From Myxococcales bacterium (GTDB lineage Bacteria; Myxococcota; Myxococcia; Myxococcales; 40CM-4-68-19), in NCBI GenBank assembly GCA_045802765.1, contig JBJMQJ010000204.1:1-43280 (forward strand): a stretch of DNA of 43,280 nt. Direction: 5' to 3'. Under the pieces are notes generated by a model. It was given only the letters and a program-made list of their open reading frames with translations. It ran no database searches and was not told where the DNA came from. Below, one piece after another: positions 1 to 43,280 of the stretch. Made by a program: the position numbers and the translations under genes. Every line of letters begins with the position of its first letter. Positions within the stretch are counted from its first letter, which is position 1.

Positions 1-2
1 AG

Positions 3-512
3 GAGGATGCCGCGCCCGGCTGGTGGGCGCGCATCATCGCCACCCACGCGCGGGTTCGCCTGGGTGGGGCGCCGCTCATCGACGGCGACGTGGTGGCGCG
101 GTGCCGGGACGCGCGCCCGATCGTCGGGTTGTACGTGCGCCGCGCCGATCTGCCCGGGTTCGTCTCGGGGCTCTTCTCCATGGACCGCCTGGCGGTGCGC
201 GGCTCGGTGGCGCTGGGGAAGGACCTGGTCGCCTTGCGCGACGTCGTCGCCGGCGGCGATGGCGCCTCGATCCGCGCCACCTATCTCACCTCGGGGGAAC
301 GCTCGGACGGAGCGGCGCTCTTGACCGTCGGCGGGATCCCAGTCGGCGTCGGCCTCGGGGCTCGCAACGGCGGCGTCCACCTGTTCGGCCCGGGCGATTG
401 GTTCAGCGAGCAGCAGGCGCGGCTACAGGGGGAGGTGGGCACGCCGGCCGAGGCCCGTGCACGCAGGGCGGCCGCGGCCGCGAGGCGCCCGGCCCGGAAA
501 CGCGGACGTTGA
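3..512 (+). CDS. C-terminal part of an unidentified protein; the 5' end lies outside the window
   Basis: Frame 3 is open from the window edge to TGA at 510-512, with strong G/C at third codon positions. The ORF track shows only the part after an internal GTG (90..512). No family motif was recognised. Confidence 0.45.
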   Translation, partial: EDAAPGWWARIIATHARVRLGGAPLIDGDVVARCRDARPIVGLYVRRADLPGFVSGLFSMDRLAVRGSVALGKDLVALRDVVAGGDGASIRATYLTSGERSDGAALLTVGGIPVGVGLGARNGGVHLFGPGDWFSEQQARLQGEVGTPAEARARRAAAAARRPARKRGR

Positions 513-520
513 GGTGCGCT

Positions 521-3500
521 TCAGGCGGGGACGGGCGGAACCAATTCCGCCTTCCGCCGCCGCTGCGCCAGGCGGTCCAGGGCGAGGTACACGACCGGCG
601 TGGTGAAGAGCGTGAGCAGTTGCGAGATGAGGAGCCCGCCGACGATGGCGATGCCGAGGGGCCGCCGCAGCTCGCTCCCCACGCCGTGCCCGAGCGCCAG
701 CGGGAGCCCTCCGAGCATCGCCGCCAGCGTGGTCATGAGGATGGGCCGGAAGCGCAAGAGGCACGCCTGGTAGATCGCGTCGCGCGTTCCCAGTCCCTGA
801 TCGCGCTCGGCCTCGATGGCGAAGTCGATCATCATGATCGCGTTCTTCTTCACGATGCCGATGAGCAGGATGATCCCGATCAGCGCGATGATGCTCAGCT
901 CGGTCTTGAACAGCATCAGCGCGAGCAGCGCCCCCACGCCGGCGGAGGGCAGCGTGGAGAGGATGGTCACCGGGTGGACGAGGCTCTCGTACAGGACGCC
1001 GAGCACGATGTAGACGGCGAGGAGCGCGGTGAGCACCAGCAGCGGTTCGCTCGCGAGCGAGTCCTGGAACGCCTGCGCGGTGCCCTGGAAGCTCGCCTGC
1101 AGCCCGGGCGGCATCCGGATCTCCTGCTCGGCACGGTGGATCGCGGTCACCGCCTGGCCCAGCGAGACGTCCGGCGCCAGGTTGAAGGACAGGGTCACCG
1201 CGGGGAACTGGCCCTGGTGGTTCACCGAGAGCGAGGTGGCGCGGGGCTCGAAGCGCGCGAATGCGGTCAGCGGCACCGGCGTCGCATCCTGCCCGCGCAC
1301 GTAGATCCCGCTCAAGGATTCCGGATAGGCGGCCAGCTCCGGCTTCGCCTCCAGGACCACGCGGTACTGGTTCACCTGCGTGTACATCGTCGCCACCTGG
1401 CGCTGGCCGAACGCGTCGTACAGCGTGGAGTCGACCACCGCGGGCGAGATGCCCATCCGCGAGGCGGTGTCTCGATCGACGTCGACGAAGAGCTGCAAGC
1501 CCGCGGTCTGCTGGTCGGTGTTCACGTCGCGTAGCTGGGGCAGCGTGCGCAGCTTCTCGAGGACGCGCGGCGACCACTGGAGCAGCTCCGCGAGGTTCAA
1601 ATCCTGAAGGGTGTACTGATACTGGGTGCGGGAAGTGCGGCCGCCGATGCGCACGTCCTGCACCGACTGTAGATAGAGGTTGATCCCTTCCACGCGCGCG
1701 AGCTTGGGGCGCAGGTCCGCGATCACCTGGTCGGCGGTGCGCTTGCGCTGGCCGAGCGGCTTGAGCTGCACGAACATGAAGCCGTTGTTCAGCGGGCCGT
1801 TCCCTCCGATGAAGGAGACCATGTGGTCCACTGCCCGGTCGGAGAGCACGGCGGCATTCACCGCTTCCTGCCGCTGCTTCATGGTCGGGAAGGAGACGTC
1901 CTGCGGCGCCTCGGAGAATCCGGCCAGGGCGCCGGTGTCCTGCTGCGGGAACAGCCCCTTGGGCACGATCACGTACAGCGCGACGGAGACGCCGAGGGTC
2001 ACCAGGGTGACGGCGAGCATCAGCCGGTCGTGGTCGAGCACCCATCGCAGCGAACGGTCGTACCCGCGCAGCAGGCGCTCGAACGCGCCCTCCGCCGCGC
2101 GCGCGACTCGTCCCTGTTCCGCGCCGTGCCGCAGCTCGAGCAGGCGCGAGGCCATCGACGGCGTGAGCGTGAGGGAGACGACGGCGCTGATCGCGATGGC
2201 CACCGAGAGCGTCACCGCGAACTCGCGGAAGAGGCGTCCGACGATGCCGCCCATGAGGAGGATGGGGATGAAGACGGCGAGGAGCGAGGCGGTGATCGAG
2301 ATGATGGTGAAGCCGATCTGCTTCGCGCCCTTCAGCGCCGCTTCCCGCGGCGGCATTCCCTGCTCGACGTAGCGCGCGATGTTCTCGGTGACGACGATGG
2401 CGTCGTCCACCACGAAGCCGGTCGCGATGGTGAGCGCCATGAGCGAGAGATTGTCCAGGCTGTACGAGAGCAGGTACATGGCGCCGAAGGTGCCGACCAA
2501 GGAGAGCGGCACCGCCACGGTGGGCACCAGCGTCGCGCGGATGCTGCGGAGGAAGGCGAACACCACCAGCACCACCAGGCAGACGCTGATCACCAGCGTG
2601 AACTGCACGTCGGCCACCGAGGCGCGGATGGTCTGGCTGCGGTCCTGCGCGACGTGGACGTCGATGGCCGGCGAGATGGAGCCCGAGAGCTGCGGCAAGA
2701 GCGCCTTGACCCGCTCGATGACGTCGATGATGTTCGCGCCGGGCTGGCGGCGGATGATGATGAGCACCGCGCGCTGCGCGTCGGCCCAGGCGGCGACGCG
2801 CTCGTTCTCCACGCTGTCGATCACTCGAGCGACGTCGGCGAGCCGCACCGGCGCCCCGTTCCGGTAGGCGACGACCAGCGGCGCGAAGTCCTTCGCGCGC
2901 AAGAGCTGGTCGTTGGCGGCGAGCGTGCGCATCTGCGCGGAGCCGCTCACCGCTCCCTTGGGCTGGTTCACCGTTGCGTTGGAGAGCGCCGCACGCACGT
3001 CCTCGAGCGAGAGGGAAAGCCCGGCGAGCGCCTGCGGGTCGGCCTGTACCCGGACCGCCGGCTGCTGCCCGCCGCCGACGAACACCTGCCCGACGCCCGG
3101 CACCTGGGAGATCTTCTGCGCCAGCACCGTATTCGCCTGGTCGAACACCTGCCCGAGCGGGACGGTGGCCGAGGTCAAGGAGAGGATGAGGATGGGCGCG
3201 TCGGCGGGGTTCACCTTGCGGTAGTTGGGGCGGGTGGGGAGGTTCGCCGGCAGGTCCCCGCCCGCCGCGTTGATGGCGGCCTGCACGTCGCGCGCGGCGG
3301 CGTCGACGTCGCGATCCAGCTCGAACTGGAGCGTGATGCCGGTCGAGCCGAGATAGCTGACCGAGGTGACCTCGCGCAGCCCGGCGATGCGTCCGAAGCG
3401 GCGCTCCAGGGGCGCCGCGACGGTGGAGGCCATCGTCTCCGGACTCGCTCCGGGGAGCGCCGCGTTCACCGAAATGGTGGGGAAGTCGACCCGCGGAAGG

Positions 3501-3607
3501 GGCGCTACCGGAAGCTGCGTGTACGCGGCCGCTCCGGCGAGCAGGACCGCCGCCGCGAGGAGCGAGGTGGCGACGGGCCGCTGGATGAACGGCGCGGAGA
3601 CGTTCAT
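521..3607 (-). CDS. mdtC: RND multidrug efflux permease, MdtC-type (1028 aa)
   Basis: An internal ATG at 3607 of the read-through ORF 521..5890 gives MNVSAPFIQRPVATSLL. The blocks LPVAPLPRVDFPTISV, PGASPETMASTVAAPLERRFGRIAG and ATGFVVDDAIVVTENIARY closely match E. coli MdtC as I recall it. An ATGA overlap (3604-3607) joins it to the upstream RND gene stop. Confidence 0.93.
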   Translation of the reverse strand: MNVSAPFIQRPVATSLLAAAVLLAGAAAYTQLPVAPLPRVDFPTISVNAALPGASPETMASTVAAPLERRFGRIAGLREVTSVSYLGSTGITLQFELDRDVDAAARDVQAAINAAGGDLPANLPTRPNYRKVNPADAPILILSLTSATVPLGQVFDQANTVLAQKISQVPGVGQVFVGGGQQPAVRVQADPQALAGLSLSLEDVRAALSNATVNQPKGAVSGSAQMRTLAANDQLLRAKDFAPLVVAYRNGAPVRLADVARVIDSVENERVAAWADAQRAVLIIIRRQPGANIIDVIERVKALLPQLSGSISPAIDVHVAQDRSQTIRASVADVQFTLVISVCLVVLVVFAFLRSIRATLVPTVAVPLSLVGTFGAMYLLSYSLDNLSLMALTIATGFVVDDAIVVTENIARYVEQGMPPREAALKGAKQIGFTIISITASLLAVFIPILLMGGIVGRLFREFAVTLSVAIAISAVVSLTLTPSMASRLLELRHGAEQGRVARAAEGAFERLLRGYDRSLRWVLDHDRLMLAVTLVTLGVSVALYVIVPKGLFPQQDTGALAGFSEAPQDVSFPTMKQRQEAVNAAVLSDRAVDHMVSFIGGNGPLNNGFMFVQLKPLGQRKRTADQVIADLRPKLARVEGINLYLQSVQDVRIGGRTSRTQYQYTLQDLNLAELLQWSPRVLEKLRTLPQLRDVNTDQQTAGLQLFVDVDRDTASRMGISPAVVDSTLYDAFGQRQVATMYTQVNQYRVVLEAKPELAAYPESLSGIYVRGQDATPVPLTAFARFEPRATSLSVNHQGQFPAVTLSFNLAPDVSLGQAVTAIHRAEQEIRMPPGLQASFQGTAQAFQDSLASEPLLVLTALLAVYIVLGVLYESLVHPVTILSTLPSAGVGALLALMLFKTELSIIALIGIILLIGIVKKNAIMMIDFAIEAERDQGLGTRDAIYQACLLRFRPILMTTLAAMLGGLPLALGHGVGSELRRPLGIAIVGGLLISQLLTLFTTPVVYLALDRLAQRRRKAELVPPVPA

Positions 3608-6600
3608 GGCGAGAGCTGCGGCTCGGGTTGCGCCGCCTTGCGCCCGCGCAGCAGGCGGCCGAGACGACCCATGTAGAGGTAGATGACCGGCGTGGTGTAC
3701 AGCGTGAGCACCTGCGAGACGAGGAGCCCGCCCACGATGCTGATGCCGAGCGGTCGGCGCAGCTCGGACCCGGTTCCCTGCCCCAGCGCGAGCGGCAGGC
3801 CGCCCAAGAGCGCCGCCATGGTCGTCATCATGATCGGCCGGAACCGCAAGAGGCACGCCTGCGTGATCGCCTCGGTGGGAGAGAGGCCCTGATCGCGCTC
3901 CGCCTCCAGCGCGAAGTCGATCATCATGATCGCGTTCTTCTTCACGATGCCGATGAGAAGGATGATGCCGATGAGCGCGATCACGCTGAACTCCGTCCGG
4001 CAGACGATCAGCGCGAGCAGCGCTCCCACGCCCGCGGAAGGCAGCGTGGAGAGGATGGTGACCGGGTGGATGTAGCTCTCGTAGAGCACTCCGAGCACGA
4101 TGTAGACGGTCAGGAGCGCAGCCAGGATCAGCGCGGGCTCGCTGGCCAGCGACTCGCGGAAGGCCTGCGCCGTGCCCGCGAACTCGGAGCGCACGCCCGG
4201 AGGCAGACCCAGCTCCGTCCGGAGGGCATTGATCGCGTCGACCGCATCTCCCAGCGCGGCGCCTCTCGCCAGGTTGAAGGAGATGGTCACCGCCGGGAAC
4301 TGGCCCTGGTGGTTCATCGCCAGCGGCGCGAGCGTCTCGGCAGCCTGCGCGAAGGCGGAGAACGGCACCTGGTCTCCGCTCTGCGTGCGCACGTACAGGC
4401 GATCGAGCGCCTCCGGATGCTGCGCCTGCTCCGGCGAAAGCTCGAGGATCACGCGGTACTGGTTGAGCTGGGTGAAGATGGTGGTCACCTGCCGCTGCCC
4501 GAAAGCGTCGTAGAGGGTGTCGTCGACCGCCTGCGGAGAGACCCCCAGCCGCGAGGCCGTGTCCCGGTCGATGGTGATCTTGAGCTGCAACCCGTCCGAT
4601 TCCTCGTCGCTGGCCACGTCGGCGAGCTGCGGAAGCTTTTGCATCTGCTCCAGCATGCGCGGCGCCCATTCCTGCAACTCGCTCGGATCGGCGTCCTCCA
4701 GCGTGTACTGGAACTGGGTGCGGCTGGTGCGCGTCTCGATGGTCAGGTCCTGCACGGGCTGGAGGTAGAGCGTGATCCCCGGCACCTCGGCCAGGCGCGG
4801 CCGGAGCCGGGCGATGATCTCGCTCACGTCGGCCTTCCGTTGCGAGCGGGGCTTGAGCGTGATCGAGACGCGGCCGCTGTTGCTCGTGGGATTCACCCCG
4901 TCGGCGCCGATGGACGAGGCGACGGAAGCGACGTCCGGGTCCGAGAGGATCGCTTCGTCGACGGTGCGCTGCAGGTTCGCCAGCCGGGCGAAGGAAGCGT
5001 CGGGCTGGGCGACCGAGACGCCGACGACGAGCCCCGTGTCCTGCAGTGGGAAGAAACCCTTCGGGATGGCCACCGCCAGCACCGCGGTGAGGAGCAGCGT
5101 CGCGACCGTCACCAGGAGCGTCTCGGGCTGGTGCGCGAGGACCCACCCGAGGCTGCGCTCGTAGACGGCGAGCATGGCGGCGAAGCCTCGTTCGAAGGCG
5201 CGCGCCAGCCGGCCTTCCCGCTCTTCGGCGCGCGGCTTGAGCAAGTGCGCGCACATCATCGCGGTCAACGTCAGCGAGAGCACCGCGGAGACGCAGATGG
5301 CGATGGCGAGCGTGACGGCGAACTCGCGGAAGAGCCGCCCGATGATCCCGCCCATGAACAGGAGCGGGATGAGCACCGCCACCAGCGAGACGGTGAGGGA
5401 GACGATGGTGAACCCGATCTGCTTGGAACCCTTCAGCGCCGCCTCGAAGGGCCGATCGCCGTGCTCGATGAACCGGGCGATGTTCTCGATCATCACGATG
5501 GCGTCGTCGACCACGAACCCGGTGGAGATGGTCAGCGCCATGAGGGACAGGTTGTTCAGGCTGTACCCGCACAGGTACATCACCGCGAAAGTCCCGATGA
5601 GCGAGAGCGGCACCGCGATGCCGGGGATGATCGTCGCCCGCACCGAGCGGAGGAAGACGTAGATCACCGCCACCACCAGCAGCACGGTGAGGATGAGCGT
5701 GAACTGCACGTCGTCGACCGAGGCGCGGACCGTCTCGGTGCGATCGCTCAAGATGCTCACCTCCAGGCTTTGCGGCAGGCTGGCCTGCAGCTGGGGCAGC
5801 AGGTTCTTGACCCGGTCGGCGACCTGGATCACGTTCGCCCCGGGCTGGCGCTGGACGTTGACGATGACCGCGCGCTTGCCGTTCGCCCATCCGGCGAGCT
5901 GCGCGTTCTCGACCTCGTCCGCGACCTGCGCCACGTCGCGCAGCCGGATCGGCGCGCCGTTCCGGTAGGCGACGATGAGCGGCCGGAAGGACCCCGCGTC
6001 GGAGAGCTGGTCGTTGGTGGCCAGGGCGAAGTCCTGCCGCGGCCCGTCCAGGTTTCCTTTCGGCTGGTTGACGTTGGCCGCCACCAGCGCCAGGCGCACG
6101 TCCTCGAGCGTCAGCCCGGTCCCCGCCAGCGCGGACGGGTCCGCTTGCACCCGGACGGCGGGCTTCTGCCCGCCGCCGATGGTGACCAGGCCCACTCCGG
6201 ACACCTGCGAGATCTTCTGCGCCAGGATGGAGTCGGCGGCGTCGGCAACCTGCGAGATGGGCATGCTCTCCGAGCTGACCGCCACGGTGAGGACGGGCGT
6301 ATCCGCCGGGTTGCTCTTGCTGTACGTGGGCGGCGACGGGAGGGTGCGCGGCAGCAAATTCGAGGCGGCATTGATCGCGGCCTGCACGTCCTGCTCGGCG
6401 GCGTCGATGTTGCGCGAGAGCTCGAACTGCAGGGTGATCTGCGAGCTGCCGAAGCCGGACACCGAGGTCATCTGCGAGAGGCCCGGCATCTGCCCGAACT
6501 GCCGCTCCAGCGGCGTGGTCACCGCCGATGCCATCGTCTCGGCGCTCGCGCCCGGCAGCAGGGTGGAGACCAGGATCGTGGGGTAGTCGACCTGCGGAAG

Positions 6601-6708
6601 CGCGGCGACTGGCAGCTGCTTGTAGCCGATGAAGCCCGCGAGGAGCAGCCCCGCGGTGAGGAGCGAGGTGGCCACCGGCCGCCGGATGAACGGCTCGGAG
6701 ATGCTCAC
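3604..6708 (-). CDS. mdtB: RND multidrug efflux permease, MdtB-type (1034 aa)
   Basis: A GTG at 6708 inside ORF 3604..7869 gives VSISEPFIRRPVATSLL. The blocks TPLERQFGQMPGLSQMTS, YSKSNPADTPVLTVAV and STGFVVDDAIVMIENI match MdtB. A GTGA overlap (6705-6708) joins it to the membrane-fusion gene stop. Confidence 0.93.
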   Translation of the reverse strand: MSISEPFIRRPVATSLLTAGLLLAGFIGYKQLPVAALPQVDYPTILVSTLLPGASAETMASAVTTPLERQFGQMPGLSQMTSVSGFGSSQITLQFELSRNIDAAEQDVQAAINAASNLLPRTLPSPPTYSKSNPADTPVLTVAVSSESMPISQVADAADSILAQKISQVSGVGLVTIGGGQKPAVRVQADPSALAGTGLTLEDVRLALVAANVNQPKGNLDGPRQDFALATNDQLSDAGSFRPLIVAYRNGAPIRLRDVAQVADEVENAQLAGWANGKRAVIVNVQRQPGANVIQVADRVKNLLPQLQASLPQSLEVSILSDRTETVRASVDDVQFTLILTVLLVVAVIYVFLRSVRATIIPGIAVPLSLIGTFAVMYLCGYSLNNLSLMALTISTGFVVDDAIVMIENIARFIEHGDRPFEAALKGSKQIGFTIVSLTVSLVAVLIPLLFMGGIIGRLFREFAVTLAIAICVSAVLSLTLTAMMCAHLLKPRAEEREGRLARAFERGFAAMLAVYERSLGWVLAHQPETLLVTVATLLLTAVLAVAIPKGFFPLQDTGLVVGVSVAQPDASFARLANLQRTVDEAILSDPDVASVASSIGADGVNPTSNSGRVSITLKPRSQRKADVSEIIARLRPRLAEVPGITLYLQPVQDLTIETRTSRTQFQYTLEDADPSELQEWAPRMLEQMQKLPQLADVASDEESDGLQLKITIDRDTASRLGVSPQAVDDTLYDAFGQRQVTTIFTQLNQYRVILELSPEQAQHPEALDRLYVRTQSGDQVPFSAFAQAAETLAPLAMNHQGQFPAVTISFNLARGAALGDAVDAINALRTELGLPPGVRSEFAGTAQAFRESLASEPALILAALLTVYIVLGVLYESYIHPVTILSTLPSAGVGALLALIVCRTEFSVIALIGIILLIGIVKKNAIMMIDFALEAERDQGLSPTEAITQACLLRFRPIMMTTMAALLGGLPLALGQGTGSELRRPLGISIVGGLLVSQVLTLYTTPVIYLYMGRLGRLLRGRKAAQPEPQLSP

Positions 6709-7877
6709 CGCTCGGCCCCGATGGCGCGACCGCTGGGTTGGGCCGGCCGCGCCGCCGCCGGGCGGGGCGCGACCTTGGCGCCGGGCCGGAGCGCAGCGGC
6801 GCCGTCCGCCACCACCACGTCGCCGGGCGACAGGCCGCGGGCGATCCCCGCCACGTCTCCCTGGGTCAGCTCGACCTCGATGGGCCGCGGCTGGACCGTC
6901 TGGTCGGGTCCGACGACGTACGCGAAGGTGCCCTCGGGGCCGCGCTGCACCGCCGTCGTGGGCACCACGATGGCTCCCTTGCGCACGGTGAGCAGGAGGC
7001 GCGCCTTGACGAACTGGTTGGGCCACAAGGTCCGCTGCGGATTGGCGAAGGTAGCCTTCAGCCGCATGGTCGCGGTGTTCTGGTTGATCTGGTTGTCGAT
7101 GACGAGCAGCTCGCCGGTGCCGAGCTTCACGTTGCCGTCGCGGCCATAGGCTTCGACGGCGAGGGCGCCCAGCTCCATCTGCTGGGCGACCTGCGGCAGG
7201 TAGTCCTGGGGCAGCGTGAAGAGCACCGCGACCGGATCGAGCTGGGTGATGACCACGATGCCGCTCGCGTCGCTCGCCCTGATTAGATTTCCTGGATCGA
7301 CCAGCCGCACGCCGGTGACGCCTTCGATGGGCGAGGTGATGCGCGCGTAGTCCAGGTTGAGCCGGGCGCTGTCGATCTGCGACCGGTCGATGCGCGCCGC
7401 GCCCTCGAACTGGCCGACGGCGGCCTCCTGGTTGTCGACGTCCTGCTGCGAGACGAGCTTCTCGCGCAAGAGCTCGAGGTTGCGCGCCAGCGCAAGGCGG
7501 GCGGTACGGAGTTGCGCCGTGTCTCGCGTCAGTGCGCCGCGCGCCTGCTCGAGCTGCACCTGGAACGGCCGTGGATCGATCTGCGCGAGCACCTCTCCGC
7601 GGCGGACGACCTGGCCTTCGCGGAAGCTCACCGAATCGAGCCGGCCGTCGACTTGCGGCCGCACCGTGATGGTCTTCGCCGCGACGACGGTGCCCAGGCC
7701 GTCGAGGTAGATGGGCAGGTCCCGCTGCTGCACCTGCGCCGTCACGACCGGCACCTGGCGCTGCTGCGATTGGGCCGCGCCGCTGGGCGACGGCTGCTGC
7801 CGGCCGGACCTGCGCACGAACCAGATCGTGCCGGCGACGAGGAGAACGCCGAGCGCCACCATGATCCACCGCCTCAT
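6705..7877 (-). CDS. mdtA: RND efflux membrane-fusion (periplasmic adaptor) protein, MdtA-type (390 aa)
   Basis: It has an N-terminal TM/signal segment (MRRWIMVALGVLLVAG). HlyD-type blocks include VTAQVQQRDLPIYLDGLGTV, RPQVDGRL and YARITSPIEGVTG. It lies directly upstream of two RND genes. Confidence 0.9.
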   Translation of the reverse strand: MRRWIMVALGVLLVAGTIWFVRRSGRQQPSPSGAAQSQQRQVPVVTAQVQQRDLPIYLDGLGTVVAAKTITVRPQVDGRLDSVSFREGQVVRRGEVLAQIDPRPFQVQLEQARGALTRDTAQLRTARLALARNLELLREKLVSQQDVDNQEAAVGQFEGAARIDRSQIDSARLNLDYARITSPIEGVTGVRLVDPGNLIRASDASGIVVITQLDPVAVLFTLPQDYLPQVAQQMELGALAVEAYGRDGNVKLGTGELLVIDNQINQNTATMRLKATFANPQRTLWPNQFVKARLLLTVRKGAIVVPTTAVQRGPEGTFAYVVGPDQTVQPRPIEVELTQGDVAGIARGLSPGDVVVADGAAALRPGAKVAPRPAAARPAQPSGRAIGAER

Positions 7878-8377
7878 CGCGGCCTCCCTCTGACGCCGCC
7901 GGCGCGCTCAGCCGGACTGGCGCGGTCGGACGCTTCGAATCGAGCCACCGGCGCTCCCTGGAGGTTGCGGATGACCTTGCGCAGCGATTCGCGCAGCGCG
8001 GCCTCTTCGGCGGCGTTCATGCCCGTGACCACCCGCGCGCGAAGGTCATCCGCGATCGGGCGCAGCTTGCGGACGAGCTCCGACCCGCGGCGGGTGAGGC
8101 TCAGGCGCGAGCGCCGGCGGTCACCGGGGTCGAGGTCGAAGCGCACCAGGCCGCGGCGCACCAGCGCGGCGACGATCCGCGAAGCCGCGGGCGGATCGAT
8201 CCGCTGCCGGCGCGCGAGCTGTCCGAGCGAGCAGCCGGACATGCCCGCGACCGCGAGCAACGTCCAGAATTGTGGAGGGTTGAGGCGCAGCGGCGTGACG
8301 CGCTCCTGCACCGCGTGGCGCAGCGATCGGCGCGCCGCGGCGATGAGGAGGCCCACGTACTCTTGCGATTGCAACAT
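7874..8377 (-). CDS. MarR-family transcriptional regulator, first gene of the efflux operon
   Basis: It has a winged-helix MarR pattern (LNPPQFWTLLAVAGMSGCSLGQLARRQRIDPPAASRIVAALVRRGLVRFDLDPGDRRRSRLSLTRRG). I prefer the ATG at 8377 (MLQSQEYVG) over the track start at 8416. Its stop overlaps the mdtA start (TCAT at 7874-7877). Confidence 0.85.
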   Translation of the reverse strand: MLQSQEYVGLLIAAARRSLRHAVQERVTPLRLNPPQFWTLLAVAGMSGCSLGQLARRQRIDPPAASRIVAALVRRGLVRFDLDPGDRRRSRLSLTRRGSELVRKLRPIADDLRARVVTGMNAAEEAALRESLRKVIRNLQGAPVARFEASDRASPAERAGGVRGRPR

Positions 8378-8390
8378 TTGCGCGTTGCAA
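8369..8390. promoter_or_regulatory. Candidate MarR operator: inverted repeat TTGCAAC-N8-GTTGCAA
   Basis: The sequence is ttgcaacatttgcgcgttgcaa. The 7-bp arms are exact reverse complements. The repeat overlaps the proposed marR start codon (8375-8377) and sits in a TTGC-rich stretch (8363-8391). Confidence 0.4.
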
Positions 8391-8477
8391 CTAGTCCCCC
8401 GCGGAGCCCCGGTCAAGGCTTGCGGGCGGCCGGACGTGTTTCGGATTGTTGCGCTCTACGCTTGCCGAGTTGCCGCG

Positions 8478-10514
8478 TCAGTGCGTCGACATCCAGCGGC
8501 TGACCCGGTCGAAGAACCCGATCACTCCGCCGCGGTGCTCGGTGCAGTCGGGCGGCGCCGTCCCTGGCAGGAAGAGCTCGCGAACGACCCGGTTTTCGGG
8601 GCATCCGGCGATGGCCAGACCGCCCGAGGCCACGTCGATGTCGCGCTCCTCGAGGTCGCCGGGGCGCGCCCATGGCTCGGGCGCCGGCCGCTTGCGGTAG
8701 TACTCGCGCAGGATGCGGCCGAAAACAGGGGCGGCGAGCCTGCCGCCCGACGCCGACGGCCCGAGCGAGCGCGGGCGGTCATAACCGAGCCACACCGCGG
8801 CCGACAGCTCGGGCGTGCCGCCCACGAACCAGACGTCCTGCGCATCGTTGGTCGTCCCCGTCTTCCCGGCGAGCGGCACGCCGGGCGGACCTTCGGCTCG
8901 CGCGGCGGCGCCGGTGCCGCGCTCCACCACGTCGGCGAGCACGCTCGTCATGAGGTAGGCCACGCCGGGCTGCACCGCGGTCTTCATCTCGACCGAGGGG
9001 ACCCAAAGCACGTTCCCCGCCGGCCCTTCCACGGCCGTGATGAATCGCGGCGCGATCCGCATGCCGCCGTTGGCGAAGGCCGCGTACGCGGCCGCCAGCT
9101 CGATGGGCACCACCTCGCCTGCCCCGAGCAGCGAGGAGGGGAAATCCGGGATGGGTGAGTTGATCCCCAGCGCGTGCGCTTGCTCGATGACGCGCGGCAC
9201 GCCGACGCGGTTGCCGAGCGCGACCGCGGCGCGATTCGAGGACACGCGCAGCGCTTCGCGCAGGTTGAGCGGCCCCGCCGGCAGCGCGATGCGATCGGCG
9301 GGCTGGTAATCGCCGCCGTCGTCGGCGAGGAGCGTGGAGAGCGGGATGCCGGAGTCGAGCGCCGCGGCCCAGACGATCGGCTTGAATGCCGACCCGGGCT
9401 GCCGCCGCGCCTGCGTCGCGCGGTCGAACTCCGACATCGAGTAATCGCGGCCGCCCACCAGCGCGCGGACGTCTCCGGTCAACGGATCGAGGGCGACGAA
9501 CAGCCCCTCCAGGCACTCGGCGTGGTCGTCGGCGCACGGCTTCTTGCGGCGGCTTTCCAGCGCGGCGATCTGGCGCGAAAGCTCGCGCTCCGCGGCGCGC
9601 TGCAATGCCGCGTCGAGGCCGGTGCGCACGCGAAGCCCCATCGTGTCCGCTTCGGCGCCGAACCGATCGTGCAGCTCGCGCCGCACGGCCGCCACGAACC
9701 ACGGCGCTCCCGCCGTCTCCTCCGAGGGCGAGAGCCGCAGCTTGTCGCGCAGCGCCTTCTTCAGCTCCTCGGCAGGGATGACGCCCGCACCGGCCATCAG
9801 CCGGAGCACCAGGTCGCGCCGCCGCCGGGCCGCGTCGGGATACCGCCTCGGATCGTAGGTGGTGGGCGCCTTGGGCAGCGCCGCGAGCATGGCCGCCTGC
9901 GCGGCGCTCAGCTCGCCGACCGGCTTTCCGAAATAGCCGCGCGCCGCGGCCTCCACTCCATAGAGACCGTTCCCCAGGTAGATCTGGTTCAGGTACAGCT
10001 CGAGGATCCGATCCTTGGTGAGCTTCTGCTCGATCTCGCGCGCGAGCACCAGCTCCCACAGTTTGCGCCGGAGCGTGCGGGCCGGTCCGATCTGCTGCGG
10101 AAAGACGTTCCGCGCGAGCTGCATGGTGATGGTGCTCGACCCCTCGCGTGCGCTGAGCGCCTTGAGGTCGCGCCAGAGCGCGCCGAGCATCCGATGGAAG
10201 TCGATGCCGCGGTGCTGGTAGAAGCGCCGGTCCTCGACGGCCAGGAACGCGCCGGTCACGCGGGCGGGGATGGCGGCGATCGGGACCAGGATCCGCTGCT
10301 CCGGCGCGAGGCGCGAAATCAGGCGTCCGTCGCGGTCGAGCACCTCGCTCGCCTGCGGCGGCCGGTACGACTCGAGCGCCGCGACCGATGGGCAGGCGCC
10401 GCCCTGGCAGCGGGGCCACAAGAGCGCAAGCGCGATGAGCAGGCACGCGGCGCTGGCCAGCGCGCCGATCCAAGCCCCGTGCAGGATGCGCCGGCGAAGC
10501 TCTGCCCGTTCCAT
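8478..10514 (-). CDS. Class A penicillin-binding protein (PBP1A-type bifunctional glycosyltransferase/transpeptidase)
   Basis: GT51 motifs are EDRRFYQHRGID and GSSTITMQLARN. Transpeptidase motifs are SAFKP (SxxK), SSN and KTGTT. The likely start is the ATG at 10514 (MERAELRRR, preceded by GAGGAG). An alternative GTG lies at 10589. Confidence 0.9.
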   Translation of the reverse strand: MERAELRRRILHGAWIGALASAACLLIALALLWPRCQGGACPSVAALESYRPPQASEVLDRDGRLISRLAPEQRILVPIAAIPARVTGAFLAVEDRRFYQHRGIDFHRMLGALWRDLKALSAREGSSTITMQLARNVFPQQIGPARTLRRKLWELVLAREIEQKLTKDRILELYLNQIYLGNGLYGVEAAARGYFGKPVGELSAAQAAMLAALPKAPTTYDPRRYPDAARRRRDLVLRLMAGAGVIPAEELKKALRDKLRLSPSEETAGAPWFVAAVRRELHDRFGAEADTMGLRVRTGLDAALQRAAERELSRQIAALESRRKKPCADDHAECLEGLFVALDPLTGDVRALVGGRDYSMSEFDRATQARRQPGSAFKPIVWAAALDSGIPLSTLLADDGGDYQPADRIALPAGPLNLREALRVSSNRAAVALGNRVGVPRVIEQAHALGINSPIPDFPSSLLGAGEVVPIELAAAYAAFANGGMRIAPRFITAVEGPAGNVLWVPSVEMKTAVQPGVAYLMTSVLADVVERGTGAAARAEGPPGVPLAGKTGTTNDAQDVWFVGGTPELSAAVWLGYDRPRSLGPSASGGRLAAPVFGRILREYYRKRPAPEPWARPGDLEERDIDVASGGLAIAGCPENRVVRELFLPGTAPPDCTEHRGGVIGFFDRVSRWMSTH

Positions 10515-10674
10515 CCACTCCTCAACCGTCGGCCGGCCCGGGATTCCTCCGGACACGCGAGCCACCCCCGCGGGATCGCGGGCGCTCACGCCTCAAGATA
10601 CGCCCTCCCGGGCTCGTCCATTTCCTCCGCCCGTCCTACCCGCCCCGACATGTGCGCCGCGGTACAGTCTGCGC

Positions 10675-11586
10675 ATGGAGACCTGCCCGCGCTGCGGATC
10701 GCAAAGGCCGGCCGCGCGGGTCGAGTGCCCGCGCTGCGGCGTGATCTATGCCAAGGCGGAAGCGCGCGCGGCCGCGCTTCCGCACGCGGCCGCGGCGCCG
10801 GAATATGGACCGGCGTCGACGGAGGCGCCGGACTTCGAGGGCGGCGCGGCGCTCGAGGCGAGCATCCGGACCTGGGCCATTCCCTCGGCGCTGGTCTGCG
10901 CCTTCCTGCTCGTCTCGACCGGCCCGGGTCGCGCGGTGGTCCGCGTCTTCTTCGGCATGTGGATTCACGAGCTGGGCCATGCCTCGGCGGCCTGGCTGTG
11001 CGGCTTTGTCGCCATGCCGGGGCCATGGCGGACCCTGACCGCGTCGGCGCGGTCGCCGGCGTTCGCGGCTCTGATCTCGGCGGCGCTCATCTACGCCGTC
11101 GTGCGAAGCTGGCTGACCGGCCGGAAGAGAGCGGCCCTGTCCGCCGCTGCCTTGCTCCTCCTGCAGCTCTGCTGCACGCTCTTGCTCAGTGCGCGCTTCG
11201 CCACCGCCTTCGTCGTCTTCGCGGGCGACGCCGGTTGCCTGGTGATCGGTTCGCTCCTCATGGCGAGCATGTACGCTCCTCTGGAAGGAGCGATCCGTCG
11301 CGGCCACCTTCGCTGGGGATTCCTCGCCATCGGAGCGGGCGCATTCGCCGACGCCTTCGAGCAGTGGTTACGCGCGCGCGCGGACCCCGACCGGATCCCG
11401 TTCGGGATGAACGAGGGGGTCGGCCCGAGCGACCCGAGCGTCTTGAGCGACGAGTATGGCTGGAGCGCGTCCTTGCTCGTCCACCGCTACGTTGCCCTCG
11501 GCTGCGTGTGCCTCGTCGCTCTCGGGTGTATCTACGTCCTGGGCCGTCGAAAGGCCCGCGGCGACGCCCTGCGGCAACGCCGCTGA
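10675..11586 (+). CDS. Polytopic membrane protein with an N-terminal zinc ribbon and an HExxH metalloprotease motif
   Basis: An ATG at 10675 inside ORF 10270..11586 gives METCPRCGSQRPAARVECPRCG (two CPxCG knuckles). The motif WIHELGHA lies in a hydrophobic segment, followed by several more predicted TM helices. The family was not identified. Confidence 0.6.
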   Translation: METCPRCGSQRPAARVECPRCGVIYAKAEARAAALPHAAAAPEYGPASTEAPDFEGGAALEASIRTWAIPSALVCAFLLVSTGPGRAVVRVFFGMWIHELGHASAAWLCGFVAMPGPWRTLTASARSPAFAALISAALIYAVVRSWLTGRKRAALSAAALLLLQLCCTLLLSARFATAFVVFAGDAGCLVIGSLLMASMYAPLEGAIRRGHLRWGFLAIGAGAFADAFEQWLRARADPDRIPFGMNEGVGPSDPSVLSDEYGWSASLLVHRYVALGCVCLVALGCIYVLGRRKARGDALRQRR

Positions 11587-11672
11587 AACGGGCGTCCTCG
11601 CGCCGCTCCGCCGGCGTGCGCATCTACTCAGCGCCCGGCGCGTCCTACGCGCGCCTCTCCCGGAGGTCCCAC

Positions 11673-12278
11673 GTGAAGCTCTACTTCAAGTCCGGCGCTT
11701 GCTCCCTTTCTCCCCATATCGTGCTCCGTGAGCTCGGCCTGCCGTTCGATCTGGAGGCGGTCGACACCAAGGCGCAGAAGACCGCCACCGGCGCGAACTT
11801 CACGGACATCAACCCGAAGAAGTACGTCCCCACCCTGCAGCTCGACGACGGCCAGGTGCTCACCGAGGGCGCAGCGATCGTCCAGTACCTCGCGGACAGA
11901 AAGCCCGACGCCATGCTCGCGCCCCCATGGGGCTCGATGGACCGTTACCGGCTGCAGGAATGGCTGAATTACGTCGCGAGCGAGCTACACAAGTCCTTCG
12001 GTCCGATCTTCCGCGCTCCCGAGGAGCAACGCCCCCCGCTGCGCGAAGCGCTGGCGCCGAAGCTCGACTACCTCGCCCGCCATCTCGAAAAGCGGCAGTT
12101 CGTCATGGGCGACCGCTTCACGGTCGCCGACGCGTACCTCTTCACGGTGCTCAACTGGACGAACTACCTGGGCATCGACCTGGGCCGCTGGCCGCCGCTC
12201 AAGTCGTACGTGCAGCGCGTGTCGGCCCGCCCGGCGGTCCGGGCGGCGATGGAAGCCGAGGGTCTGCTGCGCGGCTGA
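11673..12278 (+). CDS. gstA: Glutathione S-transferase, beta class (201 aa)
   Basis: A GTG at 11673 follows GGAGG. VKLYFKSGACSLSPHIVLRE, TEGAAIVQYLAD, EWLNYVASELHK and FTVADAYLFTVLNW parallel E. coli Gst almost block for block. Confidence 0.9.
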   Translation: MKLYFKSGACSLSPHIVLRELGLPFDLEAVDTKAQKTATGANFTDINPKKYVPTLQLDDGQVLTEGAAIVQYLADRKPDAMLAPPWGSMDRYRLQEWLNYVASELHKSFGPIFRAPEEQRPPLREALAPKLDYLARHLEKRQFVMGDRFTVADAYLFTVLNWTNYLGIDLGRWPPLKSYVQRVSARPAVRAAMEAEGLLRG

Positions 12279-12306
12279 CGGTCGCCGTCTGGTACTGTGC
12301 CGCGCC

Positions 12307-12690
12307 GTGGGGCGCGGCGCCGCCATCCTGCTCGTCGCCTGCGGCGGCGCCGCGGGAGCAGTGGCGCGGTTCGTCGTGGGCGACTCCTTCTCGCGGCGCC
12401 TGGGCACCGGTTGGCCGTATGGGACGCTGTTCATCAACGTCACCGGATGCTTCGCCATCGCGCTGTTCTTCTCGGCCGCGGCAGCGCGCGCCGAGATGGC
12501 GCCGGGCTGGAGGTTCCTGTTCCCGGTCGGGTTCGTCGGTGCGTACACGACCTTTTCCACCTACGGTTACGAGACGCTCCGGCTCCTGCAGCTGGGGCAG
12601 GCAGCGGGCGCGGTCACGTACCTCGCGGCCTCCAACGTGCTCGGCCTGTGCGCCGTGGTCGCCGGCGACTGGCTGGGCAGGAGGATCTGA
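12307..12690 (+). CDS. crcB: Fluoride ion channel CrcB/FluC (127 aa)
   Basis: It has four hydrophobic segments. The motifs GTLFINVTGCF and GFVGAYTTFSTY are typical of CrcB. The start is GTG. Confidence 0.9.
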   Translation: MGRGAAILLVACGGAAGAVARFVVGDSFSRRLGTGWPYGTLFINVTGCFAIALFFSAAAARAEMAPGWRFLFPVGFVGAYTTFSTYGYETLRLLQLGQAAGAVTYLAASNVLGLCAVVAGDWLGRRI

Positions 12691-12691
12691 G

Positions 12692-13375
12692 ATGCGCGAT
12701 CCGCGGCGCCTGGTGGTCTACGTGAGCGAATCGCGGCGCCGGGGCCTTCGGCCGCTCTGGCGCGAGGTGCTCGACGTCTGCCGCCGCCACGGGCTTTCGG
12801 GAGCGACGGCCACGCGCGGGCTGGTCGGATTCGGCGCCTCCGGGAAGATCCACGAGGACTTGACTCCCGACGCCATGCCGGACCTGCCGGTGACGATCGA
12901 GGCGATCGACGAGGCGGCCCGGATCGACGCCGTGCTCCCGGACCTCGACGTGCTCGTCACCGACGGGCTCGTCGCCGTGCACGAGGTGCGCGTGGTCAAG
13001 GCCCGGCCGCGGAAAGCGGCTGCGGAGGCGAAAGTGACGCACGAGAAGCTGATCGGCAAGGCGAAGATGCTCCGCGTGCACGTCGGCGCGAAGGACACCT
13101 GGGAAGGCGAGCCGCTCTGGGAGGCGCTGGTCAAGCGCTTCCACCAGCTCGATCTCGCCGGAGCCACCGTGTACCGCGGGCTCGAAGGGTACGGCGCGTC
13201 GGGGCGCATCCACCGGCGCGCCGTCTGGCGCTCCGGGGACGAGCCGATCACCGTGGTCGCCATCGATTCTGCGGAGAAGATCGAGAAGGCCGTCCCCTAC
13301 CTCGATCGGATGGTGGGCAGCGGTCTGGTGGCGATCTCCGATGCCGACGTCATCCTCTATCGCGAGACGACCTGA
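12692..13375 (+). CDS. Tandem DUF190 (CrcB-associated, PII-like fold) protein
   Basis: The ATG at 12692 lies 1 nt after the crcB stop and follows AGGAGGA. Two internal repeats each carry GATxxRG(L)xG(F/Y)GASG (LSGATATRGLVGFGASGKIH and LAGATVYRGLEGYGASGRIH). Confidence 0.8.
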   Translation: MRDPRRLVVYVSESRRRGLRPLWREVLDVCRRHGLSGATATRGLVGFGASGKIHEDLTPDAMPDLPVTIEAIDEAARIDAVLPDLDVLVTDGLVAVHEVRVVKARPRKAAAEAKVTHEKLIGKAKMLRVHVGAKDTWEGEPLWEALVKRFHQLDLAGATVYRGLEGYGASGRIHRRAVWRSGDEPITVVAIDSAEKIEKAVPYLDRMVGSGLVAISDADVILYRETT

Positions 13376-14618
13376 GCGCCACCAGGTCCTGCGCGATCCT
13401 TTGCTGCGCGCGCCACTGCCCGTGCAGGGCGCCCCGCGACTCGAGGCGCTCGAGCGCCGCGCGCGCCGCCGCTTCAATCGGCTCGGGCACGGCTCCGGCG
13501 AACGGCGTCCCTGGGAGCGGCATGAACGCATGGCTGTGGATGCGCGCGCCCAGCGCGACCAGCTCTCGCGCGAAAGCGACGGAGAGGGCGCGGTCCTCGG
13601 GCGTCTCACCAGGAAGGCCGAGCAGGAAATCGACGTCGGGCACGAAGCCCGCCTCGATGCACGCGCGCACCGCCCGGCGCACGTCTTCGACCGAATGGCC
13701 CCGGTGGCTCTCCCCGAGGACGCGGTCCGAGCCGCTCTGCCCGCCGATGACCAGCTGATCGTTGTCCACGTACTTCTTCAGGACGCGAAGCGCGGCGGGG
13801 GTCACATGCTCCGGCCGGCACTCGGCGGGGAAGGTGCCGAAGTAGATCTTCCCCTCGGGCAACTCTTCCCGGACCGAGGCGAGCAGCTCCTCCACCGCAT
13901 CGAGGTCCACCGACGCGTCGGCGGAGCCGTAGGACAGGCACGTCGGGGTGAGGAAGCGGGCATAGCGCACCGTGCCGCTCTCGCGCATGCGGGCCACGTG
14001 CGCGCGGACGTTCGCGATGCTGCGGTGGCGGAAGCGCGCCTTGAACATGAACGGCGCCTGGCAGAAGGAGCAGGCGTAGATGCAGCCGCGGGTGATCTCC
14101 AGCGCGTTCCACTTGCCCGCGCGGGCGTTGAAGGCCGGGAAATCGTCGAGCGGCCGCCGCTCGCCAGGGCCGTTCGAGGCAAGCCGGCCGTCGCGGAGGA
14201 AGGCGATGCCGGGCACCGCGCGGGGATCGCGGCCGCGGATCAGCGCGGACGCGAGCGCGACCGCGGTTCCTTCGCCCTCTCCGAGCGCCACCAGGTCGAA
14301 CCCGGCGCGCAACGTCGCGAGCGGCTCCGCGGTCGCATGCACGCCCCCCGCGACGTGCAGGCCTGCGGCGCGGGAGCGCACCCAGGCGAGGTCTTCGACG
14401 CTGGCGAGGAAATCCGGGGAGTAGAAGGACCAGGCAGCCACCGGGATTCCGCCAGCGGCGGCCACGGAGACGAGCTGCGCCGCGAGCGCCGCGCGATCCC
14501 TGGCGAACCGGACTTCGACTCCGTCGGTGAGCGGATCGGTCTGCAGCGCCGCGGTGACGACGTTCAACGCGGCAAGGCCGCTGCGGGTATGGTGCGCGAC
14601 GATCACCGGGCGCGGCAT
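13350..14618 (-). CDS. B12-binding-domain radical SAM protein (422 aa)
   Basis: An internal ATG at 14618 of ORF 13350..15209 gives MPRPVIVAH. The radical-SAM cluster motif is CIYACSFC (CxxxCxxC), with a Rossmann-like N-terminal domain. The 3' end overlaps the DUF190 gene by 26 nt (convergent). Confidence 0.8.
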   Translation of the reverse strand: MPRPVIVAHHTRSGLAALNVVTAALQTDPLTDGVEVRFARDRAALAAQLVSVAAAGGIPVAAWSFYSPDFLASVEDLAWVRSRAAGLHVAGGVHATAEPLATLRAGFDLVALGEGEGTAVALASALIRGRDPRAVPGIAFLRDGRLASNGPGERRPLDDFPAFNARAGKWNALEITRGCIYACSFCQAPFMFKARFRHRSIANVRAHVARMRESGTVRYARFLTPTCLSYGSADASVDLDAVEELLASVREELPEGKIYFGTFPAECRPEHVTPAALRVLKKYVDNDQLVIGGQSGSDRVLGESHRGHSVEDVRRAVRACIEAGFVPDVDFLLGLPGETPEDRALSVAFARELVALGARIHSHAFMPLPGTPFAGAVPEPIEAAARAALERLESRGALHGQWRAQQRIAQDLVALRSSRDRG

Positions 14619-14691
14619 CGCGACCGATCCTAGACCGCAGGCGAGGCGGCGCGATACAGGCGACGCCGTGGATACCGCCCGCCAGGCCACG

Positions 14692-15588
14692 ATGCTCGCG
14701 AACCGGGTGCGGAAGAACTTCCGCCGCCTGCACCGACCGTTCGAGCGCGAAGGGGTGGGCGCCTTCCGCGTATACGACTGGGACGTCCCGGAGATCCGCG
14801 CGGCAGTCGACTGGTACGAAGGCCACCTGGTCGTCGCGGAATACGAACGCGCGCAGACGCGCGAGACCGAATGGCTCGAGGCGATGGGCGCGGCGGCCGC
14901 CTCCGCGCTGGAGGTCCCGAAAGGCCGCGTCCGCCTGAAGCGCCGCCGTACGCGGCCGGCGCGCGGAGCGCGGTACGGCCGGCTGGGGCGCAAGGGCGAG
15001 CGCATCGCGGTGCGCGAGCGCGGCTTGCGCTTCTGGGTGAACCTCGACGACTTCATCGACACGGGGCTGTTCCCCGACCACCGCGAGACGCGCGCTCGCA
15101 TCCGCGCGGAGGCGCGCGGGAGCGAGTTCCTCAACCTGTTCGGGTATACGGGCGCTTTCACCTGCGCCGCGGCGGCCGGCGGCGCGCGGCGGACGGTGAC
15201 CGTCGACACCTCCCAGGCCTACCTCGCCTGGGCGCGCGACAATCTCCAGCTGAACGGGCTGGACGCCGCCGACCACGAGCTGTTGCGAACGGACGCGCGC
15301 GAATTCCTCGCCCGCGCCGGCCGTCGCTTCACGCTCTGCATCCTTGATCCGCCGTCCTTCTCGACGCGGGCGGGCGCTCCGCCTTTCGACGTGCAGCGCG
15401 ATCACCGCGAGCTGATCGAGGGCGCGCTTTCGACGCTCCTTCCCGGAGGCGTGCTCTACTTCTCGACCAACCACCAGCGCTTCGAGCCGCGGCTTGCGGG
15501 CCTGCGCGCGGAGGAGATCACGCGCGCGACGGCGCCGCCCGACTACCGGCGTGCGCCGCACCGCTCATTCCGCATCGTCAGCGGTTGA
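14692..15588 (+). CDS. Class I SAM-dependent RNA methyltransferase (RlmK/RlmL C-terminal-domain type)
   Basis: MLANRVRKNFRRL, FLNLFGYTGAFT (SAM-binding G-loop), ILDPPSF (catalytic DPPxF-like) and GGVLYFSTN support the call. The ATG at 14692 is preferred; an alternative GTG lies at 14668. Confidence 0.8.
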   Translation: MLANRVRKNFRRLHRPFEREGVGAFRVYDWDVPEIRAAVDWYEGHLVVAEYERAQTRETEWLEAMGAAAASALEVPKGRVRLKRRRTRPARGARYGRLGRKGERIAVRERGLRFWVNLDDFIDTGLFPDHRETRARIRAEARGSEFLNLFGYTGAFTCAAAAGGARRTVTVDTSQAYLAWARDNLQLNGLDAADHELLRTDAREFLARAGRRFTLCILDPPSFSTRAGAPPFDVQRDHRELIEGALSTLLPGGVLYFSTNHQRFEPRLAGLRAEEITRATAPPDYRRAPHRSFRIVSG

Positions 15589-16369
15589 CCTGCCGGCGCT
15601 GTTGCTCCGCGAGCGCCACCGAGATCCAGTAACGCGCCGCCGCCAGATCGCCGTTCTGCACCGCCGTGCGCGCGCTCTGCACCGCGCTCTGCGCCGCGGC
15701 GGGCAGCGAACCCGACGCCGATTCGAGGGTATCGAGGACGCGCGAGTCGCCTGCGGTGAGCTGCTGCTGCGCGCGGCCCAACGCCGAGGTTGCCTCCTGC
15801 TCGCGGGCGCGCGACTGCTGCGCCGCCAGCTCCTCCTGCTGCCGCCGGGCCTGCTCCTGGGCGAGCTGCTCGCGCAGGCTCGCGACCTGCTGGTTCAGCT
15901 CCTCGAGCTGCCGGGTCTGCGCGGACGCGTTCGCTCGCGCGAGCTGCTGCTCGAGCGAGGCGACGCGGTCGCGCAGGCGGCGCACTTCGTCCGCCGGGGG
16001 ACCTGCGTCCGCTTCGCTGGCGCGGTCGGCCGATCCGGCGTCGGCAACGCCGGCGTCGACGTCGGCGCGCACGCGCCCAGGAGGGTCTCCGAGGTAGACC
16101 GGTCCTGCGTCGGCGCGGGCCGCCGGGAAGCGTAGCGGGGCGTCCCCCGTGGAAGCGCGGGCCGTCGCGGATCCACCCGCGTCAGCCGAGGCGCCCGGAG
16201 CAGCGCCGATCGCCGCGTCGGCGGCGCCGCCACCTCGATCGGCAATGCTTGCGTCAGCCGCGGTCGCTCCGCTGGCGCCGGGGGATCCCGCTCCACCGTC
16301 GCCCTGGAGCTGCAAGGCCCCGACCGCCGCGCTCAACCCCGCGAGACCGGCAAACAGTCCCTTGACCAT
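15578..16369 (-). CDS. Secreted Ala/Gly/Asp-rich protein with a C-terminal coiled coil (263 aa)
   Basis: An internal ATG at 16369 gives MVKGLFAGLAGLSAAVGAL (signal-like). A low-complexity region follows, then heptad-like RLRDRVASLEQQLARAN...QLEELNQQVASLREQLAQEQARRQQEELAAQQ. No family was recognised. Confidence 0.55.
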   Translation of the reverse strand: MVKGLFAGLAGLSAAVGALQLQGDGGAGSPGASGATAADASIADRGGGAADAAIGAAPGASADAGGSATARASTGDAPLRFPAARADAGPVYLGDPPGRVRADVDAGVADAGSADRASEADAGPPADEVRRLRDRVASLEQQLARANASAQTRQLEELNQQVASLREQLAQEQARRQQEELAAQQSRAREQEATSALGRAQQQLTAGDSRVLDTLESASGSLPAAAQSAVQSARTAVQNGDLAAARYWISVALAEQQRRQVNR

Positions 16370-16436
16370 GCTCGTAGAGTGCCACCGCGAGCGCCCGTGC
16401 GCAGCAGCGGCAGGCGCCCGGGCGGGAGCCCCGCGA

Positions 16437-17519
16437 TCAAGCAGGCGGCGGCACGGGGAGGGCGGCCTCGCTATGGGCCCGCAGCCAGGTGACGATGCGC
16501 GGATGGATCTCCTCCGGAGCGTTGCGCCCGAAGAGCAGGTCCGAGTGCCCGTAGTCGGTGGAGAGGCCGGCCCCACGGCCCGCGACCCACAGCTCCTTCT
16601 CGCCTGCCCACAGCTCGTACCCGCCGCGCACTGCCAGAGGCGGCGCGAGGAGGTCGACTGCGCCGGCGACGAACAGCGCGGGCTGCCGTGCGCCGGAGAG
16701 CCCGGCGCGGTAGTCGGTGAGCCCGTCCACCGAAGCAAACCGATCCCGCCGCATCCAGTCGAGGAATTGCCGCAGGACCTGCGGGGGGACGTCCTCGACG
16801 ACGTTGGCGAGCACCTGGCGGTAGATGCGCGCGTCGATGTTGCGCGAATTCCAGGCGAACTGCGCGAGCCCCGGATGGAACCAGCCCGCCACCGGCGTCG
16901 CGGCGCGCGCCAGCAACCGGTGGCCGCGGCCGGTCGCGAGGAATGCATACGGCAGCAGCTTGCGCAGCGCCTCCTGGGCGTGGAAATGCGTCGGCGGCGC
17001 CAACGCGACCACGCCCGCGATCCGCGCGGGGAACATGCCCGCCGCGACGAGGCCGAGGAGCGCGCCCTGGCTATGTCCGACCCACAGCGCGCGATCCGCT
17101 CGCGAGGCAGCATGCACCTCGTCGAGCGCGGCCGGAATGTCCTGCGAGAGGTAGGTGTCGAAGCTCCACGCGCGCGGAGAGCCTCGCCGCGAGTCGCCGT
17201 GCCCGCGCAGATCGAGCGCGAAGCAGTCGAACCCCGCGTCGGCCAGCGCCAGCGCGAGCGAGTAGCGCGGCACGGCGAAATCCAGGCTGGCGCGGTTCGC
17301 GGAAAGCCCGTGGCAGAGCAGCACGGGCGGCCAGCGCGGCGTCCCGCGCGGTACCCGCCGGGCTACGGCGACGCGCCAGCCATCCTGGGTATGCGCGAAG
17401 CGAAGCTCGTCCTGCGTCGGGCGCAGCCGATATACCCATCCCCAGAACACCGTGTGGAGAATCGCCAGGGCCGCGACGGCGACCGCGGCAGCGAGCAGGA
17501 GGAGCCAGGGGCTGCGCAA
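16437..17519 (-). CDS. Alpha/beta-fold hydrolase with an N-terminal membrane anchor
   Basis: It has a nucleophile elbow GHSQG, an HG oxyanion motif (LLCHGLSAN) and a C-terminal GHSDLLFG (catalytic His). The start is TTG at 17519, which is uncertain. Confidence 0.8.
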   Translation of the reverse strand: MRSPWLLLLAAAVAVAALAILHTVFWGWVYRLRPTQDELRFAHTQDGWRVAVARRVPRGTPRWPPVLLCHGLSANRASLDFAVPRYSLALALADAGFDCFALDLRGHGDSRRGSPRAWSFDTYLSQDIPAALDEVHAASRADRALWVGHSQGALLGLVAAGMFPARIAGVVALAPPTHFHAQEALRKLLPYAFLATGRGHRLLARAATPVAGWFHPGLAQFAWNSRNIDARIYRQVLANVVEDVPPQVLRQFLDWMRRDRFASVDGLTDYRAGLSGARQPALFVAGAVDLLAPPLAVRGGYELWAGEKELWVAGRGAGLSTDYGHSDLLFGRNAPEEIHPRIVTWLRAHSEAALPVPPPA

Positions 17520-17637
17520 GGCGCGCGGAGTCTACCCGCGCGCGATGCGCCATGCCCGTGTCGCGCGAGCGGCGCCCGCCGCCCGGGATAGGCGTACTGC
17601 GACCGGATACGGTCGATTGCGCGGAGAGGAGCCTCCT

Positions 17638-18297
17638 TCAGTGGACCGACGGTGGCGCCGCGGCCGGCTGATCGGCGGCCCGCTCCAGCCGCACGTCGAC
17701 CGCCGTCGCCGCGGAGAAGCGCTCCGCCACGTCGTTCCAGTTCCACAGGTTCCAGATCGCCTCGAAGTAGCGGACCTTCTCCGTCTGGTATTGCAGGTAG
17801 TAGGCGTGCTCCCAGGCATCGAGCACCATCAGCGGGAAGCTCCCTTGCGTGACCTCCGACTGGTGGTCGTGGATCTGGCTCGTGCCGAGACGGCGGATCA
17901 CTGGATCCCAGACCAGGGCGGCCCAGCCCGAGCCCATGATGCTGGACGCGGTGTGGACCAGCTGCTGCTTGAAGCCGTCGAAGCTGCCGAAGTCGCGCGC
18001 GATGGCGCCGGCCAGCTCGCCTTGCGGCTCGCCGCCCGCCTGCGGTGCGAGGTTCTGCCAGAACAGGCTATGCAGCACGTGGCCGGAGACGTTGAACGCG
18101 AGCTTGTGCTCGAGAGCGGGGATGCTCTCGAAATCGCGCTTGCGCCGGACCTCGATCAGCTTCTCGATGCACTGGTTGGCCGTCTCCACGTAGGTCCGGT
18201 GGTGCTTGTCGTGGTGCAGCTCCATGATCTTGCCGGAAAGATGCGGCTCGAGGGCGCCGTAATCGTACGGAAGGTCGGGCAGGACGTAGCGGGACAC
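17638..18297 (-). CDS. Fe/Mn-family superoxide dismutase
   Basis: LPDLPYDYGALEPH, HHDKHH and DAWEHAYYLQY support the call. The GTG at 18297 lies 8 nt after AAGGAG, so I prefer it to the track ATG at 18339. Confidence 0.92.
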   Translation of the reverse strand: MSRYVLPDLPYDYGALEPHLSGKIMELHHDKHHRTYVETANQCIEKLIEVRRKRDFESIPALEHKLAFNVSGHVLHSLFWQNLAPQAGGEPQGELAGAIARDFGSFDGFKQQLVHTASSIMGSGWAALVWDPVIRRLGTSQIHDHQSEVTQGSFPLMVLDAWEHAYYLQYQTEKVRYFEAIWNLWNWNDVAERFSAATAVDVRLERAADQPAAAPPSVH

Positions 18298-18379
18298 TTG
18301 GTGCGCTCCTTTCTGGAAGGCTCGCACCAAGTTCGGCATCGGGTCGCCGCCGTGCAGCGGTGGCCGGACGGGCGAGCGG

Positions 18380-18835
18380 ATGGAGCTGGTCGTGTTCGTC
18401 GGATTGCAGGGCTCCGGAAAGAGCGGCTACTTCGCGAGCCGGTACGCGGGTACGCATGTGCACGTGAGCAAGGACCTGTTCCCCCGCCACGCGCGCGACA
18501 AGCCCGGGCGCCAGCTGCGGCAGATCGAGGAGGCGATCGCCACCGGCAGGTCGGTGGTGGTCGACAACACCAATCCGCGGCGAGCCGACCGCGCCGCGCT
18601 CGTCCAGGCGGGGCGGCGGGCGGGCGCCCGGATCGTCGCGGTGCATTTCCTCGCCTCGGTCGGCGATGCGCTCCGCCGGAACGCCGGACGCGAGGGCCGC
18701 GCCCGCGTGCCGGACGTCGCCATCTACACCACCGCGCGCCGCCTCGAGGCGCCCCTTCGCGACGAGGGGTTCGACGAGATCGTCCGCGTGCGCCTGGGAG
18801 ACGATGGATTCGCGCTCGAAGAGGAGCGTGCCTGA
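18380..18835 (+). CDS. P-loop kinase-like ATPase (AAA_33 / polynucleotide-kinase-like)
   Basis: It has a Walker A motif GLQGSGKS and a VVVDNTN (Walker B-like) motif. At 151 aa it fits small nucleotide/polynucleotide kinases. Confidence 0.65.
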   Translation: MELVVFVGLQGSGKSGYFASRYAGTHVHVSKDLFPRHARDKPGRQLRQIEEAIATGRSVVVDNTNPRRADRAALVQAGRRAGARIVAVHFLASVGDALRRNAGREGRARVPDVAIYTTARRLEAPLRDEGFDEIVRVRLGDDGFALEEERA

Positions 18836-18845
18836 ATCGGCACAC

Positions 18846-18874
18846 GGCGGCGACGCCGGAACGCAGCGCCGCCG
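18846..18874. terminator. GC-rich hairpin between convergent genes (possible bidirectional terminator)
   Basis: CGGCGGCG (18846-18853) pairs with CGCCGCCG (18867-18874) around a 13-nt loop. There is no U-tract. Confidence 0.25.
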
Positions 18875-18897
18875 CCGGGCGTGAAGCCTGCCTCGCG

Positions 18898-19404
18898 CTA
18901 TTCGAGCTCGACGGCGGTCACGCGGACCTGGCCGTCCTTGTCCTCGGTGGTCAGGCGGGCCTTGCCGCGCTTCTCCGCGGCGTCGGTCCTCACCGCCAGC
19001 TCGTTGACCGCGATCCCCACCACCTTGCCCTGCTCGCGCACGGTGGAGAGGCCGCGGAACGGCAGGACGGCCCTGACGTCGCTCTTCCCGCCGGCGACGT
19101 CGACGTCATACGACTTGTCGCCCATCTTGACGGGCACCTTGTCGGCGGCGACAGGCTTCGCCTCGTCCCAGCGCCCCTTGCCCCACGCCTTGAGGAAGGC
19201 GATGGCGGCGTCGAGGTGCATCTTGCCGTCGGCGGAGACGGCCTGATCCGCGGCGGTCTTCTCCGGAGCCGCCGGCGCGGCGGGTTTCTCCGCCGCGGGG
19301 GCCGGCTGCGCCGCGGCGGCGGAGTCGGTAGCAGGTTGCGCCGCCGGCTGCTGCGCGGCGGCGGCGAACGACAGGCAGAACGCGATTGCGACGTTGCGCA
19401 CCAT
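18898..19404 (-). CDS. Secreted hypothetical protein (168 aa)
   Basis: An internal ATG at 19404 follows GGGAGGAC. It has a signal peptide MVRNVAIAFCLSFAAAAQ, an Ala/Pro-rich linker and a small globular domain. Confidence 0.6.
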   Translation of the reverse strand: MVRNVAIAFCLSFAAAAQQPAAQPATDSAAAAQPAPAAEKPAAPAAPEKTAADQAVSADGKMHLDAAIAFLKAWGKGRWDEAKPVAADKVPVKMGDKSYDVDVAGGKSDVRAVLPFRGLSTVREQGKVVGIAVNELAVRTDAAEKRGKARLTTEDKDGQVRVTAVELE

Positions 19405-19494
19405 GAGTAGTCCTCCCGCGGCTAGCAAATCCACAACGCGCCGTCGGTGGTCAATCGGCCGTGGTAGGGTGCGCCGCCCCGGAGGTGGTCGTCG

Positions 19495-20853
19495 ATGCTC
19501 CTCGCACTCACCTGCGTCGCGCTGGCGGCAGCGCCCGTCGAGGCGGAAGCGCGCGAGATCCTCGATCAGCTGCTGCGCGTGGACACGAGCCACGGGAACG
19601 AGACGGCAGCGCTGCGGCCTCTCCTCTCCCGGTTCCAGCGCGCCGGGATCGAGGCGCAGCTCCTGGAATCCGCGCCCGGGCGCGGAAACCTCGTCGCGCG
19701 GGTGCGCGGGACCGGGGCGAAGCGGCCGCTGCTCCTGCTCGCGCACATCGACGTGGTTCCGGTCGAGGGGCAACCGTGGACCGTGCCGCCGTTCCAGCCG
19801 ACCGAGAAAGAAGGCTACCTCTACGCGCGCGGCGTGAGCGACGACAAGGCGATGGCCTCGGCGTTCGCCGCCATTGCGCTGGAGGCCGCGCGCGGGCAGC
19901 AGAAGCTCGCGCGCGACCTGATCGTCGCGCTCACGGCGGGCGAGGAGACCGGCGGACTGGCCGGGGCGCGCTGGCTGGCGCAGAACCACCGCGACTCGAT
20001 CGACGCCGAGCTGGCGCTCAACGAGGGCGGCGCGTTGATCGTCGCCCCGGATCTCTCGCGCATGGAGTCGGTGCAGATCGGCGTGGCGGAGAAGACCTTC
20101 CAGAGCTATGGCCTGACGGTCAAAGGCAAGGGCGGCCACTCCTCGGTGCCGCCGACCGACTTCGATCCGGTGGTGACCCTCGCGCGAGCCCTGCAGCGCG
20201 TCGGCGAGCTGCGCTTCCCCGCCAAGGTGCTGCCCGAGTCGCGCGAAGGCATCGCCCTGCTCGCCCGGCGGGAGAAGCCGCCTCTGTCGTCCGCGCTCGA
20301 GCGCGCGGCGCAAACGGGCGCGGTCTCGCCCGAGGACGATGCCGTGATCGGCAAGGATCGCCTCGCCAACGCGCAGGTCCGCACCACCTGCGTGACCACG
20401 ATGCTCAAGGCCGCCCCGCAGGACAACGTGCTGCCCACGACGGCGGAGGCGACGGTGAACTGCCGCATCCTGCCAGGCGAGACGCGCGAACAGACCCAGG
20501 CGCGGCTCGCGCAGGCGATCGCCGATCCGGCCGTCGAGCTGAAGCCGCTCGACAACGTCGGCTTCGCCAGGCCCTCGCCGATCAGCGGTCCGGTGAACGA
20601 GGCGGTGCACGCAGCGGCGCGGGCGCTGTGGGGCGAGGTCGCCGTCTCGCATTCGATGGGCACCGGGGCGACCGATTCGCGGCACCTGCGCGAGATCGGC
20701 ATCGAGGCCTACGGCCTGGGCGGTGCGCCGGGAACGCAGGACGATCAGCGCGCCGGGCGCGCGGCCCATGGCGCCGACGAGCGCCGCCCGATCAAGTGGA
20801 TGGGCGAAGGCGTGCGCTTCCTGCGCGAGGTGACGCTGCAGCTGGCGAGGTGA
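19495..20853 (+). CDS. M20/M25/M40-family metallopeptidase (secreted)
   Basis: A signal-like N-terminus is followed by LLLAHIDVVP, ARGVSDDKA and AGEETGG metal-ligand blocks. An RBS GGAGGTGG lies upstream. Confidence 0.85.
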   Translation: MLLALTCVALAAAPVEAEAREILDQLLRVDTSHGNETAALRPLLSRFQRAGIEAQLLESAPGRGNLVARVRGTGAKRPLLLLAHIDVVPVEGQPWTVPPFQPTEKEGYLYARGVSDDKAMASAFAAIALEAARGQQKLARDLIVALTAGEETGGLAGARWLAQNHRDSIDAELALNEGGALIVAPDLSRMESVQIGVAEKTFQSYGLTVKGKGGHSSVPPTDFDPVVTLARALQRVGELRFPAKVLPESREGIALLARREKPPLSSALERAAQTGAVSPEDDAVIGKDRLANAQVRTTCVTTMLKAAPQDNVLPTTAEATVNCRILPGETREQTQARLAQAIADPAVELKPLDNVGFARPSPISGPVNEAVHAAARALWGEVAVSHSMGTGATDSRHLREIGIEAYGLGGAPGTQDDQRAGRAAHGADERRPIKWMGEGVRFLREVTLQLAR

Positions 20854-20866
20854 GCGAACGCGGAAG

Positions 20867-22060
20867 TCAGAACTTCGGCTGCAGGAATTCCCGGTCGGGC
20901 TTGCCGAACAGGTACCCTTGCAGGAGCGTGCAGCCAAGCTGCTCCAGCACGTCGCGCTCGGCGGCGATCTCCACGCCTTCGCCGACCGGCTCGATGCCCA
21001 GGTCGCGGCACAGGCTGACGATCGACTGGATGAGCTTGCGCTTGGTGGGGGCCTCGTGGAGGTTGCGCACCAGCGACATGTCGAGCTTCACGATGTGCGG
21101 CTCGAGCTGCGCGAAGCTGGTCAGCCCCGCGTACCCGGCGCCGAGGTCGTCGACCGCGATCCGGTAGCCCATCCGCTTGAGCGACTCCACCCGGGCGCGG
21201 GCGTCCTTCACCTCGTCCAGGCCCGCGCGCTCGGTGATCTCCAGGACCACCTTGGCCGCGTGCGCGGACAGAGGGGACGCAGGGTCGAGCAGATGGTCGT
21301 CGAGCAGGTCGGCCGCGTGCAGGTTGACGAAGACGCTCCCCGAAGCGGCGGGGATCCGCGCGGCCACTGCATTTCGGATCGCCCGGCCGAGATCGGGCAG
21401 CCGGCGCAGGCGCTCCGCGGCGCCGATCAGGTCGGGTGGACGCGCGAGCGCCGGCTCGGAGGTGCGCACCAGCGCCTCGAAGCCGAAGAGAGCGCGCGCC
21501 GGCCACTGGACGATGGGCTGGAAGGCCATCCAGAGACCTTGCAAGGCGCGCTCGAAGGTGCGCTCCAGGCTCGCCCGGTCGTCCTTGAGGGCGGCGTTCT
21601 CGCCCAGGATGGCGAGCGCCTCGCGCTTGAGCTGCGCCAGGCGGTGGAAGCTCGCCGCGCGGCGGACGATGCTCGTCAGCTCCGAGAGCTCCACCGGCTT
21701 GACCAGGTAGCGGAACGCCCCGTGCTCGATGGCCTGCAGCGCGGTGGCCAGCTCGGGACCGCCCGTCATCAGCACGATGGGAACGTCCGAGTCGTGCTCG
21801 CGGACGGCGCGCAACAGGTCGATGCCCGAGAGCCGCGGCATGGCGATGTCGGTCAAGATGGCGTCGAACCGCTTGTCCTTGAGCAGCCCCAGCGCGGCCT
21901 CGCCGTCCGCGGCGACGTCGACCTCGAACCCCTCGGCACGGAAGGCGCGCGCGAACACGCGCCGGAGCAGGTCGTCGTCCTCCGCGAGCAAGAGGCGCGT
22001 GGCGCGGGGCGGGTCGGACCCTGACGCACCTTCTCCGACGCTCTTGGCGGTCATTCCCAT
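20867..22060 (-). CDS. Response-regulator receiver + EAL-domain c-di-GMP phosphodiesterase
   Basis: An internal ATG at 22060 of ORF 20867..23800 is used. The receiver reads LLLAEDDD...ILTDIAMP...KP. The EAL blocks are FEALVR, EITE, DDLGAGY, KLD, EGVE and QGYLF. Confidence 0.88.
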   Translation of the reverse strand: MGMTAKSVGEGASGSDPPRATRLLLAEDDDLLRRVFARAFRAEGFEVDVAADGEAALGLLKDKRFDAILTDIAMPRLSGIDLLRAVREHDSDVPIVLMTGGPELATALQAIEHGAFRYLVKPVELSELTSIVRRAASFHRLAQLKREALAILGENAALKDDRASLERTFERALQGLWMAFQPIVQWPARALFGFEALVRTSEPALARPPDLIGAAERLRRLPDLGRAIRNAVAARIPAASGSVFVNLHAADLLDDHLLDPASPLSAHAAKVVLEITERAGLDEVKDARARVESLKRMGYRIAVDDLGAGYAGLTSFAQLEPHIVKLDMSLVRNLHEAPTKRKLIQSIVSLCRDLGIEPVGEGVEIAAERDVLEQLGCTLLQGYLFGKPDREFLQPKF

Positions 22061-22134
22061 GCGCAGAGGATCCCATCGGCGGCTGCCCGGGGATCTTGAG
22101 CGCAACCCCGTAAGGACGGGGGAAATGCCTTCGC

Positions 22135-23607
22135 TCAGGACTTCGGGGGCTGGCCGGCCGCGGGCTTGTCCTGGACGGGCGGGCCGCCGACCACGCGCTT
22201 GTACCTCTGGCCACCTTGCAGTCGGCCGCTCTTGTCGTCGAACCCGTTGATCAGCGCCAGCTCTTCCACTTTGAGATTCGAGGGGAACAGCTGGTTGAAT
22301 TGCTCGACCGTCATGTCCTTGTCGACCCGCACGACCTGGATCTTCGCCGGCTGCACCGACAGCGCGCCCGGGTCGGTGAGCGGAGCGAAGCTCCCGATGA
22401 ACGCCTTGAACGTCGCGTCGTACTGCGGGAGCGTCTGCGCGCCGGTGTAGCCGAGCAGCGCATAGGTCGACCCGTTGTAGCCCGCGAAGGCGATCAAACC
22501 GGCGATCTGCCCCTGGTCCGTCTGCGCGGCGAAGTACGCGGCCACCGCGCGCTGTCCGTTGATGGTGATCTGCGCGGGCTGGCCTTGCTGCAGGCCCTTC
22601 TGGCTGAAGAACTTCTGCGCGGCTTCCTCCGGCGACATCTTGCCCGCCGTCGCCAGTTGCACGATGGCGTCCTGCTTGGGGCTGATTCCGGCCACCGCCT
22701 GCGGCGTGTTCTGCGTCTTCCACCCCTCCGGAAACGTGAGCTGGAACTTGAGCTCGGGATGGAAGAATTTCGCGCCCTGGAAATATCCCTGACGGGGATC
22801 CTCGCCGTAGACGAGGCCGTCGATCACGGCGAGATATTCGTCGCGGTTCACCTTGGCCTTGCCGAAGTCGACCTTCAATTCCTTCAGACGGTCCTCCGCG
22901 ACTTTCTCCCGGTTGCCGGGATCGGGGTGCGTCTGCAGCCACTCGGGGAGCTTGCCGCCGCCGGCGAGCTTCGAGACGCGATCCAGCGTCTTGAAGACGT
23001 CCACCATCTGCCGGGCGTCGTAACCGTCGTTCGCCATGTACGCGAAACCGAGCTTGTCCGCCTGGTTTTCGTCGTCGCGGCTGAACTTGAGGAACAGCAC
23101 CTGCAAGCCGGCCCCCGCGATCTGGCTGAGGGACGCGAGCTGGGGGCTCAGCACCGAACCGAGGCCGAGGCCGAGCTGCGCCACCTGGGCCTTGCTGATC
23201 TGGTTGGCGGAGTGTCGCGCGGCGACGTGCCCGCACTCGTGCCCCATCACGCCCGCGAGCTGCGCTTCCGTCATGAGCGTACCGAGGATGCCCCGGGTCA
23301 CGTAGACGGGCCCGCCCGGCAGCGCGAAGGCGTTCACCGCCGCATCCTCGACGACGTGGAACTGCCAGGGGAGGTTCTTGCGATTGGTCTGCTGCGAGAG
23401 CGACTGACCGAGCTTGGCCACGTAGGCCTCGAGCTTCGGGTCCTTGTAGATGCCGATGCTCTGATCGACTTCCTGGGCGGCCTGCTTGCCCATGTCGATC
23501 TCCTGCGACTCGGAGACCAGGTTCAGCTGCAGGTTCCCCGTCGCGGGGTTGCGGACGCAGGCGGCGAGCGCGGCGTACGCCGCCGCGGCGCAGAGGATGC
23601 GGAACAT
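22135..23607 (-). CDS. M48-family zinc metalloprotease lipoprotein (BepA/YfgC-like)
   Basis: The ATG at 23607 follows GAGGAGG. The lipobox is AALAAC (MFRILCAAAAYAALAACV). The HExxH motif is GHECGHV, and NAFALPGG lies upstream of it. Confidence 0.88.
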   Translation of the reverse strand: MFRILCAAAAYAALAACVRNPATGNLQLNLVSESQEIDMGKQAAQEVDQSIGIYKDPKLEAYVAKLGQSLSQQTNRKNLPWQFHVVEDAAVNAFALPGGPVYVTRGILGTLMTEAQLAGVMGHECGHVAARHSANQISKAQVAQLGLGLGSVLSPQLASLSQIAGAGLQVLFLKFSRDDENQADKLGFAYMANDGYDARQMVDVFKTLDRVSKLAGGGKLPEWLQTHPDPGNREKVAEDRLKELKVDFGKAKVNRDEYLAVIDGLVYGEDPRQGYFQGAKFFHPELKFQLTFPEGWKTQNTPQAVAGISPKQDAIVQLATAGKMSPEEAAQKFFSQKGLQQGQPAQITINGQRAVAAYFAAQTDQGQIAGLIAFAGYNGSTYALLGYTGAQTLPQYDATFKAFIGSFAPLTDPGALSVQPAKIQVVRVDKDMTVEQFNQLFPSNLKVEELALINGFDDKSGRLQGGQRYKRVVGGPPVQDKPAAGQPPKS

Positions 23608-23759
23608 GGAACCTCCTCGGGGCCGACGATGTAGGCACCGCCGCGCCACCGTGGAAAGGGCCGAGCGCGCGCCCGTTCGACTGCCGGACACCGCCGCCCT
23701 CCCCGGGGCCGATGTGACCTGCGCGCCCGAGCGGGAATTCACGTACAGTCCCCGCCCCC

Positions 23760-26504
23760 ATGCGTCCGTCGACTCGCCCCGCGGCGACCGTCCTGTGCAT
23801 CGCGGTCGGCTGCGCAGTTGCCCCCAGGCAGGCGCCGACTCCCGCGGGGGCGCCCGCCCCGCCGCCGGCTACCGCTGCGGCGCGGCCGTCGGAGGCCGCC
23901 GAGGCGCCGCCCGTCCTGCGGCTGCCGCGCGACGTCCGCCCGGTCCGCTACGCGCTGTCGATGCGGATCGTGCCCACCGAGGAGCGCTTCTCGGGGATGG
24001 CCGACATCGACGTCGAATTGGAAGCGCCCCGCTCCGTCCTCTGGTTCCACGGCCGCGGGCTGCACGTGACGTCCGCGAGGGTGGGCGCCGCCACGGCCAC
24101 CTACGAGCAGGTGAACCCCGAGGGCCTGGCGCGCCTGGTCCTCGCCCGGCCCGTCGGACCTGGCAAGGCGGTCCTCCACCTCTCCTGGGATCGCGAGTTC
24201 GATCCGCAGATCGTGGGCCTGTACCTCGCCCACGAGGCTGGGGAGCGCTACGCGTACACCCAGTTCGAGGCGGCCGATGCGCGGCGCGCGTTCCCGGGAT
24301 TCGACGAGCCGGATTTCAAGACGCCCTTCGAAGTCACCCTGACGGTGCGCTCGGGCGACGTCGCGGTCGCCAACACCATGCCGGCGGGCGAGCAGCCCGC
24401 GGGTCCCGGGCTGAAGCGGATCCAGTTCGCGACCACCAAGCCTCTCCCGACGTATCTGCTGCTCTGGGCGGTCGGCCCCTTCGACGTCGTCACCCCGCCT
24501 CCGCTCCCACCGAACGAGGTGCGCTCCCGGCCGCTGCAGGTCCGCGGCGTGGCGCCCAAGGGGCGAGGAAGCGAGCTGGCCTTCGCGCTGAAGACGGGGG
24601 CCGACCTGCTGGTGCGCCTCGAGCGGTACTTCGGCATCGAGTTCCCCTTCGAGAAGCTCGATCACGTCGCCGCGCCCGACTACACGTACGGCGCGATGGA
24701 GAACGCCGGCGCGATCCTCTATCGCGAGGACATCCTCCTCTTCGCGCCCGGCGTCAGCTCCGAGCAGACGCGCAAGTCGATCGCGTCGGTGATGGCGCAC
24801 GAGATGGCGCACCAGTGGTTCGGGGACCTGGTGACGCTGCGGTGGTGGACCGACGCCTGGCTCAACGAATCGTTCGCCACCTGGATGGGCAATCGCACCG
24901 TCCACGAATGGGACCCCGCCTACGGCGCGTGGACGAGCTTTCTCGGCAGCGTGGATTACGCCATGGAAAAGGACGCGCTCGCCAGCGCGCGCGCCGTCCG
25001 GCAGCCGCTCGACGACATCAAGAACGTCTGGAACCAGTTCGACTCGATCACCTACCAGAAGGGCGGCGGCGTCCTGGCGATGTTCGAGCGCTTCCTCGGA
25101 CGGGAAAAGTTCCGCGAGGGGATCCGCGGGTATCTGCGCGCCCACGCCTACGGAGGCGGCGACACCGACGATCTGCTCGATGCGCTCTCGATCGCCTCGG
25201 GCCGCGAGGTGAAAGGCGCCTTCCATACCTTCCTCGACCAGGCGGGGGTACCGCTGGTCGACGCGCGCGTGTCCTGCTCGGGCGGCCGGCCGCGCCTCTT
25301 GCTCCGCCAGGAGCGCTACCTCCCGCTCGGATCGTCCGCGGAGCGCCGCCAGCTCTGGCGGATCCCGGTCTGCGCCCGTTACGCGGCGGCCGGCGCGGAG
25401 AAGGAGGCGTGCACGCTCCTCGAGGACGCCCAGGGCGCCCTGCCGCTCGACGCCTGCCCGGATTGGATCCTTCCCAACGCCGACGCGTCCGGCTACTACC
25501 GCTGGAGCCTGCCGCCCCGCGAGCTGCGCAAGCTGACCGGCGCGGCGTACCCGAGACTCGCTGCGCGCGAGCGCATCTCGGTCGCCGCCAACGTGCGCGC
25601 CGCCATGCACAGCGGCGCGCTCGGATTCGCCGACGGGATGGCGGTCATCGCGCCGCTCGCCGCCGATCCGGATCCGCAGGTGGCCGCCGTTCCCATCGAC
25701 GTGCTGACCGCCGCGCGCGAGGACCTGGTGCCTGACGCGACCCGCGCGCGCGTCGAGCAGGTGGGGAGGCAGCTCTACGGCCCGGTGGCCCGCCGGCTGG
25801 GATGGACTCCGCGCCGGACCGAGGCAATCCCGGTGCGCGCGTTCCGCGCGCGCGTGCTCTGGTTCCTCGCCTTCACCGCGGGCGATGCGACGGTTCTCGC
25901 GGAAGCCGCGCGGCGCGGACGCGCATACGCGGGGTTCGAGGACGGCCGCTTCCATCCGCGCGCCGTCGATCCCGGGCTCGCGGCGATCGCCCTCGGCGCG
26001 GCCGTCCGCCAGGGCGGCGCGAAGGAATTCGATGCGCTCCTCGCCCGCCTGCCCGAGGAACGCGACGCCGCGGTGCGCCGGCGCATCCTCGCCGCGCTCG
26101 CCACGGCCGAGGATCCCGCCCTGCGCGAGCGCGCGCTGGCGCTTGCGCTCGACCCGCGCCTGCGCAAGAACGAGCGCGTCGAGGTGTTCTTCGCGGTCTC
26201 CGCGCACCTCGCGTCGCGCGACGCCGCATGGGGGGCGCTCAAGCGCGAGTTCGACCAACTCGTCCCGCAGGTGCCCGAGACGCACGCGCAGAGCGTCATC
26301 GCGCTCGCTGGCGAGTTCTGCGACCGGACCCACCTCGCCGACGCGGAGGCGTTCCTCGCCGATCGCGCGCCGCGCATGCCCGGGGGCACCCGCCAACTCG
26401 CGGAGACCCTGGAGAAGATGCGGCTGTGCATCGCGTATCGCGATGCGCAGGAGGCGAGCGCCGGCCAGTTCTTCGCGCGCGCGTCCGCCCCGGTGCGCAG
26501 GTAG
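23760..26504 (+). CDS. M1-family aminopeptidase (aminopeptidase N-like), probable lipoprotein
   Basis: It has the GAMENAG exopeptidase motif and HEMAHQWFGDLVT...WLNESFA (HExxH-x18-E). The N-terminal lipobox-like sequence is CIAVGC. Confidence 0.92.
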   Translation: MRPSTRPAATVLCIAVGCAVAPRQAPTPAGAPAPPPATAAARPSEAAEAPPVLRLPRDVRPVRYALSMRIVPTEERFSGMADIDVELEAPRSVLWFHGRGLHVTSARVGAATATYEQVNPEGLARLVLARPVGPGKAVLHLSWDREFDPQIVGLYLAHEAGERYAYTQFEAADARRAFPGFDEPDFKTPFEVTLTVRSGDVAVANTMPAGEQPAGPGLKRIQFATTKPLPTYLLLWAVGPFDVVTPPPLPPNEVRSRPLQVRGVAPKGRGSELAFALKTGADLLVRLERYFGIEFPFEKLDHVAAPDYTYGAMENAGAILYREDILLFAPGVSSEQTRKSIASVMAHEMAHQWFGDLVTLRWWTDAWLNESFATWMGNRTVHEWDPAYGAWTSFLGSVDYAMEKDALASARAVRQPLDDIKNVWNQFDSITYQKGGGVLAMFERFLGREKFREGIRGYLRAHAYGGGDTDDLLDALSIASGREVKGAFHTFLDQAGVPLVDARVSCSGGRPRLLLRQERYLPLGSSAERRQLWRIPVCARYAAAGAEKEACTLLEDAQGALPLDACPDWILPNADASGYYRWSLPPRELRKLTGAAYPRLAARERISVAANVRAAMHSGALGFADGMAVIAPLAADPDPQVAAVPIDVLTAAREDLVPDATRARVEQVGRQLYGPVARRLGWTPRRTEAIPVRAFRARVLWFLAFTAGDATVLAEAARRGRAYAGFEDGRFHPRAVDPGLAAIALGAAVRQGGAKEFDALLARLPEERDAAVRRRILAALATAEDPALRERALALALDPRLRKNERVEVFFAVSAHLASRDAAWGALKREFDQLVPQVPETHAQSVIALAGEFCDRTHLADAEAFLADRAPRMPGGTRQLAETLEKMRLCIAYRDAQEASAGQFFARASAPVRR

Positions 26505-26517
26505 GCGCCCCGCTCCG

Positions 26518-27431
26518 TCAGCGGTCCGCGACCGCGGTCCTTCTTCGCCGAAGACCTTCGGGGCGCCGTCGCCCATGGCGATCCGCTCGCCGGTGTGGAG
26601 CGCGAAGACGCGGTCCCCGAGGCCGCGGCGCGTCACTTCCGCGAGCAGTCGGCGCCGGGGCGCACCATGCTCCGCGCCGCGCGAGTAATAGGCCTCGAAG
26701 TGGATGGGCACCATCGCCGCGGCGCCGAGGTCGCGGAAGATGTCCAGCGCCTCCTCGGGGCTCGCGTGGCCCCAGCGATCGCTGGCCCGGTTCTGGCGGG
26801 CGGGCGCGATGGGGATGAACGCGAGGTCGATCCCCGGGAAACGCGCGCCGATCTGGCGGAAGATCCGCGGGTCGTACCCGGTGTCGCCGGCGAAGTACAC
26901 GCGCCGGCCGGCGCCTTCGATCACGTACCCGGTCGCGGCGTGGTTCCACAGCGCGTCGAGACCATACCGGCCGCCCTGGTGACGCGCGGGGACCGCGGTG
27001 ATGGTGAGGCCGCGCACCTCGAGCGAGTCCCAGGCCTTGAGAGGACGCTTGCGGGCCTGCACGATCTCGTCCGCGTACGCCTGCCCGCCGTCCGGGAAGA
27101 CCACGGCGGTGTCGGGCCCCAGCTTGCGCACGGTCGGGGCGTCGAAGTGGTCCAGGTGCATGTGGCTGATGAGCGCGACGTCGATCCGCGGCAGCTCCGA
27201 CGGGCGCAGCGATGCCGGGGTCTCGCGCGGGAGCACCAGGATGGCCCCGGAGAGGTTCGGGTCGGTGAGGACGGTGCGGTTGCCGATGCGCAAGAGCACC
27301 GTCGCGTGGCCTACCCACACCGCCGAGAGCGGAGCTGCCCGATCGTCCGGCGGAAGCCCGCGCACGGCCGGCTCCTGGTGGGCGACCAGGCAGCCGCAGA
27401 CGAGCGGCAGGACGGCGAGCAGCTTGCGCAT
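26518..27431 (-). CDS. MBL-fold metallo-hydrolase, lipoprotein-like; no in-frame stop (probable frameshift or pseudogene)
   Basis: The ATG at 27431 gives MRKLLAVLPLVCGC. It has the HxHxDH motif (SHMHLDHF), plus FAGDTGY and VPIHF. The frame stays open to 23739, antisense through the M1 peptidase gene. The nearest stop (TGA, 26518-26520) is in the -1 frame, so the 3' coordinate is approximate. Confidence 0.6.
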
Positions 27432-27480
27432 CGAGCGATGTAGCCATGCAACCCCAAGCGCGGGCAAGTAGGATGTGCGG

Positions 27481-28452
27481 ATGCCTCGAAAGCGGCCTAC
27501 GACGAAGACCGGCCGCCCCCGCGCGCGCAAAGGCGTGAAGCTCAAGCCGACCGAGCTCGGACCCGAACAGCTGCGCCTTCCAGATCCACCGGCCGAGCTG
27601 CAGGCCCTCGCCCGGCAGGTCGAGGAGGACGGCGGGGCGGTGCTGGCGGCGTACCGGGAGCCGCTCGGCGGCCACGCGCTGCTCTTCACCGCACTGCCCG
27701 TGGACAAGGTCGAGCCCACGCCCTTCCAGCGCGACGTCTCCGACGCGCACGTGCTGAAGCTGACCCGCGCGATGGACAAGACGCGCCGGTATCTCGACCC
27801 CATCATCGCGGTCCGGGAGGACGGCGCCTACCGGACGCCGAATGGCGGTCACCGTCTCACTGCCTTGAAGGAGCTGGGCGCGAAGGCGGTGCTGGCGCTG
27901 CTGGTGCCCGAGCGCGCGGTGGCGTACCAGATCCTCGCGCTCAACATCGAGAAGGCGCACAACCTGCGGGAAAAGTCGCTGGAGGTCGCGCGCATGGTGC
28001 GGGACCTCGCGACGACGGACCCGGAACGCCGCGAGAGCGACCTGACGCTCGAGCTGGAGGAGCCCGCGCTGGTCACGCTCGGCTTCGCCTACGAGCAGCG
28101 CGGCCGGCTCTCCGGCGGGGCGTACGCGCCGGCCTTGCGCAAGGTCGACCAGTTCCTCGACTCGAAGCTTCCCCAGGCATTGCGCGAGCGAGAGCGCCGC
28201 GCGGCGCTGGTGCTCGAGCTGGACGAGGCGGTGGGCGCGGCCGTGGAGAAGCTCAAGGAGCGCGGCTTCACCTCGCCGTACCTCAAGGCGTTCGTGGTGG
28301 CGCGGGTGAACCCGCTGCGCTTCATGAAAGGGAGCCTCCCGGGGTTCGACGAGCTGCTCGCCACGATGACCAAGCGCGCGCGCGGCATGGACCCGGCGCG
28401 CGTTCGCACGGAGGACGTCGCGCGCAGCGGCGGCCCGCCCGACGCAGAATGA
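27481..28452 (+). CDS. ParB/Srx-superfamily N-terminal-domain protein (DGQHR-like NGGHR motif)
   Basis: VEPTPFQRD...YLDPIIAV...YRTPNGGHRLTALKELG matches the ParB-like nuclease/DGQHR core. It has a basic N-terminal tail. The start is the ATG at 27481 or the GTG at 27475. Confidence 0.65.
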   Translation: MPRKRPTTKTGRPRARKGVKLKPTELGPEQLRLPDPPAELQALARQVEEDGGAVLAAYREPLGGHALLFTALPVDKVEPTPFQRDVSDAHVLKLTRAMDKTRRYLDPIIAVREDGAYRTPNGGHRLTALKELGAKAVLALLVPERAVAYQILALNIEKAHNLREKSLEVARMVRDLATTDPERRESDLTLELEEPALVTLGFAYEQRGRLSGGAYAPALRKVDQFLDSKLPQALRERERRAALVLELDEAVGAAVEKLKERGFTSPYLKAFVVARVNPLRFMKGSLPGFDELLATMTKRARGMDPARVRTEDVARSGGPPDAE

Positions 28453-28507
28453 GCGGCGCCCCGCAAAGCAGGTGACTAGGTTCCCGGAACCGGAAAGGAC
28501 GGCATCC

Positions 28508-28909
28508 GTGCCCACGCTCGCGCTGACCAAGGACACCTTCAAGGACACGCTCGAGAAGGGCGGCGTGGTCTTCATCGACTGGTGGGCCGATTGGTGCGGG
28601 CCCTGCAAGGCGTTCGCGCCCGTCTACGAGCGGGCAGCCGAGGCGAATCCGGACGTCACGTTCGCCAAGGTCGACACGGAGGAGGAGCAAGAGCTTGCCG
28701 CGGCATTCGGGATCCGCTCCATTCCCACCCTGATGATCTTCCGCGACGGGATCCCGCTGTTCGCGCAGCCCGGCGCGCTTCCCCAGGAAATGCTCGACGA
28801 GCTGGTGGAGAAGGTCAAGGCGCTCGACATGGACGAGGTCCGCCGTTCGATCGCCGAGCAGCAGGCGCCGCAGCAGCAGGGACCCGGGCCGGGACGCCCT
28901 ACGACCTAG
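28508..28909 (+). CDS. trxA: Thioredoxin
   Basis: It has the WCGPC active site and the SIPTLMIF cis-Pro region. The GTG at 28508 lies 8 nt after GAAAGGA; the track start is 28472. It has a Gln/Pro-rich C-terminal tail. Confidence 0.9.
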   Translation: MPTLALTKDTFKDTLEKGGVVFIDWWADWCGPCKAFAPVYERAAEANPDVTFAKVDTEEEQELAAAFGIRSIPTLMIFRDGIPLFAQPGALPQEMLDELVEKVKALDMDEVRRSIAEQQAPQQQGPGPGRPTT

Positions 28910-29129
28910 ACCCGAGCGCCTTTTTCACGGCCGCGACGATCTCCTCCTCGTCCGGGAAGCCCAGCATGCGCTTCTCGATGACCACCTTTCCGTCCACGTC
29001 GACGAAGAACGAGCCGGTCGGGCCGACCTTCATTTCGGCCGGGATCCCGAGCTCCTTCTCCAGCGCGGCTGCCGCCCGGGCAGCCCGCGGCTTGTAGCCT
29101 CAAGAGTTGCAGTAGAAAATCGTGACCAT
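28899..29129 (-). CDS. SelW/Rdx-family selenoprotein (76 aa) with in-frame UGA (Sec) in a CxxU motif
   Basis: My hand translation from the ATG at 29129 is MVTIFYCNS-U-GYKPRAARAAAALEKELGIPAEMKVGPTGSFFVDVDGKVVIEKRMLGFPDEEEIVAAVKKALGSRS, ending at TAG 28899-28901. The TGA at 29100-29102 sits where Rdx proteins have the second Cys of CxxC. GxGxFxVxVDG and FP match the Rdx fold. GC3 bias continues across the TGA. The ORF track does not list this gene. Confidence 0.75.
29064..29089 (-). promoter_or_regulatory. Bacterial SECIS-like hairpin downstream of the UGA
   Basis: On the minus strand the hairpin is CGC-G-GGCUGCC / CGGGC loop / GGCAGCC-GCG. It has 7+3 bp with one bulged G and a G-rich apical loop. 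It begins 10 nt after the UGA. Confidence 0.6.
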
Positions 29130-29268
29130 GCGACGAGCTTAATCGGCAGGCGGTGCCCCGGCCATGTCACGAATCCTTGTGCGCCGGTGTGCGTCCAAGT
29201 TGCCCGCGATGTCCGCGGCATGAGATGCAGCGCCGCCCTATCGGTGGCGCTGGGGAAAGGAGGACGCG

Positions 29269-29967
29269 ATGATCGCCGTCCTTCCGTCGTCAGAGAGGTT
29301 CCACACCGACGCAGGCTGGCTCGATAGCCGGCACACGTTCTCCTTCGCCGACCACTACGATCCGGAGCGGCTGGGGTTCCGGGCGCTGCGGGTGATCAAC
29401 GACGACCGCGTCCAGCCCGCGCGCGGGTTCGGATCGCACTCGCACCGCGACATGGAGATCGTCACCTACGTGCTCTCGGGCGAGCTGGCGCACAAGGACA
29501 GCATGGGGAACGGATCAGTGATCCGGCCCGGCGACGTGCAGCGCATGAGCGCCGGCACCGGCGTGGTGCACAGCGAGATGAACCCGTCGCGCAGCGAGCC
29601 CGCGCACTTCCTGCAGATCTGGATCGTCCCCGACCGGAGCGGCCACCGTCCGGGGTACGAGCAGAAGGCGTTCGCGCAGGCGGACCTGCGGGGCAAGCTC
29701 CGGCTGGTCGCCTCGAGCGACGGCGGCGACGGCTCGGTGAGCATCCACCAGGACGCCTCGATGTATGCGGGCCTCCTCGAGCCGGGCGATTGCGTCTCCC
29801 AGCAGCTGCGCGCTGGCCGCCATGCCTGGGTCCACGTCGCGCGCGGCTCGGTGGACCTGAACGGGAAGACGTTGCGCGAGGGCGACGGCGCCGCGATTTC
29901 CGACGAGCCGCGCCTCGACCTGACCGCCAACGACAGCTCGGAGATCCTGCTCTTCGACCTCGCCTAG
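29269..29967 (+). CDS. Pirin-family protein (bicupin)
   Basis: The metal-binding cupin motif is HSHRDMEIVTYVLSGE...H...E, with WLDSRHTFSF at the N-terminus. A strong RBS GGAAAGGAGGA lies upstream. Confidence 0.9.
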   Translation: MIAVLPSSERFHTDAGWLDSRHTFSFADHYDPERLGFRALRVINDDRVQPARGFGSHSHRDMEIVTYVLSGELAHKDSMGNGSVIRPGDVQRMSAGTGVVHSEMNPSRSEPAHFLQIWIVPDRSGHRPGYEQKAFAQADLRGKLRLVASSDGGDGSVSIHQDASMYAGLLEPGDCVSQQLRAGRHAWVHVARGSVDLNGKTLREGDGAAISDEPRLDLTANDSSEILLFDLA

Positions 29968-31481
29968 ACGGCCTCCACGTCCTCGTCGACACGGAAGCCG
30001 GCGCGTTCCAGGGACTGGCGCAGGTCGGCCTTGTGGACGGCCTTGGAGAGGGCGTCCTTGGGAAGGACTTGCTTCGAGCGGACCAGCTCGAGCAGCGCGT
30101 CGTTCATCGTCTGCATGCCGGCGCCCCGCGCCGTCTGCATGATCGAGGCGATCTGGAAGGTCTTTCCCTCGCGGATGAGATTCGAGACCGCGCTGTTGCA
30201 GAGCAGCACTTCCTGCGCCGCCACGCGCCCGCCGCCGATCTTCTTGCACAACATCTGGGTGATGACGCCCTTGAGCGACTCGCTCAGCATGGTGCGGATC
30301 TGCTCCTGCCGGTCGGCGGGGAACTGATCGATGATGCGGTCCACGGTGCTCGGCGCCGTGTTGGTGTGCAGGGTCCCGAAGACCAGGTGGCCGGTCTCGG
30401 CCGTCTCCAGCGCGATGGAGATGGTCTCCAGGTCGCGCATCTCGCCGACCAGCACGATGTCGGGGTCCTCGCGCAGCGCGGCGCGGAGCGCGTGCTTGAA
30501 GCTCTGGGTATGCACGCGGATCTCGCGCTGGTTCACCAGGCACTTCTTGTTCGGATGCACGAACTCGATCGGGTCCTCGATGGTGATGATGTGGTCGCTC
30601 CGGGTGCGGTTGACGTAATCGATCATCGCCGCGAGGGTCGTCGACTTGCCCGATCCGGTGGGGCCCGTCACCAGCACCAGTCCCTTCGCCAGGTGGCACA
30701 GCTCGAGAAGGTGCGGCGAAAGGCCCATTTCTTCCGCGGAGCGGATCTGGTTGGGGATCACGCGCAGCACGGCGCCGATGCCGCGGCGATCGGCGAACAC
30801 GTTGACGCGGAACCGGGCGGCCTCCGTCTCGTGGGCGAAGTCGGTGTCCTTGATCTGCTCCCACTCCTGGCGGTTCTTCTCCGGCGCGATGGACCAGATC
30901 ATCTCGCGCAAGCGGGAAGGGTCTGGCGCGCCGTGGCCTGCGAGCGGCACCACGTCGCCGTCCTTGCGCAAGCATGGGTCGCAGCCGCTGGACAGGTGGA
31001 GGTCGGAGGCACGGTGCTCGAGCATCAGGTCGAGTAGCTGCGCCATCGCCGCCGCCGGGTCCTCGGGAGCCGGCATGGCCTGGATCCCGTGGGCCTCCTC
31101 GCCGGTCGCCGGACGCCGTGCGATGGCGAGCTTCGGCGCAGCCGCCGCCTCGGCGGGCCTTCCACGCGCATCCTTCCGCGCCTGCGCGACCGCGATGACG
31201 CCCGAGACGCGATCGCGGCCCGAGTCGAACCGGATGGTCACTTCGCCGGACGGCGCGAGGTAGCGGAACTTCAGCGCACCGTGACCCGGAAAAGCGCCCT
31301 TCAGCTCGGGCGGGACGAGCTCGCTGAAGGCGCCGATGATCTGCGCGGTGGTGAGGGACTGCCGCAGCACCGGACGGGAGCCGGAAACGGTGCGCAGCAG
31401 CGCGCCCGTGCCCGTCTCCATGATGAGCTCGCTGCCCGGTTCCTTGAAGAGCAGATCGATGTAGGCGTCCAGGCGCGGCAA
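29964..31481 (-). CDS. PilT-family type IV pilus retraction ATPase paralogue with a ~140-aa N-terminal extension (505 aa)
   Basis: It has Walker A GPTGSGKST, the Asp box/Walker B DPDIVLVGEMRD, the His box TGHLVFGTLHT and the AIRNLIREgK-like SAVSNLIREGK. The start is TTG at 31481, 7 nt after GGAGG. The extension resembles a degenerate second PilT N-domain. Confidence 0.85.
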   Translation of the reverse strand: MPRLDAYIDLLFKEPGSELIMETGTGALLRTVSGSRPVLRQSLTTAQIIGAFSELVPPELKGAFPGHGALKFRYLAPSGEVTIRFDSGRDRVSGVIAVAQARKDARGRPAEAAAAPKLAIARRPATGEEAHGIQAMPAPEDPAAAMAQLLDLMLEHRASDLHLSSGCDPCLRKDGDVVPLAGHGAPDPSRLREMIWSIAPEKNRQEWEQIKDTDFAHETEAARFRVNVFADRRGIGAVLRVIPNQIRSAEEMGLSPHLLELCHLAKGLVLVTGPTGSGKSTTLAAMIDYVNRTRSDHIITIEDPIEFVHPNKKCLVNQREIRVHTQSFKHALRAALREDPDIVLVGEMRDLETISIALETAETGHLVFGTLHTNTAPSTVDRIIDQFPADRQEQIRTMLSESLKGVITQMLCKKIGGGRVAAQEVLLCNSAVSNLIREGKTFQIASIMQTARGAGMQTMNDALLELVRSKQVLPKDALSKAVHKADLRQSLERAGFRVDEDVEAV

Positions 31482-31505
31482 GTCGGAACCTCCGGTCGCG
31501 AGCGG

Positions 31506-31961
31506 TCAGCGGAGCGTCACGCGCTGCACGTGGCGCTTGTTCACGAGCGCGATCCGCTCGCCCTCCACCAGCGCGAGGAACGGCGCGGGGTCGTTGAGAT
31601 AGTCGACCACGCGGCAGTTCTCGACCGGCAGCACGTAGCTGATGAGGCCGGTGAGCACCTGCCCGTTGGTGAGCACGACCTCCACCTCGTGCTCGAGCGG
31701 CAGGTTCAATTCGTCCACGTCCCAGAGCGGCCCGTCGACGCGGGCGACCGCGATGGACGAGCGGGCGAGGAACGTCATTGCCTCGGCCTTGCAGTCGATG
31801 GCCGGCAGGAACTCGCGCGGCCCGTTGAGCAGATCGCAGACGCGTTCCGGCCCGCCGTGACTGGTGCGCTCGGCGAGGAACACCGAGAAGAGGCGCGTCT
31901 CGCCGTCGCGCCCGGTCACCTCGACGTCGCCGCGATGCTTGGGGATGCGCAGCCGATCCAC
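31506..31961 (-). CDS. Hypothetical protein, likely co-transcribed with the PilT paralogue
   Basis: A GTG start at 31961 gives a 151-aa ORF with good GC3 bias. It ends 24 nt before the pilT-like start. No secure family motif was found. Confidence 0.5.
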   Translation of the reverse strand: MDRLRIPKHRGDVEVTGRDGETRLFSVFLAERTSHGGPERVCDLLNGPREFLPAIDCKAEAMTFLARSSIAVARVDGPLWDVDELNLPLEHEVEVVLTNGQVLTGLISYVLPVENCRVVDYLNDPAPFLALVEGERIALVNKRHVQRVTLR

Positions 31962-32019
31962 GGCTCGGCTGATCGGCCGCCCTGCGGCAGGCTTGAGCGC
32001 CCATGCTTACGCTAGGTGG

Positions 32020-32802
32020 GTGAACGTGGTCGCCCTGCTTCTACTCGTCGCCGCGCTGCCGGCCACGGCGGTCGAGACGCGCTGGATCGAAGGGACGCTG
32101 CGCGGGTTCCCGGTCGTGCGCGACGCCGACGGTCACCCGATCGGCGAAGGGACGCTCACCCAGTCCATCGAGCAAGGGAAGCTGCACTCGCAAGGGATCT
32201 TCGACCTGCGCGACGGCCGCCGCATCCGCGAGGAGACGGTCCTCGAGCAACGGCCCCGGCTCCGCCAGGTTTCGTGGACGTGGGAGGAGACCCGGGGCGG
32301 CGAGGTGCTTCGCCGGTTCGCCGTCGACCTGACCACCGGCCACGCCACCGCGCGCAAGCGCAACGGAGACGGCGTCGATACCTGGGACGATCATCTCGAC
32401 GGCACCCGCGACGCGTTCGCGGGTGTCGGGTTCATGTATGCGCTCAAGAACTTGAGCGAGCGGCTCGACAAAGGCGAGAAGATAAAGCTGACCGCGGTGG
32501 TCTTCACGACCAAGCCCCGCACGGTGACGGTCACCGTCTCGCGCGACCAGGTGGGCGAGCTCGCCATGGGAGGCCGCCGGCTTCCGGCGGCGCGGTACGT
32601 GGTCCATCCCGAGGTCCCCTGGTTCGCCCGGCTGTTCGTCAAGGCGCCCGACCAATACCTCTGGTACTACCGGCCGGACCCTCCCGCGTTCCTGCGGGCG
32701 GACATTCCGGTGGCGGAGCCGGGCGACCCGATCATCCGCATCGAGCTGATCCCGGGAACGGAATCCCGGGCGGTGGGACGTACGCCGCGACGCCACAGGT
32801 AG
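32020..32802 (+). CDS. Secreted hypothetical protein
   Basis: A GTG at 32020 inside ORF 31864..32802 gives VNVVALLLLVAALPATAVE (signal peptide). The remainder looks beta-rich. The family was not recognised. Confidence 0.5.
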   Translation: MNVVALLLLVAALPATAVETRWIEGTLRGFPVVRDADGHPIGEGTLTQSIEQGKLHSQGIFDLRDGRRIREETVLEQRPRLRQVSWTWEETRGGEVLRRFAVDLTTGHATARKRNGDGVDTWDDHLDGTRDAFAGVGFMYALKNLSERLDKGEKIKLTAVVFTTKPRTVTVTVSRDQVGELAMGGRRLPAARYVVHPEVPWFARLFVKAPDQYLWYYRPDPPAFLRADIPVAEPGDPIIRIELIPGTESRAVGRTPRRHR

Positions 32803-32826
32803 CCGGCCGCCGCCGACGGGCGCGCC

Positions 32827-33579
32827 TCATCGCACCGATGCCGCGGCGTGCGCGGAGCTGGCGGGAAGCTGCTCGAGCAGCTCGGACAGATCGAGGGCGT
32901 CCTGGACCGCATGTCCGTGGGTATCGTTGTTGAAGTAGACGTACGAGTCGCGTCCGTATCCCTTCAGGTCGCGGGCCCACCTGCGCAGCGCCGTGCGCCC
33001 GTACCGGCCGCGATACTTGCCCGTCGCTCCGTGGAAGCGGACGTACCGCCACCCAGCGGTGTGGGCCGGCGGAGCCCGATCGACCAGGTCGTGCTCGCAG
33101 AATGCGGCGCGGTGCCGGTCGAGCACCTCGCACACTTCGTCCGTGTACCAGGCGGCGCTGCGGAACTCGACGGCGTGGCGGAGATCCTGGGGCACGCTGG
33201 CGAGGAAGTCGTCGAGACGCGGCAGATCGGGCCGGTTCATCTGCGGCGGCAGCTGCCAGAGGATGGGGCCCAGCTTGGGACCGAGCCGAAGCGCAAGCTC
33301 GAAGTAGCGCTGGAGCCCCGGGCGGGGATCCTTCAGGCGCTTCATATGCGTGATGTAGCGGCTGCCCTTGCAGGCGAACAGGAATCCGCGCGGCGTGCGC
33401 TCCCGCCAGCCGTCGACCATGGAAGCGCTCGGCAGGCGATAGAAGGTGGCGTTCAGCTCGACCGTGTCGAACACCTGCGCATACCGCTCCAGCCAGCCCG
33501 CCGCCGGAACTCCCTCGTAGAGCAGGTCCCGCCAGTGCTTGTAGACATACCCACTGGTCCCGACCCTGATCCGCCCCAT
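32827..33579 (-). CDS. DUF72 (YecE-like) family protein
   Basis: IRVGTSGYVYKHW, FDTVELNATFYRLP, WQLPP and YVYFNND are typical DUF72 blocks. Confidence 0.85.
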   Translation of the reverse strand: MGRIRVGTSGYVYKHWRDLLYEGVPAAGWLERYAQVFDTVELNATFYRLPSASMVDGWRERTPRGFLFACKGSRYITHMKRLKDPRPGLQRYFELALRLGPKLGPILWQLPPQMNRPDLPRLDDFLASVPQDLRHAVEFRSAAWYTDEVCEVLDRHRAAFCEHDLVDRAPPAHTAGWRYVRFHGATGKYRGRYGRTALRRWARDLKGYGRDSYVYFNNDTHGHAVQDALDLSELLEQLPASSAHAAASVR

Positions 33580-33600
33580 CCACCAGATCTAGCCACTGAT

Positions 33601-33712
33601 CGGACCAAACCACTGCACCACAGAGCACACGGAGCACACTGAGACGGGGTTTTTTCAAAAACCCTAGAACTCCGTGTGCTCGGTGTGCTCCGTGGTGTAA
33701 TTGTTTTGGACC
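33601..33712. repeat. AT-richer intergenic imperfect palindrome (REP/MITE-like element or long terminator hairpin)
   Basis: Positions 33616-33639 pair with 33674-33697 (24 positions, 2 mismatches). The arms are built from tandem GAGCACAC 9-mers. The inner stem is GGGTTT/AAACCC around 33647-33664. The outer CCAAAC/GTTTTGG flanks are also complementary. Confidence 0.6.
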
Positions 33713-33735
33713 GTCTGGCGGCGCGTGAATCGCTT

Positions 33736-34719
33736 CTAGCCTGCCACGCCGAGGTGCTTGGCAAAGGTGGGGGCGTCGATGTTCGCGCCGCAGACGATCA
33801 CGGCGACGCGCTTGCCGGAGAGCGTTTCGCGCAGCGGGCCGCATAGGGCGGCAGTGGCGGCGGCGCCGGCCGGCTCGACGGCGAGCTTCGCGGAGCGGAA
33901 GAGGAGCGCCATGGCGGAACGGAGCGCGTCGTCGTCCACCTTGACGAGCCGGTCGACGTAGCGGCGGCAGAGGGCGAAGCTGTACGGCGCGGCGTGCGGC
34001 GCACCGAGGCTGTCCGCGATGGTCCGGACGACGTCGATCGACTCGGGCTTGCCGCTCGCGAAGCTGCGGTGCATCGAGTCCGCGCCCACCGGCTCGACGC
34101 CGTAGACGGCGGAGCGCGGGACGAGCTGCTTCACGGCCGAGGCGACGCCGGCGCACAGCCCTCCTCCGCCGATGGGAACGATCACCGCGTCCAGCTCGCG
34201 CGCCTGCTCGCACATCTCCATGCCCAGCGTCGCCGTTCCGAGCGCCACGAGAGGGCCCTCGAAGGGGTGGATGAAGGCGCGCCCTTCCCGCTCCTCGATC
34301 TCGCGCACCCGGGTGAACGCCCGGTGCACGTCCTCGACCAGCTCGACCTCCGCTCCGTACTCGCGGCAACCCTGCACGCGCGCGGGATTGGCCGTCCGCG
34401 GCATGACCACCTTGGCGGAAGTACCGAGGGCACGCGCGGCGTACCCCACCGCCATCGCGTGGTTGCCGGCGCTCACCGCGGTGACGCCGCGCCGCAGCGC
34501 ATCGGGGGCGAGGTCCATCATGGAGGACAGCGCGCCGCGCGGCTTGAAGCTCCCGGCGTGCTGGAACAGCTCGAGCTTGAGGAGGACCTGGGTGCCGCGG
34601 CCCGCCGCCTGCTCGACCGCGTCGCCCTGCCAGCGCCACAGCGGCGTCTCCACGACGAGGTCGCGGAGCTTCTCGCGGGCGGCGCGGATCTGCTCGAGCG
34701 TCGGCGCCGCCGCTTCCAT
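33736..34719 (-). CDS. PLP-dependent threonine/serine dehydratase-family enzyme
   Basis: It has the PLP-lysine motif HAGSFKPRGA, SAGNHA and a GGGGL phosphate-binding loop. At 327 aa it has no ACT regulatory domain. Confidence 0.85.
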   Translation of the reverse strand: MEAAAPTLEQIRAAREKLRDLVVETPLWRWQGDAVEQAAGRGTQVLLKLELFQHAGSFKPRGALSSMMDLAPDALRRGVTAVSAGNHAMAVGYAARALGTSAKVVMPRTANPARVQGCREYGAEVELVEDVHRAFTRVREIEEREGRAFIHPFEGPLVALGTATLGMEMCEQARELDAVIVPIGGGGLCAGVASAVKQLVPRSAVYGVEPVGADSMHRSFASGKPESIDVVRTIADSLGAPHAAPYSFALCRRYVDRLVKVDDDALRSAMALLFRSAKLAVEPAGAAATAALCGPLRETLSGKRVAVIVCGANIDAPTFAKHLGVAG

Positions 34720-34753
34720 GGCCGCATCCTACGACGTGCATACGTTTGCCGTC

Positions 34754-35386
34754 ATGGGACGCGCCCTCGAGGTGCCGACCGCGGCGCCGCTCATCCCTCC
34801 CCACCCGACGCTTCCGCTGCTCCGCGAGATCGCCGCGGACTGCCGCGCCTGCGACCTCTACAAGTGCGGCACCCAGACGGTCTTCGGGGAAGGGGGCAGA
34901 TCGGCGCACGCCATGATGGTCGGCGAGCAGCCGGGCGACTCCGAGGACCGCGCCGGACGCCCCTTCGTCGGCCCCGCCGGCAAGATGCTCGATCGCGCCC
35001 TGCTGGAGGCCGGCATCGATCGCGATCTCGTCTACGTGACGAACGTGGTCAAGCATTTCAAGTGGGAGGCGCGCGGCAAGCGGCGCATCCACGAGAAGCC
35101 CAATGCGCGCGAGATCGCGGCCTGCCGTCCGTGGCTCGACGCGGAGCTCGCGCTGGTCAAGCCGCGGGTGCTGGTCTGCCTCGGCGCCACCGCCGCGCAG
35201 GCGCTGTTGGGAAGGACGTTCAAGGTGACCGTGCACCGCGGCGAGCTTCTCCGGTCGGAGCTCGCGCCCTACGTGATGGCGACGGTGCACCCCAGCTCGC
35301 TGTTGCGCGCGCCGGACGACGAGACGCGGAGGCGCGAGACGCAGCGCTTCATCCAGGACCTCGCCCGGATCGCCCCTCTCCTCTAG
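34754..35386 (+). CDS. udgX: Family-4-like uracil-DNA glycosylase of the UdgX type
   Basis: An internal ATG at 34754 is used. It has the Fe-S Cys pattern CRACDLYKC, motif A GEQPG, the UdgX-specific insertion HFKWEARGKRRIHEKP (KRRIH) and motif B HPSSLLR. Confidence 0.8.
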   Translation: MGRALEVPTAAPLIPPHPTLPLLREIAADCRACDLYKCGTQTVFGEGGRSAHAMMVGEQPGDSEDRAGRPFVGPAGKMLDRALLEAGIDRDLVYVTNVVKHFKWEARGKRRIHEKPNAREIAACRPWLDAELALVKPRVLVCLGATAAQALLGRTFKVTVHRGELLRSELAPYVMATVHPSSLLRAPDDETRRRETQRFIQDLARIAPLL

Positions 35387-35392
35387 ACGAGA

Positions 35393-35815
35393 TCACTTCT
35401 TCTTCACTTCGGCGACCGCCTTGCGCACCGCGCTCTTCGGCGCGTGCCCGCGCCGGCGCAACTCGCGGAACTCCTCCTCGAATTCCTTCAGCTCCGCTTC
35501 GCTCGCGTGCTCCAGGTCCGCGAAGACGTTCCGGGCCGAGCGCTGCGCGCGGATCAGCTCGTCCAGCTTGAGCTGGATCGCCTTGCCGTCCCGGTTCTGC
35601 GTCGCCTGGATGAGGAACACCATGAGGAAGGTGACGATGGTGGTGCCGGTGTTGATGACGAGCTGCCAGGAATCCGAGAAATGGAACAGCGGCCCCGTCA
35701 CCGCCCACGCGAGGACGACGCCGAGCGCGACGATGAACGCCCAATAGCTGCCGACCGCGTCCGAAACACGGCAGGCGAACTGCCTGAACCACCCGTCCGG
35801 GTGCTCCGTCACCAT
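35393..35815 (-). CDS. Low-affinity iron permease family (PF04120-like) small membrane protein
   Basis: An internal ATG at 35815 is used. SDSWQLVINTGTTIVTFLMVFLIQATQNRDGKAIQLKLDELIRA matches the family core. Confidence 0.75.
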   Translation of the reverse strand: MVTEHPDGWFRQFACRVSDAVGSYWAFIVALGVVLAWAVTGPLFHFSDSWQLVINTGTTIVTFLMVFLIQATQNRDGKAIQLKLDELIRAQRSARNVFADLEHASEAELKEFEEEFRELRRRGHAPKSAVRKAVAEVKKK

Positions 35816-35876
35816 TCGAACATGCGCCTTCTCACGGCAGGACGGTAGCGCCGCATCTGCCTTCGCCCCGCGGACG

Positions 35877-36236
35877 TCACTGCGCTCCGGCGCCCGCCTC
35901 GCGCCGCAGCAAGCGCCCGCCGTCGTCCACGTCGAAGCCGAGGTACCCGAGCACGTCGACGTGATGCTGGCGCAACCCGAGCAGATGCAATCCGGGCTGC
36001 GCCGATTGCGCGACGACGCCGAGCGCGTGGACGCGGAGGTCGTCCACCTGGCTGAAGTCGAGGATGACGTCGTTGCCGAGCTGATGGAGCGCGCCGCGCA
36101 GCTCCACGGCCTGCGCGAGATCGAAAGCGCCGCGCAGGCGGATGAGAGTGGCGCTCCCGAACTGCTCCCGCACCATCTGCAAGCATGGCATCCATGCAAA
36201 TTGACGACGCGGAGTCGGGCTGACAAGCCGCGACAT
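35877..36236 (-). CDS. STAS-domain (anti-sigma-factor-antagonist-like) protein
   Basis: IRLRGAFDLAQAVELRGAL...VILDFSQVDDLRVHALGVV...LHLLGLRQHHVDVLGYLGF follows the STAS pattern. No Ser occupies the usual phospho-site (DDLRVHALG versus DSSGLG). The start may be 36176 (MVREQ). Confidence 0.55.
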   Translation of the reverse strand: MSRLVSPTPRRQFAWMPCLQMVREQFGSATLIRLRGAFDLAQAVELRGALHQLGNDVILDFSQVDDLRVHALGVVAQSAQPGLHLLGLRQHHVDVLGYLGFDVDDGGRLLRREAGAGAQ

Positions 36237-36255
36237 CGCTTCGCGAGGACGGGAG

Positions 36256-36639
36256 CTACGGCTCGCCGCGCGCCGCCTTCCACACCGACTGCAGCAGCTC
36301 CTCGGGGAACACGGGCTTCAGCAGCACCTCCGCGGCGCCGAGCTCCCGCGCGGCCCGCAGCCGCGCGCCGACCGCGGAAACCGCGATCACCGGCGCGCGC
36401 GGAGCGGGGCGCGCCGCATGCCGGCGGATCAGCTCCAGGCCGTCGAGCACCGGCATCACCAGGTCGGTGATGACGACCTGCGGCCGGAGCTTGTCGATGA
36501 GCTCGAGGCCTTCGAGGCCGTCATGCGCGACCGCGACCTGCAAGCCTTCTTGCTCCAGCGCCGCCTGCGTGAGCTCGGCGAGGTCCGCATCGTCCTCCAC
36601 CAACACGACCAGGAGCTGCTCTCGGGTTCCGGTTTGCAT
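36256..36639 (-). CDS. Stand-alone response-regulator receiver protein
   Basis: An internal ATG at 36639 gives MQTGTREQLLVVLVEDD. The phospho-acceptor region is VVITDLVMP, with IAVSA and LLKP following. There is no output domain. Confidence 0.8.
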   Translation of the reverse strand: MQTGTREQLLVVLVEDDADLAELTQAALEQEGLQVAVAHDGLEGLELIDKLRPQVVITDLVMPVLDGLELIRRHAARPAPRAPVIAVSAVGARLRAARELGAAEVLLKPVFPEELLQSVWKAARGEP

Positions 36640-36742
36640 GACTCGTGGCGCAGGATGCCTGGCAAAGGTGACGCGCGAAGTTCCTGCAGACGCGCGTCCG
36701 GCCCTCGCACCGCTGACCGCTTGGCCGCCCGCCCGCCCTTCC

Positions 36743-36797
36743 TGCGACGCGTTGCGTTGTCGCACGAGGCGGGTAGTCTCGTCGCATCGGTGTCGCA
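36743..36797. promoter_or_regulatory. GTCGCA repeat cluster in the divergent receiver/gvp intergenic region
   Basis: An inverted pair TGCGAC (36743-36748) / GTCGCA (36759-36764) is followed by two direct GTCGCA copies at 36781 and 36792 (11-nt spacing). Confidence 0.3.
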
Positions 36798-36820
36798 TAC
36801 GTACACACTGGCCGTGAATT

Positions 36821-36834
36821 GTTCGCCAGCGAAC
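36821..36834. promoter_or_regulatory. Perfect dyad GTTCGC-CA-GCGAAC upstream of the gvpJ-like gene
   Basis: The 6-bp arms are exact reverse complements. The dyad lies about 80 nt upstream of the 36915 start, in a locally AT-richer patch. Confidence 0.3.
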
Positions 36835-36914
36835 ACAGACCGCCGCCAGGCCGGCACACGGGCGGGCGGCCCCTTGCGCGACCGGGCAGGGGTCGGTCTA
36901 CAACCTGTATTCCG

Positions 36915-37253
36915 ATGCCCACCGAGTTGCAGGTAGGAAGACACCAGGCAAGCGGTCTCGTGGACGTGCTCGACCGCGTACTCGACAAGGGGCTCGTCAT
37001 CGCCGGCGACATCAAGGTGTCGCTCGCCGAGGTCGAGCTCCTCACCGTGCGCATCCGCCTCATCGTCTGCTCGATCGACAAGGCGCAGGAGATCGGCCTC
37101 GACTGGTGGAAGTACGACCATCACCTCGCCCCGGGGCGCAACCGCGACCAGGCGGAGAACGAGGCCCTGCGCGAACAGGTCCGGCTACTCGAGCGGAAGC
37201 TCGAAACCCTCACCCGCCCTACCGCTATCCGGCGCAGCGCGCCGCGACGCTAA
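36915..37253 (+). CDS. Gas vesicle protein of the GvpA/J/M family (GvpJ-like, 112 aa)
   Basis: An internal ATG at 36915 is used. [43 protein letters not shown] is the GvpA/J core. A C-terminal coiled tail follows. Confidence 0.88.
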   Translation: MPTELQVGRHQASGLVDVLDRVLDKGLVIAGDIKVSLAEVELLTVRIRLIVCSIDKAQEIGLDWWKYDHHLAPGRNRDQAENEALREQVRLLERKLETLTRPTAIRRSAPRR

Positions 37254-37268
37254 CCTGGAGATTCGACC

Positions 37269-37580
37269 ATGCCCGTCGAAAGAGCATCTGGCGGATCCAG
37301 CCTGATCGACGTTCTCGATCGGGTCCTGGACAAAGGCATCGTGATCGACGCCTGGGTCCGCGTCTCGCTGGTCGGCATCGACCTCATCACCGTCGAGGCA
37401 CGCGTCGTGGTCGCGTCCATCGACACCTACCTCAAGTATTCCGAAGCCGTGGCGCAAACGACGACCGTCGGCTCGAGGGCGGTCGAGGCGCGCGCGCACG
37501 AAGCGGTTCTCGCCGAGAATGCGGCGCTCAAGGCGCAGCTTGCCGCGGGAAACCGGGCCAAGCGCCGGCGCACGGAGTAA
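37269..37580 (+). CDS. gvpA: Gas vesicle structural protein GvpA (103 aa, extended C-terminal tail)
   Basis: [52 protein letters not shown] is nearly identical to the canonical GvpA core. An RBS GGAGA lies 8 nt upstream. Confidence 0.95.
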
Positions 37581-37586
37581 AGGGCA

Positions 37587-39731
37587 TTGGCGCGCCCGGC
37601 ACCGGCGTCCGCGACCACCCGGCCGACGGAGTCGACCGCGCTGGCGCGCCTTGCTCTCGCCGAGATCCTCCTCGCGAGCGACGACGCCGGCGAGTGCGCG
37701 CAGCGCGCCGTGGATTGGCTGGCGCAGAACGGCGGCGCCAGGGCGGCGGTCTGCGCGCTGGTCGACCCGGAGACGGACGAGCTGCGCGCGCTGGCCGGCT
37801 TTGGCGTCACACCCGCGCAACTGAAGCGGTTCTCCGTGCACCGCGACGAGGAAGCGCACCCGTTGTCCCTCGCGCTGTCCCGCTCCGCGCCGATCGTCTT
37901 CCAGACTGGGAAGGCGCGCGGGGCGCCGTCCCTGGGACCCGGGGCATTCGTCGCGGTGCCGCTGCCCATCGGCGAGCGTCCCGAAGCGCGGGTGGGGATC
38001 CTGCTGGCGGGCCCGCCCTCCACGGCCCTCGAGCGCGAGGCGCGCTGGCTCGCCGATGCGCTGGGGCAGAAGCTCGTCCATCTGCGGACGATGCGCCGCG
38101 TCGTCGAGTCCGAGCAACGCCTGCAGCGCGAGCGGGAGTTCCTGCTCAGCGTCGTCAACTCGGTGCCCGACCCGGTGCTGCTCACCGACACCGAAGGCCG
38201 CATCATCATCTCCAACACCCGCGCCGACGCGCTCTTCGTCGCGCGCGAGGAGCAGAGCGAGGGCCGCCAGCGCGCGGTCACCTTGAACAACATGCTCTTC
38301 TCGGCCGCGCTCTCGCGGCAGGCCATCGACGAGCCGGAGGCGGCCCGGCGCGAGCTCTTGCTGGTGAACCCGACCGAGGGCAGCGACCTGCTCTTCGAGC
38401 TGCTCTCCACGACCGTGCAGCACCCGCGCGAGGGCACCGGCTTCGTCTCCATCTTGCGCAACGTCACCGACCTGCGCGCCGCCACCGAGCAGATCGAGGA
38501 GAACTACCGCAAGCTGCGCATTGCCGAGGCGGACGTGCGCGCCGAGCGCGACCGGCTGGACCTGATCATCGACTCGGTGGCCGATCCGATCCTGGTGACC
38601 GACCCGTCGGGCAAGATCCTCTTGATGAATGCTCCGGCGGAGCGCCTCTTCACCGCCCCGGAGGGCGAGGGCGACGAGATGCAGCGCGCGGTGCGCACCA
38701 ACGACGCGCACTTCTCCTCGTTCGTCTCCAACGTCTTCCTCTCGGGCGGGGCGTCGCGCTTCCGGGGAGAGATCAGCCTCGCCGACCCCCACGCCGGCAG
38801 GCCGCTGCCGGTCGAGGCGATCAGCGGCAAGGTGCTGAGCGAGCACGGCGAGGTCACCGCGGTGGTGACCATCCTGCACGACCGCACCGAGGCGCTGGAC
38901 AAGGCGCGCCTCTACGAGCAGCTCGAGCGCGCGTCGAAGGAGCTGCAGGAGAAGGTGCGCGAGGCGACCGGCGAGCTGGTCCGGCGCAACGAGCTGCTGC
39001 AGCGGCAAGCGATCGAGCTGGAGCAGGCCTCCCAGCTCAAGTCGCAGTTCCTCGCCAACATGTCGCACGAGTTCCGCACGCCCTTGAACGCGATCCTCGG
39101 CTACACCAGCATGCTGCTGCAGGGCGTGAACGGCGAGATGACGCCGCCGCAGAAAAAGAACCTCGGCCGCGTCGATTCGAACGCCAAGCACCTCTTGAAC
39201 ATCATCAACGACCTGCTCGACATCAGCCGGATCGAGGCCGGCAAGATGCCGCTGCACCTCGAGCAGTTCGAGCTTGCCACGCTGCTCGGCGAGCTGCTGG
39301 CCGAGGTGGAACCGCTCATCCAGAAGGCGCACCTCTCCGCGACGACCGAGCTGGCGGGCGACCTGCCGGCCGTGCACGGCGACCGCCAGAAGGTCAAGCA
39401 GATCGCGCTCAACCTCCTCACCAACGCCATCAAGTTCACCCCGCAGGGTGCGATCCGGGTGAGCGCCGGTTACGATGCCGCGCGGGACGAGATTTCGCTC
39501 GCCGTGAAGGACACGGGGATCGGCATCGCGGAGAAGGACCAGCAGAAGATCTTCGACGATTTCCGGCAGGCCGACGACTCCGTCACGCGCCAGTACGGCG
39601 GCGCGGGGCTGGGGCTTTCCATCTGCCGGCGACTGGCGAACATGCTGGCGGGCCGCATCACCGTGGAGAGCAAGCTCGGCGCGGGGTCCATCTTCACCCT
39701 GCACGTACCCCGGCAAGGGAGGAGGCCATGA
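37587..39731 (+). CDS. Cytoplasmic sensor histidine kinase (GAF-like N-terminus, two PAS-like modules, HisKA, HATPase_c)
   Basis: The start is TTG at 37587. The H-box is SHEFRTPLNAILGY, the N-box is LLTNAIKFT, and the G-boxes are DTGIGI and GGAGLGLSI. PAS-like repeats are LLSVVNSVPDPVLLTDTEGRIIISN and LDLIIDSVADPILVTDPSGKILLMN. No TM segments were seen. Confidence 0.9.
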   Translation: MARPAPASATTRPTESTALARLALAEILLASDDAGECAQRAVDWLAQNGGARAAVCALVDPETDELRALAGFGVTPAQLKRFSVHRDEEAHPLSLALSRSAPIVFQTGKARGAPSLGPGAFVAVPLPIGERPEARVGILLAGPPSTALEREARWLADALGQKLVHLRTMRRVVESEQRLQREREFLLSVVNSVPDPVLLTDTEGRIIISNTRADALFVAREEQSEGRQRAVTLNNMLFSAALSRQAIDEPEAARRELLLVNPTEGSDLLFELLSTTVQHPREGTGFVSILRNVTDLRAATEQIEENYRKLRIAEADVRAERDRLDLIIDSVADPILVTDPSGKILLMNAPAERLFTAPEGEGDEMQRAVRTNDAHFSSFVSNVFLSGGASRFRGEISLADPHAGRPLPVEAISGKVLSEHGEVTAVVTILHDRTEALDKARLYEQLERASKELQEKVREATGELVRRNELLQRQAIELEQASQLKSQFLANMSHEFRTPLNAILGYTSMLLQGVNGEMTPPQKKNLGRVDSNAKHLLNIINDLLDISRIEAGKMPLHLEQFELATLLGELLAEVEPLIQKAHLSATTELAGDLPAVHGDRQKVKQIALNLLTNAIKFTPQGAIRVSAGYDAARDEISLAVKDTGIGIAEKDQQKIFDDFRQADDSVTRQYGGAGLGLSICRRLANMLAGRITVESKLGAGSIFTLHVPRQGRRP

Positions 39732-40132
39732 CCCGAGAGCCGCTCGTCCTGGTCGTCGACGACTTCCAGGACAACCGGGAGATGTACGCCGAGTACCTCG
39801 CCTTCTCCGGGTTCCGCGTCATCCAGGCGGCCAACGGGAAGGAGGCGCTCGACCAGGCCTTCGCCAACCGGCCAGACATCATCATCATGGATCTCTCGCT
39901 TCCCGTCATGGACGGCTGGGAAGCGACGCGCAGGCTCAAGGCCGATCAGCGCACCAACGCAATCCCCGTGGTCGCCCTGACCGGACACGCCATGCACGGA
40001 CATTCGAAGGGCGCCATGGAGGCGGGCTGCGATTCGTTCGTCGCCAAGCCGTGCCTTCCCGACCAGTTGGTCGCCGAGATCCGCAAGATGCTCTCTTCAT
40101 CACGGATGAACGCGGCGAAGGCGGAGGGGTAG
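39728..40132 (+). CDS. Stand-alone response-regulator receiver protein
   Basis: An ATGA overlap joins it to the kinase stop. It has LVLVVDDFQDNREMY, IIIMDLSLPVMDG, VVALTGHA and VAKP. There is no output domain. Confidence 0.9.
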   Translation: MTREPLVLVVDDFQDNREMYAEYLAFSGFRVIQAANGKEALDQAFANRPDIIIMDLSLPVMDGWEATRRLKADQRTNAIPVVALTGHAMHGHSKGAMEAGCDSFVAKPCLPDQLVAEIRKMLSSSRMNAAKAEG

Positions 40133-40133
40133 G

Positions 40134-41021
40134 ATGCCGGAAGCGCAGAAGAAGAAGCGCGGGGCCAAGGCGTCACCCCGCGTGCGCTCGAAGGAGGGCG
40201 CCGGAGCGCGCGCGCTGGCGCCCGAGGTGCCCTCGGACACCGGAACGAAGACCGAAAACGGCGGGCGCGGCAAGTACGTCTACTGCATCATCCAGAGCGG
40301 CGAGGCGTTGCGCTTCGGTCCGCTCGGGATCGGCTCGGATCCGGCCGACGTGCACACGGTCAACTACAAGGACATCGCCGCGGTGGTGTCCGACACTCCC
40401 ATCGAGGTGCACGATCCCACCCGGGAGAACGTGCTCGCCCACGAGCGCGTCAACGAGACGGTGATGCGCAAGTACACCGTCATCCCCATGTCGTTCGGGA
40501 CCGTCTTCAAGACGCACGACGACATCGTCGAGCTCTTGCGCTCCGCGTACGACGCGTTCCACGACGTGCTGGTGAAGATGCAGGACAAGCTGGAGTTCGG
40601 CCTCAAGGTCCTCTGGGACCGCGACGTGATGATCCGCGAGATCGAGCGCGCCGACGAGGACATCCGCAACTTGAAGACCCAGATCGGAGCGCAGAAGGGG
40701 TCCACCTACTTCGCGCGCATGCAGTACGGGCGCCTGGTCGACGCGGCGCTGCAGTCGATGTCCGAGAAGTACGTGGCCGAGATCTTCGAGGCGCTGCGCG
40801 ACGTGGCGGTCGCCTCCCGGGCCAACAAGCCCATCGGCGACAAGATGATCATGAACGCGGCGTTCCTCGTGTCGCGCGACAAGGAGCTGTCGTTCGACCA
40901 CCGCGTCAAGCAGATCGGCGCCAAGCACGACAAGCTGACCTTCAAGTACACGGGGCCGTGGCCGCCGTACAACTTCGTCAACATCCGGCTGAAGCTGGAG
41001 CGCGCCAAGGAAGGAAAGTGA
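40134..41021 (+). CDS. Gas vesicle protein GvpF/GvpL family (295 aa)
   Basis: It has YVYCII...FGPLGIG, IAAVVSD, HERVNETVM and YTGPWPPYNF. This N-terminal and C-terminal pattern is typical of GvpL_GvpF. It has a basic N-terminal tail. Confidence 0.88.
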   Translation: MPEAQKKKRGAKASPRVRSKEGAGARALAPEVPSDTGTKTENGGRGKYVYCIIQSGEALRFGPLGIGSDPADVHTVNYKDIAAVVSDTPIEVHDPTRENVLAHERVNETVMRKYTVIPMSFGTVFKTHDDIVELLRSAYDAFHDVLVKMQDKLEFGLKVLWDRDVMIREIERADEDIRNLKTQIGAQKGSTYFARMQYGRLVDAALQSMSEKYVAEIFEALRDVAVASRANKPIGDKMIMNAAFLVSRDKELSFDHRVKQIGAKHDKLTFKYTGPWPPYNFVNIRLKLERAKEGK

Positions 41022-41305
41022 TCGTCCTCGACCGCATGCTGGTGGGCGGCATCAAGTTCGTCCTCGGCAAGATCGCCGCGGCCGCCGACTCCGAGCTGAA
41101 CGACGACTCGCGGCTGCGCGAGGAGCTGCTGGCGGCGCAGATGCGGCTCGAGCTGGGCGAGATCGACGAAGAGGGGTTCCGCGCGCTCGAGGCGGACCTG
41201 CTCGCCCGGTTGCGCGCAATCCGCGAGCGCCAGCGCGGCGAGGCGCTCGATCCCGGCGAGATGAAGGTGACCGGCGTCGAGGCCACGATCCACGGCGAGG
41301 AGTGA
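41018..41305 (+). CDS. gvpG: Gas vesicle protein GvpG (95 aa)
   Basis: A GTG at 41018 overlaps the gvpF/L stop (GTGA). VIVLDRMLVGGIKFVLGKIA...LREELLAAQMRLELGEIDEEGFRALEADLLARL matches the GvpG pattern seen in haloarchaeal GvpG. Confidence 0.8.
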   Translation: MIVLDRMLVGGIKFVLGKIAAAADSELNDDSRLREELLAAQMRLELGEIDEEGFRALEADLLARLRAIRERQRGEALDPGEMKVTGVEATIHGEE

Positions 41306-41383
41306 GGAGAGCGGCTTGCGGCGTGCGGCTCGCGGCTTGCGGTCGTCTGGGTCGGTTGCGGGCCTGCGCTGACGGGGAAGACC

Positions 41384-43249
41384 GTGGTCTTCTCCTTTTT
41401 CGCCGGCAAGGGTGGAGTCGGGAAGACGACCTGCGCCGCGGCGCACGCGCTTGCGCTCGCAGCGCGCGGCCGTCGGGTCCTGGCGGTGTCCACCGATCCC
41501 GCCCATTCGCTGGGAGACGCGCTGGGAGAGCGGCTCTCCGCGCGGCCCCGGCGAGTGTCTCGAGGCTTGTTCGCGGTGGAGCTGGACGCCGACCGCGCGC
41601 TCTCGCGCTGGTTCCAGAAGCGGGAGCGCTCCTTCCGGGTGCTCGCCTCGCGGGGGACGTACCTCGACGACGAGGACGTCGATCAGCTCCTCTCGCAGTC
41701 GCTGCCCGGCGTCGACGAGCTGATCGGCCTTTTGGAGCTCACCCGCCTAGCGGCCGCCGGCGAGTACGACCTCGTGGTGGTCGACACCGCGCCGACCGGG
41801 CATACGCTGCGGCTGCTCGCGATGCCCGATACGCTGGGCCGGCTCGCGCGCGTGCTGGGCGATCTGCAGCAGAAGCACCGCTGGATGTCGCAATCGCTGC
41901 GCGGGCGGTACGTGCCCGATTCGAGCGATGCCGTCATCGCCGAGATCGAGCGGCAAGCGGAAGATCTCCGCGCGCTGCTGCGCGATCGGGACCGGTGCGC
42001 GTTCCACTGGGTGATGCTGGCGGAGGAGCTGGCGCTCCGGGAGGCGGTGGACGGCGTCGCGGGGCTTGCGCGGCTCGGCGCGCACCTGGGCGAGCTGGTC
42101 GTGAACCGCGTGACCCCCGCACCGCGCTCGGCCTGCGCTCTGTGCGCCGGCCGGCGCGCGGAGGAGGCGCGCATCCTGCGTGCGGCTCGGGCGGCATTCC
42201 CCGGAGTGCCGCTGCGCCTCGTGCCCACGGCCGACGAGGAGCCGCGGGGACTTGCGGCCTTGCGGCGGCTCTCCTCCGCACGGCCGCGGCCGCCGCGGCC
42301 AGGACGGACATGGCCGTGGCCCACCCGCGGTACGGCCTGGGCCGCCCCGGACGGAGTGCGGCTGCTGCTGTTCGGCGGCAAGGGCGGGGTAGGGAAGACG
42401 ACCTGCGCGGCGGCGTGCGCGCTGCACCTCGCGCGGAGGGGAAAGCGCGTGCTCGTCCTCTCCACCGACCCCGCGCATTCGCTGGGCGACGTCCTCGGCC
42501 GTTCGCTCTCCGACGAGCCGCGGGAGGTCGCGGCGCGGCTCGTCGCGCGCGAGCTGGATGCAGACGGGGCGTTCGCTTCGCGCCGCGAGCAGTACCGCCG
42601 CAGCGTCGACGAGCTGTTCGACGCGCTCCGCGGCGGGGCGCGCTTCGACGCGACCTTCGATCGGCAGGTGGTGCAGGACCTGATCGAGCTCGCGCCGCCA
42701 GGGATCGACGAGCTGTTCGCGCTCTTCGCGGTGATCGAGGCGCTCCAGGACGGGTTCGACCGGGTCGTCGTCGACACCGCCCCGACGGGGCATGCGCTGC
42801 GCCTGCTGGAGATGCCGGAAAAGGCGCTCGGCTGGATCCACGCCCTGCTCGCCATTCTCCTCAAGTACCGCCGCGTGATCGGCCTCGGCGACCTCGCGCG
42901 GACCCTCACGACCACCGCTCGCGAGCTGCGCGAGCTGCAGGACTTGATCCGCGACCCGGCGCGGGCATTGTTCGTCCCGGTCACGCGCGCCGCCGCCCTC
43001 CCGCGCATGGAGACCGAGCGCCTCCTGCGCGCGCTGCGGCGGCTCGGCATCCCCACCGGACCGGTGCTGGTCAACGCGCTCACGCCGCCGGGGTGCGCCC
43101 GCTGCGGTCGAGCGGCCGCCGCCGAGACGAGGGAGGTCGAGGCGATCCGCAGGCGGACCCCTGCTATGCTGGCCGCCCCGGCCGTGACGCCTCCTCCGCG
43201 AGGACCGCGGCAGCTCCTGGCGTTCGGCCGGACCTGGGCCTCTCGATGA
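41384..43249 (+). CDS. Fused tandem ArsA/Get3-family ATPase (two complete halves, 621 aa)
   Basis: A deviant Walker A GKGGVGKTT occurs at aa 8-16 and 332-340. STDPAHSLGD occurs at aa 36-45 and 360-369. DTAPTGH(T/A)LRLL occurs at aa 134-145 and 464-475. CxxC occurs at aa 251-254 (nt 42134-42145) and aa 571-574 (nt 43094-43105). Confidence 0.88.
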   Translation: MVFSFFAGKGGVGKTTCAAAHALALAARGRRVLAVSTDPAHSLGDALGERLSARPRRVSRGLFAVELDADRALSRWFQKRERSFRVLASRGTYLDDEDVDQLLSQSLPGVDELIGLLELTRLAAAGEYDLVVVDTAPTGHTLRLLAMPDTLGRLARVLGDLQQKHRWMSQSLRGRYVPDSSDAVIAEIERQAEDLRALLRDRDRCAFHWVMLAEELALREAVDGVAGLARLGAHLGELVVNRVTPAPRSACALCAGRRAEEARILRAARAAFPGVPLRLVPTADEEPRGLAALRRLSSARPRPPRPGRTWPWPTRGTAWAAPDGVRLLLFGGKGGVGKTTCAAACALHLARRGKRVLVLSTDPAHSLGDVLGRSLSDEPREVAARLVARELDADGAFASRREQYRRSVDELFDALRGGARFDATFDRQVVQDLIELAPPGIDELFALFAVIEALQDGFDRVVVDTAPTGHALRLLEMPEKALGWIHALLAILLKYRRVIGLGDLARTLTTTARELRELQDLIRDPARALFVPVTRAAALPRMETERLLRALRRLGIPTGPVLVNALTPPGCARCGRAAAAETREVEAIRRRTPAMLAAPAVTPPPRGPRQLLAFGRTWASR

Positions 43250-43280
43250 GCGATCTGACGTACCTGTACTGCGTGGTCCA
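43246..43280 (+). CDS. 5' end of a further gene, probably a second GvpF/GvpL; truncated by the window
   Basis: The ATG at 43246 overlaps the ATPase stop (ATGA). MSDLTYLYCVV resembles the YxYxxV N-terminus of GvpF/L (compare YVYCII at 40134). Only 11 codons are visible. Confidence 0.4.
   Translation, partial: MSDLTYLYCVV

Follow-up and report, generated by a model that had tools for sequence, protein, structure and literature searches.

The minus strand of the window, i.e., the whole stretch of 43,280 nucleotides of DNA that was analysed, very probably carries a true selenocysteine (Sec)-encoding gene at positions 28899..29129. Its predicted product is a SelW-like CxxU selenoprotein of the Rdx (SelT/SelW/SelH) family, an assignment that draws on the translation, on family profiles and on a reading frame that is kept in 21 related loci. 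The gene consists of 76 codons followed by TAG, with the ATG start at 29129-29127 and the stop at 28901-28899. From 29129 onwards, the minus-strand codons read ATG GTC ACG ATT TTC TAC TGC AAC TCT TGA GGC TAC AAG CCG ... TAG. The corresponding translation of 29129..28899 is MVTIFYCNS*GYKPRAARAAAALEKELGIPAEMKVGPTGSFFVDVDGKVVIEKRMLGFPDEEEIVAAVKKALGSRS*, which amounts to 76 amino acids if the TGA is read. This in-frame TGA, the candidate Sec codon UGA, is located at 29102-29100 and closes the CxxU redox motif TGC-AAC-TCT-TGA (29100..29111, minus strand); its column is common to all 22 sequences compared. The positions of start, TGA and stop on the minus strand, as well as the length of 76 residues, had been proposed in a first-pass annotation of the window and were all found to be right on re-reading. 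The residues following the TGA begin with GYKPRAARAAA and the C-terminus is ...KKALGSRS. The C-terminus given earlier, ...KKAL, was in the right frame but omitted the last four residues, GSRS.

The locus looks empty because the mechanical ORF list shows just one ATG ORF in the SelW-like frame, with a length of 44 amino acids (28899..29033). This agrees with the earlier remark that the gap between the neighboring thioredoxin and pirin genes is empty in the ORF track. Base composition after the TGA is nevertheless that of a gene: the GC content of the first, second and third codon positions is 0.68, 0.44 and 0.91, respectively, a profile typical of genes in the window, which has a GC content of 70.6%. 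In the nine codons before the TGA, the third position is G or C in seven, which is compatible with coding but too short to count alone. The first-pass claim of a third-position GC bias on both sides of the TGA thus holds downstream, while upstream the bias fits a coding sequence in a stretch that has too few codons to be informative by itself.

The full-length product belongs to the Rdx family. When Sec is replaced by Cys, the 76-aa product scores 46.9 bits against the Pfam profile Rdx PF10262 (cut-off 22.6), matching positions 2-73 of 74, and 44.2 bits against the NCBIfam profile TIGR02174 CXXU_selWTH (cut-off 34.2), matching positions 1-74 of 74. The 44-aa ORF after the TGA reaches only 17.3 bits against Pfam Rdx, under the cut-off of 22.6. 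Since this ORF alone fails the cut-off, the Rdx domain includes the nine residues that precede the TGA, and the initial assignment to Rdx/SelW stands with these residues being needed for it. The more specific NCBIfam equivalog NF041051 SelTWH_Campy is not reached (63.4 bits versus a cut-off of 88). By this score, the protein is related to the Campylobacter-type equivalog without being a member. Compared with solved structures, both the protein itself and a profile of 15 orthologues gave matches to Rdx-family proteins only, the best for the profile being 3dex (2e-14) and 2ljk (2.7e-10), followed by 2oka, 2fa8, 2obk, 2ojl, 2npb and 2p0g. In these alignments, the CNSU of the window protein is placed opposite CEPC of MIEN1 (2ljk) and CTQC of SAV_2001 (3dex), with the Sec column corresponding to the second Cys. 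The mouse SelW chain in 2npb likewise has Cys at the Sec column, followed by GYKP as in the window protein. The second Cys of a CxxC motif also occupies the Sec column in 12 of the 18 full-length homologues that were aligned. The proposed location of the CxxU motif after the first β-strand and the expectation that U would align with Cys are both borne out by these comparisons.

Related loci were collected from genomes and metagenomes, initially 14 and then seven more, giving a total of 21 and, together with the window, 22 sequences. Their sources are metagenomes, from soil among others, metagenome-assembled genomes (MAGs) of Deltaproteobacteria and Myxococcales, an isolate of Myxococcus and a MAG of the Acidobacteria. 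Protein identity to the window sequence is 46-91% for 13 of the first 14 loci and 37% for the Acidobacteria MAG. Among named records, the nearest is the MAG VBKO01000126 of a soil 'Deltaproteobacteria bacterium', whose best-matching segment for this protein is 89% identical. The TGA is present at the identical column in all 21 related loci, in the context YCNS-TGA-GYKPRAARAAA and variants thereof, and an ATG is found 9-14 codons upstream of it in all 14 loci for which the start was mapped. Upstream of the TGA, the codons for Tyr and Cys differ only synonymously between the sequences (TAC/TAT and TGC/TGT). In many of the related SelW-like genes, TGA is in addition used as the true terminal stop.

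The way in which these genes are stored in protein databases is in line with this. A word-index protein search yielded 38 close homologues, every one of which is 41-57 amino acids long and covers 51-72% of the query, which is what gene callers that treat the TGA as a stop would produce. Several of these short entries have been labelled 'selenoprotein W-related protein' by JGI. For two of them, P0016 and P0022, the underlying DNA (loci L016-L021) contains the same upstream frame and the same TGA; where the DNA was read, the short database entries are gene-caller truncations. An exhaustive HMMER search, for which only the 66 residues after the TGA were used as query, returned 58 cluster representatives. 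Approximately 35 of these are truncated, with the match starting at residue 1-5, and 22 are full-length. Among the 18 full-length homologues aligned at the TGA column, the motif is CxxC in 12, CxxW in four, CxxS in one and CxxE in one. For P0059 (locus L015), the one CxxW homologue of which the DNA was read, the W corresponds to a TGA at which the source pipeline had put Trp. According to the first-pass annotation, homologues whose conserved part begins only after the TGA would speak against a selenoprotein. No such homologue was found, and the DNA behind the short entries, where it was read, keeps the upstream frame.

Directly downstream of the TGA, the mRNA can fold into a hairpin. The minimum free energy (MFE) structure of the window sequence is an extended hairpin at 29060..29090 (minus strand), with 12 pairs, two bulges on the 3′ side and a folding energy of -20.2 kcal/mol. 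Its inner part comprises 10 pairs and one bulge (29088-29063), starts 10-12 nt after the TGA and has CGGGC as apical loop. The folding energy is unremarkable compared to dinucleotide shuffles at 70.6% GC (z = -0.49). As such an energy is not unusual for a GC-rich sequence, the hairpin in a single sequence proves nothing. The 10-bp bulged hairpin noticed earlier at 10 nt downstream is therefore present, but only a 7-bp core of it is conserved and its energy alone is not exceptional.

This conserved core, a putative selenocysteine insertion sequence (SECIS), is located at 29067..29085 (minus strand) and its 7-bp stem is kept in 15 of 15 aligned sequences. It consists of a 5′ arm GGCUGCC (29085-29079), a loop CGGGC (29078-29074) and a 3′ arm GGCAGCC (29073-29067). 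In the ungapped alignment of the 15 sequences (A1), the stem is formed by columns 30-36 with 42-48, i.e., positions +15..+21 with +27..+33 relative to the UGA, with loop onset at 21 nt after the UGA. The loop consensus across the 15 sequences is C-G-(G/U)-G-(C/U), or CGKGY, and the same 7-bp stem was predicted independently by RNAalifold. Two of the pairs covary. Pair 30/48 is GC in eight sequences, AU in five and UG in one, with one mismatch, and pair 33/45 is CG in eight, UG in four, UA in two and GC in one. Pair 34/44 is GC in 14 of the 15 sequences, and the other four core pairs are invariant. Overall, 85% of the cells are paired, versus 33-67% if the partner columns are offset by 1-3 positions, and the observed covariation score was reached by none of 500 shuffles. 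Judged on these alignments, it is the comparison with relatives that makes the hairpin significant. The lower stem extension was rejected as part of the conserved element: although pair 29/50 is always GC or GU, the lower pairs (columns 25-28 with 51-55) are broken in 2-11 of the 15 sequences, and the extension is particular to the window and the relatives nearest to it. Rfam gave no matches at gathering score in the window, and only chance-level hits to unrelated families in 28850-29250. The covariance models of the eukaryote-type SECIS families in Rfam had no match in the window either. Rfam is not known to include a model for bacterial SECIS elements of this type, so its silence says little.

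The conserved core agrees with the criteria for bacterial SECIS elements that were recently summarized (2026 review, Fig. 2A; PMC13188914). According to these, the apical loop has 3-9 nt, the upper stem has 4-16 bp, a G is found among the first two loop nucleotides and is usually succeeded by G or U, the spacing between the UGA and the loop is 16-37 nt and the MFE is at most -7.5 kcal/mol (PMC13188914). The core has a loop of 5 nt (CGKGY), a stem of 7 bp, a loop sequence starting with CGG or CGU, a spacing of 21 nt and an MFE between -10.7 and -16.1 kcal/mol in all 15 sequences. The earlier suggestion that the hairpin is a SECIS at the expected place is hence backed by every published criterion, besides by the covariation of two of its pairs.

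TGA is an ordinary stop codon in the window. It terminates 21 of the 31 genes in the window, and a genome-wide reassignment of TGA was rejected on account of these genes and of the many orthologous SelW-like genes that end in TGA. Because of this use as terminator, in the window as well as in the relatives, read-through of the UGA must be local and signal-dependent. Another TGA in the window, at 31506-31508, separates DUF6812 and PilT-like ORFs that share one frame and was considered as a second recoding site; the DUF6812 domain ends six residues before it, and this TGA was read as an ordinary stop. Regarding the Sec machinery, ARAGORN detected no tRNAs, and thus no tRNA-Sec, in the 43-kb window, and a Pfam scan of the 36 ORFs that cover the window revealed no SelA, SelB or SelD domains. 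A literature search on the use of Sec in Myxococcus yielded nothing useful.

A number of other explanations can be considered for a Rdx gene that is interrupted by TGA. The locus could be a pseudogene, derived from a CxxC Rdx gene by a nonsense mutation from TGC or TGT to TGA with loss of the full-length product. A single base change is indeed enough to turn a Cys codon into TGA, and CxxC homologues do exist. However, all 22 sequences have the identical TGA, and 20 of them have a protein identity of 46-91% to the window. The reading frame is undamaged on either side of the TGA, the Tyr and Cys codons upstream vary synonymously only and the TGA is followed by a conserved, covarying hairpin. Nonsense mutations, whether independent or inherited, are not expected under such constraint, which makes a pseudogene extremely improbable. 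The real product could also be a short protein of 41-57 amino acids that starts after the TGA, with the nine upstream codons being an untranslated leader. This is how all 38 close database homologues have been annotated, and in the window an ATG at 29033 opens the 44-aa ORF. Such a protein would lack the first β-strand, the redox motif and the start of the first α-helix, all of which are present in every Rdx protein, and as described above it scores below the Pfam cut-off (17.3 versus 22.6 bits). Moreover, the called starts vary among the orthologues, giving the range of 41-57 residues, whereas the layout of an ATG, 8-13 codons and the TGA is constant, and the upstream codons evolve as coding sequence. 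A short protein as the genuine product is accordingly very unlikely.

The remaining alternatives accept a full-length product or a coding sequence but question the RNA signal or the inserted amino acid. The hairpin could be a functionless by-product of GC-rich codons for a conserved PRAARAAA peptide, a reading in line with its unremarkable energy z-score. In addition, PRAA-like residues are present at this position in some Cys homologues, e.g., LPRAAW in SAV_2001, so that the protein sequence accounts for some of the conservation. Against this, the aligned CxxC homologues do not have the PRAARAAA string, and among the paired positions are four-fold degenerate third positions, on which the protein places no constraint. 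The covarying columns 30, 33, 45 and 48 are all such third positions, in Arg and Ala codons, and 30/48 and 33/45 change jointly with pairing being kept. Although columns 36 and 42 are degenerate third positions as well, they show C and G, respectively, without exception in the 15 sequences. Column 39 in the loop, a degenerate third position of an Arg codon, is G or T only, which matches the SECIS consensus G[G|U]. These patterns at degenerate sites are not explained by the protein sequence but can be explained by RNA structure, and a hairpin without function is considered hardly credible. Lastly, the UGA could be read through with Cys, Trp or Gly, either by a suppressor tRNA or by a Sec-like pathway charged with Cys, in which case no selenium would be involved. 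No Sec machinery was seen in the 43-kb window, and one public pipeline put Trp at this codon in a relative, both of which would suit such a reading. General suppression is difficult to reconcile with TGA as terminator of 21 of the 31 window genes and of many SelW-like genes in relatives, while the local signal fits the SelB-type SECIS model on all criteria (PMC13188914). Bacterial SelW-like proteins are, furthermore, established Sec proteins (PMC1088965, PMC1794560). Insertion of another amino acid than Sec is therefore regarded as very improbable, and a Sec-encoding SelW-like gene remains by far the best explanation.

For this selenoprotein gene, expression would proceed as follows. Translation would start at the ATG at 29129, and the UGA at 29102-29100 would be decoded as Sec instead of as a stop. 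The mRNA downstream is predicted to fold into a bacterial SECIS, with a 7-bp G/C stem and the CGGGC loop 21 nt after the UGA. This hairpin would bring SelB, with GTP and Sec-tRNA(Sec), to the ribosome. In the resulting product, the CxxU motif is predicted to be located at the end of the first β-strand of a thioredoxin-like fold. Acting as a thiol-dependent oxidoreductase, the protein would most likely alternate between a selenol/thiol form and a selenenylsulfide. The thioredoxin encoded by the convergent and conserved neighboring gene would be a plausible reductant of this product.

The SelW-like gene is flanked by two genes on the plus strand. A thioredoxin gene of the WCGPC form (28472..28909; Pfam Thioredoxin, 90.8 bits) is convergent and overlaps the 3′ end of the SelW-like gene by 11 nt. 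A pirin gene (29269..29967; Pfam Pirin, 130.9 bits) is divergent and has a 139-nt intergenic region in common with the SelW-like gene. Thioredoxin adjoins the SelW-like gene in 8 of the 14 related loci and in L016-L021, six syntenic metagenome contigs. Pirin does so in 8 of the 14 and in five of the six loci L016-L021, the pirin side of L018 being cut by a contig end. In relatives, the recurrent order is a divergent pirin gene, the SelW-like gene, a convergent thioredoxin gene (with an overlap of 8-11 nt) and a gene for a 323-325-aa protein that has no Pfam match. The loci from Myxococcus and Acidobacteria, as well as two further loci, have other neighbors. Thioredoxin is a plausible candidate for reducing the SelW-like protein, and the arrangement is a lead for function rather than evidence of it. 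It could be speculated that a deltaproteobacterial or myxobacterial lineage from soil possesses a dedicated redox module made up of pirin, the SelW-like protein and thioredoxin, in which thioredoxin recycles the selenenylsulfide. At present this is doubtful, as the conserved order is confined to fairly close relatives and may merely reflect shared ancestry.

The other genes in the window encode a variety of functions. Two AcrB-type pumps, a membrane-fusion protein, a MarR regulator and a PBP1-type penicillin-binding protein are encoded, besides DUF190, radical SAM and DUF72 proteins, a SAM methyltransferase, an alpha/beta hydrolase and an Fe/Mn superoxide dismutase. Furthermore, there are peptidases of the M20, M48 and M1 families, a response regulator with an EAL domain, a metallo-beta-lactamase-fold protein, a PilT-like ATPase, a PLP-dependent enzyme, a uracil-DNA glycosylase (UDG), an iron permease, gas-vesicle proteins, a histidine kinase and an ArsA-like ATPase.

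Bacterial SelW-like CXXU proteins with a SECIS in the coding region were described two decades ago (PMC1088965, PMC1794560). In the Sargasso Sea data, no other selenoprotein family was as abundant as this one, which accounted for 48 genes (PMC1088965), and members are known from Geobacter, Desulfotalea, Desulfotomaculum, Alkaliphilus and Symbiobacterium (PMC1794560). It has few Cys homologues in Sec-using organisms (PMC1794560). As for their function, only a probable redox role has been described. This family, which corresponds to NCBIfam TIGR02174, and the window gene have in common a length of approximately 75 amino acids, a CxxU motif straight after the first β-strand, a SECIS in the coding region after the UGA with a G in a small apical loop, and few Cys forms among close relatives. 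The window gene has every testable defining feature of the known bacterial family, and nothing changes its kind. The clade to which it belongs differs from the known members in its origin, i.e., soil MAGs of the Deltaproteobacteria or Myxococcota type, Myxococcus and an Acidobacteria MAG. It is also set apart by the strictly conserved UGYKPRAARAAA stretch, which doubles as SECIS, and by its conserved pirin/SelW-like/thioredoxin neighborhood.

Mammalian SELENOW (2npb) belongs to the same Rdx fold family as the window protein by sequence (E = 5.9e-4) and has the CxxU-GYKP signature as well. The eukaryotic SELENOW gene has its SECIS in the 3′ UTR, with a kink-turn, and this element is read by SBP2 and eEFSec. 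In the window, in contrast, the signal is a hairpin of the SelB type known from bacteria and lies in the coding region. The best matches among solved structures, MIEN1/C17orf37 (2ljk), Streptomyces SAV_2001 (3dex) and Atu0228 (2fa8), have a CxxC motif at the place where the window protein has CxxU in the alignment. Since they have Cys in place of Sec, they do without UGA or SECIS, and several of them are approximately 100 amino acids long, with extra termini. The textbook example of a bacterial SECIS is the one of E. coli fdhF, a hairpin directly 3′ of the UGA in the ORF in which a loop G and U/G are exposed for SelB. The hairpin in the window is similarly located directly 3′ of the UGA within the ORF and has G and U/G bases in its loop. 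Unlike the fdhF element, it has a shorter stem (seven conserved base pairs), a CGKGY loop and no conserved bulged U that could be identified.

What is known about Sec decoding and about the Rdx family is not changed by the window gene. Its consequences are mainly at the level of annotation, as public protein sets either lack the gene and its relatives or present them incorrectly: the 38 close homologues from the word-index search have all been shortened to 41-57 amino acids, and for at least one relative Trp has been recorded where Sec is expected. Recognition of the gene restores a complete redox protein, as predicted, of 76 amino acids. If the pirin/SelW-like/thioredoxin module were to be true, bacterial SelW-like proteins would gain their first concrete partner and pathway. 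Decoding of the UGA would, moreover, imply that an aerobic-looking soil bacterium, of which the window also carries the Fe/Mn superoxide dismutase, thioredoxin and pirin genes, uses Sec. The PRAARAAA peptide and the SECIS stem impose overlapping constraints on the same 24 nucleotides, which are visible at four-fold degenerate sites. The value of the gene, which was missed by ORF finders, thus lies in the correction of its annotation and in the neat case that it offers of overlapping protein and RNA constraint.

The SelW-like gene (29129-28899, minus strand) is flanked at its 3′ end by a thioredoxin gene on the plus strand (28472-28909), with which it converges in an overlap of 11 nt (28899-28909). 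The overlap is likewise present in the six syntenic metagenome contigs (L016-L021), where it measures 8 nt. Adjoining the thioredoxin gene is the gene for a 325-aa protein (27475-28452, plus strand) that has no match in Pfam; the protein occupies a constant position in seven related loci, with an identity of 77-96%. At the other end, an intergenic region (29130-29268) precedes the gene on the minus strand. No Shine–Dalgarno sequence is visible there upstream of the ATG, and a sigma-70 consensus scan gave no match. Two short motifs that are repeated upstream of the SelW-like ATG of the relatives also occur in the window: GGATTCG/CGATTCG at 29170-29176, approximately 45 nt 5′ of the ATG, and TTAAGCT/TTATCCT at 29136-29142, ending 7 nt 5′ of it. 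These motifs may constitute a promoter for a leaderless or very short-leader SelW-like mRNA, or an operator common to this gene and the divergent pirin gene.

Another in-frame TGA (31506-31508) is found on the minus strand beyond pirin, where it is the single codon separating a DUF6812 ORF (31509-32006) from a PilT-like ATPase ORF (29964-31505) within one frame (29964-32006). This TGA is taken to be an ordinary stop, given that it falls 6 residues past the end of the DUF6812 domain. The pair is missing in L016-L021, which carry a 280-aa gene of unknown function in its place.

Elsewhere in the window, an RND transporter gene set lies on the minus strand (521-8455), in which two tandem AcrB-type transporters occupy about 521-3600 and about 3604-6700; next in the set come the genes for a membrane-fusion protein (6705-7877) and for a MarR regulator (7877-8455). 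Within this soil-type genome (70.6% GC), there is also a gas-vesicle gene set (36777-43249). Two GvpA-type genes occupy 36777-37250 and 37254-37577, and a PAS/GAF histidine kinase is encoded at 37587-39731; the remaining members are GvpL/F at 40134-41021 and a tandem ArsA-like ATPase at 41384-43249. Upstream of the set, on the minus strand, is a response regulator (36259-36897).

The SelW-like clade is systematically mis-annotated in public protein collections. All 38 close homologues (P0001-P0038) have been deposited as fragments of 41-57 aa that start after the TGA. At least one relative (P0059) has been deposited at full length with Trp at the Sec codon, and the corresponding DNA (locus L015, 480-707) reads TGA at this position.
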